In this document: positions 1-64,000 of the stretch, piece after piece
Layout of the letters: the number at the start of each line of letters is the position of its first letter
Position numbering within the stretch: position 1 is the first letter of the stretch
Sequence record: MW822008.1
Length of the DNA: 64,000 bases
Reading direction: 5' to 3' (one strand)
The notes under the pieces: model-generated
Told to the model about the DNA's origin: nothing
Seen by the model: the letters and a program-made list of their open reading frames with translations, nothing else
The model's database searches: none
Translations under genes and position numbers: made by a program

Positions 1-30
1 AGTAGGCAGAGGAAGTCTGCCGTACTTTTT
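1..30 (+). terminator. Hairpin plus T-run at window start
   Basis: AGTA-GGCAGA/TCTGCC-(G)-TACT stem followed by TTTTT. Confidence 0.5.
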
Positions 31-126
31 AGTTTCCAAGCTCCTTTTCCATTTTTCAAATTACATCAAATGTAATCAAAAGTAATCACGCAATGATTAG
101 TACTGAATTATTACTTTCACCTTAAT

Positions 127-168
127 TTCAATTACCCTTTTACCCGTCGGGGTAAAATTCAATTACCC
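127..168. repeat. Hairpin TTTTACCC-GTCG-GGGTAAAA flanked by direct repeat TTCAATTACCC
   Basis: 8-bp inverted repeat 138-145/150-157; direct repeat 127-137 and 158-168. Confidence 0.8.
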
Positions 169-365
169 CTTGAGGCTCCAGAAAAAAGTTGGTTAGTACT
201 CCATCCTAAATCTCGATCCTAAAAATTTTGGAGTACCTATGAAATAAAAGTTGGATCTTCGAAAGTTGAAATTTACGTTGGGACGTTTATGATTTGTGGG
301 ATATAATGATGTTTGTAGACGGGTAGTTCTCAAGAATATCAGTACTGAATAATGAAAGAAAGTTA

Positions 366-393
366 TTGACATTATGATTCAGTACTGTATAAT
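366..393 (+). promoter_or_regulatory. sigma70 promoter with no downstream ORF
   Basis: TTGACA-16bp-TATAAT followed by the usual CTACATAG start motif. Confidence 0.8.
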
Positions 394-398
394 GTTCT

Positions 399-510
399 AC
401 ATAGCTTCAAGGGTGATGAGTTGCTGCGAACAATTCATTTACTCTACCTCCTGTCGTGAGACAGTACAGAAAAGATAGTTCCTCCTGTGGTGGTACATCT
501 TTTTGAACCT
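399..510 (+). ncRNA. Candidate structured small RNA
   Basis: Follows promoter 366-393; stems 411-444 and CTGTC-GTGA-GACAG (451-464); two CCTCCT motifs; no ORF. Confidence 0.45.
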
Positions 511-584
511 CATATGAAAATCGTAATAACAGTACTGATATTAACAGAATGGTGTCAGTACTGATTTTAATCTAAAGCATTATG

Positions 585-604
585 CCACCAGCACAAGCTG
601 GTGG
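585..604. other. Inverted pair of Chi sites
   Basis: CCACCAGC-ACAA-GCTGGTGG; GCTGGTGG is the enterobacterial RecBCD Chi sequence. Confidence 0.85.
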
Positions 605-616
605 ATTCCCTCTAAC

Positions 617-692
617 AGTATTCAGTACTACATGATAGTCTTCATCCTCCTAGGGTAACATAGTGAGGGCTATGATGGCAGTACTGAATACT
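617..692. repeat. Long imperfect inverted repeat
   Basis: Perfect 13-bp arms AGTATTCAGTACT/AGTACTGAATACT plus inner ATAGTCTTCAT/GTGAGGGCTAT stem. Confidence 0.75.
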
Positions 693-802
693 CCCTTTCA
701 AAAGATAGATCTATGGTATAGTACTGACGGATTTTGGGCGTAGTTACCCTGGATGGATTTTGGACGTAGATATGTCTAGCCCTCCAGAAGTCTGGAAGTA
801 AA

Positions 803-914
803 GATGGCTATCCATCTAGACGGCTAAACGGCTAGATTTCTGGATGGCTAGATGGCTAGACGTTTGGACGGCTAAACGGCTAGATGGTTACACGTCTGGA
901 AGTATAGACGGCTA
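803..914 (+). repeat. 8-bp-period tandem array, consensus (G/A)A(C/T)GGCTA
   Basis: 14 units in register at 803+8n; near-consensus units at 803, 819, 827, 843, 851, 867, 875, 883, 907. Confidence 0.85.
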
Positions 915-1074
915 AATCAAAATTTTATTTTGTTTTTCCAATAGTTCCCCTACCGCGTGGGGATAGTTTCCCCGCAGTATCTGGAGTTAGATTTTTCTGA
1001 ATCTGGAATCATTATCTTATAAACTGGGGGCAATGTCAACGACCTGGACGGATATTTTTAAAAATTTTTTCAGT

Positions 1075-1164
1075 ACTGAATTTTGGGCGTAACTATGCAC
1101 CCGGTGGGCTTGAGTCTTTCTCGACTTGATGGAACTATTATACAGTACTGAAAAAATAAAGCAA
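1075..1164 (-). ncRNA. sRNA family 1 unit with own promoter
   Basis: Minus-strand TTGCTT-16-TATAAT (1164-1137); GTC-GAGAAA-GAC hairpin; core CCCACCGGGTGCA (1108-1096). Confidence 0.6.
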
Positions 1165-1198
1165 TACCCTGGAAGCAAAAAAGTTTTAATTAATTTGC

Positions 1199-1286
1199 TT
1201 GCTATCCTGGGCCGGACTATGGTACTATATTTCAGTACTGAGAAAGTGCGTTTACCTGCTAGGGTGCGGGAGTGTATCCTTTTTTT
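1199..1286 (+). ncRNA. sRNA family 1 unit (variant core)
   Basis: TTGCTA..TACTAT promoter; GTACT-GAGAA-AGTGC hairpin; CCTGCTAGGGTGCGGGAGTGTATCC (1255-1279) then T7. Confidence 0.55.
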
Positions 1287-1294
1287 ATATCTTG

Positions 1295-1380
1295 AATTTT
1301 GGGCGTAATTTCGCACCCTCTGGGGTTTCCGCTTTCTCGCGTCTATGTAGTAATTATACGCTTTTTCAGGATCAAGTCAA
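1295..1380 (-). ncRNA. sRNA family 1 unit
   Basis: Minus-strand TTGACT-16-TATAAT (1380-1353); CGC-GAGAAA-GCG hairpin; core CCCCAGAGGGTGCG (1325-1312). Confidence 0.6.
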
Positions 1381-1756
1381 TACCTAAAAACAAAATAATT
1401 GAAAATAATTTAACGCGTTTAAACGGCCCGTAAAGCCCTGGAATGATTGGAATGGTGCAAATGTATAGCTTATGTGTATTAATGCGTTAGAATGCGTCTG
1501 AGGCCGTTTTACGGGGTATGGGGATGATTTGGTGGATTGATTCAGTACTGAATAATAGTACTACTATATAGAAAGATAGTTCCCCTGGATGGTTGCAGTA
1601 CTGAATGATAGTACTGAATAATAGTTCCCCTATATAGAAAGAAAACTATTTTAAAAGTATTTGTAGAAAGTACTTGCAAACTAAGTTTAACGGCGTATAA
1701 TGTTTTACATCGAGAGCGGGAACACTTCCCGCTACATATTACGAGAGATTAAAACG

Positions 1757-2119
1757 ATGGCGACTCAAATCACTAAAATTATTGCTAACCTGGTTAACTT
1801 TCGCGACGAGATGAAAGATCTTCCGGCAGAAACGGTAAAAATTCACATTTCAGCTTATCGGGAACTTATTGCAATGTTACCGCTTAAGCGTGAACAATAC
1901 GCCGCGACCGTGATGCTTGATGCGATGATCCATAAGATGATCGCCAGTGATTTAACGATGGTTTATCAGTATATGGGCGAAAATTTCGCGGTGTATAGTA
2001 AACCAGTACCAGGAATGGAAAGTACAGAAGTATTACACGGTTTAAATTTAAAACAAGATGCATGGGATAATATGCCTCGTTTCCTGGTATGGGCTGACAG
2101 TGGCAAAATTTACGAATAA
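1757..2119 (+). CDS. Early hypothetical protein
   Basis: ORF; start moved to the ATG after the cassette hairpin. Confidence 0.85.
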   Translation: MATQITKIIANLVNFRDEMKDLPAETVKIHISAYRELIAMLPLKREQYAATVMLDAMIHKMIASDLTMVYQYMGENFAVYSKPVPGMESTEVLHGLNLKQDAWDNMPRFLVWADSGKIYE

Positions 2120-2213
2120 GTTTAATAAAGTACTTGCAAACTAAGTTTAAAAGCGTATAATACTTTACATCAGGTGGGGAATAGTTCCCCACTATAATTA
2201 AGAGATTAATTTT

Positions 2214-2447
2214 ATGAGTACTATTTTAACTGTTTCTCAATCCGTTGCACTGACTGACCTATTAAACGCTTTAAGCCGTTGCACTGAGGTTGGCTTGTTT
2301 GATGTGGTTGACGTTGCACCGGACGTTATTAATCATTTTTGTGATGCGATGGAAGAATGTAAGGAAGATGATAGCCGTATGATGGCGGTCGCCTTTGAGG
2401 AAGTACAGCCGGGTGAGATCAAAGGTTTACCAGTACTGAAAAAATAG
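2214..2447 (+). CDS. Early hypothetical protein
   Basis: ORF after cassette promoter. Confidence 0.8.
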   Translation: MSTILTVSQSVALTDLLNALSRCTEVGLFDVVDVAPDVINHFCDAMEECKEDDSRMMAVAFEEVQPGEIKGLPVLKK

Positions 2448-2529
2448 TACTTGCAAACTAAGTTTAAAAGCGTATAATACTTTCTATCAGGTGGTGAATA
2501 GTTCCCCACTATATAAGAGGATTAAAAAA

Positions 2530-2769
2530 ATGGCTAAATCAAAAATGTTCTTAGGTCACAAAAACAAAACTCATTGGAATGTAAGCCTTTGGATTAATAA
2601 CGATGAGTCATTGTACCGGTTGGCCCAGGACTTTATTAATGATAGCACTAATCGCAATGATGCGGCCCGTCATATGATGCTATTTTTAGAACAGACTGGA
2701 CAAGATAAAACACCGGACGGATTCAAATATAGCACTACTGCGATCCGTGCGGCGATGGTTGGAATGTAA
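2530..2769 (+). CDS. Early hypothetical protein, paralog of 4570
   Basis: Shares GHKNKTxWNVSLWINNxESLYRLAQ and TPDGFKYSTTAIRAAMVGM. Confidence 0.85.
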   Translation: MAKSKMFLGHKNKTHWNVSLWINNDESLYRLAQDFINDSTNRNDAARHMMLFLEQTGQDKTPDGFKYSTTAIRAAMVGM

Positions 2770-2855
2770 TAGAATTTATTTAAAGTACTATCATTTTTTT
2801 GCGATAGTACTTTATAATAGTGTTTTATTCATACACCAACGATAAGGGTAACAGC

Positions 2856-3122
2856 ATGAATATTAAGTATTTTGCGACGCGTGAACAAGCTCGGATCGCC
2901 GCACGCCAGGACGGGGCAACGTTTAAAGATATGGGAGCGGGATCGGCAAGTGGTGAACGTTGGGCCATTGTAAAGCGTAGTACCGCCAGATCATTACAGT
3001 ACTGGTTAGCGGCGTTAAAAAGTCCCGATAGTGTATCGCGTCGAGTGGTAGAAATAAAGCTCGACCGAAAGGGCAACCGCGTGACCGTGTACCGTACTAA
3101 AAAGATTGCAGTACTTGAATAA
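2856..3122 (+). CDS. Early hypothetical protein, paralog of 15228
   Basis: Shares ATRExARIxARxxGAxFKDMG and DRKGNRVTVY. Confidence 0.8.
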   Translation: MNIKYFATREQARIAARQDGATFKDMGAGSASGERWAIVKRSTARSLQYWLAALKSPDSVSRRVVEIKLDRKGNRVTVYRTKKIAVLE

Positions 3123-3209
3123 AAAGTACTTGCAAACTATGTTTAATGGCGTATAATGTTTTACATCGAGAGCGGGAACACTTCCCGCCTATAACCTGGA
3201 GTAATAAAA

Positions 3210-3440
3210 ATGACTAATATGTATATGACTGAAGTTAAAACCGTAAAAGATACTACCACGAATAAAACTACTTACTTACAGCGGATCTGCGGTGTATGGC
3301 AACGTATCAGCAAATCAAAGTACTTTAAATTAACATCATATGCAAACCGTTCGGATTCATTCAGTACTGAAATAAAAGGTAATAAAGTACACCAATACGG
3401 CACTTATTATTATTATAGCCTGGACGCGATTGCAGTATAA
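3210..3440 (+). CDS. Early hypothetical protein
   Basis: ORF, GGAG RBS, cassette promoter. Confidence 0.8.
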   Translation: MTNMYMTEVKTVKDTTTNKTTYLQRICGVWQRISKSKYFKLTSYANRSDSFSTEIKGNKVHQYGTYYYYSLDAIAV

Positions 3441-3470
3441 GCAGTTTACAAATCTTTACAATTGCCGGTA

Positions 3471-3555
3471 TTGACTTATTTTGTCAGTACTGGCATAATG
3501 TATTCATTGGCAGATAAGCCGTAGCCCATAGGGTGCGGGAGTGTATCTATAGAAA
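3471..3555 (+). ncRNA. sRNA family 1 unit
   Basis: TTGACT-17-CATAAT; GGC-AGATAA-GCC hairpin; core CCCATAGGGTGCGGGAGTGTATCT (3525-3548). Confidence 0.6.
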
Positions 3556-3564
3556 AAGTAGTTT

Positions 3565-3643
3565 ATTACAGTTACAATTGTGCACCCGGTGGGTTAGCTG
3601 TTGTCATGGGGTATATTATGCCAGTACTTGATAATGCTGTCAA
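3565..3643 (-). ncRNA. sRNA family 1 unit
   Basis: Minus-strand TTGACA-17-CATAAT (3643-3615); core CCCACCGGGTGCACAATTGTAAC (3593-3571). Confidence 0.6.
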
Positions 3644-3723
3644 TACTTTTTTTACTATTCAGTACTGAAAACTATTTTTAAAAAGTACTTGCAAACTATG
3701 TTTAAAGGCGTATAATGTTTTAC

Positions 3724-3798
3724 ATCAGGACGGGGAACGAAATAAGTAACTCCCCGTTAAGTAGCCCAGGAGTAAGGCACACGAAAAACTCCCCTGAT
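3724..3798 (+). ncRNA. sRNA family 2 (three-way junction)
   Basis: Lies between two promoters with no ORF; stems ATCAGG/CCTGAT, ACGGGGA/TCCCCGT, GGAGT/ACTCC. Confidence 0.65.
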
Positions 3799-3866
3799 AA
3801 AATAGTTTGACAAATGTTTTTAAAAGCGTATAATACTTACATCAACTACTGAATGAGGGTTACAAA

Positions 3867-4478
3867 ATGAAAACTATCACTACTACTACTTTCGTTATGG
3901 ATTTTTCTGAATTGAACGCAGAACAAAAAACGTCAGCTATCGAACTGGTTCGGGAACGTGAAAAAAACTTAAACGATGATTATTTTTCTGAAAGTGAAAT
4001 TGAATACTATAAAGAAACAGTACTACCGGAATATGGCATTAATGACGCTGATTTACGTTTCAGTGGCTTTTGGTCCCAGGGTGACGGTGCATCAATCAGT
4101 ACTGACCACGTTGACGCAGTGAAGTTTTTACGCAAGGTAAGAGCATTAACTAAGTATCGCTCAATCCGTCACTTGCTGAATGAAGATGATTTGGCGATGA
4201 GTGTAAAGCGTTCTCACTCCCACTACTCGCATGAAAACACTGTAAGCGGGTACATTGAATCGGCTTACACTGATTTAACCGCAAAACAAGAAACGTTAGT
4301 TAATGAGCTTGAGGAACTACTCACTGAAACTATTCGTGAATTATCCCGCAAGTTGTACCGTGATTTAGAGAATGCATATGAGGATCAATTCACTACTGAA
4401 AACATTACGGCACTGATTGAGGGTAACGAATATCAATTCAATGTTATTGATGGCGTAGTAGAATCAATCGAATATTAA
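3867..4478 (+). CDS. Conserved protein of the FSGFWSQGDGA family (often auto-labelled antitoxin of TA stability system; function unproven)
   Basis: Motif FSGFWSQGDGAS and N-terminal FSELNAEQKTSAIE. Confidence 0.6.
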   Translation: MKTITTTTFVMDFSELNAEQKTSAIELVREREKNLNDDYFSESEIEYYKETVLPEYGINDADLRFSGFWSQGDGASISTDHVDAVKFLRKVRALTKYRSIRHLLNEDDLAMSVKRSHSHYSHENTVSGYIESAYTDLTAKQETLVNELEELLTETIRELSRKLYRDLENAYEDQFTTENITALIEGNEYQFNVIDGVVESIEY

Positions 4479-4569
4479 TTTAAAAAAGTACTTGCAAACT
4501 AAGTTTAAAAGCGTATAATACTTTATATCGAGGCGGGGAGTGGTTCCCCGCTCAAACGAGGATTTAAAA

Positions 4570-4809
4570 ATGGCTAGTTCTAAAACTTACAACGGGCACA
4601 AAAACAAAACTCAATGGAATGTAAGCCTTTGGATTAATAACGGTGAGTCATTGTATCGGCTTGCACAAAGTTGTATCGCACAAAGTAGAACTAAAGATAT
4701 TGCAGCGGAATGTATGTACCGCAGATTAAAAGCCAACGGTACTACTACAACGCCGGACGGTTTTAAGTATAGCACTACTGCGATCCGTGCTGCAATGGTT
4801 GGAATGTAA
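4570..4809 (+). CDS. Early hypothetical protein, paralog of 2530
   Basis: Shared motifs with 2530. Confidence 0.85.
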   Translation: MASSKTYNGHKNKTQWNVSLWINNGESLYRLAQSCIAQSRTKDIAAECMYRRLKANGTTTTPDGFKYSTTAIRAAMVGM

Positions 4810-4866
4810 TATTCAGTACTGAGATAATGGCGGGTAATAGTTCCCGCCTTTACTGAGGGTTATCTA

Positions 4867-5127
4867 ATGAGTAAAGTAATAAAGTACAATGTGTTAAGCA
4901 AATCATTGTCTATCAGTGAATGCACCGATGGTTTTTGGATGTACGATGAAACGCGTGGCATGAATTTAGCTATGCGTGCAAAAACTGCTGAGGCGGCGTA
5001 TATTCAAGCACTGGAATACTACCAGGAACGTTTAAAGGAAGTAGAAGAAGATTATAAAAGCCTCAAAGCGAAAGTAGATCATTTCGTCGGTCAATTCATC
5101 GAGGAAGACGACGACAAACAATATTGA
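4867..5127 (+). CDS. Early hypothetical protein
   Basis: ORF, GAGG RBS after hairpin. Confidence 0.8.
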   Translation: MSKVIKYNVLSKSLSISECTDGFWMYDETRGMNLAMRAKTAEAAYIQALEYYQERLKEVEEDYKSLKAKVDHFVGQFIEEDDDKQY

Positions 5128-5213
5128 AAAAGTACTTGCAATTAGTTTTCAGTACTGTATAATGGTTTACATCAAAGGGAGAAATGGTTCTCCCTGGTAA
5201 TGAGGAAAATAAA

Positions 5214-5435
5214 ATGGCTAATATCACTACTCTTTCCCAACTGGAAGCACTGGTTAAATCTATGCGGGAACATGCCGACAAAATCGGCGTACAAGATCCA
5301 GCCGTTTGCTTCTGCGACGAATTGAATGATGATACCCTGGTAATAGCAGAAGTCCAGGACGTTTCTAACTATTCATCGCGTTACACTGGCGGCGTAGCAA
5401 ATAAAGGTGACTTCTGTTTATACCTTACAAAATAA
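5214..5435 (+). CDS. Early hypothetical protein
   Basis: ORF; start after cassette hairpin. Confidence 0.8.
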   Translation: MANITTLSQLEALVKSMREHADKIGVQDPAVCFCDELNDDTLVIAEVQDVSNYSSRYTGGVANKGDFCLYLTK

Positions 5436-5440
5436 CAACG

Positions 5441-5470
5441 CGGGGAGATAATAACTCCCCGTTACTTTTT
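5441..5470 (+). terminator. Intrinsic terminator
   Basis: CGGGGAG/CTCCCCG stem then TTACTTTTT. Confidence 0.65.
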
Positions 5471-5479
5471 CAGTACTGA

Positions 5480-5570
5480 ATCATTTAATAGACGGATCTA
5501 TGCACCCGGTGGGTTAGTGACTGTTTCGTCTTGATGTAGTAATTATGCCAGTACTGGATGCACTTGTCAA
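5480..5570 (-). ncRNA. sRNA family 1 unit
   Basis: Minus-strand TTGACA-17-CATAAT (5570-5542); GAC-GAAACA-GTC hairpin; core CCCACCGGGTGCA (5513-5501). Confidence 0.6.
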
Positions 5571-5678
5571 CAACTATTTTTCAAATACTTTTTATTAAAA
5601 TACTTGCAATTAGTTTTTAAACGCGTATAATGTTTTGCATAGGGGGAGCGGTTCCCCTGGTAACTAAGGAATAATAAA

Positions 5679-5915
5679 ATGCTTGAACAAATCAAATCAA
5701 CGTCTTCGAATGTAACGGGAACGGTAGCACACTTTACTAGTGATGAATCGCGGGGCGTTCCCTATTGTGCTGTACATGTAAACACTGAGGGTAACTACTG
5801 GTTTACGGTTTACGGATCATATTCATTTGGACGGCCAGGGCATCAAAAAATTCTGGATAAAGTACAACCAACGGGTAAAAATATCACTGCTGAAATGTTT
5901 TATAAAAAATCATAA
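5679..5915 (+). CDS. Early hypothetical protein
   Basis: ORF, AGGA RBS. Confidence 0.8.
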   Translation: MLEQIKSTSSNVTGTVAHFTSDESRGVPYCAVHVNTEGNYWFTVYGSYSFGRPGHQKILDKVQPTGKNITAEMFYKKS

Positions 5916-5999
5916 AGTACTTGATAATAGTTTTTAGTACTGTATAATATTTTACATCGCAAGGGGGAGCGGTTCCCCCTGGTAACTAAGGATAATCAA

Positions 6000-6299
6000 A
6001 TGAAAATTGCAATCATCGCCCTGGCTTTATCTGTTTCCTCTTTCGCTGTTAATGCGTCATTAGATGTAAGTAGTGAAAAATTCATTCAGTGCACTGTTGC
6101 AATGACCGATGAAAGTACTGGCGAGATTGTTTTAAAGGATTTAGAGATCCAGCCGGAAGCATTTAAAAACGGGCCGTTCCATGAAGAAGACGAAAAAGGT
6201 AGCACGACAATTTATTACGATGCAAGTACTAAACGCGGTTCGGTCACTGTTATGGATACTGAGAAAGTAACTCATACTGGCGTTATTAATTGCCGTTGA
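6000..6299 (+). CDS. Exported protein with signal peptide
   Basis: MKIAIIALALSVSSFAVNA Sec-type leader. Confidence 0.75.
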   Translation: MKIAIIALALSVSSFAVNASLDVSSEKFIQCTVAMTDESTGEIVLKDLEIQPEAFKNGPFHEEDEKGSTTIYYDASTKRGSVTVMDTEKVTHTGVINCR

Positions 6300-6320
6300 T
6301 ATATACTACGGGGTAACATC

Positions 6321-6551
6321 ATGACTAAGCGAATTGTTTTACTTAACGAAAGCAGTACTACACAACTACTTAACGCCGTGCATTATGATATTGAAACGAG
6401 CGTTAATCTTATCAGTACTGTAGTACTGTTGGACACTGGAAAGGTCGCCAATGATAAAGCGATTGCAGGTATACTAACGGATCTTGAGCCTGGTAGCAGT
6501 GCATCAATAACGTTAAATGGTAAAGTGTTTAACATTTTACTTACTGATTAA
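6321..6551 (+). CDS. Early hypothetical protein
   Basis: ORF. Confidence 0.75.
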   Translation: MTKRIVLLNESSTTQLLNAVHYDIETSVNLISTVVLLDTGKVANDKAIAGILTDLEPGSSASITLNGKVFNILLTD

Positions 6552-6557
6552 GTACAT

Positions 6558-6579
6558 AGCCCACCTGGTGGGCTTTTTT
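6558..6579 (+). terminator. Intrinsic terminator
   Basis: AGCCCAC/GTGGGCT plus T-run. Confidence 0.85.
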
Positions 6580-6668
6580 GTTTTTGTAGTATCGTAGTAC
6601 TGAGATACTTTGAAAATAGTTTTAAAAAAGTAGTTGACATTACCGCAGAAAAGCGTAGAATGTATTAC

Positions 6669-6741
6669 ATCAAGACGGGGAGCACTAAGTAGACCGCCAG
6701 TAAGTCGAACGAAAAACTGGACACGTCGAGAAAACTTTGAT
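6669..6741 (+). ncRNA. sRNA family 2 variant forming the 5' leader of gene 6785
   Basis: ATCAAG/TTTGAT closing stem, TAAGTAG linker, CCAGT/ACTGG stem with AAG-N4-ACGAAAA loop. Confidence 0.55.
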
Positions 6742-6784
6742 ACACTAATAAACGTAAACTAAACTTTAATTGAGGATTTATAAA

Positions 6785-7267
6785 ATGGCTAATGTAAAAT
6801 CATTCATCAAAGCACTGGTAGCAAATGAAACTAACGTCGCGGCTGAGATCCTGGCTGAACTGGATAACGATACCATGAAAGCGGTACGCAATAATTTTAA
6901 CATCGCGTACAGTACTGCGAAAGAACTACAAGCAAATAAAGCGGCAGAAATTGAAGCGGCAAAGGCGGCCCGTGAAGCAGAACTACAAGCAACAATCGAA
7001 AGTATTCAGGCGGCAGTAGTTGGATTGGATCTGGAAGTAGTTACAGAGATGGCACAAAAAGCCCTGGCGGTTAAGTATGGGGAAGACAAGCCAGAAGTAA
7101 AAGCCAAAAAATGGATTCAGGAACGCGTAGCGGTAGTACTGGACAACGGGGAAGAATATCTGATTCCGGTGCGTGGTAACTGCATTGCGGTAGTACTGGA
7201 CGCGATTAACTCCAGTGGTATGACTCGCGAGGAATGGATCGAAGCTCATCGCAAAGTTGAAGCATAA
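6785..7267 (+). CDS. H-NS-like protein (tentative)
   Basis: Ala/Glu coiled coil, GLD linker, C-terminal DNGE..RGN..AV...A....G.....W, resembling the H-NS DNA-binding domain by eye. Confidence 0.45.
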   Translation: MANVKSFIKALVANETNVAAEILAELDNDTMKAVRNNFNIAYSTAKELQANKAAEIEAAKAAREAELQATIESIQAAVVGLDLEVVTEMAQKALAVKYGEDKPEVKAKKWIQERVAVVLDNGEEYLIPVRGNCIAVVLDAINSSGMTREEWIEAHRKVEA

Positions 7268-7288
7268 CAATTAAAGTACTGAATCACT

Positions 7289-7314
7289 AGCCCACTTATA
7301 CAGTGGGCTTTTTT
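7289..7314 (+). terminator. Intrinsic terminator
   Basis: AGCCCACT/AGTGGGCT plus T-run. Confidence 0.85.
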
Positions 7315-7333
7315 GTGTTTATCGTTTACCAGG

Positions 7334-7424
7334 CCACCAGCACCGCCTAGAAACGATTCTAACGCATTAAACTGATTATCTGATGCATCACCCTAGCTGG
7401 TGGCGTTAAGGTCGTTAGAATGCG
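7334..7424. other. Intergenic island with an inverted Chi pair and ATTCTAACG/CGTTAGAAT inverted repeat
   Basis: CCACCAGC 7334-7341, GCTGGTGG 7396-7403, arms at 7356 and 7413. Confidence 0.75.
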
Positions 7425-7551
7425 ATTGAGTGCGTTTAAAGTATTTTACAAAAAGTAATAAAAAGTACTTGCACGATTAAGAGATTAGCGTATAATGTTT
7501 TACATCGAGAGGGGGAAACGGTTCTCCTTCCAAATCAAAGGAATCAAAACA

Positions 7552-7779
7552 ATGGCTATTATCATTACTCGCGTATCTGGTACTACTGGCAACGAACAAG
7601 TAGTTGCAGTCATTACCAACAAGGAAGGTGCGGAATTGCAAAATGCAATGAATACCTGGGCCGTTAATGAGTTCGGTCAGTGGGCAAGTGTAGCATACAT
7701 TGAAACCTATCAAGTGCCGTCGATTAGTTTAACTGATTTGGGCGTTGAGCGTATCCTTTGCCTTGATGAATTAAATTAA
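7552..7779 (+). CDS. Early hypothetical protein
   Basis: ORF; start after hairpin. Confidence 0.8.
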   Translation: MAIIITRVSGTTGNEQVVAVITNKEGAELQNAMNTWAVNEFGQWASVAYIETYQVPSISLTDLGVERILCLDELN

Positions 7780-7865
7780 AAAAGTACTTGCAAAGTAAAT
7801 CGAATAAAGTATAATACATTACATCAAGGGGAGAAAATGGTTCTCCCCACTACAAGGAAACTAAA

Positions 7866-8009
7866 ATGAAAACTTGTCAATGTGGTCAGAAATCTATTAC
7901 GGGTTTAAAGCGGGGCGTTGCTCTTTGCCAGTACCATTATAATTTACAAGTATGGGGTAAAGAATGGGCCGACCAGGTGGAAGCAGCAAAGAAAGCAAAA
8001 AGTAAGTAA
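7866..8009 (+). CDS. 47-aa Cys/His (zinc-finger-like) protein, below ORF-track cutoff
   Basis: MKTCQCGQKSITGLKRGVALCQYH...; AGGA RBS; cassette promoter. Confidence 0.7.
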   Translation: MKTCQCGQKSITGLKRGVALCQYHYNLQVWGKEWADQVEAAKKAKSK

Positions 8010-8088
8010 AAATATTATCACAGTACTATTGACATAGTTTGATAGTACTGGCATAATAGATTTTATCAAGACGACTAAGGAAAACAAA

Positions 8089-8301
8089 ATGGCTATCATT
8101 ACAAAAATCAAAGTAAACAAATCACTGGTTAAACTTGAACAAGTGAAAGCAGGTTATAAAGTATCGTGGTGCGGTATGTATCGGATGTTCGCAGATATTG
8201 ATGAAGCGATCAATTATTACAGCGACACGGTTAAAAACTTTGTTCGTGCTGATGTGGTTATGGCAGTGGCAGCACATAAAGCAGCGAAAGAAAGTAAGTA
8301 A
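8089..8301 (+). CDS. Early hypothetical protein, likely paralog of 11203
   Basis: MAIIxK start, YxVS and DEA pattern, same promoter class. Confidence 0.8.
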   Translation: MAIITKIKVNKSLVKLEQVKAGYKVSWCGMYRMFADIDEAINYYSDTVKNFVRADVVMAVAAHKAAKESK

Positions 8302-8390
8302 AAATATTATCACAGTACTATTGACATAGTTTGATAGTACTGGCATAATAGATTTTATCAAGACAACATATTAATTTAAGGAATACAAAA

Positions 8391-8714
8391 ATGGCTAAAA
8401 CTATCATTAACACCGTTTCCCTGGCTGCAATCCGTGCAATCAATGTTGACGGTAAACGTTGGACTGATTCATATGGCAATACTTATCATTCTTGTCATGT
8501 AAGCGTTGAACTGGATAACGGTTTGAATGATCTGGCGGTTGAATCATTTACTTATGGCTATGAAGATGCATATCAACAAACGGCGTTAGATCTCTTAAAG
8601 GAATCAGTAGACGGGCTTAATACTGATGAAACCTCCCTTACTCGTTTGTGCAATGATCTTAATATCCCGTTGCATTGTACTGTACAGAATGTTAAACGCA
8701 AAAAAGATCTTTAA
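8391..8714 (+). CDS. Early hypothetical protein, paralog of 14809
   Basis: RWTDSxGNTYHSCxVS, FTYGY, VKRKKD. Confidence 0.85.
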   Translation: MAKTIINTVSLAAIRAINVDGKRWTDSYGNTYHSCHVSVELDNGLNDLAVESFTYGYEDAYQQTALDLLKESVDGLNTDETSLTRLCNDLNIPLHCTVQNVKRKKDL

Positions 8715-8794
8715 TTAGCTTTACTTTATGCAGATACTTTGATATAGTGTCTGCATAGGGGAAAGAAATTAAATTAACTTAAGAGGATCGTATA

Positions 8795-9064
8795 ATGAAA
8801 AATATCAGTACTTTAATCGATGCAGGTACACATGTTCGGCGGTCTATGGTTGCAACCAGTACTACAAAACAAGTAGCGAGCGGTTATCTTGTATTTGTGC
8901 ACGATGGTAAACTCCTGGAACGTTCAATCAATTTTGATGTTAAAAACAATTGCCGTTTTATTATCTTTAAGCGTGAACAATATAAAATTGATTTACCAGC
9001 GAAGCCCATAAGCGGGGCGTACAACGTGCAATCATTGTTTGAGCGTCAACCTTACACCTATTAA
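8795..9064 (+). CDS. Early hypothetical protein
   Basis: ORF, GAGG RBS. Confidence 0.8.
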   Translation: MKNISTLIDAGTHVRRSMVATSTTKQVASGYLVFVHDGKLLERSINFDVKNNCRFIIFKREQYKIDLPAKPISGAYNVQSLFERQPYTY

Positions 9065-9115
9065 TCAAAACATCGTTAGCGGTCGTTTAAGGCCGCTTAT
9101 ATTGGGGATTATACC

Positions 9116-9388
9116 ATGAACGTTAATCAAGTACTGAATGAGATCGAAAGCATCATTAAACCGATGAAGCGTACTGATGCTATGTTAACACCGGAAGAAA
9201 GCCGCCTATATGAGCGTTACAGCGTCGAACAAGTCCAGGCAATGGCTATGGCTACGCCAGCCGTTAAACCGCCTGAGAATGCGTTACAGGACGTTACAGG
9301 GGATTATATCATTAATCCAGTACTAGGGAAGATGCCGCCAATCACCGAAGAACAAAAAGACTATTTGAGTCAGTACTTAAAAGGTTAA
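9116..9388 (+). CDS. Early hypothetical protein
   Basis: ORF. Confidence 0.75.
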   Translation: MNVNQVLNEIESIIKPMKRTDAMLTPEESRLYERYSVEQVQAMAMATPAVKPPENALQDVTGDYIINPVLGKMPPITEEQKDYLSQYLKG

Positions 9389-9393
9389 TTAAT

Positions 9394-9603
9394 ATGCTTA
9401 CTGTACAGGATAAGATCGACATCTTAAAGGTTAATATGTATGTGATTGATGCCGTACCTGGTAAAGTATTTGCATACGATGATTCTAATCGCAGTCCTTT
9501 CTATTGTAGTCATGTAGTTGGATACGTGCCGTTGGCGTATGTTATCGAAAGAGTGGTTGATGCAGCATACAATCATTTTTTAGAAAATAATACTTGCAAT
9601 TAG
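9394..9603 (+). CDS. Early hypothetical protein
   Basis: ORF. Confidence 0.75.
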   Translation: MLTVQDKIDILKVNMYVIDAVPGKVFAYDDSNRSPFYCSHVVGYVPLAYVIERVVDAAYNHFLENNTCN

Positions 9604-9672
9604 TTTTTAAACGCGTATAATGTTTTACATGAAGGGGAGAAATGATTCTCCCCACTAATTAAGGAATATGAA

Positions 9673-9819
9673 ATGAAAGCATCAAAAAAGAGTAATACCA
9701 AGAAAGCATGTTCACCTTTCGCTGGGGTATTCCCTTTACGTTTCGTTGATGAAGTGGTTTCCTACCCGCTGGGCCTTACTCCTGAGATGGTAGAAAGTTT
9801 GCGTAAATCTAAAAAATAA
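9673..9819 (+). CDS. 48-aa early protein
   Basis: Translated by hand (MKASKKSNTKK...); AAGGA RBS; cassette promoter. Confidence 0.65.
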   Translation: MKASKKSNTKKACSPFAGVFPLRFVDEVVSYPLGLTPEMVESLRKSKK

Positions 9820-9900
9820 TACTTGCAATTAGTTTTCAGTACTGTATAATAGTTTACATGAAGGGGAGAAATGATTCTCCCCAATAACAGGAGAAACAAA

Positions 9901-10053
9901 ATGAAACAATACAACGCTCGGTTTGATGTTACTATCGGCAACGGCAAAGGTCAATTCTCTTTCAGTACTCGCCGCAGTTATACAGAAAACTTCCTGCGAA
10001 ATTGTGCACTGACCGCCGCACAAATTAAACATTACTTCCAGGCTAAAAAATGA
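9901..10053 (+). CDS. 50-aa early protein
   Basis: ORF; AGGAG RBS after hairpin. Confidence 0.75.
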   Translation: MKQYNARFDVTIGNGKGQFSFSTRRSYTENFLRNCALTAAQIKHYFQAKK

Positions 10054-10139
10054 AATCATTAGCTTATTACAGTTCGGCGGTGATCGGTGCATTGATCGCG
10101 GCATTGTTAGTAACCTATCTATTCTTTATGGTGATTTAA
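10050..10139 (+). CDS. 29-aa membrane peptide
   Basis: ATGA overlap with upstream gene; hydrophobic AVIGALIAALLVTYLFFMVI. Confidence 0.55.
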   Translation: MKSLAYYSSAVIGALIAALLVTYLFFMVI

Positions 10140-10259
10140 ATGAATCCTAACGGTTTAATTTACAGTACTACTAAAACGAAAGCAGATAAAGCGAAAGTAA
10201 AGGAGTACATTAAGCAAGGCATGACGCGAAAGGCGGCAGTACTGAAAGCTAAAAAATAA
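10140..10259 (+). CDS. 39-aa basic peptide
   Basis: Abuts upstream stop; followed by terminator. Confidence 0.55.
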   Translation: MNPNGLIYSTTKTKADKAKVKEYIKQGMTRKAAVLKAKK

Positions 10260-10272
10260 ATGAAAAAAGTGG

Positions 10273-10360
10273 TTGACTTCGGTCAGCCATTTTGCTATTA
10301 TATATTCATTGAGAGATAGCTCACTAGCCCACCGGGTGCATAAGTGTATCTATTATATAA
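10273..10360 (+). ncRNA. sRNA family 1 unit
   Basis: TTGACT-17-TATTAT; TGAG-AGATAG-CTCA hairpin; core CCCACCGGGTGCATAAGTGTATCT (10328-10351). Confidence 0.6.
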
Positions 10361-10473
10361 GTATTGAGTACTGAGAACTATTTTTAAAAAGTACTTGCAA
10401 ACTATCTCAATTGGCGTATAATGTTTTACATCGAGAGGGGGAACGGTTTCCCCTGGTAATAAGGAAACGAATC

Positions 10474-10815
10474 ATGACTATCTCAATTGCTCAATCTAAC
10501 TTTGAAAATGAAATCATCGCCCAGGCACTGCGTTTAAATGATGGTCGGGCCGAAATTAATTACGGTTTCAATTCAGGCGGTTGTGAAAACTATCAGTACT
10601 TTGTAACTGCTGATGGCGGTGTCCTGGGCATCAATACCGTTATTGTAAACATTCAGAAAATTAATTTCAATGATCCAGACGATAGCCAGTTTTACATTGT
10701 AGGCGTAGACGTGAACTATGAGGATGACTCACTAACTGATGATCACACTGGCGAGAAGTTAGAAAGTGCATACGGTGAAGATGATTATCAGTCCGGTCCA
10801 GAAGATTTTGAATAA
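10474..10815 (+). CDS. Early acidic hypothetical protein
   Basis: ORF; start after hairpin. Confidence 0.8.
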   Translation: MTISIAQSNFENEIIAQALRLNDGRAEINYGFNSGGCENYQYFVTADGGVLGINTVIVNIQKINFNDPDDSQFYIVGVDVNYEDDSLTDDHTGEKLESAYGEDDYQSGPEDFE

Positions 10816-10906
10816 TATTAAAAAATAGTTTGACAATAGATTATAGTACTGTATAATAAGTTACATCAAGGGGAGAATAGTTCTCCCCACTAACAGAGAA
10901 AACAAA

Positions 10907-11119
10907 ATGGCTAATATCTGCACTGTACTGAAAAATGCAAAACAAGTTTTATTTTCTGACCACGATTATTTTAATAAAGATATTACAGGCGTTCGGAATA
11001 TCAAAGATGTAAAAAGTGTTATGGGTATCTATTGCAATATGAAACGTGTTGGAACGTTCGGCGACAAAGTACTATACCAGGCAGGGGATTACAATTTTAC
11101 ACTGACTATCATTAACTAA
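10907..11119 (+). CDS. Early hypothetical protein
   Basis: ORF. Confidence 0.8.
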   Translation: MANICTVLKNAKQVLFSDHDYFNKDITGVRNIKDVKSVMGIYCNMKRVGTFGDKVLYQAGDYNFTLTIIN

Positions 11120-11202
11120 AAATATTATCACAGTACTATTGACATAGTTTGATAGTACTGACATAATAACTTTTATCAACTACACTACTAAGGAATTAAA
11201 AA

Positions 11203-11382
11203 ATGGCTATCATCGCAAAAACTGAAATCGTTGGTCTGGATTCTATCATCATGACGTTTGAAGATCAAAAAGGTATGTATGTAGTTTCATATGGTGATTA
11301 TGTTCGGGAGTATGAAACGGTAGACGAAGCCTTTGAAAGTTATATTCGCCAGGTGAATAAAGCATACGACGACTACCGCTAA
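11203..11382 (+). CDS. 59-aa early protein, likely paralog of 8089
   Basis: Translated by hand; AAGGA RBS. Confidence 0.75.
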   Translation: MAIIAKTEIVGLDSIIMTFEDQKGMYVVSYGDYVREYETVDEAFESYIRQVNKAYDDYR

Positions 11383-11481
11383 AATATATTACCAGTACTA
11401 TTAAAGTTATTGACATAGTTTGATAGTACTGTATAATAAGTTTTATAAACAGTAGTTAACTTAACCTAAGAGAGAAATAAA

Positions 11482-11625
11482 ATGATCGCACTGGATTCAT
11501 TCATCGACGCAGTACTGGCAAAAACTGGCGAGGATCTGACCGCAGAACAATACGCGATGATCGAGCAATGTCAGCAAAACGGTAAATCGGTGAAAGATAC
11601 TGTTAAGATTATCCGCAAGATGTAA
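11482..11625 (+). CDS. 47-aa early protein
   Basis: Translated by hand; own promoter and terminator. Confidence 0.7.
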   Translation: MIALDSFIDAVLAKTGEDLTAEQYAMIEQCQQNGKSVKDTVKIIRKM

Positions 11626-11631
11626 GATTAT

Positions 11632-11660
11632 AGCCCACTGGTTAACGCTGGTGGGCTTTA
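11632..11660 (+). terminator. Terminator containing a Chi site
   Basis: AGCCCAC/GTGGGCT arms; GCTGGTGG at 11647-11654. Confidence 0.65.
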
Positions 11661-11730
11661 ATCCTTTACCCTATACAATGTCAGTACTAAACCGTTTATC
11701 TCATTAGAATGCGTTACAGGACGTTTGACA

Positions 11731-11928
11731 ATGATTAGCATGAAATCAGTACAAAAACAAATAGAAACATTATCAAAAATTAAACGTAAACAGTACTCGT
11801 TAGAATATACAATCAATGGTAACTATCATCTAATGAAAGAGAATAATTTTATCGTCATTGATGAATCATTGCAAGTTATTAGTATAGTACTGAAAGCATT
11901 AATTAATGATAGAAAAAAATTAAAATAA
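11731..11928 (+). CDS. Basic hypothetical protein
   Basis: ORF. Confidence 0.6.
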   Translation: MISMKSVQKQIETLSKIKRKQYSLEYTINGNYHLMKENNFIVIDESLQVISIVLKALINDRKKLK

Positions 11929-11932
11929 TCTA

Positions 11933-12015
11933 TTGACAATATCCTCCAGTACTGGCATAATACTTACATCAAGACGAGAACGTCACTAACCCATAGGGTG
12001 CACAAATGTAACTGT
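11933..12015 (+). ncRNA. sRNA family 1 unit
   Basis: TTGACA-17-CATAAT; GACG-AGAA-CGTC hairpin; core CCCATAGGGTGCACAAATGTAAC (11990-12012). Confidence 0.6.
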
Positions 12016-12259
12016 ATAATATTGATCAAAAAATGATCTGATCAATACTTGATCAATTTGCGTAAAGTAGTATAATTCTATGCAGTTGGTTAGACGAAAG
12101 GTTATGATTAGTAGTGCAAGTGTATAAAAATTTTCATGGTGTATCGTTCCGCACATATGGCAATGAATATGTGGTATCATGTGGATTGGAAAAAGTAAGA
12201 ACAAGTAATATTATTGTCGCATTACAGTACTATAGTATTTTTATAATGAGGTTAAAATA

Positions 12260-12517
12260 ATGGCTGTAGGATTCGCGAAAGATGGGGCCGAACAAGACGA
12301 GATTAACGCAGTGATTCAGGCCGCCGTTAACCACGCTAGAAAGCAAATTAACGCACAAATAGAATCACTGATACATTGCCTCGACTGCGGCGATATAATC
12401 CCTGAGAAACGACGCCAGGCCGTTAAGGGATGTAAGTACTGCATAACTTGCCAGGAGGATCATGATAGTACTTTTAAACGTCCCCCGCGTAATTGTTGGC
12501 ATAGATCTATGAGATAA
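12260..12517 (+). CDS. DksA/TraR C4 zinc-finger protein (YbiI-like)
   Basis: MAVGFAKDGAEQDEI N-terminus; CLDCGDIIPEKRRQAVKGCKYCITCQ. Confidence 0.9.
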   Translation: MAVGFAKDGAEQDEINAVIQAAVNHARKQINAQIESLIHCLDCGDIIPEKRRQAVKGCKYCITCQEDHDSTFKRPPRNCWHRSMR

Positions 12518-12592
12518 AAAGTATTGACAGTACTATCCAGTAGTGTTATAGTACTTACATCAAGGGGAAACATCTTCCCCTACTAAGAGGAA

Positions 12593-12787
12593 ATGAAAAT
12601 GGAAAACTTATCAAGTATTTTAGTACAAGATGATTTCGGTAATCCTGGAAGTGCTATCATTGTTCGGGGTAATAAAGCAACATTTGTTATTGCTGGTGGA
12701 CCTGTACAGCGTAGCATTAAAAACAATGCCGTTACTATTAATAATGTACGCTATCGCTTAGATAAAGAATTGATTCATAAACTGTAA
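12593..12787 (+). CDS. Early hypothetical protein
   Basis: ORF. Confidence 0.75.
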   Translation: MKMENLSSILVQDDFGNPGSAIIVRGNKATFVIAGGPVQRSIKNNAVTINNVRYRLDKELIHKL

Positions 12788-12814
12788 TATTAATTTAATA
12801 GAGGATAACAATAA

Positions 12815-13138
12815 ATGTACATTCATACTACTATCACAAAGGAAGTCCGTTGCCAGTTCGAAAGTATTCCGGGCGTATGTTTCATCACTGGTACGTTTTC
12901 CCCTGGTGATCGTGATAATCCAGTACTGTTACAATTACGCCATCCATCATGGGATAAAGCATTTGATCTACCGTTGAATGAATTCGCAACTACTGCTGAA
13001 AAGTACATTAAAAATATTCGCGAGAATGATCGACTATTCATTAATGCTTTCAGTGATTCCGCGTTAAGCGAGATCCACAGCGTATTGGTTGCAATCATGG
13101 AATCAATGGAGAAAACTAAATTCAAACAAGGTGAATAA
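12815..13138 (+). CDS. Early hypothetical protein
   Basis: ORF, GAGG RBS. Confidence 0.8.
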   Translation: MYIHTTITKEVRCQFESIPGVCFITGTFSPGDRDNPVLLQLRHPSWDKAFDLPLNEFATTAEKYIKNIRENDRLFINAFSDSALSEIHSVLVAIMESMEKTKFKQGE

Positions 13139-13221
13139 AAACTATTGACAAGATAATCTAGTACTGTATAATAAGTTACATGAAGGGGAGAAATGATTCT
13201 CCCCACTGAGAGGAAAGAAAA

Positions 13222-13434
13222 ATGCAAGGTCAACTAATCGTTCGTAAATGGTCTGATACTAACGCTAAACCGTGGGATGTACAATACATCGGACCGGATG
13301 GGGTATCACGTTATCAGCCTGGCGTAACGCATAGTACTGAGCAATATGCCGCCGCTCACCGCGAACGCCTGTTAGAATCCATGAAACAGGGATACGGTGA
13401 AAAATTCATTCAAGATCATTGGCTGAAAGATTAA
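13222..13434 (+). CDS. Early hypothetical protein
   Basis: ORF, GAGG RBS. Confidence 0.8.
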   Translation: MQGQLIVRKWSDTNAKPWDVQYIGPDGVSRYQPGVTHSTEQYAAAHRERLLESMKQGYGEKFIQDHWLKD

Positions 13435-13451
13435 TATAAGGAGTACAGCTT

Positions 13452-13544
13452 ATGCAAATGAATCCGATGATTATTGTGTTAGCTGTACTTATGATCATTC
13501 ATGCAATAGTAAAAGTATTAACGCAATCAGGAGTAATAAAATGA
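13452..13544 (+). CDS. 30-aa membrane peptide
   Basis: AAGGAG RBS; hydrophobic. Confidence 0.55.
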   Translation: MQMNPMIIVLAVLMIIHAIVKVLTQSGVIK

Positions 13545-13714
13545 TTCAAGTAGAATTATCAGTACTGAAAGATCTGTTTTATCGGTTAGGTACTACTGGC
13601 GAGTATCCTAAAAGTGATACCGCAAAACTTTTTGTATCACTCGACTTATGGCAACGCGAACAATTAGTAATGTCCTGGCGTAAAGGTAAAGCAGATAGCG
13701 AGGTGAAAGCATGA
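13541..13714 (+). CDS. 57-aa early protein
   Basis: AGGAG RBS; ATGA overlaps at both ends. Confidence 0.7.
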   Translation: MIQVELSVLKDLFYRLGTTGEYPKSDTAKLFVSLDLWQREQLVMSWRKGKADSEVKA

Positions 13715-13860
13715 AAGAATTCTTATTCGAAGTAGTGTTTCAAGGTGTCGGTAGTAACCAACTGATTCGCTCAAGTGGTTATAATGTTAACCAGGCATGG
13801 AATAACATTAAACAAATGTACCCGAACGCTATCACCTATCGCAACCCGAAAGAAGTTTAA
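13711..13860 (+). CDS. 49-aa early protein
   Basis: GAGGTG RBS; ATGA overlap; terminator follows. Confidence 0.7.
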   Translation: MKEFLFEVVFQGVGSNQLIRSSGYNVNQAWNNIKQMYPNAITYRNPKEV

Positions 13861-13878
13861 AAATATTTGAAAAAGGGA

Positions 13879-13967
13879 TTGACTCCGGTCAGTCCCTTTG
13901 CTATTATATACGCATAGAAACAAATCAGCCCACAGGGTGCATAAATGTATCTATTGTTTGCTGGTGG
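13879..13967 (+). ncRNA. sRNA family 1 unit
   Basis: TTGACT-17-TATTAT; core CCCACAGGGTGCATAAATGTATCT (13929-13952); Chi at 13960. Confidence 0.6.
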
Positions 13968-14033
13968 CTAGTACTGAAAACTATTTTTAAAAAAGTACTT
14001 GCATTGTACTTAGAATCAAGTATAATGTTTTAC

Positions 14034-14106
14034 ATCAGGACGGGGAACGAAACAAGTAACCCCGTTAAGTAGTCCAGGAGTAAGACATAAGAAAACCTCC
14101 CCTGAT
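14034..14106 (+). ncRNA. sRNA family 2 (three-way junction)
   Basis: Same stems and linker as 3724; lies between two promoters with no ORF. Confidence 0.65.
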
Positions 14107-14175
14107 AAAATAGTTTGACAATAGAAAGTAAACGAGTATAATACTTACATCAACCACTGATAAGGAAACATTAAA

Positions 14176-14451
14176 ATGCGGATTCTACTGACAGCTAACG
14201 AAATCGAACAAGTACTGACTACTAACCTGGAAGACTGGAAACGTGAAGCAGATATCCAGGCGGTTCAACTGCTTAACGATAAGTTAACGCCGGATGACTT
14301 AAGCAAGATTGTAGATCCTCAATTCTACGAAGATATCCACGACACCGCGTTAAGCGTCGAGGATGTACTAGATAAGCACTACATTGATATTGATTTGCAG
14401 GTTTACGGTCGTAAAAACTTTATCACTATTCACGACATTTATAATAATTAA
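14176..14451 (+). CDS. Early acidic hypothetical protein
   Basis: ORF, AAGGA RBS. Confidence 0.8.
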   Translation: MRILLTANEIEQVLTTNLEDWKREADIQAVQLLNDKLTPDDLSKIVDPQFYEDIHDTALSVEDVLDKHYIDIDLQVYGRKNFITIHDIYNN

Positions 14452-14537
14452 GTATTGACAAAGTATCTTAGTACTGTATAATAGTTTACATCGAGAGGGG
14501 GAATGGTTCCCCTCCTAACAAAGAGAGAGAAATAAAA

Positions 14538-14720
14538 ATGGCTAAATGCACTATCTGCAAGAAAGAAATAGTATTAGTTCCAAGTGCCCGTGAACGTGCC
14601 GCTCGGTTCGGTGGCAAAGCGTCAGACTATACAAAAATGTTTACTACCCATGCAGCTTGCCAGGTAGCAAAACGTTCACAAGAAAGCGTAGAATTAATGC
14701 GTAAACTTTCCAAAAAATAA
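14538..14720 (+). CDS. Small zinc-finger-like protein
   Basis: CTIC...HAAC. Confidence 0.7.
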   Translation: MAKCTICKKEIVLVPSARERAARFGGKASDYTKMFTTHAACQVAKRSQESVELMRKLSKK

Positions 14721-14808
14721 GTATTGACAAAGTATCTTAGTACTGTATAATAGTTTACATCAAGTGAGGGGAAACGGTTCCCCTCCTAACAAAGAGAGAG
14801 AAATAAAA

Positions 14809-15132
14809 ATGGCTATGATCCTTGCCCAGAAAGTAGAACTGAAAATTGTAACCTCCTTTGACATTAAAGTTAATCGGTGGACTGATTCACACGGCAATAC
14901 TTACCACTCTTGCTACGTGTCCGCGTTAATTGGCGACCGCTGGGAAGACTTGGGACATGAAACCTTTACTTACGGTTACGGTACACAAGGAGAATACACG
15001 GGCTTGGAGATCATTAAAGAAACCGTTATAGGTTTCAACCCGAAAGAAAAAGTTATTCACCGCATCGAAAAAGAGATTAACAAAGAAATAACAGTTCGCT
15101 ACTACGATGTAAAACGTAAGAAAGACATGTAA
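14809..15132 (+). CDS. Early hypothetical protein, paralog of 8391
   Basis: Shared motifs with 8391. Confidence 0.85.
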   Translation: MAMILAQKVELKIVTSFDIKVNRWTDSHGNTYHSCYVSALIGDRWEDLGHETFTYGYGTQGEYTGLEIIKETVIGFNPKEKVIHRIEKEINKEITVRYYDVKRKKDM

Positions 15133-15227
15133 TAGAATCCATTTAAAGTACTATTTGACATTGCCCAGATAGTACTTTATAATAGACTCTAACTTGTAGT
15201 ACTAACTCAACTAATAGGATGTATACC

Positions 15228-15623
15228 ATGATTACTAAATTCTACGCTACCCGTGAAGCTGCCCGTATTGTTGCACGCGAGGAAGGAGCAGCATTTAAAG
15301 ACATGGGCAAAGATGCACCGAAAGGTCAACGCTGGGCCGTACAGTTCAAAGAAATCTCTGATATTGTGAATTCACCTGAGCCAGTACTAACAGCAGCAGA
15401 ACTAAAACGAGCGGATTTACTGGCGGCAGTACTTAACGCACAAGATGAATTTATCGCTGATTCTGATATCAAAGTACAGACAAACCATACCGCTTGGACT
15501 CACGCGGATCACCTGGCAAACCTTAAGCGTCCAAGTGAACTGGTTCGCAACCAGAAAGAGATCCGACACGACCGTAAGGGTAATCGTGTAACAGTATACA
15601 GTAAACGCCGCCAGGTTATCTAA
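15228..15623 (+). CDS. Early hypothetical protein, paralog of 2856 with a longer middle
   Basis: Shared N- and C-terminal motifs with 2856. Confidence 0.8.
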   Translation: MITKFYATREAARIVAREEGAAFKDMGKDAPKGQRWAVQFKEISDIVNSPEPVLTAAELKRADLLAAVLNAQDEFIADSDIKVQTNHTAWTHADHLANLKRPSELVRNQKEIRHDRKGNRVTVYSKRRQVI

Positions 15624-15645
15624 TAACTTGCAGTACTAACAACAC

Positions 15646-15670
15646 GGCGGGATCAGTTCCCGCCTTTTTT
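15646..15670 (+). terminator. Intrinsic terminator
   Basis: GGCGGGA/TCCCGCC plus T6. Confidence 0.85.
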
Positions 15671-15685
15671 ATAGGATAAACTAAA

Positions 15686-15940
15686 ATGATTAAGGTACAA
15701 CTATCTAAAGATAATATCTTGCGGGTACACTATAAAGCACCACAGAGAATCATCACAAAGGCCGTACAGCTTGCTAATGAGTTTATTAATGGTAACCTAT
15801 TACCAAGGAAGTTAAGCAACGGAAAACTGCGTGTAATCGATGTAGACACTAACAACAGAATAGTAATTGAGAACACAGGAAAGATAAACCTATATGAACA
15901 CCAACAATATAATAAGAAAATAAAACTAATATCACGTTGA
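15686..15940 (+). CDS. ParE/RelE-like toxin-fold protein (tentative)
   Basis: 84 aa, basic; KA..L...F..G...PR.L......I.V....R......G...L..H..YN pattern. Confidence 0.45.
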   Translation: MIKVQLSKDNILRVHYKAPQRIITKAVQLANEFINGNLLPRKLSNGKLRVIDVDTNNRIVIENTGKINLYEHQQYNKKIKLISR

Positions 15941-15993
15941 CAGTACTCAATTGTTTTAGTATTATGTACACATACCAACACGGGAGAAACAAA

Positions 15994-16212
15994 ATGAAAT
16001 TATCTAAAATCGAAAAGAAAACTATTGATGAAGCAGTTAAGCACGGTTATACCTTTCGTAATGATTCACATTTTACCAATTTTCAACAAGGCCAAAGGAC
16101 TATTAAAAAACTAATTGACAAAGGTTTATTAGTTAAAGTAGATAACGGTAACGGCATTGAGTATCAGCCAACCCAAGACGCATTATCTTTAAAGAAATAT
16201 GCAATTATCTAA
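15994..16212 (+). CDS. Early hypothetical protein (possible winged helix)
   Basis: ORF; TIKKLIDKGLL segment. Confidence 0.7.
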   Translation: MKLSKIEKKTIDEAVKHGYTFRNDSHFTNFQQGQRTIKKLIDKGLLVKVDNGNGIEYQPTQDALSLKKYAII

Positions 16213-16269
16213 TTGACAGTACTCAAATGTTTTAGTACTATATGTACATACCAACACGGGGAAAACAAA

Positions 16270-16512
16270 ATGATTACTTTAGAAAAACGTATCAAAGAAA
16301 CTACATCGCTGGTGGAACTGTTAACAGTACTGAAATGCCGTACTACTCGGTTTAGTACACCGGACTTTATTAATATGGTTGATGTTAACGGTCGTTATCG
16401 CATTGCAGTAGAACATGGAACAGCGAAAGTATTCAGTACTAAAAACACTAAGGAAGTGATTCACGCGGTTAGTGTGAAAAAAGTGGTTGCCATTGATAGT
16501 AAAGTACTGTAA
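16270..16512 (+). CDS. Early hypothetical protein
   Basis: ORF; promoter/leader duplicated from the 15994 gene. Confidence 0.75.
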   Translation: MITLEKRIKETTSLVELLTVLKCRTTRFSTPDFINMVDVNGRYRIAVEHGTAKVFSTKNTKEVIHAVSVKKVVAIDSKVL

Positions 16513-16543
16513 GATAGTTTCATTAACTCAAGGAGAACATGCA

Positions 16544-17128
16544 ATGCGTAATTATACTAAATTCATCCGTACCCTGTCAGAAATGGAAACCAACAAAGAG
16601 ATCCTTTCAGCTTGTCGGTTAGCTGGTCTGGAGATCATCGGTGCGGGTTCTTCCCGTATTGTATTCGCTTTAAATGATCGGTTAGTGATTAAGGTCGCCA
16701 ATTGTGATGCGGGTGTAGAACAAAATGAAACTGAATGTAAGGTATGGAATTTTTTAGACTATGACCGCCCTCAATTGAAACAGTACTTTGCAAAGGTGCA
16801 TATGCATTTATGCGATCCTGATAATATGTTTATCGTTATGGATCGGTTGAGTACTGCAAGCAAAGGCAGTGTAAAGCACGTTAACGCGTGCAACGAATTA
16901 AAGTACAATATTAAACGTAATGCCATTGAACGCCAGCACCGCTTTGCTGATGCACTACAACACGTCGATGATACATTATCAACACTAACGATAAGAGATA
17001 TCAGAAAACAGAATATCGGCCAGGATCGTAATGGACTTATTAAAGTACTTGATTACGGTTTAACCCGCAATATCTGGAATCAGTACTATAAAAAGCGTGA
17101 TGTGGCAGCAAGTAAAGTAACACGATAA
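16544..17128 (+). CDS. Protein-kinase-like enzyme
   Basis: IGAGSSRIVF Gly-loop, VIKVA Lys, NETE alphaC Glu, RDIRKQNIG catalytic loop, VLDYG. Confidence 0.85.
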   Translation: MRNYTKFIRTLSEMETNKEILSACRLAGLEIIGAGSSRIVFALNDRLVIKVANCDAGVEQNETECKVWNFLDYDRPQLKQYFAKVHMHLCDPDNMFIVMDRLSTASKGSVKHVNACNELKYNIKRNAIERQHRFADALQHVDDTLSTLTIRDIRKQNIGQDRNGLIKVLDYGLTRNIWNQYYKKRDVAASKVTR

Positions 17129-17146
17129 AAAAGATTAAAAAAGGGA

Positions 17147-17235
17147 TTGATTTCGGTCAGTCCCTTTGCTATTATATATTCATTGAGAGATAGCTCACTG
17201 ACCCACAGGGTGCATAAATGTATCTATTATATAAG
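17147..17235 (+). ncRNA. sRNA family 1 unit
   Basis: TTGATT-17-TATTAT; TGAG-AGATAG-CTCA hairpin; core CCCACAGGGTGCATAAATGTATCT (17202-17225). Confidence 0.6.
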
Positions 17236-17351
17236 TATTCAGTACTGAAAACTATTTTTAAAAAGTACTTGCATTGTACTTAGAATCAAGTATAATGTTT
17301 TATATCGAGAGGGGGGGAACGGTTCTCCCTCAAAGAATAAGGAATAAAATC

Positions 17352-17573
17352 ATGACTACAATGACTTGCATTTACGCTTCCAATCTTCTGAATGATGCGG
17401 CCTTTAATGTTGATTCAGAATATCAATGTTATCGGGATGAAAATAAAAAAGTTTTTGTAGTTGATAATAATGGTTTCCATATTGAAATACAATCCGGCTT
17501 CACTGGTGTTGATGGTAAATCAGTATGGGGCGTACAGGATGATAACGGTACATATCATTTTAAACGTAATTAA
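17352..17573 (+). CDS. Early hypothetical protein
   Basis: ORF; start after hairpin. Confidence 0.8.
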   Translation: MTTMTCIYASNLLNDAAFNVDSEYQCYRDENKKVFVVDNNGFHIEIQSGFTGVDGKSVWGVQDDNGTYHFKRN

Positions 17574-17657
17574 GTATTGACAAAGTATCTTAGTACTGTA
17601 TAATAGTTTACATCAAGGGGAGAATAGTTCTCCCCGATACTAAAAGGAAACAAAATT

Positions 17658-17930
17658 ATGTCCAGCTACTCCGCTACTATGATCATTAAAGATATGAACG
17701 GTAATCCTACTTCCGCTGGTGGATCATTTGGAAACATTAATTTAGATGGTCGGTTATCCATGCAATCAGCCATCGATGCAGCGAAAGAAGTTTTTAAGAA
17801 TGAATGCACTGTAAGCAAGCTGGATTATATGGGATTCGCTATCGAGAAAACTAATCGTTTTGTGAACTACAAAAATCCACTGATGATTGATACTAACCTG
17901 AAAGCTAACGAAGTGGAATACTTATTATGA
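17658..17930 (+). CDS. Early hypothetical protein
   Basis: ORF. Confidence 0.8.
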   Translation: MSSYSATMIIKDMNGNPTSAGGSFGNINLDGRLSMQSAIDAAKEVFKNECTVSKLDYMGFAIEKTNRFVNYKNPLMIDTNLKANEVEYLL

Positions 17931-18118
17931 CAGTTGAAGAAGTTAAAAAAGTACTGGCAGTACTACGCTATCATAATCATTGCAAGGTGAAGAATGATCC
18001 TGATTATGTTGATTCATCCCTGGAGGAAGACACATTAAACGCAATAAGCCATATGCAAACATTAGCAAAGCGTATGACCGAAAAGAATAGACCGGACTAT
18101 ATCGGAAATAAAATTTAA
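17927..18118 (+). CDS. Early hypothetical protein
   Basis: ORF, ATGA overlap. Confidence 0.75.
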   Translation: MTVEEVKKVLAVLRYHNHCKVKNDPDYVDSSLEEDTLNAISHMQTLAKRMTEKNRPDYIGNKI

Positions 18119-18204
18119 AAAGTACTTGCATTGTAGTTAGATTAACGTATAATGTTTTACATAGAGCGGGGGAATAGTTCTCCCGCCAGTCCAGGAGATA
18201 CACC

Positions 18205-18468
18205 ATGAACACTATCGAAATCACTATCAATGCACACGTATACGACAACGTAGTACTGCAAACTACTATGACCGCTAACGATACCAGTACTTTGCGGAAT
18301 ACTGTTATTAGTGCCGTATGTGCCGCTATCGGTGATGTCGCCCTGGAAAATGCAAAACACGTAAACGATGGTTTCACTATGTGCAAACGTGATAACGCAA
18401 AACATATCATCGTGGAAGGTTACGGCGGTGTAGAATTTAATGTTTATATGAAAAAAGTACTTGCATAA
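18205..18468 (+). CDS. Early hypothetical protein
   Basis: ORF, AGGAG RBS. Confidence 0.8.
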   Translation: MNTIEITINAHVYDNVVLQTTMTANDTSTLRNTVISAVCAAIGDVALENAKHVNDGFTMCKRDNAKHIIVEGYGGVEFNVYMKKVLA

Positions 18469-18535
18469 TAACTAAAACAAAGTATAATGTTTTGCATAGG
18501 GGGAGATGTCCTCCCCCACTAAAAGGAGTAATAAA

Positions 18536-18760
18536 ATGGCTAACTTTGATGAACTGATGCGGGAAGTAGCTAACCTGGCAGAAGAGAAAAAATCATTCGA
18601 TTCTATCTATAACACCTCTTACCGTGATTCAGTACTGGCATGTAACCAGGATCAAAAAGATGAACTAATCGCCACCTATCATGAAGCATGGAAGTACTAC
18701 CGACAATGGGAGAAAGAAGAAAGAGAGTCTACCATTGACGGCCTCAATAATCTAATCTAA
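18536..18760 (+). CDS. Early hypothetical protein
   Basis: ORF, AAGGAG RBS. Confidence 0.8.
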   Translation: MANFDELMREVANLAEEKKSFDSIYNTSYRDSVLACNQDQKDELIATYHEAWKYYRQWEKEERESTIDGLNNLI

Positions 18761-18836
18761 AAGTTTTATTTCAGTACTATTGACATAGCTTGATAGTACT
18801 GATGTAATAACTTTACTAACTACAAGGGGAAACATC

Positions 18837-19094
18837 ATGGAACAATTCACACAATATCGGGTAAATCCTCAAGCTATGGCCTACGTAGAAGACCATAAAA
18901 CGTTACCAGTACTGCAACCAGTTAAAGGCCATATCTATCGTGCAATGTCGTGGAGTACGGCCCAGGATGGCTATAAAACCGTAGCCGTTGGTATGTACTG
19001 CGGTAATGGTGAATGGTTTGATCCAAATAATCCGGTAGCCATTGACAGTACTGAAAAAATGAAATGGGCCGACTACATCGAAGATATTTCATAA
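18837..19094 (+). CDS. Early hypothetical protein
   Basis: ORF. Confidence 0.8.
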   Translation: MEQFTQYRVNPQAMAYVEDHKTLPVLQPVKGHIYRAMSWSTAQDGYKTVAVGMYCGNGEWFDPNNPVAIDSTEKMKWADYIEDIS

Positions 19095-19113
19095 AAAGAA
19101 TAAAAAAAAGGAG

Positions 19114-19195
19114 TTGACTTCGGTCCGCTCCTTTAGTACTATATACGCATAGAAACAAATCAGCCCACAGGGTGCATAAGTGTATCCAAAATATA
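19114..19195 (+). ncRNA. sRNA family 1 unit
   Basis: TTGACT-17-TACTAT; core CCCACAGGGTGCATAAGTGTATCC (19164-19187). Confidence 0.6.
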
Positions 19196-19336
19196 TAGTT
19201 AATAACGGTGAGTAACTATCTGCTGGTGGAACTAAAACTATTAATAAAAAAGTATTGACAAAGTATATCAGTACTGCAATAATGTATCTCGTAGGGCGGC
19301 AATGGTGCGACGGCCCACAAAGTTAGGAGATTCAAA

Positions 19337-19669
19337 ATGAGTACTTCAATCGCTATCGTTAAAGCTTTCATCCGTACCAATGTTTCATCTGTATTCATCG
19401 ACGGTCTGGATCGGGAAGTAGAATACTCAATCATTATCGCACAGACTGCAAACGGTGCTCGGTATATCCTTAATGATAGTGAAGCAAATCACTACTACTT
19501 CACTAAAGCTACTGGCTTTAAACGCATCGATGCTGATGTAGTATACGCTAAGATGAATAAGCTGGTAGACAAGATTAACGCTAAAGGTACTATAGATTTA
19601 CAGTACTGGACCGAAACCGATCCAGAATATGGATCTCACCGCTACCTGAATCCAGGTATTAAAATGTAA
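19337..19669 (+). CDS. Early hypothetical protein
   Basis: ORF, AGGAG RBS. Confidence 0.8.
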   Translation: MSTSIAIVKAFIRTNVSSVFIDGLDREVEYSIIIAQTANGARYILNDSEANHYYFTKATGFKRIDADVVYAKMNKLVDKINAKGTIDLQYWTETDPEYGSHRYLNPGIKM

Positions 19670-19758
19670 AAAGTACTTGCATAGTACTTAGAATCAAGTA
19701 TAATGTTTTACATAGAGAGGGGGAAATGGTTCTCCCTCCTAAATTAAGGAGTTTTATC

Positions 19759-20160
19759 ATGACCTTCTCAATCAATTCCTTCGCTGACGTTTTAGTACTG
19801 GCTCGGACTTTCGGTAAAGATGCACTGGAGTACGCTGTAAGTAATGGCACTATCCAACCGGAACAGTGCCGCATCATTGGAAACTGCAAACGTTGGGCGG
19901 TATCCAATACTATTGCACTGGAAAACTTCCACGATGGCAACAATGAATATTCTGTTGATGTAGTATTCGAAGCCGTTGATCTCGGCGGTATCTATAATAC
20001 TAACCTGAATGATGTGCGTATCGTTCGCACGGGGTTCGGTGCTTATGATGTATCTATCCGTGAAGCTATGGACAACGGATACATTAGCAAGGACTTACTT
20101 GCTCACATCATGCAGCTGTGTACGGAACGTAACGAAGCACGCACTATCTTAGGACTGTAA
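19759..20160 (+). CDS. Early hypothetical protein
   Basis: ORF, AAGGAG RBS. Confidence 0.8.
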   Translation: MTFSINSFADVLVLARTFGKDALEYAVSNGTIQPEQCRIIGNCKRWAVSNTIALENFHDGNNEYSVDVVFEAVDLGGIYNTNLNDVRIVRTGFGAYDVSIREAMDNGYISKDLLAHIMQLCTERNEARTILGL

Positions 20161-20228
20161 GCGTTACACATCACCAAACATCATAGGCCGCCTTGTAGCG
20201 GCCTTAACTATATCAGGAGTACATACAT

Positions 20229-20438
20229 ATGTTCTATACAGTATACAGCGTTCTAGGTACTATTGCAGGCGTACATGATAACGTCAATGATGCTATGCGT
20301 ACAGTACTGCAACAGGTTCCACTAAAGCCTAAGACCATTAAGCAGATGACAGCACGACTAACCAGGGCGACCGATGGCGTGGAAGTATGGCAGGACTACG
20401 GGGATACACAGATAATCGTTAGCGTAACGAAGGATTAA
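20229..20438 (+). CDS. Early hypothetical protein
   Basis: ORF, AGGAG RBS. Confidence 0.8.
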   Translation: MFYTVYSVLGTIAGVHDNVNDAMRTVLQQVPLKPKTIKQMTARLTRATDGVEVWQDYGDTQIIVSVTKD

Positions 20439-20466
20439 TGCGTAAAGGGATCTAGTACTGATTCAG

Positions 20467-20720
20467 AAAAAAGTCAAGGCGTTTTTAAAATTATGCGTTA
20501 AAAAAATGCATAGGTAATCCCTTGACTTTTTTGAAATAAAAGGGATTGGACTATGGCAAAATGCGTAGGGGGCTAAAGGGCGGGTAACCTTTAGCGACTT
20601 CGAAAAAAGGAGTGATAGGGGCTTGACTTTTTATATAATTCTGATAATATATAGTCTATATTATATTTCATTCATATTTTATATGTTAGTTACATTAACT
20701 CAACTTTAGAGGTCACCGAA
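20467..20720. other. Non-coding boundary: inverted repeats then a very AT-rich tract (probable terminal-repeat junction)
   Basis: 13-bp IR 20467-20479/20520-20532; hairpin 20572-20595; base composition drops in GC afterwards. Confidence 0.5.
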
Positions 20721-20722
20721 CT

Positions 20723-21088
20723 ATGAATCCATCATCTAATAAATGTGGTACTTCCTTTAATGTAGAATGGTTGTTTTTTAAACCTACATCTACTATAAAA
20801 TCATTCATTGCTGATATCACTGAAGCACCTGACACCCTTGTATCAGTTGTTAGCAACAATAACGAAATGGTATTTTCTATTGATGAAAATCAATATGCAG
20901 ATATCTATTCATTGATTCGTATAAAAAACTTAGTTGTACTGTCCGAGAAAGCGTTCGCAAAAGAAGCGAAGAAATGGGATTTTAAACTTCCTATTGAATT
21001 GGTACGTGAAATACAAAAATTGGGATGTACTACTATTGAGAATTGTAAAGACTCACGTGCTACTGGGAATATTTCATTTGAAGTATAA
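20723..21088 (+). CDS. Hypothetical protein
   Basis: ORF, GAGG RBS. Confidence 0.75.
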   Translation: MNPSSNKCGTSFNVEWLFFKPTSTIKSFIADITEAPDTLVSVVSNNNEMVFSIDENQYADIYSLIRIKNLVVLSEKAFAKEAKKWDFKLPIELVREIQKLGCTTIENCKDSRATGNISFEV

Positions 21089-21111
21089 TGCATTTATATG
21101 AACAAAACATC

Positions 21112-21140
21112 TTGACATCATGCCTCACATGGGGTATGAT
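21112..21140 (+). promoter_or_regulatory. sigma70 promoter heading the family A array
   Basis: TTGACA-17-TATGAT. Confidence 0.75.
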
Positions 21141-21174
21141 GTTTTTTCACATATGAACCTATGGATTTTATCCT

Positions 21175-21372
21175 ATGCGTATTTTAACTAAAGAACAGCA
21201 CCACGAAAGACTTATCAATAACATGGCTATGATAATGTATAAGTCCCATGACCGTGGTATTGCCTATAAGCGTGAATTAATTATGGCACTATTCATTGGA
21301 ACTAACTTTCAGGAAAGGTATGTCAACGATTGGATTTGGTATTTAATTGAAGATATAACGAGTAAACTATGA
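21175..21372 (+). CDS. Family A paralog
   Basis: FIGTNFQE. Confidence 0.85.
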   Translation: MRILTKEQHHERLINNMAMIMYKSHDRGIAYKRELIMALFIGTNFQERYVNDWIWYLIEDITSKL

Positions 21373-21569
21373 AAATGCGTATTTTAAATAAAGAAGAATA
21401 TCAATCACTGTTACGTAAAAACTTCACAAAGATTTATAATACAGACACACACGTAGAACGAATGGAGTTATACCTTTTGATTACTTTGGGAACTAACTAT
21501 CAGGAAAGATGGGTGATTCAATATATGGATACATTGAAAAATAAAATATTGTCCACGAGGAAACAATGA
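21369..21569 (+). CDS. Family A paralog
   Basis: TLGTNYQE. Confidence 0.85.
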   Translation: MKMRILNKEEYQSLLRKNFTKIYNTDTHVERMELYLLITLGTNYQERWVIQYMDTLKNKILSTRKQ

Positions 21570-21775
21570 AAACTATAACACGAACCCAATCATACGGTCT
21601 TATCTTGAAATACATGGACTTAATGGTGGATATCAGCAAAGACCTTCCTAAAACTGAAATTGAAGTTGCAAGAGCAGAGATCCGCATGTTGGCTGTACTG
21701 AACACAAACCATCAGGAAGATTATGTTGAAGAATGGATTCGATTTTTAATAGAAGATATAAAGAGTAAATTATGA
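21566..21775 (+). CDS. Family A paralog
   Basis: VLNTNHQE. Confidence 0.85.
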   Translation: MKTITRTQSYGLILKYMDLMVDISKDLPKTEIEVARAEIRMLAVLNTNHQEDYVEEWIRFLIEDIKSKL

Positions 21776-21987
21776 TTATTATAGAAAACTCATATCAATA
21801 TACTGAACGCATCGCTGCCAGACAACTTGAAATCCTCATAATATACGAAGAGACTTCTGATTTAAACTTAGCCGAGGTATTGGAAAATGATATACTATTG
21901 GGTGCATTCTTAGGAACAGACTATCAGAAGTATTATGAGGAAAAGTATTTGTCATCTCTTGAGAAATATATCAGGAGCAAATTATGA
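21772..21987 (+). CDS. Family A paralog
   Basis: FLGTDYQK. Confidence 0.85.
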   Translation: MIIIENSYQYTERIAARQLEILIIYEETSDLNLAEVLENDILLGAFLGTDYQKYYEEKYLSSLEKYIRSKL

Positions 21988-22196
21988 TTTTTTTAACACC
22001 AGAAGAATATAAGAAACGTTTCAATTCCGCACAGGGTGAAATCTTACTTATATACCTTTCAAATGCAGACCTTAACTTATCAAGGGTATTAGAAAAAGAT
22101 TTACTTATGGGTGCATTCCTTGATACAGACTTTCAGGTGTATTATGTAGGGGAATACTTAATTGCACTCCAGAAATACATTAAGAGCAAACTATGA
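21984..22196 (+). CDS. Family A paralog
   Basis: FLDTDFQV. Confidence 0.85.
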   Translation: MIFLTPEEYKKRFNSAQGEILLIYLSNADLNLSRVLEKDLLMGAFLDTDFQVYYVGEYLIALQKYIKSKL

Positions 22197-22411
22197 AACA
22201 TTTAAGTAATTACGAGAAGAATAAAATTATCGTTGCTGCAATAAACAAATATTTTACACTTCCTCACACAGAAGGTTTATGTGTAAGGGAACACAGGATA
22301 AACACCACCGATATACGCATGATGGCTGTACTGGGGACGAACTTTCAGGAAGAGTATGTTGTTGCACACATAGTTGCCCTCACTGATTTAATAAGGGACA
22401 AATGCAAATGA
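22193..22411 (+). CDS. Family A paralog
   Basis: VLGTNFQE. Confidence 0.85.
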   Translation: MKHLSNYEKNKIIVAAINKYFTLPHTEGLCVREHRINTTDIRMMAVLGTNFQEEYVVAHIVALTDLIRDKCK

Positions 22412-22716
22412 AACACTTAACTGATGATGAATTTGAAACTATAATTCGTAAACTAACCCCCATCACAAGGATAGTCTACGGTGACCCCAGCCTTACATGG
22501 AACCAAATGCGAGCTAAAGTTAATGAGCTATGGTTGCTGTACTTTATGGGGACTCAATATCAAGATAAGTTTTGCACAGAATATATCGAACAATTAACGA
22601 ATGTTATACAGGATAAACTAGATGATTATTTGCTCACAAAACATGAAGATTTTATCAGGAGTGGAGTATCAGACTGCCCTCTTCTCTCTTCTAAACACCC
22701 TCCGCACGAACAATAA
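22402..22716 (+). CDS. Family A paralog with C-terminal extension
   Basis: FMGTQYQD. Confidence 0.8.
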   Translation: MQMKHLTDDEFETIIRKLTPITRIVYGDPSLTWNQMRAKVNELWLLYFMGTQYQDKFCTEYIEQLTNVIQDKLDDYLLTKHEDFIRSGVSDCPLLSSKHPPHEQ

Positions 22717-22894
22717 ACTTTATAATTCCCGTGAAGCTGATATCGTCAACGCTGATGTATATCTTAATAAATTCATAGGGACTAACTATCAAGAACTGTT
22801 CACTCTACGATATATCGCTGCATTGAGAAACGAAATATCAGATAAAACCCGTCAAGCCAGAAGAGAATGGAATAAACAATGCGACACAGACTAA
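22643..22894 (+). CDS. Family A paralog
   Basis: FIGTNYQE; start trimmed to MKILS. Confidence 0.8.
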   Translation: MKILSGVEYQTALFSLLNTLRTNNKLYNSREADIVNADVYLNKFIGTNYQELFTLRYIAALRNEISDKTRQARREWNKQCDTD

Positions 22895-23130
22895 ATCACA
22901 AAATGTATTGTAAACTATTACAGACACTGGCACAGAAACACTATGACACTGTATCTGAAATATTACCCTATGATATCATGCGTTTAATTCATAGTGAGGC
23001 AGAGATGCTTGTACTGATGACAGGCACTGATAAAAAAGCAATTGCCAAATCAATAGATATGTTCATCGAAGCACAATGTCAACACATTAGAACCGAGATA
23101 TGGAGACGAGAGAATGATAACACTAAATGA
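22879..23130 (+). CDS. Family A paralog (divergent)
   Basis: MTGTDKK. Confidence 0.7.
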   Translation: MRHRLNHKMYCKLLQTLAQKHYDTVSEILPYDIMRLIHSEAEMLVLMTGTDKKAIAKSIDMFIEAQCQHIRTEIWRRENDNTK

Positions 23131-23329
23131 GTTTCAGTATCATTGGAGGTTACAAACTATCAAATCAAAAGTGTATAGTATTGTGTTAAACAAATCTATT
23201 GCACAAGAGGACAAATGTGTTATAATAGCTGAAATGAAGTTGGGTGCTTTCGTAGGGACAAACTATCAAAACATCTACACTGACGTATTGTTAAGTGCCT
23301 TACGTAACAAGGTGGTATCCAAAATATGA
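23114..23329 (+). CDS. Family A paralog
   Basis: FVGTNYQN. Confidence 0.85.
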   Translation: MITLNEFQYHWRLQTIKSKVYSIVLNKSIAQEDKCVIIAEMKLGAFVGTNYQNIYTDVLLSALRNKVVSKI

Positions 23330-23544
23330 GAAATTTACAAGGCTTTGAATACATCAGACTCCTGAAAACATGCACCAGCAGAAGGAAAATCTTATCAAGC
23401 GATAAGAGCATCCAAGCTAACCTTAAGCACGCACTAGTAACTGAACTCTATGTAGGTGCACTCTTAGGCACAAACTATCAACAAATGTATGTAGATCTAT
23501 GGATTGACGCTCTACAGAAAGAGGTTAAAAGTAAATGCAAATGA
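23326..23544 (+). CDS. Family A paralog
   Basis: LLGTNYQQ. Confidence 0.85.
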   Translation: MRNLQGFEYIRLLKTCTSRRKILSSDKSIQANLKHALVTELYVGALLGTNYQQMYVDLWIDALQKEVKSKCK

Positions 23545-23753
23545 TTAATTTAAGTAAAGACGAATTTTATGTTATACTGGCGAAAACTTATCCAGCACGT
23601 AAGGCCGTTTATGATAGTCACATTATTGAACCCTCAAAGAAGTTGATTTTAGTAAATGAGATAAAGATGCTTTCAGTCTTAGGAACAAACTATCAAGAGA
23701 ATGCTGTACTGATGTTAATTGATGCCCTCCAGCGAGAGGTTAAACGTAAATGA
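23535..23753 (+). CDS. Family A paralog
   Basis: VLGTNYQE. Confidence 0.85.
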   Translation: MQMINLSKDEFYVILAKTYPARKAVYDSHIIEPSKKLILVNEIKMLSVLGTNYQENAVLMLIDALQREVKRK

Positions 23754-23980
23754 AAATGATTAATTTAACTTACCATGAATATCAAAAACGTTTAAATGCA
23801 TCCAGAGATATAAGGATTCAAATATTCAATAACAAAAGATTGAAGCCTGATATCAGGAAAATCAAAATCATAGAAGCCGTGTTGTGCAACTTCCTAGGGA
23901 CTAACTATCAGGAAGGTAAGGTAGAAAACTATCTTATAGAACTCATGAATAGTATTGAAAATAAATGTAAGGGTAATTAA
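23750..23980 (+). CDS. Family A paralog
   Basis: FLGTNYQE. Confidence 0.85.
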   Translation: MKMINLTYHEYQKRLNASRDIRIQIFNNKRLKPDIRKIKIIEAVLCNFLGTNYQEGKVENYLIELMNSIENKCKGN

Positions 23981-23981
23981 C

Positions 23982-24221
23982 ATGAAAATGATTAAATTAT
24001 CTCAAGCAAAATATAAAGAACGCCTGGTAAAAATTGCACCTGGACTTAATGAAATCCATCACGGAGAAGTCATTAAACACGGAAATAAGATGATTATGAA
24101 ACTTGAGTTAAAGGTGGGTGCATTCATAGGAACAAACTATCAGGAGTATTATGTAGATGAATACATAATCGCACTTAAGAGATACATTGGAAGAAAACTA
24201 TATCTACAAACTAAAGAATAG
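23982..24221 (+). CDS. Family A paralog
   Basis: FIGTNYQE; start trimmed. Confidence 0.85.
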   Translation: MKMIKLSQAKYKERLVKIAPGLNEIHHGEVIKHGNKMIMKLELKVGAFIGTNYQEYYVDEYIIALKRYIGRKLYLQTKE

Positions 24222-24250
24222 TATTGAAAATAAATGTAAGGGTAATTAAC

Positions 24251-24514
24251 ATGCAAATGATCAATTTAAGTAAAGATGAATATACCGAGCGTATGACAAA
24301 AATTACGCACAAACGTAATACAATCTATCACAACCCAGAAATTCAACACAGTAAGAAAATGATTATGATGCGTGAGTTAAAGATGGGTGTATTCTTAGGA
24401 ACAAACTATCAAGATACAGAAGTAAATCGCTTAATCGCGGAGTTGCTACTGGAAATCAGAGGTAAGCTGTACTTTCATCAAATGACCCAACCACTGAGGT
24501 GTACTAAGAAATGA
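24251..24514 (+). CDS. Family A paralog
   Basis: FLGTNYQD; start trimmed. Confidence 0.85.
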   Translation: MQMINLSKDEYTERMTKITHKRNTIYHNPEIQHSKKMIMMRELKMGVFLGTNYQDTEVNRLIAELLLEIRGKLYFHQMTQPLRCTKK

Positions 24515-24726
24515 TCAACATCACATTGCAAGAAAGATTCATCCGAATCAACTATGCAATTACCAAATTAGATGCTACTATAGGATTCCAAAGTCTACCA
24601 TACAAAACCAGATTGTTATTAGAGTGTGAAGCTAAGTTGGGTGTACTATTAGGGACGCAACACCAACAACGATATGTGGAAATCTGGATTGATCTTTTAA
24701 CCCAGGATGTACATGAGAGAATGTAA
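24511..24726 (+). CDS. Family A paralog
   Basis: LLGTQHQQ. Confidence 0.85.
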   Translation: MINITLQERFIRINYAITKLDATIGFQSLPYKTRLLLECEAKLGVLLGTQHQQRYVEIWIDLLTQDVHERM

Positions 24727-24981
24727 ATGCAAAATGAAATGATATACTTAACCTATAATGAATACGTCGAGAGATTAGTTCGTGCCAAGAGATATACCAA
24801 TAAACGTCCAATTGACCTAAACCAAACCCCTGCCGAAAGGAGTGCAGAAGTTTTATTCCAATCACTACCATACCTTCTTGGAACTGATAGACAAGAGGAA
24901 TATGTTGCACGTATGATTAGATATCTTAAAATCACTATTAAGGAAAAAGTAAATGCAAATGAAATACTTAACAGACGATGA
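24727..24981 (+). CDS. Family A paralog
   Basis: LLGTDRQE. Confidence 0.85.
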   Translation: MQNEMIYLTYNEYVERLVRAKRYTNKRPIDLNQTPAERSAEVLFQSLPYLLGTDRQEEYVARMIRYLKITIKEKVNANEILNRR

Positions 24982-25204
24982 GTTAAAAGAACGACTAATT
25001 AAATCCAGAAAACTTACAAATCAACTTCCAAACGACACAAACAAGTCACATGCCGAAAGGAGTGCAGAAGTTTTATACATTCAACTCATGTACTTTCTTG
25101 GCACTGACAGACAAGAGTATTACATTGAAAGTATGCTTCGATATCTTAAATTCTCTATAAAGGAAAAGATACATGCTCAAGAATTTAAAAATCCTAACAG
25201 TTAA
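24953..25204 (+). CDS. Family A paralog
   Basis: FLGTDRQE; shares AERSAEVL with the previous gene. Confidence 0.85.
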   Translation: MQMKYLTDDELKERLIKSRKLTNQLPNDTNKSHAERSAEVLYIQLMYFLGTDRQEYYIESMLRYLKFSIKEKIHAQEFKNPNS

Positions 25205-25415
25205 TGAATATCATACGATTGTAATGAAAACTAATAGTGCAATTTCTAAAAAATCAAACCCCAAGTACATACTGGAACACACATTCGAAGAACGTCAATT
25301 AGCTTTAGTTGAAGCAAAACTTCTTGCACTCCTAGGAACAAACTATCAGGAAGAATACATCAGAAAACTAATATACCTTTTAACTAAACATATAAGAAAA
25401 AGAAAAAATGCATGA
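25173..25415 (+). CDS. Family A paralog
   Basis: LLGTNYQE. Confidence 0.85.
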   Translation: MLKNLKILTVNEYHTIVMKTNSAISKKSNPKYILEHTFEERQLALVEAKLLALLGTNYQEEYIRKLIYLLTKHIRKRKNA

Positions 25416-25642
25416 AACACTTGACAGATGATGAACATGGACTTATAGTAATGGATGTAATCAACATCGAATACAAAAAGTTGATACGCTACCGTTGTTA
25501 TGAAGATAAGCAACTCGTTCTAGCAGAACAGAAGTTGTTTCGACTCTTAAACACAAACTTCCAAGCACAATACGAAGAATCGTATATGTACCTTTTGGCG
25601 AGGAAAGCAAAAAGAGATTATGAAAATTTTAAGCAAAGGTGA
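25412..25642 (+). CDS. Family A paralog
   Basis: LLNTNFQA. Confidence 0.85.
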   Translation: MKHLTDDEHGLIVMDVINIEYKKLIRYRCYEDKQLVLAEQKLFRLLNTNFQAQYEESYMYLLARKAKRDYENFKQR

Positions 25643-25841
25643 TTCAGTAATATTACTTATAGAGAGTTCAAGTAAATTCTTAAACATAACACTGTCTGAT
25701 ATAGATGAAGATGACAAAGAAGTACTGAGAGCAGATTTAAGAGTACTGTTACATATCGGAACAAACCTACAAGAAGAATATGTAGAGTGCTACATTAATG
25801 AACTTAAAGAATCAGTACTGAGAAAATGCAAATGCAAATGA
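25620..25841 (+). CDS. Family A paralog
   Basis: HIGTNLQE. Confidence 0.85.
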   Translation: MKILSKGDSVILLIESSSKFLNITLSDIDEDDKEVLRADLRVLLHIGTNLQEEYVECYINELKESVLRKCKCK

Positions 25842-26065
25842 AAATCATTTCACCCACAGAATACAACCAACTATTAAGTAGTTTAATTCTAAAGCTGTTT
25901 ATAACAAAAAGCATGAAATTACCAGATGATGAAATAAGTATTCTAGTAAGTGAAATCTATGTTCAAGCTACACTAGGGACTAACTATCAAGAATGCAATA
26001 TTAATGATTACATCAATGAACTAAAAAGGTTTATCCAATGCAAATGCGAATCATTACCGAAGTAG
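25826..26065 (+). CDS. Family A paralog
   Basis: TLGTNYQE. Confidence 0.85.
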   Translation: MQMQMKIISPTEYNQLLSSLILKLFITKSMKLPDDEISILVSEIYVQATLGTNYQECNINDYINELKRFIQCKCESLPK

Positions 26066-26280
26066 AATACCTAACAATCATAAATGGACTGTTTTCGAAG
26101 TTATTTGCCATTAACACATCAAAACTTCCAGATTCTGATAAAATTATTAAGTTAAATGAAATCTACGTTCAAGCTACTCTAGGAACAAACTATCAAGAAG
26201 CCAATGTGTATAATTACATTAATACACTCAAAAGGGTAATACAATTAAAATGCACAGACAGCACACACACAAACCCCTAG
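26038..26280 (+). CDS. Family A paralog
   Basis: TLGTNYQE; shares EIYVQATLGTNYQE with the previous gene. Confidence 0.85.
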   Translation: MQMRIITEVEYLTIINGLFSKLFAINTSKLPDSDKIIKLNEIYVQATLGTNYQEANVYNYINTLKRVIQLKCTDSTHTNP

Positions 26281-26480
26281 GAACAGCAGAATACATTGAA
26301 CTAATGGCTGCAAACTTCTCATCCTTTAAGAAACTGATGCAAGAATCAAAGAATGATTTAGAATATCACATCAAAAGTTCAGATTTAAGATTGCTACTCA
26401 CTCTAGGAACAGATTCCCAAGAGCGATTTGTCAATGAGCATATTAGAGCACTTTTAAATGGCATCAGGAATAAACTATGA
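26250..26480 (+). CDS. Family A paralog
   Basis: TLGTDSQE. Confidence 0.8.
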   Translation: MHRQHTHKPLGTAEYIELMAANFSSFKKLMQESKNDLEYHIKSSDLRLLLTLGTDSQERFVNEHIRALLNGIRNKL

Positions 26481-26693
26481 AGGAAATATCAAATCAAGAG
26501 TACTTGGCACTATTCAGGAAGAATAATCACAAATATATGGCACTTGATTCAAGAACTGATATAAGTGAACTTGAAAAAAAATCTTTTGCGTTCAGAGATG
26601 ATAGTACTGACACTCTTAGGAACACAGCATCAAGAGAGAACTGTTAATTCACACATAGGGATTCTTATGCAGATAGTTCAGGAAAAGATATGA
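26477..26693 (+). pseudogene. Family A paralog frameshifted at an A8 run
   Basis: MKEISNQEY...ELEKK, then LLRSEMIVLTLLGTQHQER... in the next frame; 217 nt = 72 codons + 1; A-run at 26574-26581. Confidence 0.8.
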
Positions 26694-26911
26694 GAATCAT
26701 AACACAACAAGATATTCTTAAGTTCACAAGGGTTCATGCATCTGAATTTGATGCTATATTATCAAAAAGTTACAACAACCCTTATACACAAGATGTACAT
26801 TACAGTGAATTATGGATGTATATACTTTTAGGTACAAATAAGCAAGAGCAAGCCGTACAGAAGTATTTGACAGCTTTACGTGATGCTACTGCTAATGGAG
26901 TATGTGTTTAA
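26690..26911 (+). CDS. Family A paralog
   Basis: LLGTNKQE. Confidence 0.85.
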   Translation: MRIITQQDILKFTRVHASEFDAILSKSYNNPYTQDVHYSELWMYILLGTNKQEQAVQKYLTALRDATANGVCV

Positions 26912-26912
26912 T

Positions 26913-27155
26913 ATGAAAGTACTGACAGAAATAGAAATGTATCATAGATTTAATAAGTACTATCATTTACTTAAGCCTATACAGAGGATTAAATGTCCAT
27001 TTGAAGAGAAACAGGTTTTAATCTATGAGCACAAGTTCTTTGTATCATTAGGTACAGATCAACAAGAGTACTATTTGACGTTGTACTTGATTACATTAAT
27101 AGATTTAATTCACTATAAAACCAAACAAGCTAATAAAGAGAAATATGAAAACTAA
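26913..27155 (+). CDS. Family A paralog
   Basis: SLGTDQQE; start trimmed. Confidence 0.85.
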   Translation: MKVLTEIEMYHRFNKYYHLLKPIQRIKCPFEEKQVLIYEHKFFVSLGTDQQEYYLTLYLITLIDLIHYKTKQANKEKYEN

Positions 27156-27489
27156 TATACAACTCAAGGTATATAAATCATTTGAACATACATATATCAA
27201 AAGTAGTCTATGTAGAGATGTAATGGATTACAAGGGTAAGCCATTCACAATTACCTATGATTCTTATGTTAGTGATTTATATATATCATTTGTTAATTAC
27301 GAAAATAAAATATACAAGCACGTTGATATTAAAGATTTAAGTACTTTATCACCAGAGGAATACTTTCAGGAATCATTAGTATGGGATTTAGAGTTTCCTA
27401 TGCCATTAGTACATAAGATGATAGTACTAATGAAAGAATCTAAACAGGAGCCTAATGGTGATTATGAAGAACACACAGTTGAGTACTGA
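27145..27489 (+). CDS. Family B paralog
   Basis: EEYFQESLVWD. Confidence 0.85.
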   Translation: MKTNIQLKVYKSFEHTYIKSSLCRDVMDYKGKPFTITYDSYVSDLYISFVNYENKIYKHVDIKDLSTLSPEEYFQESLVWDLEFPMPLVHKMIVLMKESKQEPNGDYEEHTVEY

Positions 27490-27850
27490 TAATATTAAGA
27501 GTTATACAAGCTCAAGTACTGTGACAATCGAAGTGAATTCTATTAATGCTGGTAATGCAGTAGATAAGTTCTTTATTGCTCAAGGGTACAGGAAAGATAT
27601 TCATCAATATTGTTCAGTATATGGGGAGTACAATAGTACTGAAGATATAATTTATTGGTCAACACATCAAGATTATCTAACTAAAATTGGCGTTCCAGAT
27701 GTTAGTACTTTATCTGAAGAAGAATACTTTCAGTACAGCTTAGTACATGATGTACCTATACCTTTAGGGTTAATCAAGGGTATACAGGAAGAGGTTCATA
27801 AGCTTAAATCCATGAGTAAAGGTACTTTCATTAGAACAGTGCAATACTAG
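27455..27850 (+). CDS. Family B paralog
   Basis: EEEYFQYSLVHD. Confidence 0.85.
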   Translation: MVIMKNTQLSTDNIKSYTSSSTVTIEVNSINAGNAVDKFFIAQGYRKDIHQYCSVYGEYNSTEDIIYWSTHQDYLTKIGVPDVSTLSEEEYFQYSLVHDVPIPLGLIKGIQEEVHKLKSMSKGTFIRTVQY

Positions 27851-27851
27851 C

Positions 27852-27880
27852 TTGACAGTACTTTTCATTACTGATATAGT
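27852..27880 (+). promoter_or_regulatory. sigma70 promoter
   Basis: TTGACA-17-TGnTATAGT. Confidence 0.7.
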
Positions 27881-27911
27881 ACCTGTACGTTAATCATTAG
27901 GGTAGAAAATT

Positions 27912-28157
27912 ATGTTAAATTTTTTAAATTTCCTTATCGTCTTGTGTATTGTTCTTGGGATTGCACCATTTGTATTGTATTTCATGGATTCAGATGAAAT
28001 GCAGAAGATGAATTGCACAAGGACAGGACAGAGTAGAGTAGAGACGATTCTTATGCCTGTTACGGTTATTGTTAACAACATGCCCATTACGAACATGGTC
28101 CCTACCCTAACGACAACGTACCAGTACTCTTGTGCTGACGGAGAGAGGTGGAGATGA
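27912..28157 (+). CDS. Membrane-anchored hypothetical protein
   Basis: N-terminal hydrophobic helix. Confidence 0.7.
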   Translation: MLNFLNFLIVLCIVLGIAPFVLYFMDSDEMQKMNCTRTGQSRVETILMPVTVIVNNMPITNMVPTLTTTYQYSCADGERWR

Positions 28158-28465
28158 AATTTAATATAGCAAAAACATCTAATATATGTATATTTGGTTA
28201 TGCCGAAGAGTTGGGTGATATTGACATTCTTTTGTACAAAAAGGATGGTGTTATGCATTTCAAGTACCAGGATGAAGAGGCAGACAATTATCTTTTACCT
28301 AATTTAGTACAAATGCAGGAAGATGAATTATTCCAGTACAGCTTAGTATACGACATTGATATTTGCACGATGCCAGTACTAATTAGTATTCAAAAAGTGA
28401 TGCTCGATATGTATGATAAGCTAATACAAGGTATGTCAGGGAGGATCATTGAAATTGACATATAA
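28148..28465 (+). CDS. Family B paralog
   Basis: EDELFQYSLVYD. Confidence 0.85.
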   Translation: MEMKFNIAKTSNICIFGYAEELGDIDILLYKKDGVMHFKYQDEEADNYLLPNLVQMQEDELFQYSLVYDIDICTMPVLISIQKVMLDMYDKLIQGMSGRIIEIDI

Positions 28466-28661
28466 GAATATACCTAATGCATATGAAATGAAGTACAGGG
28501 AGTTTATTAAAAATGTACACACCGATCCTTTTAATATCAAAATATCAGATTTTGATGTATTATTTTATCTAGGGACAATAGCACAGGATCAATGCGTTGA
28601 TAAGCTCATATGGTCCTTGAAAATGGAGATACAATGCAGACCCAAATATATAAAAAGGTAG
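28449..28661 (+). CDS. Family A paralog (outlier)
   Basis: YLGTIAQD; TTG start with GAGG RBS. Confidence 0.8.
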   Translation: MKLTYKNIPNAYEMKYREFIKNVHTDPFNIKISDFDVLFYLGTIAQDQCVDKLIWSLKMEIQCRPKYIKR

Positions 28662-28897
28662 ATTCTTTATTGTACGCTTCAAAGTACAGGGATTTTTGTT
28701 TACGAGGGGGAGAGGAAGATTTCTCTCTGAGATTATCTGAATTTAATATGTTATTTTATCTTGGTACAAAAGATCAAGAAGATACAGTACAGAAATTTAT
28801 CAAGCACCTTGAACAAAAAATTCATATGCAAATTTTTATGCTTAAGGTACATAATGAGATAAACAAATATGAACCCAACAATAGTACAGGATCTTAA
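28634..28897 (+). CDS. Family A paralog (outlier)
   Basis: YLGTKDQE. Confidence 0.8.
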   Translation: MQTQIYKKVDSLLYASKYRDFCLRGGEEDFSLRLSEFNMLFYLGTKDQEDTVQKFIKHLEQKIHMQIFMLKVHNEINKYEPNNSTGS

Positions 28898-29255
28898 ACA
28901 AGTAATATTCCTTTTGAATACCAGAAGTGAATTGTATACAGAGTTAAAAGAGATTAATGCATTTTATCAGAATTTTGTAATCCAAGAGTTCAGTGATTTA
29001 ATTACAGATGCATTATTTGAATTCTCGGAGAAATACAAAGGAACAGAGTTCAGTGTTAAGAATGTTATTCGTCCAAGTACAAGGAAAATTATATTATCAC
29101 ATTTTACATTTGACAATAAAGATTTATTCAGTCATAATCCAAGTACAGCTTTATATTTTATTCCTGATTCAGATAAAAATCATCCTATTCATTACGGATG
29201 GATTTTGTCATATATAGTACAAGGAAAGGAGTATCCTATTAAATGGAAAGATTAG
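28869..29255 (+). CDS. Hypothetical protein
   Basis: ORF. Confidence 0.75.
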   Translation: MNPTIVQDLKQVIFLLNTRSELYTELKEINAFYQNFVIQEFSDLITDALFEFSEKYKGTEFSVKNVIRPSTRKIILSHFTFDNKDLFSHNPSTALYFIPDSDKNHPIHYGWILSYIVQGKEYPIKWKD

Positions 29256-29404
29256 GGCGATTAGATTATTACACAATTAATACAAATTATTTGTTGCGTA
29301 ATATAAAATCCGATTACAAAATATGGATAAAGAACAGAGATAGCATGTGTTATGAATTTTATTTAGATTATGCTATCAAACGATTTTTAAGAGAAGAACA
29401 TTAA
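29243..29404 (+). CDS. 53-aa hypothetical protein
   Basis: Translated by hand; AAGGAG RBS; fills the gap between neighbours. Confidence 0.6.
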   Translation: MERLGRLDYYTINTNYLLRNIKSDYKIWIKNRDSMCYEFYLDYAIKRFLREEH

Positions 29405-29607
29405 TGCAAAAGATTAATACGATAACATTAAATGCATTACAGGATTCATTATTAGATAGTATTAAGATGTATTACAATATACATTTGAAGGGTGGTATTG
29501 ATGATTACGATTATTATTTGAGTTTAATTACATTTGAGCACCTTTCAGTACAGGACAGGATTTTACATCCTACAAATCCTAGGTATCCATCGATAGGTAA
29601 ATTATGA
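29404..29607 (+). CDS. Hypothetical protein
   Basis: ORF, overlapping neighbours. Confidence 0.65.
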   Translation: MQKINTITLNALQDSLLDSIKMYYNIHLKGGIDDYDYYLSLITFEHLSVQDRILHPTNPRYPSIGKL

Positions 29608-30158
29608 ATGAGATAGAGTTATTAGCACACAAGATAAGTACAATAATGCTTATCCTCAATAACAACCATCCTATATCGCAGATAGATGGAATCCTGAGTC
29701 AGAGGACAGGTGGTAGTTTATATTTGTCCATAAACGCAGATATCGCAAGGAAATACATTGATATTGACATTGATGTTGAAATCGAATATGATACAACGGG
29801 GATTGTTGGTGTAGGTGCATTAATCAGTTCAAATCCAGTATCAGCATCCCCATTGACCAAAGATGTTAGTACAGGATTCGAAGGGTATTTGTGGTACAAT
29901 ACCAATGATGATTATTTTATATATCAGCATTCCAATACAAATTATGATGAAGACAAATTTCAGTTCATAGACCCTTATGATGAAGCTGAAGTATTTCAAA
30001 AATCATTAATCACAAAACCGCATGAGATGATGTATCTAATTTTATTCAGTACAATGCATTTGAATCCATTAATTAAAGGTTTAAAATTTTATATTCAATT
30101 AAATTTAGTCCATGTAGTTTATGATTTATTAATGCAAGGATATAGTTATGAAGTATAA
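29604..30158 (+). CDS. Family B paralog
   Basis: EAEVFQKSLI; close paralog of 30242. Confidence 0.85.
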   Translation: MNEIELLAHKISTIMLILNNNHPISQIDGILSQRTGGSLYLSINADIARKYIDIDIDVEIEYDTTGIVGVGALISSNPVSASPLTKDVSTGFEGYLWYNTNDDYFIYQHSNTNYDEDKFQFIDPYDEAEVFQKSLITKPHEMMYLILFSTMHLNPLIKGLKFYIQLNLVHVVYDLLMQGYSYEV

Positions 30159-30218
30159 AATGAAGTATAAAATGATGTATACCCCAAGATATGATTTATG
30201 TTGAATTAGAAGATGATG
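30148..30218 (+). pseudogene. Truncated copy of the 5' end of gene 30738
   Basis: Near-identical to 30738-30796 apart from a 12-bp duplication and a 1-nt insertion. Confidence 0.7.
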
Positions 30219-30241
30219 CATCCATCAATAGGTAATAATAT

Positions 30242-30748
30242 ATGAATGAGATAGAATTATTAGCACACAAGATTAGTACAGTAATGCTTATGCTCAAGAA
30301 TAATCATTCTATGCATAAGTACATTTATATAGGTGATTTACGCATAGAAGATAGATATGATAAATTATCGTTTTTGTTTAAAGATGAAAGTAATGCAAAA
30401 GTTTGTTTTGCAGCATTTGCCCAAGGCAATCCAGAACAAGCATCTCCTGTTATATACGAAAATAGTGAAGGGTATTTGTGGGTCAACACAAACGATTATT
30501 TCTTTTATGATTTGAAACAAAATGATGAAGTAGAAGCACGAATTGATTTAATTGATATTAGTTCAGATTGTAGTTCTGAATTATTTCAGAAATCGTTATT
30601 ATACAGTCCTCGTCAAATACATTATCTAAAGTTATTCAGTTCATTGTACGCGAATCCTTTAATTAAGGGTTTTAAATTTTATATCAAAATTCCGTACCTT
30701 TCAAACGTTTATGATATTTTGATGCAAGGATATAGTTATGAAGTATAA
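30242..30748 (+). CDS. Family B paralog
   Basis: SELFQKSLLY. Confidence 0.85.
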   Translation: MNEIELLAHKISTVMLMLKNNHSMHKYIYIGDLRIEDRYDKLSFLFKDESNAKVCFAAFAQGNPEQASPVIYENSEGYLWVNTNDYFFYDLKQNDEVEARIDLIDISSDCSSELFQKSLLYSPRQIHYLKLFSSLYANPLIKGFKFYIKIPYLSNVYDILMQGYSYEV

Positions 30749-31049
30749 AATGATGTATACCCCAGATATGATTTATGTTGAATTAGAAGATGATGACGAT
30801 GGGTGGAATTTGATTTATTCAAGAAGTTCAGGTTGGTACATGGCACATTTAAATGATTCGATAGTTACAGATTATTTTGTAGATTTCAATACATTATCCG
30901 ATGAAGAATTGTTCCAACAGCAATTAGTGATTGACACGGGTGGTTATGATGTCTTATTATTAAAAAAGATACAGAAAGCTGTTATTGATTTTAAGCCCAT
31001 GATATGGCAAAGGAAATATTATGACCTCGAAGTACCGTACCAGCAATGA
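30738..31049 (+). CDS. Family B paralog
   Basis: DEELFQQQLVID. Confidence 0.85.
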   Translation: MKYKMMYTPDMIYVELEDDDDGWNLIYSRSSGWYMAHLNDSIVTDYFVDFNTLSDEELFQQQLVIDTGGYDVLLLKKIQKAVIDFKPMIWQRKYYDLEVPYQQ

Positions 31050-31587
31050 TATTCAGTACACCTACGCTAATGCAATCCTTATGGGACAAAAGTTAGCTTG
31101 TATTGTTGCAGCCTTATATAATGCACAGAAAGATTACAAGCGTCACATCCACAAATGTATTGGTATTATTCCATCGAAGTACAATACATATATTACGTGC
31201 ACGAGTCATTTTGATAAACGATTCAATACACCTGATAACCCAAATGCCCGTAGTGTTATTGGTCTTTTGGATTTTGCCCCTGGGGCTGTTATTGGAAAGA
31301 ATGATTTAGAGTACGCATGGTATAATAAAAATTCCCCATTAGTAATGGTAACATATAATAAAGAAACGAACAAAACAATAGAGTACAATACATATAAATC
31401 AGAGGAAGAATTTTTCCAAGGTTCAATGCTTGTACCAGTGCGTTTGTTATTTTATAATGTCATAATGAGTACAGTACACAATAGTCCATTACACAAGAAT
31501 CACAAAATTAATTTCAATTTTTGTGCTTATGCGATTGATGGTGTTTATGAGTGCTTAATGGAGATATTGAGTTATGAAGCTGAATAA
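31021..31587 (+). CDS. Family B paralog
   Basis: EEEFFQGSML. Confidence 0.8.
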   Translation: MTSKYRTSNDIQYTYANAILMGQKLACIVAALYNAQKDYKRHIHKCIGIIPSKYNTYITCTSHFDKRFNTPDNPNARSVIGLLDFAPGAVIGKNDLEYAWYNKNSPLVMVTYNKETNKTIEYNTYKSEEEFFQGSMLVPVRLLFYNVIMSTVHNSPLHKNHKINFNFCAYAIDGVYECLMEILSYEAE

Positions 31588-31915
31588 TACATTTGATATT
31601 AATAAGTTAAGAGAATGGTTTTATAGTATTGAAATTGAAGCCATCCCGTATCATAGATATGAACAATATAATTTAACCAGTATTGATATCAGTGAGTTGT
31701 ACGCGTATTATCAAAGTGCATTAGAGATGCATAAGTTATTTTTGAGTACAGATTTTGTTCTAAATTACAATTTTGAGGAATTTAAAAATTATAATTTAGT
31801 ACAGAAATATGTAGTAGCAAAGTACATGTACAATCAAGGAATCAAAGGTTGCATCGAATTCAATACCGTTCTTGTTTTAGTTGAGGTAATTTTATGCACC
31901 GCATGTCTGATTTAG
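31574..31915 (+). CDS. Hypothetical protein
   Basis: ORF. Confidence 0.7.
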   Translation: MKLNNTFDINKLREWFYSIEIEAIPYHRYEQYNLTSIDISELYAYYQSALEMHKLFLSTDFVLNYNFEEFKNYNLVQKYVVAKYMYNQGIKGCIEFNTVLVLVEVILCTACLI

Positions 31916-32400
31916 AGTTCAGTTTAGATGCAGCATTTAAATTTGTTCACAAAATAGAAACAATATACAGTACATTATGTGCAATAACATCAGTATCAAA
32001 AGAGCTTGATGTTGGTGAAAGGTATCAGGTGTGGAATAATTCATTTTTTAATAAAGAACATTCTTCGACGGCATTTTATATTTTAGCATTTAATCCCACC
32101 AATTGTTACCCAGAGAAGCATGAACGTTATCCGAATGACGACATGTGGTTTGAGTACAAAGAAGATTCTTATATGTCGTCAATTGTAGTTCCTGATGATT
32201 TTAATGCACAAGATTTAACAGAAGAGTGGTGGTTCCAGCAGAATTTAGTACATGATGATATTGATTTATTTTTCTATATTGCATTTAAAATGCTTTATCA
32301 CAACAATATAGTTAAAGAAAGTGTATCGTTTTCATGTCTATATATTGATGATTTGTACAATGAAATTCAAATAAACATGCCCAGAACGCCTGTATCGTAA
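31894..32400 (+). CDS. Family B paralog
   Basis: EEWWFQQNLVHD. Confidence 0.85.
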   Translation: MHRMSDLEFSLDAAFKFVHKIETIYSTLCAITSVSKELDVGERYQVWNNSFFNKEHSSTAFYILAFNPTNCYPEKHERYPNDDMWFEYKEDSYMSSIVVPDDFNAQDLTEEWWFQQNLVHDDIDLFFYIAFKMLYHNNIVKESVSFSCLYIDDLYNEIQINMPRTPVS

Positions 32401-32415
32401 GATATGGGCTTTTTT
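32388..32415 (+). terminator. Intrinsic terminator
   Basis: GCCTGTATC-GTAA-GATATGGGC plus T6. Confidence 0.75.
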
Positions 32416-32425
32416 CGTTTTGGTA

Positions 32426-32454
32426 TTGACATAGAAGACCAAAGCTGTTATCAT
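32426..32454 (+). promoter_or_regulatory. sigma70 promoter
   Basis: TTGACA-17-TGnTATCAT. Confidence 0.7.
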
Positions 32455-32482
32455 GTGTAATCATTTTAAAGGAGAACATATA

Positions 32483-32995
32483 GTGAGTTTCATAATCCCA
32501 AGTACATACGAAGATGCATCAAGTGCAGTTCATAAGATTCATTATATTTTTAATTTAATTATTAGATCTGCAAAAATTAAAATGTATGCACCTCTTGTGA
32601 CAAATAATCGAAATGAAGAAATTTTTATTAGCACAGACAAAATTATTTTTCCATCTTTCCATGAAGATAGATTGTGGTTCATGCATTTAGCTGCATTACA
32701 AAAATATAAAATGTCAATTCGTAATAATTTGGATATACCGTTATATCATCCTGATATTGGAGAGGATGAATATTTTCAGTACAGTACAGTACACCGCCAT
32801 GAAGATATCTTTGTTGCTATGCTTATTGCTAAATTGAATACCGTTGATTTGGAGCAGCACAAATATAATAATACATCATGTAAGATCATAATCCCTGCAT
32901 TCATAGCTCTTTATGATTATGTGGTGCATAACATAAAAGATGATACATATGCTTTCAATGAAGAGTATTTGGATTTTTTTAAGGAGAACATATGA
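32483..32995 (+). CDS. Family B paralog
   Basis: EDEYFQYSTVH; GTG start after AAGGAG. Confidence 0.8.
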   Translation: MSFIIPSTYEDASSAVHKIHYIFNLIIRSAKIKMYAPLVTNNRNEEIFISTDKIIFPSFHEDRLWFMHLAALQKYKMSIRNNLDIPLYHPDIGEDEYFQYSTVHRHEDIFVAMLIAKLNTVDLEQHKYNNTSCKIIIPAFIALYDYVVHNIKDDTYAFNEEYLDFFKENI

Positions 32996-33522
32996 GCAGT
33001 ACAACAGTACAGAAAGCAATGTCATTCAATGAAATTGGTACATTTAAAGATAAGATCATTGATTGCCTTGAATACATGATTTGTAGTAATATCGAAAGTA
33101 TCGAGATATTTAACAAGACAAATCGCTCTTACCATATGATGTACATTGCAAACAATAATGGTATCATTCCATTTATTTCGGATAGTACAATATGGTACGC
33201 ATGTGATACGAAAAAAACCACAATAGGTTTACATTTATTTGAGACACATTATGATCTAATTATTCCTGAACATTGTATGCAAGAAGAAGAATATTTTCAA
33301 ATGCAATGTATACATTCACCATTAGTGTTGTTTAGTTTATATATTATACCTTATATCACCAAATGTGTTCATGAGAATAAAGCTCCGTGGAATCATGAAT
33401 TTGTATCGTTGAAGTTATTGTATAATGTATTAGTAGAATATTATGATTACAGGCACAATGGTACAATCAGTGATGTATGGGATTTTGAATCGCTAAGGGT
33501 GAAAACATACACAGGTGAATGA
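32992..33522 (+). CDS. Family B paralog
   Basis: EEEYFQMQCIH. Confidence 0.85.
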   Translation: MSSTTVQKAMSFNEIGTFKDKIIDCLEYMICSNIESIEIFNKTNRSYHMMYIANNNGIIPFISDSTIWYACDTKKTTIGLHLFETHYDLIIPEHCMQEEEYFQMQCIHSPLVLFSLYIIPYITKCVHENKAPWNHEFVSLKLLYNVLVEYYDYRHNGTISDVWDFESLRVKTYTGE

Positions 33523-34138
33523 TATGACCAGAATTAAAATGTATGATTTGATGCAGTACAGTAAAATTGCCATTCCAGTGCTTAATAAAGTGCTGGATGC
33601 ATTCATTGCCAAATACCCTGAGAATTCAGTGTTATGTATTCCATTTAGCGTTCCAGATAAAGATGATATATTCCAAGTGAATGTCAGTACACGTGGTATT
33701 ACATTACAGCAGAAATACATGGATACGGAATATTATGGAATAAAGTTGGATTCAGTACAGGGTTCAAAATCAGCCTATGATTTTTTTGTTCCTAATAATA
33801 TAGAGTCATGGGAAACAAACATTTCAAAGAAAGATGAAAATGATGTTCCTATTAGTGGTGTGTTCAACAATAAAGTTTTTTATTATTACGAAACCGACAA
33901 ATTCCCTGAAGAGTTATATTACAATTCAGAAATGAATGAAGATGTAGATGCATTCATGTTTCAATTATCTTTAGTACATGATATCATTGATGTTCAAGAG
34001 TTAAGAGCAGAAATCAATTTAGCTAAAGAGTTATCGGACATGCTGCCACCGTTTAGTATGCTTTTTTGTGAAGGTGGTTATTTTTCAAAAGAAGTGTTTG
34101 AACATTTCGTAGATGTTGTAAAAGGGTTGGATATATAG
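33515..34138 (+). CDS. Family B paralog
   Basis: AFMFQLSLVHD. Confidence 0.85.
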   Translation: MNDMTRIKMYDLMQYSKIAIPVLNKVLDAFIAKYPENSVLCIPFSVPDKDDIFQVNVSTRGITLQQKYMDTEYYGIKLDSVQGSKSAYDFFVPNNIESWETNISKKDENDVPISGVFNNKVFYYYETDKFPEELYYNSEMNEDVDAFMFQLSLVHDIIDVQELRAEINLAKELSDMLPPFSMLFCEGGYFSKEVFEHFVDVVKGLDI

Positions 34139-34139
34139 T

Positions 34140-34334
34140 ATGCTTACAGTTGATGTTAAACAAAAATACCGTAAGTTTGATTGGTTCACCGATAGTTTCC
34201 AGCTTGAATTATTACATATGAATATCAGTGAAACATTATGTGCAGAAACACAAGATGAATTTGATGATAGAGTGATGAACATAGTAATGCTTTCTTGCTT
34301 TAAACATTTTGGTTATTTTTTCGGACAGAATTGA
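34140..34334 (+). CDS. Hypothetical protein
   Basis: ORF. Confidence 0.65.
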   Translation: MLTVDVKQKYRKFDWFTDSFQLELLHMNISETLCAETQDEFDDRVMNIVMLSCFKHFGYFFGQN

Positions 34335-34342
34335 GGTAAAAA

Positions 34343-34858
34343 ATGCATCAACACAAGCATCATTCATATGATTTTGCAATTAACATTATGAAGTTCATTC
34401 GAGCGTTGGAGGATGGGAAGCTTAGTCATAAGTACAGGAAAGAGGGTAACAATTGGTTCAGAAATGATTCCGAGTTCAGTTGTCATAAAATCGTGTATAG
34501 TAATCAGTACAGTGCCAATTACCTACAAGATGTAGTGATGTGTTTTGAATACGTGTTGCAGTTCAGGGGTTCAATCCAAGATGAGTTGATGGAGAACATG
34601 TACATCCGATACCTTCCAATGCTCAAAGATGAAAATGTATTATTAAATTCAATATACCAACGAGTTCGTGAAATTGAGTGCAGGGATATATTAGATACAG
34701 AAGAATCGTATTTCCAGCAATCCCTGATTTATTCACCTGATTTATTACAGGTACATAATTTGTTTAATACATTACGTCAGAACATCAGTACAGACATATT
34801 TTTGTCATTATCGGATTATGATACATTTGTCAAAGATTTAGAGGAAATAGGATTATGA
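34343..34858 (+). CDS. Family B paralog
   Basis: EESYFQQSLIY. Confidence 0.85.
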   Translation: MHQHKHHSYDFAINIMKFIRALEDGKLSHKYRKEGNNWFRNDSEFSCHKIVYSNQYSANYLQDVVMCFEYVLQFRGSIQDELMENMYIRYLPMLKDENVLLNSIYQRVREIECRDILDTEESYFQQSLIYSPDLLQVHNLFNTLRQNISTDIFLSLSDYDTFVKDLEEIGL

Positions 34859-35196
34859 GTAGATTTTCGGTTTGTGTGGTAAACATAAAAAGTGATGGTA
34901 GTTTAATTGAATTAGATGTATATGATGATGATAATGCATATGGTATTAAAGTACAGGACAATGATGTGCAGTTCAGTTCAAGAACAAATTTTGAAAATCC
35001 AGTCCAAGTTCCTAATTTCATAGAAGATGAAGCAGCACGTTTCCAATACGAAACGGCATATGACAATGTACATATGCATATTATTATGCAACAAAGTTTA
35101 GTTCAATTAGTTCCTTTGTTCAGACAAAATATATATGTACATGAATTGTCGATCAATGACGTTCGCAGTTCCGTATTGTTCGATACAAATATGTAA
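34855..35196 (+). CDS. Family B paralog
   Basis: EAARFQYETAYD. Confidence 0.75.
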   Translation: MSRFSVCVVNIKSDGSLIELDVYDDDNAYGIKVQDNDVQFSSRTNFENPVQVPNFIEDEAARFQYETAYDNVHMHIIMQQSLVQLVPLFRQNIYVHELSINDVRSSVLFDTNM

Positions 35197-35206
35197 GGAA
35201 AGTACA

Positions 35207-35749
35207 ATGAGTTTATTAGATACATTAGAAAAAGACAGAAGTGCAATTAAGCGTTTAAAAGAGCAAGTACAAAAGATTGTATACAACGTTGATAAGTTTG
35301 AGGTTCCCGGAAGATTTGGTGATATTTCCCATACGGAGATCAAATCCCTTAAGTCAGATTTGTTGATTAAAAATAAAAATGGGTTGATTTTAGTTTTGAG
35401 TTCAGATATGATGGGGGCAACACATAGTTATAATGCAGTATCGGTGCGTTCAGAGTGTGAAGGTATATATCTATCACAGGGTTTCAATAGCGAGACACAG
35501 GTTTGTTTTTGTGATGCAGTACATGACCCTATGAAGTTCACGAGAAGTGAAGCCCAAGCGTTATTAGAGCTATCAGACGAGAGTTTGTTTCAGTACAGTA
35601 CAATGTATGACAATGATAAGCTTCGTTGTATGTACGCTGTAAAGCATTATACACAGGAGTTCTCTGGATTTGCATACCTTTTAGTTAGAACCAATACCAG
35701 ATATATTGATATGTTAGAAGATTACATCGATAAAGTTGTTAATGTATGA
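35207..35749 (+). CDS. Family B paralog
   Basis: DESLFQYSTMYD; start trimmed. Confidence 0.85.
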   Translation: MSLLDTLEKDRSAIKRLKEQVQKIVYNVDKFEVPGRFGDISHTEIKSLKSDLLIKNKNGLILVLSSDMMGATHSYNAVSVRSECEGIYLSQGFNSETQVCFCDAVHDPMKFTRSEAQALLELSDESLFQYSTMYDNDKLRCMYAVKHYTQEFSGFAYLLVRTNTRYIDMLEDYIDKVVNV

Positions 35750-35761
35750 TTTTGTGATGGG

Positions 35762-35941
35762 ATGATGCTAATGAAAGAGTTATTTGAAGATCAGTTCAAT
35801 ACATATGTGGATAATATTCTTTATTCCAGTCGTGCCAGTCAACGAGGAAATCGTGCTTACAATATTGATTACCTATTGGTGGTGCTGAGTTCACAGTACA
35901 CCAATGCGGTACAAAGGGTTTATTATGAAAAGTGCAAGTAA
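35762..35941 (+). CDS. 59-aa hypothetical protein
   Basis: Translated by hand; fills gap. Confidence 0.55.
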   Translation: MMLMKELFEDQFNTYVDNILYSSRASQRGNRAYNIDYLLVVLSSQYTNAVQRVYYEKCK

Positions 35942-36134
35942 TAGTGATATTGCAAAGGAGAAGTTTAAGTGCAGTTTAGATTACGGTTTAAATGATTTTC
36001 TTACATGCACAATGTACAGGGATGATGATTATGAACAATCCGTAATTTCGTTGCACAGATATTTAGAAATAATTTACGCAAGATATCTTAGAAGGTTAGA
36101 GGGAATAGGGGATTGGTATAATGATTACGTTTGA
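35925..36134 (+). CDS. Hypothetical protein
   Basis: ORF, start trimmed. Confidence 0.65.
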   Translation: MKSASNSDIAKEKFKCSLDYGLNDFLTCTMYRDDDYEQSVISLHRYLEIIYARYLRRLEGIGDWYNDYV

Positions 36135-36357
36135 AGAACCAGAAACAATGAGTCCATATACGATGAAAGGTTTTGAATTCATGATGGATTCGATTTTGAA
36201 GAGTTCGTGTTTAGTACACAATCCTGAGCGTGCAACAGTGAGGGAATATCAGGACAATGCATTACAGCGTGTAATGAATATGTACAGGAATACGAGTCGC
36301 AAGCTTTGTGCGTTGAAAAGGATTGAAGAAATCAAGGTTTCTAGGCTGAATAAATAG
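36121..36357 (+). CDS. Hypothetical protein
   Basis: ORF. Confidence 0.7.
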   Translation: MITFEEPETMSPYTMKGFEFMMDSILKSSCLVHNPERATVREYQDNALQRVMNMYRNTSRKLCALKRIEEIKVSRLNK

Positions 36358-36556
36358 AGACGTTTCATTTTGACAGGCCGCTGGAGGGGGTCAAAAAAAT
36401 TTCCGCTGAAAAACATGCTAAGGTATATGTTTAATATAAAGTTTTATATTGTGTTTTTTCAGAGTACAGTTCATGTTTCTTGAAACAAAAAATACCCCGC
36501 CGCCGAACGTTCTCCTTATATTGGAGTTTACCTTATTAATTATAGTAGAGATTAAG

Positions 36557-36934
36557 ATGGAAATAAAATATAATGAATTTTGTGCAAGGACATGGATGTA
36601 CACTGGTGAGTTAGTTACGCACTCTAACTTATACAAGGGTGATTTAAACTACGCTAGGGACAAGATTTTAAAGTACTGGAATGCTGACTTTTATTTGATG
36701 GATTTTAGTACTGGGTTTAGGGGTAAAGCAACCGAGATGTTGGACTATACAGTACTTGATGATTCTGCACTGTTTCAGGCGGCATTAGTATTTGATAAGA
36801 AGTACATCTGTACATTAGAAGAGATGATTGAATTACAGCGTAGAATTAAATGTATTCACAGGGAATGTATAGATATCTGGTGCAGTACTGGTGAAGATGA
36901 TTTTTGTAATCATTTCAATCTAGGGGAAGTGTGA
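36557..36934 (+). CDS. Family B paralog
   Basis: DYTVLDDSALFQAALVFD; start trimmed. Confidence 0.85.
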   Translation: MEIKYNEFCARTWMYTGELVTHSNLYKGDLNYARDKILKYWNADFYLMDFSTGFRGKATEMLDYTVLDDSALFQAALVFDKKYICTLEEMIELQRRIKCIHRECIDIWCSTGEDDFCNHFNLGEV

Positions 36935-37095
36935 TGGAATTTGATTTTTTAATATCAGTACATTCTTTTAAGCACAGTTATCAGTACTTTTGTAATTTAA
37001 ACAAAGGTGATTTGATTATGGATACAGATACAGAGGCTGTATACAGTTCTAATATTCTGTACAAATTCAGTACTAATCTGAAGGAGATTTTATGA
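36934..37095 (+). pseudogene. Truncated/chimeric duplicate of gene 37463
   Basis: First 27 codons nearly identical to 37463, then an unrelated tail; 53 aa. Confidence 0.7.
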
Positions 37096-37463
37096 AAAAA
37101 GAAATTAGAATTCAATTCGGTATGAGGAAAAGAGAGGTCATCTGTACACTGAATCATGCGGTCGTGGAAAGCCTTGGTGGTGCATTACAAAAATTCTCCC
37201 ATTTTGTTCTTGTACTATATGAAAATGGGTCTTTTAAAATCTTCACATATGATGATTCAAAAAATTACCGTAATGATTTTGTAAATCTGACAGTACTGTC
37301 AGAAGAGGAATTCTTTCAGGAAAGTACTGTCTGGAATTTACCAGGAGCACCAATTGAATACGTCCGTGCTACACAGGCAGAAATGATCAAAGTAATGCAG
37401 AACTATCCAGAAGATTATATGACTAAGTTTCCTGAATCTATTTATGTAGAGGTTGAGTACTGA
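37092..37463 (+). CDS. Family B paralog
   Basis: EEEFFQESTVWN. Confidence 0.85.
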   Translation: MKKEIRIQFGMRKREVICTLNHAVVESLGGALQKFSHFVLVLYENGSFKIFTYDDSKNYRNDFVNLTVLSEEEFFQESTVWNLPGAPIEYVRATQAEMIKVMQNYPEDYMTKFPESIYVEVEY

Positions 37464-37819
37464 TGGAATTTGATTTTTTAATATCAGTACATACTTTCAA
37501 GCACAGTTATCAGTACTTTTGTAATTTAAACAAAGGTGATTTAATGCACAGTGCAAATGAGTATATTCATTACACTCAGGGTAAATTTACATTCATTGAT
37601 TACAGTTCATTACAGTATCCACACCAAGATATGCCGGACTATACATTAATGGATACCGCAGAACTATTCCAAGAATCATTAGTATTTGATAAGAAGTACT
37701 TGTGTACATTTGAAGAAGTTATTGCAATACAAAATGAAATGAAAGAGTATGCTGCTTTGCATAAACCCAATGCAAGTATTAATCAAGAATACAAATTCAA
37801 TTTAGGAATTCAAGAATGA
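37463..37819 (+). CDS. Family B paralog
   Basis: AELFQESLVFD. Confidence 0.85.
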   Translation: MEFDFLISVHTFKHSYQYFCNLNKGDLMHSANEYIHYTQGKFTFIDYSSLQYPHQDMPDYTLMDTAELFQESLVFDKKYLCTFEEVIAIQNEMKEYAALHKPNASINQEYKFNLGIQE

Positions 37820-38175
37820 CATATGATTATTCTATGTACTATTATAAGTTACCTAAAGGATGGGACTTGTGCTGTAATCTTATTAAGGGCGACTCGGAAC
37901 ATGAGTTGAGTTTATATATGCATTACAAAGATTCTTGTTTTAAATTTATTCATGTATCACATGACGACTATGACTATGAATCTGAGAGTCTTATAGATTA
38001 TACAGTACTGGACGATGGTGAACTATTTCAGGCTGCATTAGTGTTTGATAAGAATAAGTACTCCTGTACATTTGAAGAAATGGTTTCTTTGCAAAATGAA
38101 ATGAAGAGATTTGAAAAAGAAAACGTATTTAATCCATCCCCATCAAGAACGAATAATTATTATTTCAATATATGA
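37816..38175 (+). CDS. Family B paralog
   Basis: DGELFQAALVFD. Confidence 0.85.
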   Translation: MTYDYSMYYYKLPKGWDLCCNLIKGDSEHELSLYMHYKDSCFKFIHVSHDDYDYESESLIDYTVLDDGELFQAALVFDKNKYSCTFEEMVSLQNEMKRFEKENVFNPSPSRTNNYYFNI

Positions 38176-38184
38176 GATTATAAA

Positions 38185-38676
38185 ATGACATTACAGAGTT
38201 CATTGGAAAAAGCAAAGAAGATTCATGAGTACATGAATATGGCAAAAGAAGGTTCAGTTTACGGTGTTTTCAAAGACACAAGTACTCAATATTATGTACC
38301 GGATAACCTCCTTTATAATGACTGCTCAGATACAGAAACGTGCGTACTGGATACAGAAACGTGCATACTAGATACCGACCCTAATGATTATGAATGCTTC
38401 ATTAATATGCATAATGAGTACATGGTCTATATTAATGATACAGATACCATCAACAGTACTGACAGCGATTCCAATGACATTATAATTCCGAGTGAAGTAC
38501 TGGAAGGTCCGTGGGATAGTGAAGAGTATTACTTCCAACAAAGTACTGTATATGATAATGAAGTACTTGATGTTATTATAATTATGTGGTACTTTAAAAG
38601 TATTGGTTCTGGGAACTTCTATTTCGATTACAAATACGTAAAGAAAACTGTAGATAACGGTATTAACAGGGGTTGA
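38185..38676 (+). CDS. Family B paralog
   Basis: GPWDSEEYYFQQSTVYD. Confidence 0.85.
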   Translation: MTLQSSLEKAKKIHEYMNMAKEGSVYGVFKDTSTQYYVPDNLLYNDCSDTETCVLDTETCILDTDPNDYECFINMHNEYMVYINDTDTINSTDSDSNDIIIPSEVLEGPWDSEEYYFQQSTVYDNEVLDVIIIMWYFKSIGSGNFYFDYKYVKKTVDNGINRG

Positions 38677-38677
38677 A

Positions 38678-39148
38678 ATGAGTTTAGAAAGAGCATTAGA
38701 GATTGCGAAGTTAATTGATTTATGCAGCAAAGAAATTGTAGCAAATTGTCTTAATGGATATCTATTCAAGGAAGGTAAATCATATTGTCGAATGAGATAC
38801 GATGACAGTAGTGAGTACATTCACATGTATGAAGAAAACTTAGATTCTTCTGAAACAACACTCAATGGGTGTGATGTTAATTTGGAAGATAATTACATGT
38901 ACTTCTGTCGTGATGCTGATATTTTAATACAAGATTCTGACATTATATCTGGTGCAGCAGAGAAACATCTTCCGTATTCAGTACTGGATAATGACTGGGG
39001 AAGTGAAGAGTACTACTTCCAGCAGAATACTATCTACGAGGAAGATGTACTTGACAAGCTTGTCATTCTGTGGTACTTTAATAATACAGATTGTCCTAGC
39101 TTCTATTTGGACTTGGATCTACTACGAGTTATTAAAGAGGATATATGA
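38678..39148 (+). CDS. Family B paralog
   Basis: WGSEEYYFQQNTIYE. Confidence 0.85.
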   Translation: MSLERALEIAKLIDLCSKEIVANCLNGYLFKEGKSYCRMRYDDSSEYIHMYEENLDSSETTLNGCDVNLEDNYMYFCRDADILIQDSDIISGAAEKHLPYSVLDNDWGSEEYYFQQNTIYEEDVLDKLVILWYFNNTDCPSFYLDLDLLRVIKEDI

Positions 39149-39588
39149 GTTTAGCAAGTGCACTTGAACTAGCACACAGAATACATCACTTCCACGATAA
39201 CATAAAAAGTGGGTTCTATGGTGATAAAGTAAGTGCATTTGGTGATGAGTATTATCTATCAGGTATAAAGACATACTCTGATGATATTTTACTTATGGGA
39301 CAGGATAAAGACAATACTATACAGTACTCTTCATGTAGTCAATATACTAATTTTTTTGTATATATTCCAGGTACTAAGATTACTTTTGACACAACAAATA
39401 CACCTGTTGACTTCGGGGTACTTGATGGCCAGTGGGGTACTGAAGAGTATTACTTCCAACAGAGTCTCATTTTTAACCAAGAAATTCTTGATTCCTTGGT
39501 TGTGTTGTGGTACTTTAAGGAATTGAATTTTGAACCATTCTTTCTTGACTGGGGAGCATGTGAATATTTAAGTACAGGGGATTTGTAA
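39145..39588 (+). CDS. Family B paralog
   Basis: WGTEEYYFQQSLIFN. Confidence 0.85.
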   Translation: MSLASALELAHRIHHFHDNIKSGFYGDKVSAFGDEYYLSGIKTYSDDILLMGQDKDNTIQYSSCSQYTNFFVYIPGTKITFDTTNTPVDFGVLDGQWGTEEYYFQQSLIFNQEILDSLVVLWYFKELNFEPFFLDWGACEYLSTGDL

Positions 39589-40076
39589 TGTCATTACAAA
39601 GTGCATTGAAAGAAGCAAAGAAGATTCATGAGTACATGATTATGGTACAGGAAGGTTCAGTACCAGGTGTATATAAAACATCTGATACTGAATTTTTTGT
39701 AAAAGACCGTGACGATTATGACGAGTCCGAGATATGTGCAGAAACATTAGTACTGCACACTGATACTGGTGACAGTGATAACTGTGAATATCATATGTAC
39801 AATCAGTACATTAGTTATTGTCGTAATGAAGATATTACCATCTACAACACAGATAGTGATGCTGATGACACTATCATTCCTTATTCAGTACTGGAAGGAC
39901 CGTGGGATAGTGAAGAATATTACTTCCAGAATAGTACGTTGTACAATGAAGAAGAATTAGATGTTATTGTAATTATGTGGTATTTCAAAAGTATTGACTC
40001 CAGTAGTTTCTATTTTGATTATGAATATGTAGAGAATACTGTAGGAGAAGGTAATGTCATTACAAAGTGCTCTTGA
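39588..40076 (+). CDS. Family B paralog
   Basis: GPWDSEEYYFQNSTLYN. Confidence 0.85.
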   Translation: MSLQSALKEAKKIHEYMIMVQEGSVPGVYKTSDTEFFVKDRDDYDESEICAETLVLHTDTGDSDNCEYHMYNQYISYCRNEDITIYNTDSDADDTIIPYSVLEGPWDSEEYYFQNSTLYNEEELDVIVIMWYFKSIDSSSFYFDYEYVENTVGEGNVITKCS

Positions 40077-40506
40077 AAAAGCAAAAGAACTACATGGATA
40101 CTTTGACGATATAAAGGCAGGAAAGTTCAAAGAAGTGTACAAAGCCGAGAACGGCAACTACTACAAGGATGAAATGTATAATAACTCCGTTGGTGTAAGG
40201 GTTATTCTTGGGTTGAATTCCAATAGTCCTATATCGTTTTCTGAATACAATAGAGATGCAGAATTTATTAGTTATGTTGAAAATGGTAGCATTCGTTTTA
40301 TTAATCGCAAAAAACCATTAATTTTGAATTATGAAGTACTGGAAGGTCCGTGGGATAGTGAAGAGTATTACTTCCAAAACAGTACTGTTTACGATGATGA
40401 AGTACTTGAAGCATTAGTTATTATGTGGTACTTAAAGAGTGTTAACTGTCCTCGATTTTATTTGGATTTCGAAGAACTTCGTAAAGATCCAGAAGGTATA
40501 GAATGA
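40054..40506 (+). CDS. Family B paralog
   Basis: GPWDSEEYYFQNSTVYD. Confidence 0.85.
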   Translation: MSLQSALEKAKELHGYFDDIKAGKFKEVYKAENGNYYKDEMYNNSVGVRVILGLNSNSPISFSEYNRDAEFISYVENGSIRFINRKKPLILNYEVLEGPWDSEEYYFQNSTVYDDEVLEALVIMWYLKSVNCPRFYLDFEELRKDPEGIE

Positions 40507-40817
40507 AAAACTTATTCAGTGTTCAGTACGTCCCTGGTGAAATTAGTTTATTGTATCTGTTTGATCATGATAATTCATTATTACTAGTAGTAAAGAAATG
40601 CCAAGCTAGTTCATTTGTTGAATACATTCACGATAGTGAATATATACCTGATTTTTTAGAGTGTGATTATTACGATGAACATGAATCATTTATTTTCCAG
40701 GAATCGCTCGTGTGGGATAAATCGATCAACTTCTTTACGTTAATTGAATTACAAAAGCAGGTGAAGTATCATTGGAATTACTTAATCACACAGGATTACA
40801 TTGAGATAGAAATATAA
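40503..40817 (+). CDS. Family B paralog
   Basis: ESFIFQESLVWD. Confidence 0.85.
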   Translation: MKNLFSVQYVPGEISLLYLFDHDNSLLLVVKKCQASSFVEYIHDSEYIPDFLECDYYDEHESFIFQESLVWDKSINFFTLIELQKQVKYHWNYLITQDYIEIEI

Positions 40818-41125
40818 TGACTAAAAATGAATTTGATTCACTTTGTACGGTTTATAATTCATTAACAGAAATACCTGACTTTATTAATTACATTTCAGCT
40901 TTAAATCAAATTATGCATAGTTTTGAACAATCGTTTGAAGAGAAATATGCTGGTAGAAAAGTTCTATGTCATATGTCAATGTACTTAGGAGATGGTGAGC
41001 CTTACACTACAAGTACTACATGTGAAATAAAAAAATATAATATATTATTGGGGACAATAGAATTCACAGTATCCAATGGTGGTAGTTATATGTACTTTAG
41101 AGATGGAGTGGTTGAATTATTATGA
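40817..41125 (+). CDS. Hypothetical protein
   Basis: ORF; no family motif. Confidence 0.75.
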   Translation: MTKNEFDSLCTVYNSLTEIPDFINYISALNQIMHSFEQSFEEKYAGRKVLCHMSMYLGDGEPYTTSTTCEIKKYNILLGTIEFTVSNGGSYMYFRDGVVELL

Positions 41126-41571
41126 GTTACGAAAGTGCAATCAAGAAAGCAAATGATATTCTACGCGTCGTTAAATTCTTCAAAGAAAATCCTGAATACT
41201 TAGCTGATGAAAACCATGATCACGATGAGAGATTGAGACGAAAAATTGTCGCTTTATTTGACACTAATGCGGATAATTATAGTCTAATTGAGTTAGCATA
41301 CGATTATATTTCATTGAACCGAAACGGCAATATAGTTAATATAGAAAGACATGCAACTGAAGAATCTTTTAAAATTTCAGATATTTTATCCCTGAGTACT
41401 GAAGAAGGGTACTTCCAGGGTAGTACTGTTTATGAACAAGGGACACTTGACAATCTATGCACATTCAGTGTAATATATCAGAAATCTGTACTAGATGTAT
41501 TTTATCTTGACACTGCTGAACTGGATACACTAACCAATTTTGTTACTACTGAAGAGGCTACATTCGAGTGA
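41122..41571 (+). CDS. Family B paralog
   Basis: EEGYFQGSTVYE. Confidence 0.85.
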   Translation: MSYESAIKKANDILRVVKFFKENPEYLADENHDHDERLRRKIVALFDTNADNYSLIELAYDYISLNRNGNIVNIERHATEESFKISDILSLSTEEGYFQGSTVYEQGTLDNLCTFSVIYQKSVLDVFYLDTAELDTLTNFVTTEEATFE

Positions 41572-42104
41572 TGAAAGTTAACATCAATGACTTTGATGCA
41601 TTACAAGATTTATCAAAAAAGATTCGCACCATTGTACCAGTACTCAAAAAATGCAGTACTGGTTTAATCGATCCTAGTACTGTTGTTAATGAGAAGTACA
41701 ATTTTCATTATGTATTACAGGGTACTGGGGCATTCCAGAAGTGTGAGGTGCGTGAGACACACGTAATTGATACATCATTGTTTTCTATTGGTGCACCTGT
41801 GTCGAATAATACTATTTTCCTAGACAACGCTGGAAATATTCAACAATTAACATTTAAGAAAAGGAAAAAGAACAATAACATTGGTGTGTATGCGATGAAG
41901 TGGGGGCAACCTGATTTGAAGCGTGAAATTCACATCCCTAAGTACAATTACAATGCATTTGACGAACAGTGTTTTCAACTATCGTGTACTGACCCTGACT
42001 ATGCTATCATTCAGTTCTATATGGAATTGCAGATTGCATTTAACAGTAATTTGTATATTAACTTATTGGCGATGAACATCGATGAAGTATTCAAAAACAT
42101 TTAA
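41568..42104 (+). CDS. Family B paralog
   Basis: DEQCFQLSCTD. Confidence 0.8.
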   Translation: MMKVNINDFDALQDLSKKIRTIVPVLKKCSTGLIDPSTVVNEKYNFHYVLQGTGAFQKCEVRETHVIDTSLFSIGAPVSNNTIFLDNAGNIQQLTFKKRKKNNNIGVYAMKWGQPDLKREIHIPKYNYNAFDEQCFQLSCTDPDYAIIQFYMELQIAFNSNLYINLLAMNIDEVFKNI

Positions 42105-42300
42105 TCGAATTGAATACATGAGAACTGTGAGTGCAGTGTGGGACATATGGTTCACTACTAAACCAAAAATGGATTACCATGACTTTAAGCTCTTGTTCTT
42201 CGTTGGCTCTAACAAACAGGATGTTGCAATGAAGGGTTATATTCAGCACTTACAGGAACTAATCCAGAAGAGAATATATGAAAATAATAGACCAAAATGA
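42082..42300 (+). CDS. Family A paralog (outlier)
   Basis: FVGSNKQD. Confidence 0.8.
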   Translation: MKYSKTFNRIEYMRTVSAVWDIWFTTKPKMDYHDFKLLFFVGSNKQDVAMKGYIQHLQELIQKRIYENNRPK

Positions 42301-42469
42301 CATTGCTAAACTATTCAATATATATTCTACTAGAATGATGCAAACAGACTCATATAGTACTGAATTCAAAGAGTTGAAAGTACTGATGTACTTAGGAACC
42401 CAATACCAAGAACAAGTTATTTTAGAATATATTAATTCGTTGAAGAAGGATATCCGTTATGTACGATGA
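42278..42469 (+). CDS. Family A paralog (outlier)
   Basis: YLGTQYQE. Confidence 0.85.
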   Translation: MKIIDQNDIAKLFNIYSTRMMQTDSYSTEFKELKVLMYLGTQYQEQVILEYINSLKKDIRYVR

Positions 42470-43019
42470 TTTAGATCTTGCGTTTGAACGTATGGTAATT
42501 TTAATGCAATGTGCAGAAATGCATGAAACAATCCGTCGCACCAAAGGGATTGAATATACAAGTAAACTATTCTCATACGAAAGTCGTCGAGGGATGGATC
42601 ATTTTTACTGCACTGATTGTTCAAAGTTTTCAGTACTGAAATATTATCATCCTACTGTTTCCAATAATAGTTTAATATCCACATATGACGGTGTTCTGTT
42701 TAGTGTAATGTATGACACATTACATCCATCAATTTCAATCTATAAAGATTGCGATAGTAGTTTATCGTATATAATTGAAGATTACTTATCTCCTAATACT
42801 GAAGAGAATATTTTTCAGAACAGTGTGTTGCATGATGAATTAAGCATAAAATGCATCTATATGTTCAATAAGTTAAAAGAGTACGCCGATAATAATTACT
42901 TAATTGATAAGTTAGCAGTATTGTCTGTTTCCGTTTTTAATACAAATGACATTGATATGAAATACTATAATGAGATTTGTAAAGTACATCATATGTATAA
43001 GGAACTATTATGTCAATAA
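42459..43019 (+). CDS. Family B paralog
   Basis: EENIFQNSVLHD. Confidence 0.85.
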   Translation: MYDDLDLAFERMVILMQCAEMHETIRRTKGIEYTSKLFSYESRRGMDHFYCTDCSKFSVLKYYHPTVSNNSLISTYDGVLFSVMYDTLHPSISIYKDCDSSLSYIIEDYLSPNTEENIFQNSVLHDELSIKCIYMFNKLKEYADNNYLIDKLAVLSVSVFNTNDIDMKYYNEICKVHHMYKELLCQ

Positions 43020-43612
43020 ATGCAAATAAATGTTGTAGTGCAGATGTGCATTTGTTTTTTAAGAAATTAGCAAATGATATTATATATATGCAGGAAATGA
43101 TTTATCACAAACGAGCGGATTTAGAAAAAGCATTAGTACAGTTCTCATTTATGCTTGATGGTGATATATTTCTAGAGAGTGATGCATTGCGAATAGTATT
43201 AGACAAAAATGCTAAAAGATTTTTATTTCATATAGATAATAAATTATGTTCCTCCGTATGTCGTACTTTTTATAATCGTGATTCGGACTTATATCAATTC
43301 CTTTATTCTAAAGGTGCAGTAGAAGCATCATATGGTGATGGTTATGCCCTAGGAAAGAGTATTCCATTTATGAAATCATTTAAAATAGAACACATCAGTA
43401 CTGATGAAGATGCAATGTTCACAAATGATATAACTATGGGACGTGAAGATGCAATGCGATATATTACAAATTCTATGCATACATTCTTTCAACGAACAGA
43501 ATTTGATAATGTATATATATCAAATGTAAATATTTTCAATGACCTGTGTCAGTACTTGAGAAGTGTTTGTGATTTTGATGAAAGCTATTGTAAGCTTTAT
43601 ACTGAGGTATAA
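43010..43612 (+). CDS. Family B paralog (divergent)
   Basis: EDAMFTNDITM. Confidence 0.65.
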   Translation: MSINANKCCSADVHLFFKKLANDIIYMQEMIYHKRADLEKALVQFSFMLDGDIFLESDALRIVLDKNAKRFLFHIDNKLCSSVCRTFYNRDSDLYQFLYSKGAVEASYGDGYALGKSIPFMKSFKIEHISTDEDAMFTNDITMGREDAMRYITNSMHTFFQRTEFDNVYISNVNIFNDLCQYLRSVCDFDESYCKLYTEV

Positions 43613-43617
43613 AACAA

Positions 43618-43980
43618 ATGAACACATTAAGTATTACATACTATACAACTAAAAAATTAGTTACTTGTTTAATATCATTGAAGACAAATCATGATGATAT
43701 GTTTGATATGGCTGCATATGAATTAGAATTATCAGAAGATGGCTTCAAGAGCTATGAAGTATATAGCTATGTTCGTGAAGATGTAATTGACACTACACTA
43801 ATGCAAGAGGATGAGTTATTCCAAGAAAGTTTAGTATGGGATAATAAGTACGATTGTAACTTTGATTTCTTATGTTTAATCCAGAAAGAAATGAAAAGAA
43901 TCTTTGATAATTATCCAGTGAAGAGATTGAGTACTGGACCGGAGCAGTACAGGAGAATTTTATTCCGTTATGAAGACTGA
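43618..43980 (+). CDS. Family B paralog
   Basis: EDELFQESLVWD. Confidence 0.85.
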   Translation: MNTLSITYYTTKKLVTCLISLKTNHDDMFDMAAYELELSEDGFKSYEVYSYVREDVIDTTLMQEDELFQESLVWDNKYDCNFDFLCLIQKEMKRIFDNYPVKRLSTGPEQYRRILFRYED

Positions 43981-44305
43981 ATTAGTGAAAGTAATGTACG
44001 CTACTCATATTAAACTACTACTTGTGAAATTTGATTATAATAAAAAACATAATGATTTCTATACTTTAATTCGTGATGAAAATACATTCTCCTTGCGATG
44101 CAACAATATACCGTTGAAGATAAATGATTTTACTTCACTTGACGAGGGTGAATTATTTCAAGAATCATTAGTTTTTAATAGTAATATAAAAATTGATATA
44201 GAAGTTATTAAAAAATACCAGATTTTATTGAACAAAATTATGAATTGTTATCCATGTGAAATAGGTGGTCATATGCAGTTCAAATCAAAAATGTATGAAT
44301 TATGA
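43970..44305 (+). CDS. Family B paralog
   Basis: EGELFQESLVFN. Confidence 0.85.
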   Translation: MKTELVKVMYATHIKLLLVKFDYNKKHNDFYTLIRDENTFSLRCNNIPLKINDFTSLDEGELFQESLVFNSNIKIDIEVIKKYQILLNKIMNCYPCEIGGHMQFKSKMYEL

Positions 44306-44312
44306 GGTTTAT

Positions 44313-44849
44313 ATGTTAGATGAAAAAATGAACAATGGAACACAATATAATCATCTTAAGTTAGATACATTCGAATCAGCTATCAGTACTGCACAAGATA
44401 TAATTGATATTATCAAGTTCATTAAAGAAAATAAGTTCAAATGTTTGAAAATACTAAATCGTTCAATGTACCGTGATAACAATATTCATGTATCAGTACG
44501 TAGACCGAAAGATAAAGAAAGTGGGAGAGATTTCTATAACAACAGTGAGCAGTTCGAATGTGAATATGATCCAGAATTCAGAGGCGGTTTCATGTGTTAC
44601 TGTATAAAGGATACCTCACACATTGAGATACGTTCATCGAAAGGTGGCATACGTACATTAGAGTTCATTGATATAGTTTTAAATCAGGAATACTACTTTC
44701 AACTATCATTGTTGTTTCCTGCATACGATTTAGGAGTTCTATTCATGTATAAGTACTTTTATGAGCACTGGAATGAAGACTTCTATCTGGACTTAGAAGA
44801 TTACCAATTAGTTTGGAAAGAAATGGTAGAACTTCGCAACCCATCTTGA
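44313..44849 (+). CDS. Family B paralog
   Basis: QEYYFQLSLLF; start trimmed to ATG after GAGG. Confidence 0.8.
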   Translation: MLDEKMNNGTQYNHLKLDTFESAISTAQDIIDIIKFIKENKFKCLKILNRSMYRDNNIHVSVRRPKDKESGRDFYNNSEQFECEYDPEFRGGFMCYCIKDTSHIEIRSSKGGIRTLEFIDIVLNQEYYFQLSLLFPAYDLGVLFMYKYFYEHWNEDFYLDLEDYQLVWKEMVELRNPS

Positions 44850-44875
44850 CACCCTCCGATTCTTTGTGATATAAT
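44846..44875 (+). promoter_or_regulatory. sigma70 promoter
   Basis: TTGACA-18-TGnTATAAT. Confidence 0.75.
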
Positions 44876-44908
44876 CTCTTTATATTAATTGTAAAGGGTT
44901 ATATCACA

Positions 44909-45385
44909 ATGTCCAAAGACCTATCATTTAGCAATGCACAAAAAATAGCAAAAGACATTATCAGGGTTTATAAATTCCTTGCGAATGTTACTGAAGATTT
45001 TTTCGTGGGGGAACATAAAGTTATTAAACGAAATGGATACCTTTCCTTTATGGATGGGTTACTCTATAGTTCAGATGAATCAACTTGTAGCATTAGAGTA
45101 CTTGATGAAGTACCAAGTGGTGATTTTATTTCATACCATTTTCCAAGTTCAGATAATTTCAAATACTACAATCATCTTCTTATAAATGAAGCATTTGATA
45201 CGATTGTAATTAACACTGAAGAAGAGTTCTTCCAGTACAGTACTGTGTATCCAGAGAGGATTGTTTTCAGTTCAGTGATTTACACTGCCCTTAAAAATGA
45301 ACTAAATTCCGATAGTGATCATTACTACTTGGACCTGAACAATGTCGATTGTATTATTGAGTACATGGAGAAAAATGGTTTATGA
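44909..45385 (+). CDS. Family B paralog
   Basis: EEEFFQYSTVY. Confidence 0.85.
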   Translation: MSKDLSFSNAQKIAKDIIRVYKFLANVTEDFFVGEHKVIKRNGYLSFMDGLLYSSDESTCSIRVLDEVPSGDFISYHFPSSDNFKYYNHLLINEAFDTIVINTEEEFFQYSTVYPERIVFSSVIYTALKNELNSDSDHYYLDLNNVDCIIEYMEKNGL

Positions 45386-45876
45386 TTACTACAGAATATG
45401 ATTACTATGGTGTTTTAGAATTTACAGAAAATATCTATCGCATTGCAAAGGAGTTCAGAAGTCCTAAGCCTTTTGGTGGTATGTTTCAATACGATGAGTT
45501 CAGTTCATCTAAAGGAAGACTAGCATTTACTAATGTTAGAGGTAATCAAATCTACGCGGAGTACTTTGATGATAATGACTTTCATTACAAAGCCGAATAC
45601 ATTTCATATTGCCCTGGGTCTGATTTGAAGATTAATATTGATACCTTTAGAGATTCAGTGCTTGTCCCTTATAGTGAGTTAGTTTTCATGACAGAAGAAA
45701 TGTACTTTCAAGAGTCTTGTATTCATGATGTAAAAGTACTTAATGCTATGTTATTTTATGGTGCACTACTTCATCATTACAAATACAAACAACGATTCTT
45801 TTTAGATTTAGTAGTATACTATAAATGCGTGGATTATTTGAATGCAAAATACGACAACAATTCAGTACATGACTGA
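45382..45876 (+). CDS. Family B paralog
   Basis: EEMYFQESCIHD. Confidence 0.85.
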   Translation: MITTEYDYYGVLEFTENIYRIAKEFRSPKPFGGMFQYDEFSSSKGRLAFTNVRGNQIYAEYFDDNDFHYKAEYISYCPGSDLKINIDTFRDSVLVPYSELVFMTEEMYFQESCIHDVKVLNAMLFYGALLHHYKYKQRFFLDLVVYYKCVDYLNAKYDNNSVHD

Positions 45877-46204
45877 TGGTACTGAATACTTTGTTTCAAG
45901 ATATGTAATCAACCACAACCATTATGTAACCTATATTCCAGAGTACAATCAATTTTATATCCAGATTTATCAAAATAATGGAAAGATAAATGATATATAT
46001 TCAGAAATAAAAATCCCTGATTATAGTACTTTATCAGAAGAGGAATTATTTCAGGAGAGCACTATCAGTACTGAAGATGTGTACGAAATAATGGAATACC
46101 AGAAGGTACTTAAACATTTTCATGAAGCAAATGATATACAAATCGATATTGTTAAACCGTGGTGTTACAATACATATGAGGTAAATTATGTTAGAAATGA
46201 TTAA
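45842..46204 (+). CDS. Family B paralog
   Basis: EEELFQESTI. Confidence 0.85.
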   Translation: MQNTTTIQYMTDGTEYFVSRYVINHNHYVTYIPEYNQFYIQIYQNNGKINDIYSEIKIPDYSTLSEEELFQESTISTEDVYEIMEYQKVLKHFHEANDIQIDIVKPWCYNTYEVNYVRND

Positions 46205-46601
46205 AATTATGCAACGCTGTCTTGTTGATCAACACGGGGTATATGGATATCGTTTAAGTGCTCCTATTGACAAAAATAAAACAACCTATGTAAGCTATAA
46301 TGCTGTACAAGGATTTGATATATTCATTAGTACTAATTATCAAATCAAACAAGCGAAAGATGTGTCTATAATGACCCCTGATGAGTTATTTCAGTACAGC
46401 TTAGTCTTTCCTACATGTATCGATTTACAACGTCTAGGAGCGATACAGAAGGTTTTACGCGAACATAAAGTACAACCCAATAAAGTCACACACATTCCAG
46501 AAACAATCTTCAAAACCATAGAAGTAGAAACTCCTGATTATATGTTAAGTGATGATGAGTACTACGAGAAACACTTCCCTGGTAAAGTTTGGAGAGACTA
46601 A
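46188..46601 (+). CDS. Family B paralog
   Basis: DELFQYSLVF. Confidence 0.85.
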   Translation: MLEMIKIMQRCLVDQHGVYGYRLSAPIDKNKTTYVSYNAVQGFDIFISTNYQIKQAKDVSIMTPDELFQYSLVFPTCIDLQRLGAIQKVLREHKVQPNKVTHIPETIFKTIEVETPDYMLSDDEYYEKHFPGKVWRD

Positions 46602-47083
46602 TGAACCGAAAGTACAGAGAAACTATGAAGTTCGCTAAGGAGTGTTTAGAGACAGTTGATTTCATTTTCGATAACAAAGACTCACTGGGTCATCACTTCG
46701 TAATTACAAAGAAAGAAGATAAGAGATACAAGTGTGAAAGATTAGGATACAGTATTGAGTTCTCCTTAATGATTGATGGAATGATAAACTCCTTATATGA
46801 ATGTGGTAAGACTGATTACCTTTCATTTAGATCATGGAGTGAAGGTATCATGTTCTTGAGAACAAATGGAGTTTTATATCCGTTTCTTGATGATTTATCA
46901 GAAGAAAGTTACTTTCAAAATAGTTTAATTTACACAGAAAAAGAACTCAAAATGCTATTCATTATGTCGTACTTTAAAAAGTACTGCAAATTTAATACAT
47001 TATCTTTTGAGATTTCTGCAATGAAAGTATTCATTAAAAATGTAAAAGAATTAAAGAGGGCTTTTAATGTACATAGAAAATGA
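46601..47083 (+). CDS. Family B paralog
   Basis: EESYFQNSLIY. Confidence 0.85.
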   Translation: MNRKYRETMKFAKECLETVDFIFDNKDSLGHHFVITKKEDKRYKCERLGYSIEFSLMIDGMINSLYECGKTDYLSFRSWSEGIMFLRTNGVLYPFLDDLSEESYFQNSLIYTEKELKMLFIMSYFKKYCKFNTLSFEISAMKVFIKNVKELKRAFNVHRK

Positions 47084-47609
47084 GAATGTAAAATGCATTA
47101 CTGACATTTGTATAAAATTAATGAAAATTTTCATTAACCCAAAATACAAGACTCGTTCTTTACGTCATAATATTGATGAGCATTGTACCATTAATATACT
47201 AGGTAGTATTCTTGATGTAAAATATGATGGTAAAATGTTATTCGGTATAAGAGAAGAGAAGATAGATGATGCATTCTTTTCTTCTAAAGATAAATTTGAA
47301 CCTTCTGATTATAAAGTGATTATTCGTGATGATAGCATCTATATTAGTAGTGATTATTCAAATTACTTCGATAAAATATACACTGAAAACGTTGACTACC
47401 ATTATGAAATGATAGATTTACCAGTAACAGACATTGATATGGAGAGAATCAAATTTTCATTATCAGATAATGAGTACTTAGGTATACAAACATATTATTC
47501 ACTACAAGGAAAGATTCCACCTGCTATGTATATAAGGATTGAGATTGGTAATGTATTCAATGATAAGGTTATATCAATTGCTGATAAAATATTGGGGGTT
47601 GAATTATGA
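47067..47609 (+). CDS. Family B paralog (divergent)
   Basis: ERIKFSLS at the equivalent position. Confidence 0.6.
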   Translation: MYIENENVKCITDICIKLMKIFINPKYKTRSLRHNIDEHCTINILGSILDVKYDGKMLFGIREEKIDDAFFSSKDKFEPSDYKVIIRDDSIYISSDYSNYFDKIYTENVDYHYEMIDLPVTDIDMERIKFSLSDNEYLGIQTYYSLQGKIPPAMYIRIEIGNVFNDKVISIADKILGVEL

Positions 47610-48169
47610 ATATCAATGATTACCAATTTCATAGGCTTGAATTTCGTCATTGTGTTGCATTTGCAAAAACATTGATGTGCATCATTGACACTCTTTCATC
47701 CAAACAATTTCGTAAGGATAATGATTTATTTCTGAAAAAAGGTCGTGTAACATCAACCGATATCGGTATTGAACTATTTGTTGATATCAGTGTTGATACC
47801 GGAGACAGTACAAGGGTTGGTTGTATAGGTCATATTGGTACACATTGCTTCACATGGAATCCAAATACAAGTCAAGTACGAATTGATTATAGAAATTCAC
47901 GTTGGGTTGATCTTAGTACTGAATCAGATTTAGAATCAGCTATGTTCCAGCTAAGTTTAATTCACAATCCTAATGAACTTCTTTACATTATTACTTTCAG
48001 TTATCTGTTACAAAACTACAATAAACCATCAGGTTTTTTTATAGAATCAGATATAGATGAAATTATGGAAGAGATTCCCAGTTTAAAGGATATTCTGGAA
48101 GAAAAAGATTTCTATGAAGACTTAAGAGATTTATACGACATGCACTTGGAGTTATTTAAGAATGGATAA
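47606..48169 (+). CDS. Family B paralog
   Basis: ESAMFQLSLIHN. Confidence 0.85.
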   Translation: MNINDYQFHRLEFRHCVAFAKTLMCIIDTLSSKQFRKDNDLFLKKGRVTSTDIGIELFVDISVDTGDSTRVGCIGHIGTHCFTWNPNTSQVRIDYRNSRWVDLSTESDLESAMFQLSLIHNPNELLYIITFSYLLQNYNKPSGFFIESDIDEIMEEIPSLKDILEEKDFYEDLRDLYDMHLELFKNG

Positions 48170-48680
48170 AGATGATATTCTAATTAGACTAATTAATAGT
48201 TTAATAAAGTTCTCAAATAATGATGTCGATACATACAAAGTAGGGGATATTGAATACAAATCATTTGGTATGTACGGTGAGGATAAAACATATTATGCGT
48301 CAATGAAATTTCAAGATTTTCACGAGATGTTAATATCGTTATCATATGAAGATGTTGATCCAAGATGGAGTTCCAGTATTTCACTATCGAGAATGGTAAT
48401 TCGTAGTAAGCATCGTTATATTTCGTCAAAGAATACTCCTAACTTGATTAATATTGTGTTGAATGAAAATACAAATCCCCTATCTAAACATGATATCGTA
48501 CCGTTAACCGATGAAGTTCTTTTTCAATTGAGTACCATTTGTGATGAAGATGTGATATCATGTATGAAAATTTATGAGAAGGTTGGGAGTGATATTCCTA
48601 TGAACTATTACCTAACTATAGATGGAACGTACCTTCGAGATGATGTTTTAGCGTACATTGACAGTGTTTTACCAAAATAA
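48162..48680 (+). CDS. Family B paralog
   Basis: DEVLFQLSTICD. Confidence 0.85.
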   Translation: MDKDDILIRLINSLIKFSNNDVDTYKVGDIEYKSFGMYGEDKTYYASMKFQDFHEMLISLSYEDVDPRWSSSISLSRMVIRSKHRYISSKNTPNLINIVLNENTNPLSKHDIVPLTDEVLFQLSTICDEDVISCMKIYEKVGSDIPMNYYLTIDGTYLRDDVLAYIDSVLPK

Positions 48681-48700
48681 AGACCCGTATGGGTCTTTTT
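48679..48700 (+). terminator. Intrinsic terminator
   Basis: AAAGACCC-GTAT-GGGTCTTT plus T. Confidence 0.8.
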
Positions 48701-48711
48701 GTGTTTATGGC

Positions 48712-48740
48712 TTTACAAGAGCATTCAGGTGTGTTATACT
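48712..48740 (+). promoter_or_regulatory. sigma70 promoter
   Basis: TTTACA-17-TGnTATACT. Confidence 0.7.
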
Positions 48741-48767
48741 TGATTTTAACTAGAGTTGGAGGAATCT

Positions 48768-49334
48768 ATGAGTACTGAATTAATTAAAGAAGTCACATTA
48801 CTTCTGAAGCATTGTTTTAAGTTCATTCCTGATACTGGCTCACGCCAGTACATTAAAGTTAATGAGAAATATAACATCAATATCCTTGTATCTGAAACTG
48901 CGAGCAGTTATGCAAACATTGAGTTGGATTCTGAAGAAAAATATACAGTATTACAAATCATAGCAGATGTACAACGTAAACAAGATTATCGTTCTTCATT
49001 TTACAACGATCATCTGTGTGTTTGCTCAAACTTCAGTGAGAATAAAATTGTGTATAAGAATTTATACACACATGAAGTGATTGATACATATAATTATAAA
49101 ATTTCATCTGATGAATACAATGTTCTAATGTTCAACGCAAACCTTTTGTATGATGCCAGTACTGTACGCTGTTTAGAGTTAGCATATAAAATTCCAAAGA
49201 TCATGGAAAGAAAAGATTTGATTCACTTTAAAACTATTTTAAAATACAGTACAAAAGAATTAGAGGATTTAGTACAGGCTCTTAAGAATTTCATTAATGA
49301 ACATGTACCTGTTAAATTCGAGGATGCACAATGA
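48768..49334 (+). CDS. Family B paralog (divergent)
   Basis: VLMFNANLLYD; GGAGG RBS. Confidence 0.7.
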   Translation: MSTELIKEVTLLLKHCFKFIPDTGSRQYIKVNEKYNINILVSETASSYANIELDSEEKYTVLQIIADVQRKQDYRSSFYNDHLCVCSNFSENKIVYKNLYTHEVIDTYNYKISSDEYNVLMFNANLLYDASTVRCLELAYKIPKIMERKDLIHFKTILKYSTKELEDLVQALKNFINEHVPVKFEDAQ

Positions 49335-49915
49335 ACCATATCAGAACTAAAATTTTGAGACTCATGCATGACATTGCAGAACTTTCAGAGATTCATGACA
49401 TTACAGAAATTGTTGAATTTGATAATTATCGACTGAAAATTGAAAACAAATCCAAACATCGTTTTGGTTCAGTTCAGTTGGATGTATATAAAACTTATGA
49501 ATTTTCTAAAAAAATTAAAAGTTCATGGGATACGATTACTATGTACATTCGCACATCCAGAAATCGTGAACGTATTGGTTCTATTTCTTCTAATATGGTA
49601 TTTGCGAATGCATTACATGAAAAAATGAATAAAATTGTAGAATCTGATTTCAGTGAAGATGATGGTTTTATTGGGTTGGATGTTCCACCAGAATTAGACC
49701 AAAGTGAAGATATTCGAGATGCATTCATTTTCCAGAAATCATTGTTGGACAATTACAAAGAATTCGAGTACTTAATGCTTTGTTACGATACTGCAAAAGT
49801 TCTTGATTGTGGTGAACTAGTTATGTACAATGATTTTATCAATTACAAGACTGATGTTCTGAATACACTACTTCAAAATATAGAATCGGTTAAGGAAAAA
49901 TATGAACGCTTATAG
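49331..49915 (+). CDS. Family B paralog
   Basis: AFIFQKSLLD. Confidence 0.8.
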   Translation: MNHIRTKILRLMHDIAELSEIHDITEIVEFDNYRLKIENKSKHRFGSVQLDVYKTYEFSKKIKSSWDTITMYIRTSRNRERIGSISSNMVFANALHEKMNKIVESDFSEDDGFIGLDVPPELDQSEDIRDAFIFQKSLLDNYKEFEYLMLCYDTAKVLDCGELVMYNDFINYKTDVLNTLLQNIESVKEKYERL

Positions 49916-50483
49916 TTATATGACAGAACGCCATCAGTTATTATATGATATCAGTAAAAAAATGCTATCAATTGTTGGTAGTGCGAAAGAAATTGAAAAA
50001 CAATATCTCATCCGTGATGTATCAATTTCATCCAAATGTTGGTCAAATGAATATTACGACCACGGTATTCTTACTATTTCTGGGGCCAGAAATATTTGTA
50101 TTGTAAAAAATAAAAGTAAAAGTAATGAAGAGTGTGAGATTAGAACCGATATACAAATTAAGGATGATGGAAGTTTTTCACATCACCCATTCCATATTAG
50201 TACTATTGGTGTTTTATATAATATTAAAGTACTATTCGGTGATGAAGAGTATGTGTTAAAAGCTATCAATCCAGATTCAAGTACAGTTGAAGAAGAACTG
50301 TTCCAGATGAGCACTGTTATACCTGAAGAGGTTCTTAGTACTGTTGTTTTTTGTAGTTTAATTTATCATACATACAAAAAGAACCAATTCGATTTCCACA
50401 TTTTAGGAACGTACATCTTCAATACTTTGAATGTTGATCGTTTAAAAGCATTAAATGCAGCAATGGATAAGGTGCTACAATGA
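49902..50483 (+). CDS. Family B paralog
   Basis: EEELFQMSTVI. Confidence 0.85.
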   Translation: MNAYSYMTERHQLLYDISKKMLSIVGSAKEIEKQYLIRDVSISSKCWSNEYYDHGILTISGARNICIVKNKSKSNEECEIRTDIQIKDDGSFSHHPFHISTIGVLYNIKVLFGDEEYVLKAINPDSSTVEEELFQMSTVIPEEVLSTVVFCSLIYHTYKKNQFDFHILGTYIFNTLNVDRLKALNAAMDKVLQ

Positions 50484-50908
50484 CAAGAGATGATTGTTTG
50501 TACATATGGGATATAATTGAAACTACACTTTCAAATCCAGAAAATTATAAAACAAAAAAAAGACAACGACACAAAATATGGATAGATTTGTTCGTTGAGG
50601 GCATACACGCAGTGACTATTTGGGATTCACCGAGGGCATCAGCATCTACTCTATTGGACAATGAATGCATTGATTGCATTAATTCCACTTTTCATCTCTA
50701 CGGTACTACATTTTTCGGTACATTTCTGGATATTGAAAGTAAAGATGATATTGATTCACTTGCGTTACAATACCAAGTACTGTATAATACTAAATTAATT
50801 TACGATTTAGTACTAGCTTCTTATGTGTATAAATTAATGATGAAATATAATCATATTTCTGTTTCAGTTTATACTAAGGATATTCTTTCATTAAGAGACA
50901 AAACATGA
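50480..50908 (+). CDS. Family B paralog (divergent)
   Basis: SLALQYQVLYN. Confidence 0.6.
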   Translation: MTRDDCLYIWDIIETTLSNPENYKTKKRQRHKIWIDLFVEGIHAVTIWDSPRASASTLLDNECIDCINSTFHLYGTTFFGTFLDIESKDDIDSLALQYQVLYNTKLIYDLVLASYVYKLMMKYNHISVSVYTKDILSLRDKT

Positions 50909-51414
50909 GTTTATTAAATGCACGCGAATTAGTTGAGATGTATGAGATTTTGTCTTCATATAAAAATTCTCATGGAGATGTGATTCTCGACAAAAAGTTC
51001 CATGTCAGTGTTGAACATATATCAAATATAGATATGATTTCTTTGGTGGAAAGTGATAAGTCAGGTCTTGAACGCGATATCATGCGTTTGATTTATATTC
51101 CCAAACCATCATATACTAATGATAGTTCAATTAGTAATGAGACATTCATGTATAGTCCTGGTACGGATTCTACTATAGTATCGCTGTCCAATAAATCAAT
51201 GGGTACTTTCCAATTCATCTATACCAGTACTGATAACATTGAAGAAATTGAATTTCAAAACAATACATTAAGTCCATGTAGTAGTGTTATAACCTTTATG
51301 TCATATCTATGGTCAACTAAAACAAGTGCTGTTGTATATAGTTCAAATTATACACAAGATAGTATTGTTGAATCATATAAAGTTCTAAAGGAATACTATG
51401 AAAATAACAAATGA
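50905..51414 (+). CDS. Family B paralog
   Basis: EEIEFQNNTL. Confidence 0.75.
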   Translation: MSLLNARELVEMYEILSSYKNSHGDVILDKKFHVSVEHISNIDMISLVESDKSGLERDIMRLIYIPKPSYTNDSSISNETFMYSPGTDSTIVSLSNKSMGTFQFIYTSTDNIEEIEFQNNTLSPCSSVITFMSYLWSTKTSAVVYSSNYTQDSIVESYKVLKEYYENNK

Positions 51415-51979
51415 TTTTATTAAAAGTGTAGTACACCCTATGCTTAGTATTATGAAAAAAATACAGAATCTACCGGAAGATAACGATTACAAGTTTAATC
51501 GTTTTGATTCAGATGTGTTTTGTATTGAAATTGAAATTAATAACAATCGCAATTTACATTTAAAATTCAAAGAATCGTCAAGTCCGTACTACAACTTTGA
51601 TATGAATTTTAAAATAGATACTGACATTGAAGAAAACGTAATATCAAATCATACTAGCAAAAATGGTTTTATGCATAGAACTACTATGTACAATAATAAA
51701 AATAGTATTATATCTAAATGGAATCATCAATTCACTAAAATTTGTGAAATTGAATATAGTGATTTTGGTGAAGAGAATTACTTTCAGTTAAGTACAATTC
51801 ATGAACTTCCACCGTATGATTATGTTAAAACATGGTTTGATATTCATAATATAATTGATGATGCAATCAAACTTCCATTTGGTGTGTCAATATCATATAC
51901 TGCTCCTAAAACATTTGTTTTTACTGAAGATATGATTATGAAAAAGATATGGGCAATTATCCCACTTATGATGGATTAA
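51398..51979 (+). CDS. Family B paralog
   Basis: EENYFQLSTIHE. Confidence 0.85.
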   Translation: MKITNDFIKSVVHPMLSIMKKIQNLPEDNDYKFNRFDSDVFCIEIEINNNRNLHLKFKESSSPYYNFDMNFKIDTDIEENVISNHTSKNGFMHRTTMYNNKNSIISKWNHQFTKICEIEYSDFGEENYFQLSTIHELPPYDYVKTWFDIHNIIDDAIKLPFGVSISYTAPKTFVFTEDMIMKKIWAIIPLMMD

Positions 51980-51984
51980 ATTCG

Positions 51985-52022
51985 TACCAGGGGTTGACTC
52001 TGGTATTTTTGTATGATACATT
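51985..52022 (+). terminator. Terminator hairpin overlapping a promoter
   Basis: TACCAG/CTGGTA stem plus T5; TTGACT-17-TGnTACATT starts in the loop. Confidence 0.6.
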
Positions 52023-52040
52023 GTCCTAAAGGAGAATTTT

Positions 52041-52592
52041 ATGAACTACAATCATGATCTTTTTACATTATGTGCATCCAAATGTGTTGATGGATGGACA
52101 GATAAAATCAATACCATAATTCATCGATATCTGGTCTTTAGTTCTCGTGCACGAAGTGAGGGGGCTATGGATTTCAAATATACACTATCTATTGATGGTG
52201 TAACTATCCATGCAGACGAAGAACGTCTGAGCATTAATTTGTATGATTCCTGTGTATTTGCTATTCACCAAAAGATGGGGAAAGGATGGGGTTGTAATAA
52301 CATTAACTCAAAAGCTATCTTTTGGGTTGGTCACCACCAGACAGTACTTGATCCTTCAATCAAATCTAATCTTTTATCCGATAATATGGTTTATGATTTA
52401 TTGTACTCCGAAGAACAACATTTTCAGTTAAGTACATTACATGATCTGGCACAGTACGAGGATTGTTACAAAACATTAGAACTATGCCATTCCCTTGAAC
52501 TTAAAGATAAATTGATACAAGTTTACCCTTCATTCTTTCATGAAGAAGTACAAAGTACACTAGATCATATTTTATATGGATACGATAAATGA
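52041..52592 (+). CDS. Family B paralog
   Basis: EEQHFQLSTLHD. Confidence 0.85.
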   Translation: MNYNHDLFTLCASKCVDGWTDKINTIIHRYLVFSSRARSEGAMDFKYTLSIDGVTIHADEERLSINLYDSCVFAIHQKMGKGWGCNNINSKAIFWVGHHQTVLDPSIKSNLLSDNMVYDLLYSEEQHFQLSTLHDLAQYEDCYKTLELCHSLELKDKLIQVYPSFFHEEVQSTLDHILYGYDK

Positions 52593-53191
52593 GAAAAAGT
52601 TATCAAGAAGCTATTGACTTAATTCGTGAAGTTATCAAGGTGGCTCCTGCTGCTATTGAGTTCAAGAAGTCCATATACAAGAAGTATGGTTCAATGTCGA
52701 GTATGTGCTTTCAAAAGAAACGTAGAGCATTCACTACCCAGTACTGGAATGATTCTATCATCCTGAGCAATGAGACTCAGCGTATTTTAACACTAGAATC
52801 TGAACCTAATGAGTACGGGGAAGGGAACATTTGTGTACCTGATTATGATGAAATTAACTTCAACTGCGGTGATTTTGAAACAACATTATTACTTCATGAG
52901 GGTTATCCAGAAGGTGATGTATTAGCTGAGTACAATCCAAAAACTAAAATTCTCAAAAGAGGAATCCAGTTCACTATTAATAACAAAGATGATGTTCAAG
53001 CAGCACTGATGCAACTGAGTACAAGTGAACCTATCACTATTAGTGTAGAAGAGTTATGGGGAATTATTTCAGTACTCAATGAGTGCTACAAAGTAAAATC
53101 ATTGCGTAAACACAGCATTATATTACATACCAATATGGCAAATATAAAATGTAAGCACATTCAAGAAATGGTGGTTCCAGATGGACTTTAA
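52589..53191 (+). CDS. Family B paralog (divergent)
   Basis: AALMQLSTS. Confidence 0.65.
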   Translation: MRKSYQEAIDLIREVIKVAPAAIEFKKSIYKKYGSMSSMCFQKKRRAFTTQYWNDSIILSNETQRILTLESEPNEYGEGNICVPDYDEINFNCGDFETTLLLHEGYPEGDVLAEYNPKTKILKRGIQFTINNKDDVQAALMQLSTSEPITISVEELWGIISVLNECYKVKSLRKHSIILHTNMANIKCKHIQEMVVPDGL

Positions 53192-53765
53192 AGAAATTGA
53201 AAGTAAATTAAAGTACTTCAAAGATATCAAACTTCTTTGGAAAAAGTATAAAGTTGATTACAATTTCAGTGATGATGAGACAATAAAATACATTGAGATT
53301 AATATCAAAATCAAGTTCAAGAATAATAATTATGGTGAAGTAACCTTAAATCATACTGGTATATCACTCAAGGACTATGATGGTACAACACTCGCATATT
53401 TTGACTTCACACCAGAACCAGGTGAAACACTACTTAGTGAGATAAATTCCTATGACATGGAAGTGTTCGGCGGGAATCCGTTACTGTTCCGACTTTCTGA
53501 AGAGTGGAGTGAAGAGTACTACACTTACAAAGATGGTGTAGTACTTGATATTCATGGAGAAGTTGTGAATGACTTGGAAGAACGTTTGTTCCAAGAATTG
53601 TGTGTTTCAAATACTTCATATGCATACAATCATATCCTTGACATGTTTGATTTATATAGTAAAATAGATGCTGAAATGAAGGCACATGGTATTCATTACC
53701 TTACAATTAACGACTATGCTCAACTCGAAACCGCTGTGAAAGCATTGACTAAAGTACTGAAATAG
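53181..53765 (+). CDS. Family B paralog
   Basis: EERLFQELCV. Confidence 0.8.
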   Translation: MDFKEIESKLKYFKDIKLLWKKYKVDYNFSDDETIKYIEINIKIKFKNNNYGEVTLNHTGISLKDYDGTTLAYFDFTPEPGETLLSEINSYDMEVFGGNPLLFRLSEEWSEEYYTYKDGVVLDIHGEVVNDLEERLFQELCVSNTSYAYNHILDMFDLYSKIDAEMKAHGIHYLTINDYAQLETAVKALTKVLK

Positions 53766-53774
53766 GAATGAAAT

Positions 53775-54188
53775 ATGAAACTGTATCATGCGAGTACTGT
53801 AAAAATTGATAACTTTTATATCCCGTATGGTGGTCTTCATATGGGAGGTAAACACAGTGCTTTGGAAGCTGCATTACGCAAGCTGAGAAGCCCACTGAAC
53901 GTAGTAGACGCATGTACAGTATACTTGCATACCTTAGAAGTTGATGTTGATAACGTGCTTCTGTGTGAAGATTTAGGCAGTGATGATGAGTGGCGTTCAC
54001 TTATTGAGAATTGCACTGCTCAAGGTTATGATGCTGTTCAGTACAAAAATGATTACGAGCCAGACAATGTTCCTAGCTTTATGATTTGGGATGCATCTAA
54101 AGTTCGCATCATTGAAGTTGATGCTATGCATATGGATGAAGCTGAAATGATTATCGAAGATTTTCTTGATGAATATGAAGGTGTATAA
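53775..54188 (+). CDS. ADP-ribosyltransferase-fold protein (tentative, ART-PolyVal-like)
   Basis: LYHAS strand, GLHMG, GYDAVQYKNDYE..S..IWD. Confidence 0.5.
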   Translation: MKLYHASTVKIDNFYIPYGGLHMGGKHSALEAALRKLRSPLNVVDACTVYLHTLEVDVDNVLLCEDLGSDDEWRSLIENCTAQGYDAVQYKNDYEPDNVPSFMIWDASKVRIIEVDAMHMDEAEMIIEDFLDEYEGV

Positions 54189-54724
54189 TGTCTGAACCGA
54201 TGGTAGCACTGGCACGTACAAAATTACTATTAAAGATTGGTGAGATTTTTACGGTTCTTCTGTCCAATAATATTGATATCACTGAGCTAGATATTAAGCA
54301 ACCGTGGGAAGTGACTATGTTCTCGGCGTTCCACCGATTGTCATATAAAGGTGAAAGTGTTCTTGATTTTAACCCTAAAGCAAAATTCATAGATTATGCT
54401 GCGTTGTACAGAGAGTTGCACAGAAATATTTATTCCGGTTGTATAACCAATAACTTCAAAGAAATTAAAGTTCAAACTGCATCACATGAGTTCAATGATT
54501 TACTTTATCCAGAATTTAATCTAACGGAAGAATTACTCTTTCAGTACTCGTTAATTCTCACAAATCTCGAAACACTAGAGTTCTACAAAGAGTTAGTAGA
54601 TATTTTTATGAATACACGACTTTCAAAAGATATTGTGATATTCTGGTATACAGAGCATGTTACGGAGGAATTGCTTACTGAATTTCTTCTAAATATGACA
54701 GCTATAAAGGAGAAGTTATGTTAG
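54188..54724 (+). CDS. Family B paralog
   Basis: EELLFQYSLI. Confidence 0.85.
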   Translation: MSEPMVALARTKLLLKIGEIFTVLLSNNIDITELDIKQPWEVTMFSAFHRLSYKGESVLDFNPKAKFIDYAALYRELHRNIYSGCITNNFKEIKVQTASHEFNDLLYPEFNLTEELLFQYSLILTNLETLEFYKELVDIFMNTRLSKDIVIFWYTEHVTEELLTEFLLNMTAIKEKLC

Positions 54725-55191
54725 ATATTTTAGGAAACATCGATACTGCAAATTATTTTATCCAGGACGCACTGTTCAATACAGTTCAACAAGGATTAGA
54801 AGTTCGTCATAACGTTTACCAAGGTGATGGTTATTTCGTTGATATTGTTGAGGCACGAAAGAATACGTTTAATGTTAACATTACAACACTGGGTAGACAG
54901 AACATTGCACGAATTTTAGTAAGTAAAGATGAAATTGTATTGAGATACAGTGCTAAGTTTATGTTGACTTATAAGAAAAAAACTGATATGTTCAGTACTA
55001 ATTTATTTGATGAGCCATTTGACCTTGAAGATATTGAAGCTACTTTCTTTACTCAAAGTACTATGGTAAAATACACTGATGTTCAATTTTCTGCTGATGT
55101 AATGTCAGAAACATTACAAATGATCAAGGTATTATTTTATGCATTTGAGCAATTTAGAGAAGAAAGAAACAAGGTTAACAACCACAGATGA
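54718..55191 (+). CDS. Family B paralog (divergent)
   Basis: EATFFTQSTMV. Confidence 0.65.
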   Translation: MLDILGNIDTANYFIQDALFNTVQQGLEVRHNVYQGDGYFVDIVEARKNTFNVNITTLGRQNIARILVSKDEIVLRYSAKFMLTYKKKTDMFSTNLFDEPFDLEDIEATFFTQSTMVKYTDVQFSADVMSETLQMIKVLFYAFEQFREERNKVNNHR

Positions 55192-55204
55192 ACTAATAGA
55201 GGCG

Positions 55205-55552
55205 ATGACTAAGGAGTCAAAATACCACAAAGGGATTCGTCTATATTTTATAGATATTGGTTCAATGGAAGGCATATACATTTATGGTTCACAATCTTTA
55301 TCTTATGATGTAATGCCAAAAAAACATGTAAAAATCTTTTTAGGTTCAAATAAAAAAACTTTCTTGACAATTAATGATAAAAACGTTATTATGAATTCGT
55401 TGGGTCATGATAAGGTGGAAATTGATCTAAACACACTGGAGGATATTGATTTTTTTCAATACGAGTGTTTAGGTGTTGACTTACATGGCATTAGTAGCGA
55501 TATGATAAAATCATTAATCAAATATTTCGAAGGTGTTCATAAATGTATCTAA
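55205..55552 (+). CDS. Family B paralog
   Basis: DIDFFQYECL; start uncertain. Confidence 0.7.
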   Translation: MTKESKYHKGIRLYFIDIGSMEGIYIYGSQSLSYDVMPKKHVKIFLGSNKKTFLTINDKNVIMNSLGHDKVEIDLNTLEDIDFFQYECLGVDLHGISSDMIKSLIKYFEGVHKCI

Positions 55553-56040
55553 CTAAATCAATGAAAAATTCATTTGATAAAATCAAGAGTTGTCTTGATG
55601 GGGAAAATATTACAAGTGTTACACAAACTGCTGACCAAATTCAAAGCAGTTCAAGTGATTGTACTGTTATTTTAGGTTTACATAGTCTACGTTTATCAAT
55701 AGTAAATAATATTGACAACACTGCTATTGTAATCACACCATGCCATATTCAAAATGAGAATGGTGTATATCTTCATCACATGGGAACAGTATTTCATATT
55801 TTCAATACAAACGAAAACATTGTTAAGGAATACAATACTCTTAATATTGATTCAGGTGAATTATTTCAAATGAGTACTTTGTACTCATGTAATTTTACAG
55901 ATACTTCATGTATTTTGCCATTTTTCTTGGAAATTATTAAGAAAATGGAAAATTTAAAACGTGAATACAATAAAGAAATGGTTCCTGAAGCTATATTAAA
56001 TATTACTAATGCTATAGAGAAGTATAATGCAGTGACTTAA
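55543..56040 (+). CDS. Family B paralog
   Basis: GELFQMSTLY. Confidence 0.85.
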   Translation: MYLTKSMKNSFDKIKSCLDGENITSVTQTADQIQSSSSDCTVILGLHSLRLSIVNNIDNTAIVITPCHIQNENGVYLHHMGTVFHIFNTNENIVKEYNTLNIDSGELFQMSTLYSCNFTDTSCILPFFLEIIKKMENLKREYNKEMVPEAILNITNAIEKYNAVT

Positions 56041-56082
56041 TAAAAACGCACATGGAGTGCATTAGAAGATCAAGGATAGATC

Positions 56083-56556
56083 ATGGAGATTAAAACTGTT
56101 GAAAATGGGAAAATTGATGACATTTTAGAGTTGGACGCATTCAAAGTTCATGATATAATGTTTAATGTGAAGGACATTATTCAATGTCTATTTTTGTGTA
56201 GCAAGACAATGCATGATTTTTTTCACAACCCAAATACTAACGTTTTTATACTAACAATCAGTACTGAAAACTCGTTTATCATGGGTATGCCTATGAGTAC
56301 AAATGAACAATATATTGATTGTGTTATTCGTAATAACGATAGTATTACGCCACAATCTGAAGTACGTAAAAAGAAAAACACCTACACAATCAAAGATGAT
56401 AAAATTATGATGTGCTGTAGTAAAGGGTTTATATTAGATAATTTTATCGTAAAAGACAGTTATCACGACTTTAAAGTATCTGAAAATCAATCCAATGTAG
56501 TTCTTTATGCGAGTGACATAGAAAGTCTAACAGTTAAAGATCCTAGTTTGGAGTAA
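56083..56556 (+). CDS. Hypothetical protein
   Basis: ORF, AAGGA RBS. Confidence 0.75.
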   Translation: MEIKTVENGKIDDILELDAFKVHDIMFNVKDIIQCLFLCSKTMHDFFHNPNTNVFILTISTENSFIMGMPMSTNEQYIDCVIRNNDSITPQSEVRKKKNTYTIKDDKIMMCCSKGFILDNFIVKDSYHDFKVSENQSNVVLYASDIESLTVKDPSLE

Positions 56557-56558
56557 TT

Positions 56559-56690
56559 ATGTCGAAGAAAGTTAACAATTTCGTACAGAAACACATGAAT
56601 GAGTTTAATAAACCTCAGACACATGTGGATCGTAAAAAAGAAATGAAAAATGGTAAAGTAAAACACAAGTCGAGATTTATTCTCGACTAA
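56559..56690 (+). CDS. 43-aa basic phage protein
   Basis: MSKKVNNFVQKHMNEFNKPQTHVDRKKEMKNGKVKHK; GGAG RBS. Confidence 0.7.
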   Translation: MSKKVNNFVQKHMNEFNKPQTHVDRKKEMKNGKVKHKSRFILD

Positions 56691-56719
56691 TTTTTTGTCT
56701 AAATTTATGAGGATTGTAT

Positions 56720-57568
56720 ATGTTAGACATTTCAGATTTTCTTAATTTTAAAAAGTATTCAGTACTTGAACATATCAACGAATTTCTGAATTCTACTACA
56801 CCATTTGGTATCAGTACATCAGATGCATACGATGGATATACAATCTTCCCATACAATGACTTTCAAATTTCCGTCAAAAAAGGTATTACAAAAGAAGTTG
56901 CAATTCGTGATGTAGTAATGTATAGCGATTCTTCTATTTCTTACTGTCATGATGTGAACAAGTTTGAATCTCTTGCAACACCTAATTGTTCATACTACAA
57001 ATCCCATGACACGATGATGTATAAAGAACAACATATCAATGGTGTTTCGTTCTATAAAACTAGCAGTGATAAATCATATACATCTAGAGATGATTTTGGA
57101 AAATACACATGTACTATGCACACGGATAATGAAAAAACAAATTACACTCATTCATTCGAGTCCAAATTCCAAGAGAGTGAAGTTTCAAATATCACTATAC
57201 AAGAACAGGTTTCAGAAGGCATTGTATATCGTAGCACTGCATTCTTTCGCATGAAAGATATTGCCACAGGCAGACCAATGATGTACAATATTGATATATA
57301 CATGAAAGGTGATATATCCGAAGTAGTGATTAGTACTGGTTATCGTGAAAAATATACAGTTACAATGGAATCACCAGATGCATCATTAGTTCACCTCTTT
57401 AACAATTTATATACATTCCAATTCGAACTTAGTTTCGATCCAAATGAATATCAAATATTTGATATATTAAAAAGTAATATTATTAATAAGTTAGAATATT
57501 ACTACAAGTTAGGTGGTAAGATGTGCATAGTTAATACTATGTTACATAACATAAAAGAAACATTATAA
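56720..57568 (+). CDS. Hypothetical protein
   Basis: Long ORF; GAGG RBS. Confidence 0.8.
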   Translation: MLDISDFLNFKKYSVLEHINEFLNSTTPFGISTSDAYDGYTIFPYNDFQISVKKGITKEVAIRDVVMYSDSSISYCHDVNKFESLATPNCSYYKSHDTMMYKEQHINGVSFYKTSSDKSYTSRDDFGKYTCTMHTDNEKTNYTHSFESKFQESEVSNITIQEQVSEGIVYRSTAFFRMKDIATGRPMMYNIDIYMKGDISEVVISTGYREKYTVTMESPDASLVHLFNNLYTFQFELSFDPNEYQIFDILKSNIINKLEYYYKLGGKMCIVNTMLHNIKETL

Positions 57569-57584
57569 ATCTGGAGGATTTGGT

Positions 57585-57878
57585 ATGGATACTAAATTCA
57601 AAATTATTTTTAAAACTAAGCCGTATATTCCACATACAGCAGAACGTTTTATACCACATGGTGCTGAGGAAATTATTCACCAAGATGGTACTAAGTTATA
57701 CCTTGTTCCTTGTTCTTATGAACGTGCAGTAGAAATGTTACTAATGAATGCTAGACTATGCAAAAACAAGTACATTAGTTACCTATACAATGAACATATT
57801 TTAGATTTCAATGATGAAAATATGTTCATTCTAGCAATCGAGGATTTTGATAACTGGTACAATATTATTAAAATCTAA
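57585..57878 (+). CDS. Hypothetical protein
   Basis: ORF, GGAGG RBS. Confidence 0.8.
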   Translation: MDTKFKIIFKTKPYIPHTAERFIPHGAEEIIHQDGTKLYLVPCSYERAVEMLLMNARLCKNKYISYLYNEHILDFNDENMFILAIEDFDNWYNIIKI

Positions 57879-57886
57879 TGAAAATA

Positions 57887-57925
57887 ATGTGAACATATTA
57901 GATTCTTGTGATATAATGTTCACAT
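57887..57925 (+). promoter_or_regulatory. Extended -10 promoter overlapped by an inverted repeat
   Basis: ATGTGAACAT/ATGTTCACAT arms around TGnTATAAT (57912-57917). Confidence 0.65.
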
Positions 57926-57949
57926 CTTTTTTTGATAACGGAGATATAG

Positions 57950-58336
57950 ATGAATACAAGTTCAATCCTAAAAGCAATTGGTGGTGTTTTACTCATTGAA
58001 GTAAAAGGTGAGCCAAAGCTATGCTGTTTAGAAGATATGAAGAATACAAAACACTTCAGTACTGGTCAGATTTTCAATGCCATTCGTATTCTAAATGACA
58101 AATCCATTGCTGATTATGGAAAAGTTTGGCCTGTATATCAAAATGCTGATGGTGATATCAGTACTGATTGGAAAACAATTGAGGCGGTACGACAAAGTTG
58201 TGAGAGTGATTGGGACTTCATTGTTGAAGTTTGTGATCAACTACAAGAAGATGTTCCAGAAATTGTCGAACGAAAAGAAGTCCTAGCACGACTTGAAAAA
58301 TTCCGTCACGGAACACTACAGTATAACACAATCTAA
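57950..58336 (+). CDS. Hypothetical protein
   Basis: ORF, GGAG RBS. Confidence 0.8.
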   Translation: MNTSSILKAIGGVLLIEVKGEPKLCCLEDMKNTKHFSTGQIFNAIRILNDKSIADYGKVWPVYQNADGDISTDWKTIEAVRQSCESDWDFIVEVCDQLQEDVPEIVERKEVLARLEKFRHGTLQYNTI

Positions 58337-58385
58337 TCTGCTTATTAAAAATATCTAATTAACATTATATAAAAGGAATTTAAAA

Positions 58386-58691
58386 ATGGAAGACAATGGA
58401 ATGAAATTTGATATGTTTGAAGGTGTACCAGAGTTCGATTTCAACAAACTTGAAGAAGGTGAGGAATCAGAACTAGTCAGTGTTACACTTAAAGCAGATT
58501 CTAAGAAGAAATATTCATCAGCAGTACGTTCACGTTCACAAGAAGAATACGAAACATTTATTGAAAGTATTCATTATGAAACATTCCATCATGCAGATGG
58601 AACTCCATATGAAGTACGTGTAACAGTACTGAAGCCTGAAGTAAATCCAATGGAAAATCTACGTCCTGTTTACTGCTGGGCAAGTCACTAA
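58386..58691 (+). CDS. Acidic hypothetical protein
   Basis: ORF, AAGGA RBS. Confidence 0.8.
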   Translation: MEDNGMKFDMFEGVPEFDFNKLEEGEESELVSVTLKADSKKKYSSAVRSRSQEEYETFIESIHYETFHHADGTPYEVRVTVLKPEVNPMENLRPVYCWASH

Positions 58692-58697
58692 TAAACC

Positions 58698-58730
58698 AAA
58701 GGACGGGATTTGTTATCTCGTCCTTTTTTT
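58698..58730 (+). terminator. Intrinsic terminator
   Basis: AAAGGACGGGA/TCTCGTCCTTT plus T-run. Confidence 0.8.
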
Positions 58731-58742
58731 GTCTGGAGATGT

Positions 58743-59597
58743 ATGAAACTTTATCTAATCGTTGACTACAATAAGGATTATGCTGGTAACTTCACCGAAG
58801 ATTCGGATGGATATTGCACATCGACTAATGTCAATGTACGTAGCAGTAGTGCTCATGAACATGAATCTTGTAAAAATCTAAAAGATTTTATCGCATACCG
58901 AGCATTTGAAAAGAACTTCTGCCGCAGTAGATATTCGAAGTTTGAGTACCCGTTAATTGATGTTCCTGATGATTTAATGTTCCAGTTAATGCTAACTGGA
59001 GTTCAAGATTATGATTACATAGCATATAATCATATTACTAAGAAAATTTATATTGGTACATCATCACATGACACTTCTATGTATGCATCATGCCCAGATG
59101 ATCGAATGAATGATAGAAAATCATACTATAGTGGATCAGTTGGTTTAAATGATTCATTAAATGAAAATTTATTCTTTGAGTATGTTTATGATTACCATCA
59201 TGAGAAAAAAGAACGTGAAGATTACTGTATAGCAATTGATAGTACTAATGGGTATGAAGACGTGAAAGAAGCACTTATGCCGTACATTATTGAAAAGTAC
59301 TACAAAGATTTTCAGTACTGTAGTAATTTTCTAATCAGAAATTCTATTATAATCGGTCGCCAATCTAGTGCATACTCTCAGTACTATAATGATTCACCAG
59401 TAGCATCGGCAAATGAAATGTGTGATATTTTACAAATTCCACGTGAAGATATGGCATTCATTTTTACATCTTTTATTGAAGATGATGAGTTGTATATTAA
59501 AAATAAACACCGTTTCATGCCAAGCAAGATTGAGGTTATTCGAAGTTTTAGTGTTGATATACTAACAAATTTCACAGAAAAAACCGAATATAACTGA
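58743..59597 (+). CDS. Hypothetical protein
   Basis: Long ORF; GGAG RBS. Confidence 0.8.
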   Translation: MKLYLIVDYNKDYAGNFTEDSDGYCTSTNVNVRSSSAHEHESCKNLKDFIAYRAFEKNFCRSRYSKFEYPLIDVPDDLMFQLMLTGVQDYDYIAYNHITKKIYIGTSSHDTSMYASCPDDRMNDRKSYYSGSVGLNDSLNENLFFEYVYDYHHEKKEREDYCIAIDSTNGYEDVKEALMPYIIEKYYKDFQYCSNFLIRNSIIIGRQSSAYSQYYNDSPVASANEMCDILQIPREDMAFIFTSFIEDDELYIKNKHRFMPSKIEVIRSFSVDILTNFTEKTEYN

Positions 59598-59625
59598 GAC
59601 AAATGATAAGTTAATGATATAATAT

Positions 59626-59660
59626 AAGGTGACAACATAATATGTTAGTCACCTTTTTTT
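59626..59660 (+). terminator. Terminator-like hairpin just after a TGnTATAAT (59615-59623)
   Basis: AAGGTGAC-AACATA/TATGTT-A-GTCACCTT plus T-run. Confidence 0.65.
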
Positions 59661-60170
59661 AATCCTGAAAGGTTCCCATAAGGAAATGATTAAAAGCCTA
59701 ATCCACTCGAAAATGTAGAGGGTAGATGAGTAGTCCTTTCAGTACGAACAGCAGATGAAACCCGTTAGATGATGGCATAGTTTGAACCACTCACGGCAAT
59801 GCGGCTGTATAAAGAACTCCAATAGGATAAAGAGAGTTCCTCGATAGACATATAAGGATCGCACCTTACCAATTATCTAAGGGAGATTTCATAAGAAATA
59901 TGCGGTCGGAATTATACAATATAGTTGCGTCCAAATTTTGTGAAATCAAATACAAGTACTGGTCATATGGTATTTGTATTATGTGTCGGGATGTTTAAGA
60001 CCGACGACCGTTGCTACAAGAACCGCGATAGAGAGAAACAGAGCAACCCGCTTTCGTCTCGTAAGAGAATTCGTGATATGAACTATGTGAAGGCCACCAG
60101 CGTCAAACTTTTTTGTTCTTTCCCCTGCGGGGGGGATGAAATATGCTCAAGCAAACCCCGTCAATATTAA
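59661..60170. ncRNA. Candidate large structured RNA (strand not established)
   Basis: About 510 nt with no credible ORF; GC-rich relative to flanks; many stems. Confidence 0.5.
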
Positions 60171-60276
60171 TTAAAAGAAAATAGTACTTGTAGAATTAGA
60201 CATGCGTAGCATGGTAATTCTACTGATGTTGATGAAATCAACGTCACGTATATTCATTGATGTTTCCATAGGAATA

Positions 60277-60822
60277 ATGATGGCATTTATTAGAAAAGAA
60301 AAAACTGTTACTTATAAAACTTTGAATTTTGATGATTGCATTAATCAATCACAAGACGAAGATATCTTTACTGGATATGTGGTTATTAAAGAAAAAGGAT
60401 GCATTTCTTATATAAAGGAATTGCAAAATGGAATTGAAGTGACTTCAGTTAAATTACTTCCTACTCAAAAACCAACAATATCAAAAGCCCAGTATGGTAA
60501 TTATTTTGAAGAAAGATATAGTAATAATTCAATAAGTGTTAAGGCTCATATTATTAAAGGAGAACTAGAAGGAGAATATAGAAAATACAACCCACAAGGA
60601 AAATGTGTTTGGGTTAAATACTTCAATTCAGGATATGATGTAACATCTGAAATTATAGAGTTCTTAGGTTTAAAATGTACCCCTGAGACTATTCACGATT
60701 ATAAGTTCAATACTGAAGAAGAGTTTAATCTGATGATGCGTTACGGTTCACATTTTAAATTTTTATATGAATATAACATTGACAGTAGTACTTTTGATAA
60801 GATAGTACACAACTGTCTCTAA
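60277..60822 (+). CDS. Hypothetical protein with one MORN-like repeat
   Basis: GELEGEYRKYNPQGKCVWVKYFNSG. Confidence 0.65.
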   Translation: MMAFIRKEKTVTYKTLNFDDCINQSQDEDIFTGYVVIKEKGCISYIKELQNGIEVTSVKLLPTQKPTISKAQYGNYFEERYSNNSISVKAHIIKGELEGEYRKYNPQGKCVWVKYFNSGYDVTSEIIEFLGLKCTPETIHDYKFNTEEEFNLMMRYGSHFKFLYEYNIDSSTFDKIVHNCL

Positions 60823-60838
60823 CAAAAGGAATTATATA

Positions 60839-61360
60839 ATGTCGAAGAAGGATGCTTCGAAAAAACATTCAGTACATTTTAGTACTGGAAAAGATAACTG
60901 GACAACTCCAAAGGATTTCTTTGAAGATTTGGATGAACTCTGGGAATTTACACTAGATGCAGCATGTGTCAAAGAAACTGCATTGTGTGATAATTTTTTC
61001 ACTCCAGAAGATGATTCACTGTCACAGGATTGGGGAAATAATATAGTTTGGTTGAATCCACCATATAGTGACTTGAAAACTTGGTTATCTAAAGCAGTAG
61101 ATGCATATAATAACGGGGCAACTGTAGTTATTCTTGTACCCTCAAGAACCGATACAATTGCTTTTCAGGATTATGCTGCTAAAATATGTGATTGTATTTG
61201 TTTTATTAAGGGAAGATTGAGATTTGGTATACCAGAAGAACCCGATAAGAAAACAGATTCAGCACCATTTCCTTCGTGTCTGATAGTACTGGATAAGTAC
61301 TTAACCACTGCTAAAATCAATTATCTTAAATCTCTTGGGTTGGTGATGAAGAATTTATGA
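60839..61360 (+). CDS. Phage N6-adenine DNA methyltransferase (Dam-type family)
   Basis: WTTPKDFF, FTLDAAC, VWLNPPYS (motif IV), VVILVPSRTDT. Confidence 0.9.
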   Translation: MSKKDASKKHSVHFSTGKDNWTTPKDFFEDLDELWEFTLDAACVKETALCDNFFTPEDDSLSQDWGNNIVWLNPPYSDLKTWLSKAVDAYNNGATVVILVPSRTDTIAFQDYAAKICDCICFIKGRLRFGIPEEPDKKTDSAPFPSCLIVLDKYLTTAKINYLKSLGLVMKNL

Positions 61361-61890
61361 AAGAAACATGCGTATTAACTTTTGGACGTGTTAATCCCGT
61401 ACATCGTGGACATGGTTTAGTTTTTGAAAAGGCCAAAACATTACAAGAACAGTACAATGCTGATTTAAAAATATATCTAAGCACCAGTACTGACAATATA
61501 AAAAACCCACTCCCACCTGAACTAAAAATGTATTATACAGAGGGATTCTATCCTTCAGTGCAAGAGAACATCTACACAGAAGACAATCTATTTGATATAA
61601 TGAGAGAACTGGATGGAAAGTACTTAGATGTTCTTTTCATATGTGGTTCTGACCGTATTGATTCTTTTCAAAAAACTCTTGACATGTACAATGGTAAGTT
61701 GTATAATTTTTGTAGTATAAAAGCAATTCAAGCAGGTATTGACCGTAATGTAAGTCAATATAGCTCAACACAAATGCGTAACTTCGCAAAAAATGAAGAT
61801 TTTGATAGTTTTCGTGAGTTTTTACCTGGAAATGACGAGGACTTAAAAATACAATTATTTGAAGACGTTATAAAATACATGAGGAAATAA
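61357..61890 (+). CDS. HIGH-superfamily nucleotidyltransferase (cytidylyltransferase-like)
   Basis: TFGRVNPVHRGH, CGSDR, YSSTQMR. Confidence 0.85.
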   Translation: MKETCVLTFGRVNPVHRGHGLVFEKAKTLQEQYNADLKIYLSTSTDNIKNPLPPELKMYYTEGFYPSVQENIYTEDNLFDIMRELDGKYLDVLFICGSDRIDSFQKTLDMYNGKLYNFCSIKAIQAGIDRNVSQYSSTQMRNFAKNEDFDSFREFLPGNDEDLKIQLFEDVIKYMRK

Positions 61891-61892
61891 TT

Positions 61893-62186
61893 ATGTCAGT
61901 ACTGTTCAAAACCAATCCAGTACTTTGGGATCAAAATGAGCAATCAGGATTTCGTTCCATCCATGTTGAATACAAAGGTAATACTGTAGTTGCAATTATT
62001 GCTAACAAAACTCTAGGAAACTGGACTGCACAGGTTGTTCCTATGGGATATTCTTACACATCTGATGAGGTTCAATTCCTGGCTGAACTATATCGTCAAG
62101 TGCCGTTTATCATTAATGTACTAGAAGGTAATGATACATTATCACATGCAGATGTGATTAATTTTCTTGGAAACTTGCATGTGTGA
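61893..62186 (+). CDS. Hypothetical protein
   Basis: ORF. Confidence 0.75.
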   Translation: MSVLFKTNPVLWDQNEQSGFRSIHVEYKGNTVVAIIANKTLGNWTAQVVPMGYSYTSDEVQFLAELYRQVPFIINVLEGNDTLSHADVINFLGNLHV

Positions 62187-62466
62187 TGAAATAAATCTTA
62201 CAGGATATTTTTTACAAGAATCAATGATTAAATTTAGTGATAAATTTTCAGTACTGGATGGTATCGAAATGTGGCATGTCAAACCACTGTTCCACACTTT
62301 CAGTAAAGAGCACAAAATGTTATTGACTGAAGCCAGTAAATCAAATAACATATGTGAAATCAAAATTGGTGTAAATGTCTATAAAGGGATGGTTATCTTT
62401 TTTGACAATAACAGCAACTACTTTTATATTGTTAAGGAGCATTACGTTGACAAATACAAATACTAA
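62179..62466 (+). CDS. Hypothetical protein
   Basis: ORF; start trimmed. Confidence 0.7.
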   Translation: MCDEINLTGYFLQESMIKFSDKFSVLDGIEMWHVKPLFHTFSKEHKMLLTEASKSNNICEIKIGVNVYKGMVIFFDNNSNYFYIVKEHYVDKYKY

Positions 62467-63067
62467 TACATATTTCCGTTATCTTCGATTAGGTCTTTCC
62501 CTACGTCCGATCCGTGGAAAGTGCGATTCACTCGCTGACCTTGACTATGCATATGCATTACATCATGAAGGTGTACAGTATGTATTGGGTGATTATGGTG
62601 AATTTGAAGAAACAAATGACAGTACTGGAATTAATGCTGGTGTAGAAAATCTTAACAACATTGCTAACAGTTCTCGCCATGACATTGTGTTACAGATTCA
62701 AAACTTTATTGAGCAACACACAGGCAAACGTGTTTGGTGCTATGTCGGTACTGATGCACAAATGTCAATTTCATTCGGTAACGATGAAGGATATGTTGCA
62801 CAGCTTATTATGGATTTTGAATCTGAAGAGAAGTTTTTAGAATTCAAAGAAAAGATTATTCAGTCACTTGTTGATATGGGTATCCCCGAAGATAAAATGC
62901 CAGAAGTTCAAAACATTGATGAATTTGTTTTGATTCCATCTGATGAGAAATATGATGCAATGTTTACTGCTCTTAATATTCCAGGAGTTATTGTGGAGTA
63001 CTTTGATGATGGTGATGATAGTATCTATATCGATCTAGATGACGATGACGATGACGACGATGAATAA
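62447..63067 (+). CDS. Acidic hypothetical protein with poly-Asp tail
   Basis: TTG start 7 nt after AAGGAG, in frame with track ORF 62375. Confidence 0.75.
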   Translation: MTNTNTNTYFRYLRLGLSLRPIRGKCDSLADLDYAYALHHEGVQYVLGDYGEFEETNDSTGINAGVENLNNIANSSRHDIVLQIQNFIEQHTGKRVWCYVGTDAQMSISFGNDEGYVAQLIMDFESEEKFLEFKEKIIQSLVDMGIPEDKMPEVQNIDEFVLIPSDEKYDAMFTALNIPGVIVEYFDDGDDSIYIDLDDDDDDDDE

Positions 63068-63072
63068 TGTAC

Positions 63073-63101
63073 ATAGCCCGACATAAGTTCGGGCTATTTT
63101 T
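63073..63101 (+). terminator. Intrinsic terminator
   Basis: ATAGCCCGA/TCGGGCTAT plus T-run. Confidence 0.8.
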
Positions 63102-63113
63102 GTAAGGGGATAT

Positions 63114-63389
63114 ATGAATTATAAAGTTCTACAATATACATACAGTGTTTTGTTTGATTTACATCACAATGGAAGATATCTCAATACAATACGAGAAAAC
63201 ACATTCACTCATACTATCTGGATTAATCACTTAATAATGATACGTGAATATTTTGTTAATAGTGAGATAATCATTCGTGGTAAAAAACAGAAGATAGAAC
63301 AAGTTAATAGTTTTGGTGGTAAATTAGTACTATCATTTATAGATAGTAATACTAATGAAAGATATAGTATAGATTTGGTGGACATATGA
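63114..63389 (+). CDS. Family C paralog
   Basis: LQYTYSVLFDL N-terminus. Confidence 0.75.
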   Translation: MNYKVLQYTYSVLFDLHHNGRYLNTIRENTFTHTIWINHLIMIREYFVNSEIIIRGKKQKIEQVNSFGGKLVLSFIDSNTNERYSIDLVDI

Positions 63390-63652
63390 ATTATAAAGAT
63401 TTCCTACTAACATACAAGATTATTCGAGATTTAGCACACGACAATGATAGCCCTAGTCTAGAAGACACATGCACTGAAATGATTCATACGATTCGTGGTA
63501 AGATTAAAAAAAAATTCAGTACTGTTATTATTGGTGATGACCATGCAGAATTTTCTGATATAATCATTAGACGTGATGGTAAAGTTGAGGTTCAGTACTA
63601 CACTGATTTTGGATTTACCAGTATTCCGTTGGAGATATTCCCTTGGGATTAA
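63386..63652 (+). CDS. Family C paralog
   Basis: FLLTYKIIRDL. Confidence 0.75.
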   Translation: MNYKDFLLTYKIIRDLAHDNDSPSLEDTCTEMIHTIRGKIKKKFSTVIIGDDHAEFSDIIIRRDGKVEVQYYTDFGFTSIPLEIFPWD

Positions 63653-63954
63653 ATTTAAATGATATACAATTCACTTATAAGATCCTATATGATTTGTATG
63701 ATGTATACCTTGTTAGTAACAACATAGGTTCACATAACCGATCCAAAGAACAACCATTTATTGATTTATATATTGAGTACTTAGATTCAGTAGGTGAATA
63801 TATAAAAAAGAATTACAGTACTTTTATCGATGGAAATGATAAATTCGATTTCTATGGTGTACAATCATATAATGGTATAATCCATGTTCAATTTCAGGAA
63901 ATAACCGATAGGGGATTTATCGAGATTAAAGTTGTGAAGTTGGTGAATTTATAA
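63643..63954 (+). CDS. Family C paralog
   Basis: LNDIQFTYKILYDL. Confidence 0.8.
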   Translation: MGLNLNDIQFTYKILYDLYDVYLVSNNIGSHNRSKEQPFIDLYIEYLDSVGEYIKKNYSTFIDGNDKFDFYGVQSYNGIIHVQFQEITDRGFIEIKVVKLVNL

Positions 63955-63964
63955 GAGGTTACAT

Positions 63965-64000
63965 ATGTTATTAAATGATATACAATTCACATACAAATTT
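63965..64000 (+). CDS. Family C paralog, truncated by window end
   Basis: MLLNDIQFTYKF; GAGG RBS. Confidence 0.7.
   Translation, partial: MLLNDIQFTYKF

Follow-up and report, generated by a model that had tools for sequence, protein, structure and literature searches.

A multi-copy structured non-coding RNA of Rak2-like jumbo phages and of small enterobacterial islands for which no earlier description was found

Large ornate RNAs of the GOLLD, ROOL and OLE type are among the least understood gene products of bacteria and phages, and each new class of them has opened structural and functional work. RNAs are also known from replication origins. Phage T4 has several origins, of which oriF and oriG consist of a middle promoter and an R-loop-forming transcript, and RNA II of ColE1 is a structured pre-primer of about 550 nt. 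The prohead RNA of phi29 (about 170 nt, single-copy) is a phage-encoded structured RNA which forms part of a DNA-handling machine, and its covarying loop-loop pairing was first read as a pseudoknot. For GOLLD, accumulation in lytic growth is cited in PMC7567579, and both GOLLD and ROOL form RNA-only multimers (bioRxiv 10.1101/2024.12.08.627333). RNA-seq has in addition found ORF-free, highly transcribed RNAs of 0.2–0.8 kb, i.e., the ICP1 RNA (about 800 nt), the PLE IIR transcript and ncRNA001–004 of phage PA5oct (PMC7567579, PMC7318152). Finally, it was shown in 2025 that Pseudomonas I55 and its relatives, which are small islands with an integrase and defence cargo and without transfer genes of their own, are moved by a jumbo phage (PMC12595487).

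The window analysed here comprises bases 1–64000 of Escherichia phage BF17 (MW822008.1), with which it is identical in sequence. BF17 is a giant E. coli phage (Asteriusvirus) with a genome of 383,493 bp. A preliminary description, made from the letters of the window alone, had proposed a possibly new large structured RNA at 59615–60170, within a 682-nt unannotated gap between two hypothetical genes (58743–59597 and 60280–60822). Comparison with Rfam, covariation and transcript data all supported this proposal. The stretch 59,595–60,223 of the plus strand is a stand-alone non-coding RNA gene of about 0.56–0.6 kb, for which the gene model is secure, and about 13 helices, with three pseudoknots or more, make up the fold of its RNA. 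BF17 has four paralogs, this one being copy 1, of an undescribed family which ranges over Rak2-like jumbo phages and small integrative islands of Enterobacterales. The element thus lies where it had been placed, although its 3' end is found about 50 nt further downstream, at a hairpin at 60190–60223. The sequence features listed beforehand are all present at their coordinates, including the elevated GC content (0.36–0.44 over 59600–60200 versus about 0.28–0.33 in the flanking genes) and the lack of a credible ORF. The longest one, an 81-aa TTG ORF at 59925–60170, is open in the homologous region of one of 37 family members, and no reading frame is conserved among these 37, where the longest ORF has a median length of 50 aa and varies in strand and frame. 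The elements of the locus are as follows.

59595–59623, plus strand: promoter, with a -35-like TGAGACA (59595–59601), 14 nt, and the extended -10 TGATATAAT (59615–59623)
59628–59660, plus strand: hairpin GGTGAC...GTCACC with an inner AACAT/ATGTT stem, followed by seven T, seen in the sequence
59673–59685, plus strand: helix 1, a small 5' hairpin; 5/5 pairs compensatory, some cells unpaired or gapped
59698–59725, plus strand: helix 2, a hairpin with the conserved loop GAAAATGTA, then invariant GATGAG; 5/5 modelled pairs compensatory
59730–59745, plus strand: helix 3, a hairpin; 3/4 pairs compensatory, 100% paired
59748–59808, plus strand: helix 4, a composite stem of ACAGC/GCTGT, conserved internal loops, CCGT/ACGG and a variable apical hairpin, from the 5'-domain model
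59814–59839, plus strand: helix 5, GAACTC/GAGTTC (59814–19/59834–39); 6/6 pairs compensatory, with up to four pair types
59853–59868, plus strand: helix 6, TAAG/CTTA (59853–56/59865–68), with covariation in the 5'-domain model
59877–59884, plus strand: invariant single-stranded TAAGGGAG; its TAAGGGA positions are identical in 37/37 members
59886–59940, plus strand: variable region with an ATTTC/GAAAT hairpin, the 3' strand of pseudoknot B and an optional module, from the alignment
59949–59980, plus strand: helix 8, a 13-bp hairpin (59949–61/59968–80); 13/13 pairs compensatory
59984–60006, plus strand: helix 9, GTCG/CGAC (59984–88/60002–06); 3/3 pairs compensatory
60010–60075, plus strand: core of the 3' domain with pseudoknot C, helices 10–12 and invariant AGAAAC..ACCCGCTT, from the 3'-domain model and the alignment
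60024–28/60071–75, plus strand: helix 10, from the 3'-domain model
60031–35/60051–55, plus strand: helix 11, from the 3'-domain model
60058–67, plus strand: helix 12, CTC-GTAA-GAG with a GTAA loop; covariation in the 3'-domain model
60099–60165, plus strand: conserved 3' tail with AGCGTCAA, a T-run (60109–14), a C-rich/G-run hairpin, ATGAAA and a second CCCGTCAAT motif, from the alignment
60190–60223, plus strand: 3' hairpin with a C(GTA)G triloop mini-hairpin (60201–60213), supported by the count of C(GNA)G hairpins and by an RNA contig

In a BLAST search of phage genomes the stretch was found in 62–71 records, at 4–5 places per genome, in jumbo phages of Escherichia, Salmonella, Erwinia, Yersinia, Serratia, Cronobacter, Pectobacterium, Xanthomonas and Klebsiella; in Klebsiella phage RaK2 a single, diverged copy was found. 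The three further BF17 paralogs lie near 115,445, 200,085 and 312,094 and show 72–83% identity over aligned blocks. All BF17 copies are on the plus strand and within unannotated gaps, and maximum-sensitivity nhmmer and two covariance models agree on exactly four. No neighbour protein common to phage and island copies was found when Pfam, PHROGs and PADLOC searches were run on the neighbours. Further members were drawn from IMG/VR with a conserved 20-nt pattern, and clustering at 97% identity left 37 non-redundant full-length sequences for the alignment. RNAalifold predicted 75 pairs from these, 49 of which have compensatory changes.

Covariance models were built for the 5' domain (59689–59887) and for part of the 3' domain (59945–60107). 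In the 5' domain 98.6% of the pair cells are paired and 21 of 30 pairs are compensatory, with a covariation score of 0.52 as compared to 0.14 after shuffling (0/500 reach the observed value) and 0.03–0.06 after sliding. The respective values for the 3' domain are 98.5%, 28 of 35 pairs, and a score of 0.61 as compared to 0.19 after shuffling (again 0/500). Sliding the partners by 1–3 columns gave scores of 0.03–0.12 across both domains. Over both domains, compensatory changes are seen in 49 of the 65 modelled pairs and the share of paired cells is 98.5%, and alternations between G-U and U-G, which are compatible with the plus strand only, are frequent. Support from covariation is very strong in both of the independently modelled domains, and there are three covarying pseudoknots besides. 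The folding energy of the single sequence is unexceptional (z = -0.93 for the plus and -0.11 for the minus strand). As its minimum free energy is not unusual, stems alone prove nothing, and as the z-score is significant on neither strand, stability was not used as evidence and the case rests on covariation. The alignment also contains long invariant single-stranded junctions, which are typical of RNAs whose shape is their function.

Most of the stems proposed in the preliminary description gained support from covariation, i.e., GAACTC/GAGTTC in full, TAAGG/CCTTA as TAAG/CTTA, the stem at about 59949–59980 as the 13-bp hairpin of helix 8, GTCGG/CCGAC as GTCG/CGAC, and TCTC-GTAA-GAGA as CTC-GTAA-GAG. 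The ATTTC/GAAAT stem (59886–99) does exist but is weaker, as it lies in the variable region, where other members have a different hairpin. Likewise, TCCCC/GGGGA is present as TCCC/GGGG (60121–24/60130–33) but shows one-sided variation only, C or U opposite G. The G-run of this hairpin (60121–33) is invariant, and an AT-rich stretch follows. Covariation was further seen for the outer pairs of helix 2 (CTA/TAG with CTG/CAG) and, by eye, for the apical hairpin of helix 4 at 59771–59792 (TGG/CCA, GGG/CCC, AGG/CCT, CGG/CCG). The optional module of the variable region is a TTTTG/CAAAA-type stem closing a conserved TACAATATAGnTnCGTC loop; this module has a second insertion site, within helix 12, which is used in copy 2 and in several further members. 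Many paralogs carry an additional terminator-like hairpin and T-run ahead of the C/G hairpin of the 3' tail. A pairing of GATG (59725–28) with CGTC (60159–62) was discarded, having no covariation and six U-U mismatches.

Three pseudoknots were scored on the alignment by scripts. In pseudoknot A the loop of helix 8 (59962–68) pairs with 60076–60082; all seven positions are complementary in 36 of 37 members, with at least ten different sequences, and six of seven in copy 1 of BF17. This loop is partly palindromic in several members, which is no more than a hint of multimerisation. Pseudoknot B joins ATCGC in the loop of helix 6 (59858–62) to GCGGT (59902–06) about 40 nt downstream and is fully complementary (5/5) in 22 of 37 members, with at least eight different sequence pairs. 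Pseudoknot C, formed by GTTGC (60010–14) and GCAAC (60043–47), is canonical at all five pairs in 37/37 members, and three of its pairs covary. It bears out the GTTGCT/AGCAAC stem noted previously, and a GTT/AAC helix suggested by RNAalifold (60010–12/60021–23) was dropped in its favour. The long-range pairing of CGGTCG (59903) with CGACCG (60005), which had also been put forward, had to be given up: its middle position is A-C in 14 of the 19 members having the segment, its 3' partner is invariant, and the 5' segment pairs instead with the loop of helix 6.

No match at gathering scores was obtained in the whole window with the 4227 models of Rfam 15, which include GOLLD, ROOL, RNase P, tmRNA, 6S, group I/II introns and hammerhead. 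At E values up to 10, a search of 59400–60400 yielded snoRNA and sRNA noise only, which did not exceed 27 bits and fell entirely within the promoter/terminator stretch; for six homologs, at E up to 5, noise outside the core was all that appeared. RNase P RNA could be dismissed, as its model did not match at E up to 10 and look-alike strings such as AACCCGCTT belong to a local hairpin and a pseudoknot and do not form a long-range P4. A hammerhead ribozyme could be dismissed as well: helix 3 does lie between GATGAG and CGAA, but it and helix 2 are local hairpins placed one after the other, and members with CGCAG or CGTTG show that the GAA is not kept. No earlier description of the RNA family was found in the literature, from which it is taken to be new; overlap with 10,006 unnamed viral candidates (PMC10690425) was not checked.

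The extended -10 (59615–59623) and the directly following hairpin with T-run (59628–59660) of the preliminary description are both present. The TGAGACA box overlaps the stop codon of the upstream gene, and the hairpin looks like the terminator of that gene. As the -10 directly abuts this terminator-like hairpin, the RNA start is inferred to be at or inside 59628–59660, and it has not been mapped. The order of promoter, hairpin and T-run is kept in syntenic copies of Munch, GAP32, CBB, fHe-Yen9-04 and XbC2. The pattern TGRGACA-N14-TGnTAYAAT occurs upstream of all four BF17 copies and at about 20 sites on the BF17 plus strand, many of which precede replication genes (polymerase, primase, exonuclease and topoisomerase are included) and one a tRNA. 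Other genera have a TGAAAC-type box at the same spacing, and the second promoter class of phage CBB, which lies upstream of DNA-synthesis genes, matches this promoter (PMC5259590). At the other side, the hairpin at 60190–60223 is the probable 3' end of the stable RNA, the ends being unmapped. Each of the four copies has a hairpin with a C(GNA)G triloop downstream of its conserved tail. On the plus strand of the whole genome there are six such hairpins of at least 5 bp, and five of them follow closely on the four copies, random genomes containing 1–4. Most phage copies, and the island copies listed, have hairpins of this type too.

Evidence for transcription comes from assembled contigs of four public runs placed on 57500–62500. 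Three are RNA libraries (two wastewater metatranscriptomes and one RNA-seq labelled 'whole organism metagenome') and the fourth is DNA-like. Contigs of the three RNA libraries fall almost wholly on the element, barely touching its flanks, with depths of 1.3–19 in three bins spanning 59671–60171 and one contig reaching from 60033 to 60210. They end before the downstream gene, and the flanking genes have a few scattered patches of low depth only. Coverage by the DNA-like run extends over the whole of 57500–62500. Where RNA contigs have loose ends, these match paralogs 2 and 4. Because the runs had been chosen for containing the stretch, the enrichment is suggestive only; from the contigs, which carry no strand, it can be read that the element is present in RNA pools and relatively enriched there, but not where the RNA ends or when it is made.

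A stricter pattern search in one genome per bacterial species found 12 loci, nine of which are full-length members by both covariance models (120–163 bits). They belong to Citrobacter amalonaticus, Enterobacter chinensis, Serratia fonticola (complete chromosome), Serratia sp., Silvania, Buttiauxella and three MAGs. In all of the bacterial loci the DNA around the RNA is low in GC (about 30–40%), and the eight 8-kb loci reach host DNA of about 50–60% GC within 0.5–4 kb. In Citrobacter, Enterobacter, Serratia and E. coli, the full-length homologs are part of integrative islands of about 10 kb with an integrase, a CI/Cro-type switch, defence cargo and one RNA copy each. The islands are as follows.

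Citrobacter: about 9.6 kb, splitting the pilin gene ppdD; the cargo is GmrSD, and the constant part consists of a large serine recombinase, the RNA, a CI-like S24 repressor, a Cro-like HTH protein, four unknown genes and a small resolvase
Enterobacter: site (ppdD), layout and constant part as in Citrobacter; the cargo is DarT-DarG and a UvrD-like helicase
Serratia fonticola: low-GC, adjoining rof and tilS; the RNA is at the island end, by two ParB-like genes and a serine recombinase, and no cargo was seen in the locus
E. coli: about 10.7 kb, adjoining ffs; a tyrosine integrase disrupted by IS3, the RNA, unknown genes and a small recombinase, with a differing cargo (DUF4326, DUF488, a dual-OB protein)

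The E. coli islands were found in two of 5,426 complete genomes. Among the strains with an island are E. coli LR-29-1, Citrobacter amalonaticus P55 and Enterobacter chinensis 170198. No homologs of island proteins were found in the BF17 genome, no replication protein could be recognised among the island proteins tested, and no match to the RNA was obtained in the 72,556 plasmids of PLSDB. The island copies retain the phage-type promoter and the 3' hairpins, and a maximum-likelihood tree puts them at two or more separate positions within the phage paralogs.

With GOLLD and ROOL the RNA shares a size of about 0.5–0.8 kb, many helices and pseudoknots, the association with phages, promoters of its own and an unknown function. 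Unlike them, it is not matched by their covariance models at any threshold, it is multi-copy (4–5 diverged paralogs per genome) and not placed beside tRNA genes, and it occurs in jumbo phages and chromosomal islands of Enterobacterales. The origin transcripts of T4 and ColE1 are similar in having a dedicated promoter of the replication-gene class and a G-rich element followed by AT-rich DNA, T4 also in its several dispersed sites per genome and RNA II in its transcript length; the new RNA is however far more elaborate and conserved in sequence, has no antisense regulator that could be seen, and is absent from plasmids. The RNAs of ICP1, PLE and PA5oct are likewise abundant and unannotated, but no structure or covariation has been reported for them. 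PA5oct is a member of the wider Rak2-like group, and no match was found for its ncRNA001–002 with both domain models, for ncRNA001–004 with the 3' domain model, for its ncRNAs below an E value of 0.3 with filters off, or for PA5oct 7500–23500 with either covariance model in a default search. With the phi29 prohead RNA there is no sequence or model similarity, and size and copy number differ; a packaging role by analogy to this phage-encoded, covarying RNA would be pure speculation. The I55-type islands integrate at tmRNA and carry intY, alpA and RadC/YqaJ genes, and no shared RNA has been reported for them (PMC12595487).

Our preferred reading, offered tentatively and with somewhat less than even confidence, is a folded RNA which acts in trans and is tied to the propagation of the phage genome. 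The RNA would be transcribed from a phage-specific promoter of the class which also drives replication genes, and may accumulate as a compact, nuclease-resistant particle. It would then act by its three-dimensional shape, as a protein-binding scaffold or a ribozyme and not by base pairing with mRNA; this is favoured by the density of its tertiary structure, by junctions that do not vary and by what looks like accumulation of the RNA. A role in the replication or propagation stage of infection is suggested by the promoter class and the island copies, and islands may retain one copy in order to use this phage machinery themselves or to compete for it. The function is no more than an inference and the ends are unmapped; no experiment shows a function in trans, and neither a partner protein nor a substrate is known.

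The main rival is considered unlikely but remains a serious contender, and it takes each copy for an origin of a T4-like replisome. In this model a structured transcript starts at a middle-type promoter, persists as an RNA-DNA hybrid close to the G-run and AT-rich tail, and primes leading-strand synthesis, and loading of the primase-helicase is aided by the C(GNA)G hairpins of the displaced strand; the islands would have an origin of the helper type, and the infecting jumbo phage would amplify and package them. Several observations fit such an origin as well as or better than the RNA acting in trans, and an origin or primer explains them at least as simply: the 4–5 dispersed copies per genome, the sharing of the promoter with genes for polymerase, primase, topoisomerase and exonuclease, a G-run that never varies and is succeeded by AT-rich sequence, C(GNA)G hairpins that are stable as DNA and nearly exclusive to the four loci, and protein-poor islands in which the RNA is always present, in one copy, and no replication gene can be recognised. 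Transcription of the RNA also points into the island element, and there is precedent for the transduction of integrase-plus-defence islands by jumbo phages (PMC12595487). On the other hand, known origin transcripts need neither three pseudoknots nor dozens of invariant junction bases, and the RNA seems from the RNA libraries to accumulate as a free, stable species. Its absence from 72,556 plasmids, the lack of a GC-skew inflection at copy 1 and the same orientation of all copies do not favour an origin either. The preliminary description had named a decayed protein gene and a replication origin as findings that would refute it. While the former is excluded by the lack of a conserved frame, an association with origins is not excluded, and it would be RNA-based if true.

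The remaining explanations are weaker. That the phage RNAs are decoys or sponges which sequester a host defence or RNA-binding protein, with the island copies as the original host-side partner or as a counter-decoy, is improbable. It could draw on the defence cargo of the islands (GmrSD; DarT-DarG with a UvrD-like helicase), on a copy number and abundance that would suit titration, and on a short CGTCA-type motif which occurs 3–4 times per RNA at apparently exposed positions. The RNA, however, is found beside the integrase or switch genes, in the part of the islands that stays constant while the cargo varies. It has no defence protein as a regular neighbour, with PADLOC finding nothing among the ten adjacent ORFs tested in the Serratia and Citrobacter loci, and nothing points to a target. 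A cis-regulatory, riboswitch-like 5' leader of the gene at 60280–60822 is effectively excluded. Copies 1, 2 and 4 are indeed followed by a same-strand gene beginning within 60–110 nt, but copy 3 has minus-strand genes on both sides and so cannot be a 5' leader, the genes adjoining the four copies are mutually unrelated, the RNA contigs stop short of the downstream gene, and size and pseudoknot content are far above those of known leaders. Effectively excluded too, with even less room left for it, is the absence of any functional RNA, i.e., a decayed protein gene or a repeated DNA element with chance stems. In some GenBank records as many as five short hypothetical proteins are annotated across the homologous stretch, and the folding z-score of the single sequence is unremarkable; against this stand the frames, none of which is conserved, the compensatory pairs, whose controls fall short, the strand-specific wobble pairs, and the existence of RNA-library contigs.

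What the finding offers is in part practical. Short spurious proteins are annotated over these RNA loci in many deposited genomes. Comparative data are unusually rich, with 4–5 ancient paralogs per genome, many genera and three covarying pseudoknots, and the cultivable E. coli phages 121Q, PBECO4, phAPEC6 and BF17 allow the RNA to be deleted. If the RNA marks replication origins, it would provide the first handle on how replication of these 350-kb genomes is started. Its presence in islands without any homolog of a BF17 protein points to a link at the level of RNA between jumbo phages and candidate satellites. It is conceivable, although doubtful, that the RNA is a shared handle which links Rak2-like jumbo phages to an unrecognised family of satellite islands of Enterobacterales: islands of about 10 kb, with defence systems and without replication or structural proteins, would keep one helper-type copy, be it an origin or primer or a machine-associated RNA, and infection would trigger their amplification and transfer in jumbo capsids.

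The RNA gene is preceded by a site that belongs to a distinct class of BF17 promoters, consisting of TGRGACA, a spacer of 14 nt and TGnTAYAAT, which in the window is found at 59595-59623. About 20 such sites occur in the whole BF17 genome, all on the + strand, where they precede replication and nucleotide-metabolism genes, one tRNA-Ser and all four copies of the RNA. This class is probably the middle-type promoter of BF17; two sigma-70-family proteins are encoded by the phage. Signals at the 5' end of the gene are closely spaced: the upstream gene's stop codon, a -35-like box, an extended -10 and a terminator-like hairpin followed by its T-run all fall within 66 nt (window 59595-59660). The promoter is positioned 5' of the hairpin, an order which is kept across genera in the syntenic loci L009-L013, and the predicted start site lies at the hairpin's 5' arm.

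Inside the RNA a stem of the TTTTG/CAAAA type closes a loop of about 17 nt that ends in CGTC, and is located in BF17 as follows:

window 59908-59940, modular motif of copy 1
L003 (the locus of copy 2), about 1820-1860, modular motif of copy 2

Two peripheral sites are possible for this motif, and members of the family differ in having either or both of them occupied. It behaves like a transposable structural module.

In several deposited genomes the homologous locus is annotated with between one and five short hypothetical proteins, of which some are given ribosome-binding sites (PP886230, PQ390715, PQ330092, OR699282, NC_042116 and others). Such annotations are very likely spurious. The second gene downstream of the RNA, at window 60839-61360, codes for a DNA N6-adenine methyltransferase of the Dam type.

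The RNA is also carried by islands in bacterial chromosomes:

L140, 4310-13927, Citrobacter island
L142, 5865-16417, Enterobacter island
L144, 6974-17400, E. coli LR-29-1 island

These form one family of low-GC, integrative elements of about 10 kb, inserted within ppdD or adjoining ffs. The integrases vary, as does the anti-phage cargo (GmrSD; DarT-DarG; DUF4326/DUF488/dual-OB), and every island also has a switch of the CI/Cro type together with a small resolvase. An island-type copy almost the same as those of Buttiauxella and Enterobacteriaceae was found in L137 (DPOH01000171.1), a 2.8-kb contig binned as Clostridium sp., an assignment which is probably due to mis-binning. The family member in L035, a short 'viral' contig of 15.7 kb from IMG/VR, groups with the island copies and not with the jumbo-phage paralogs, and this contig may represent an excised or packaged island. 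The islands are put forward as candidate satellites of jumbo phages.
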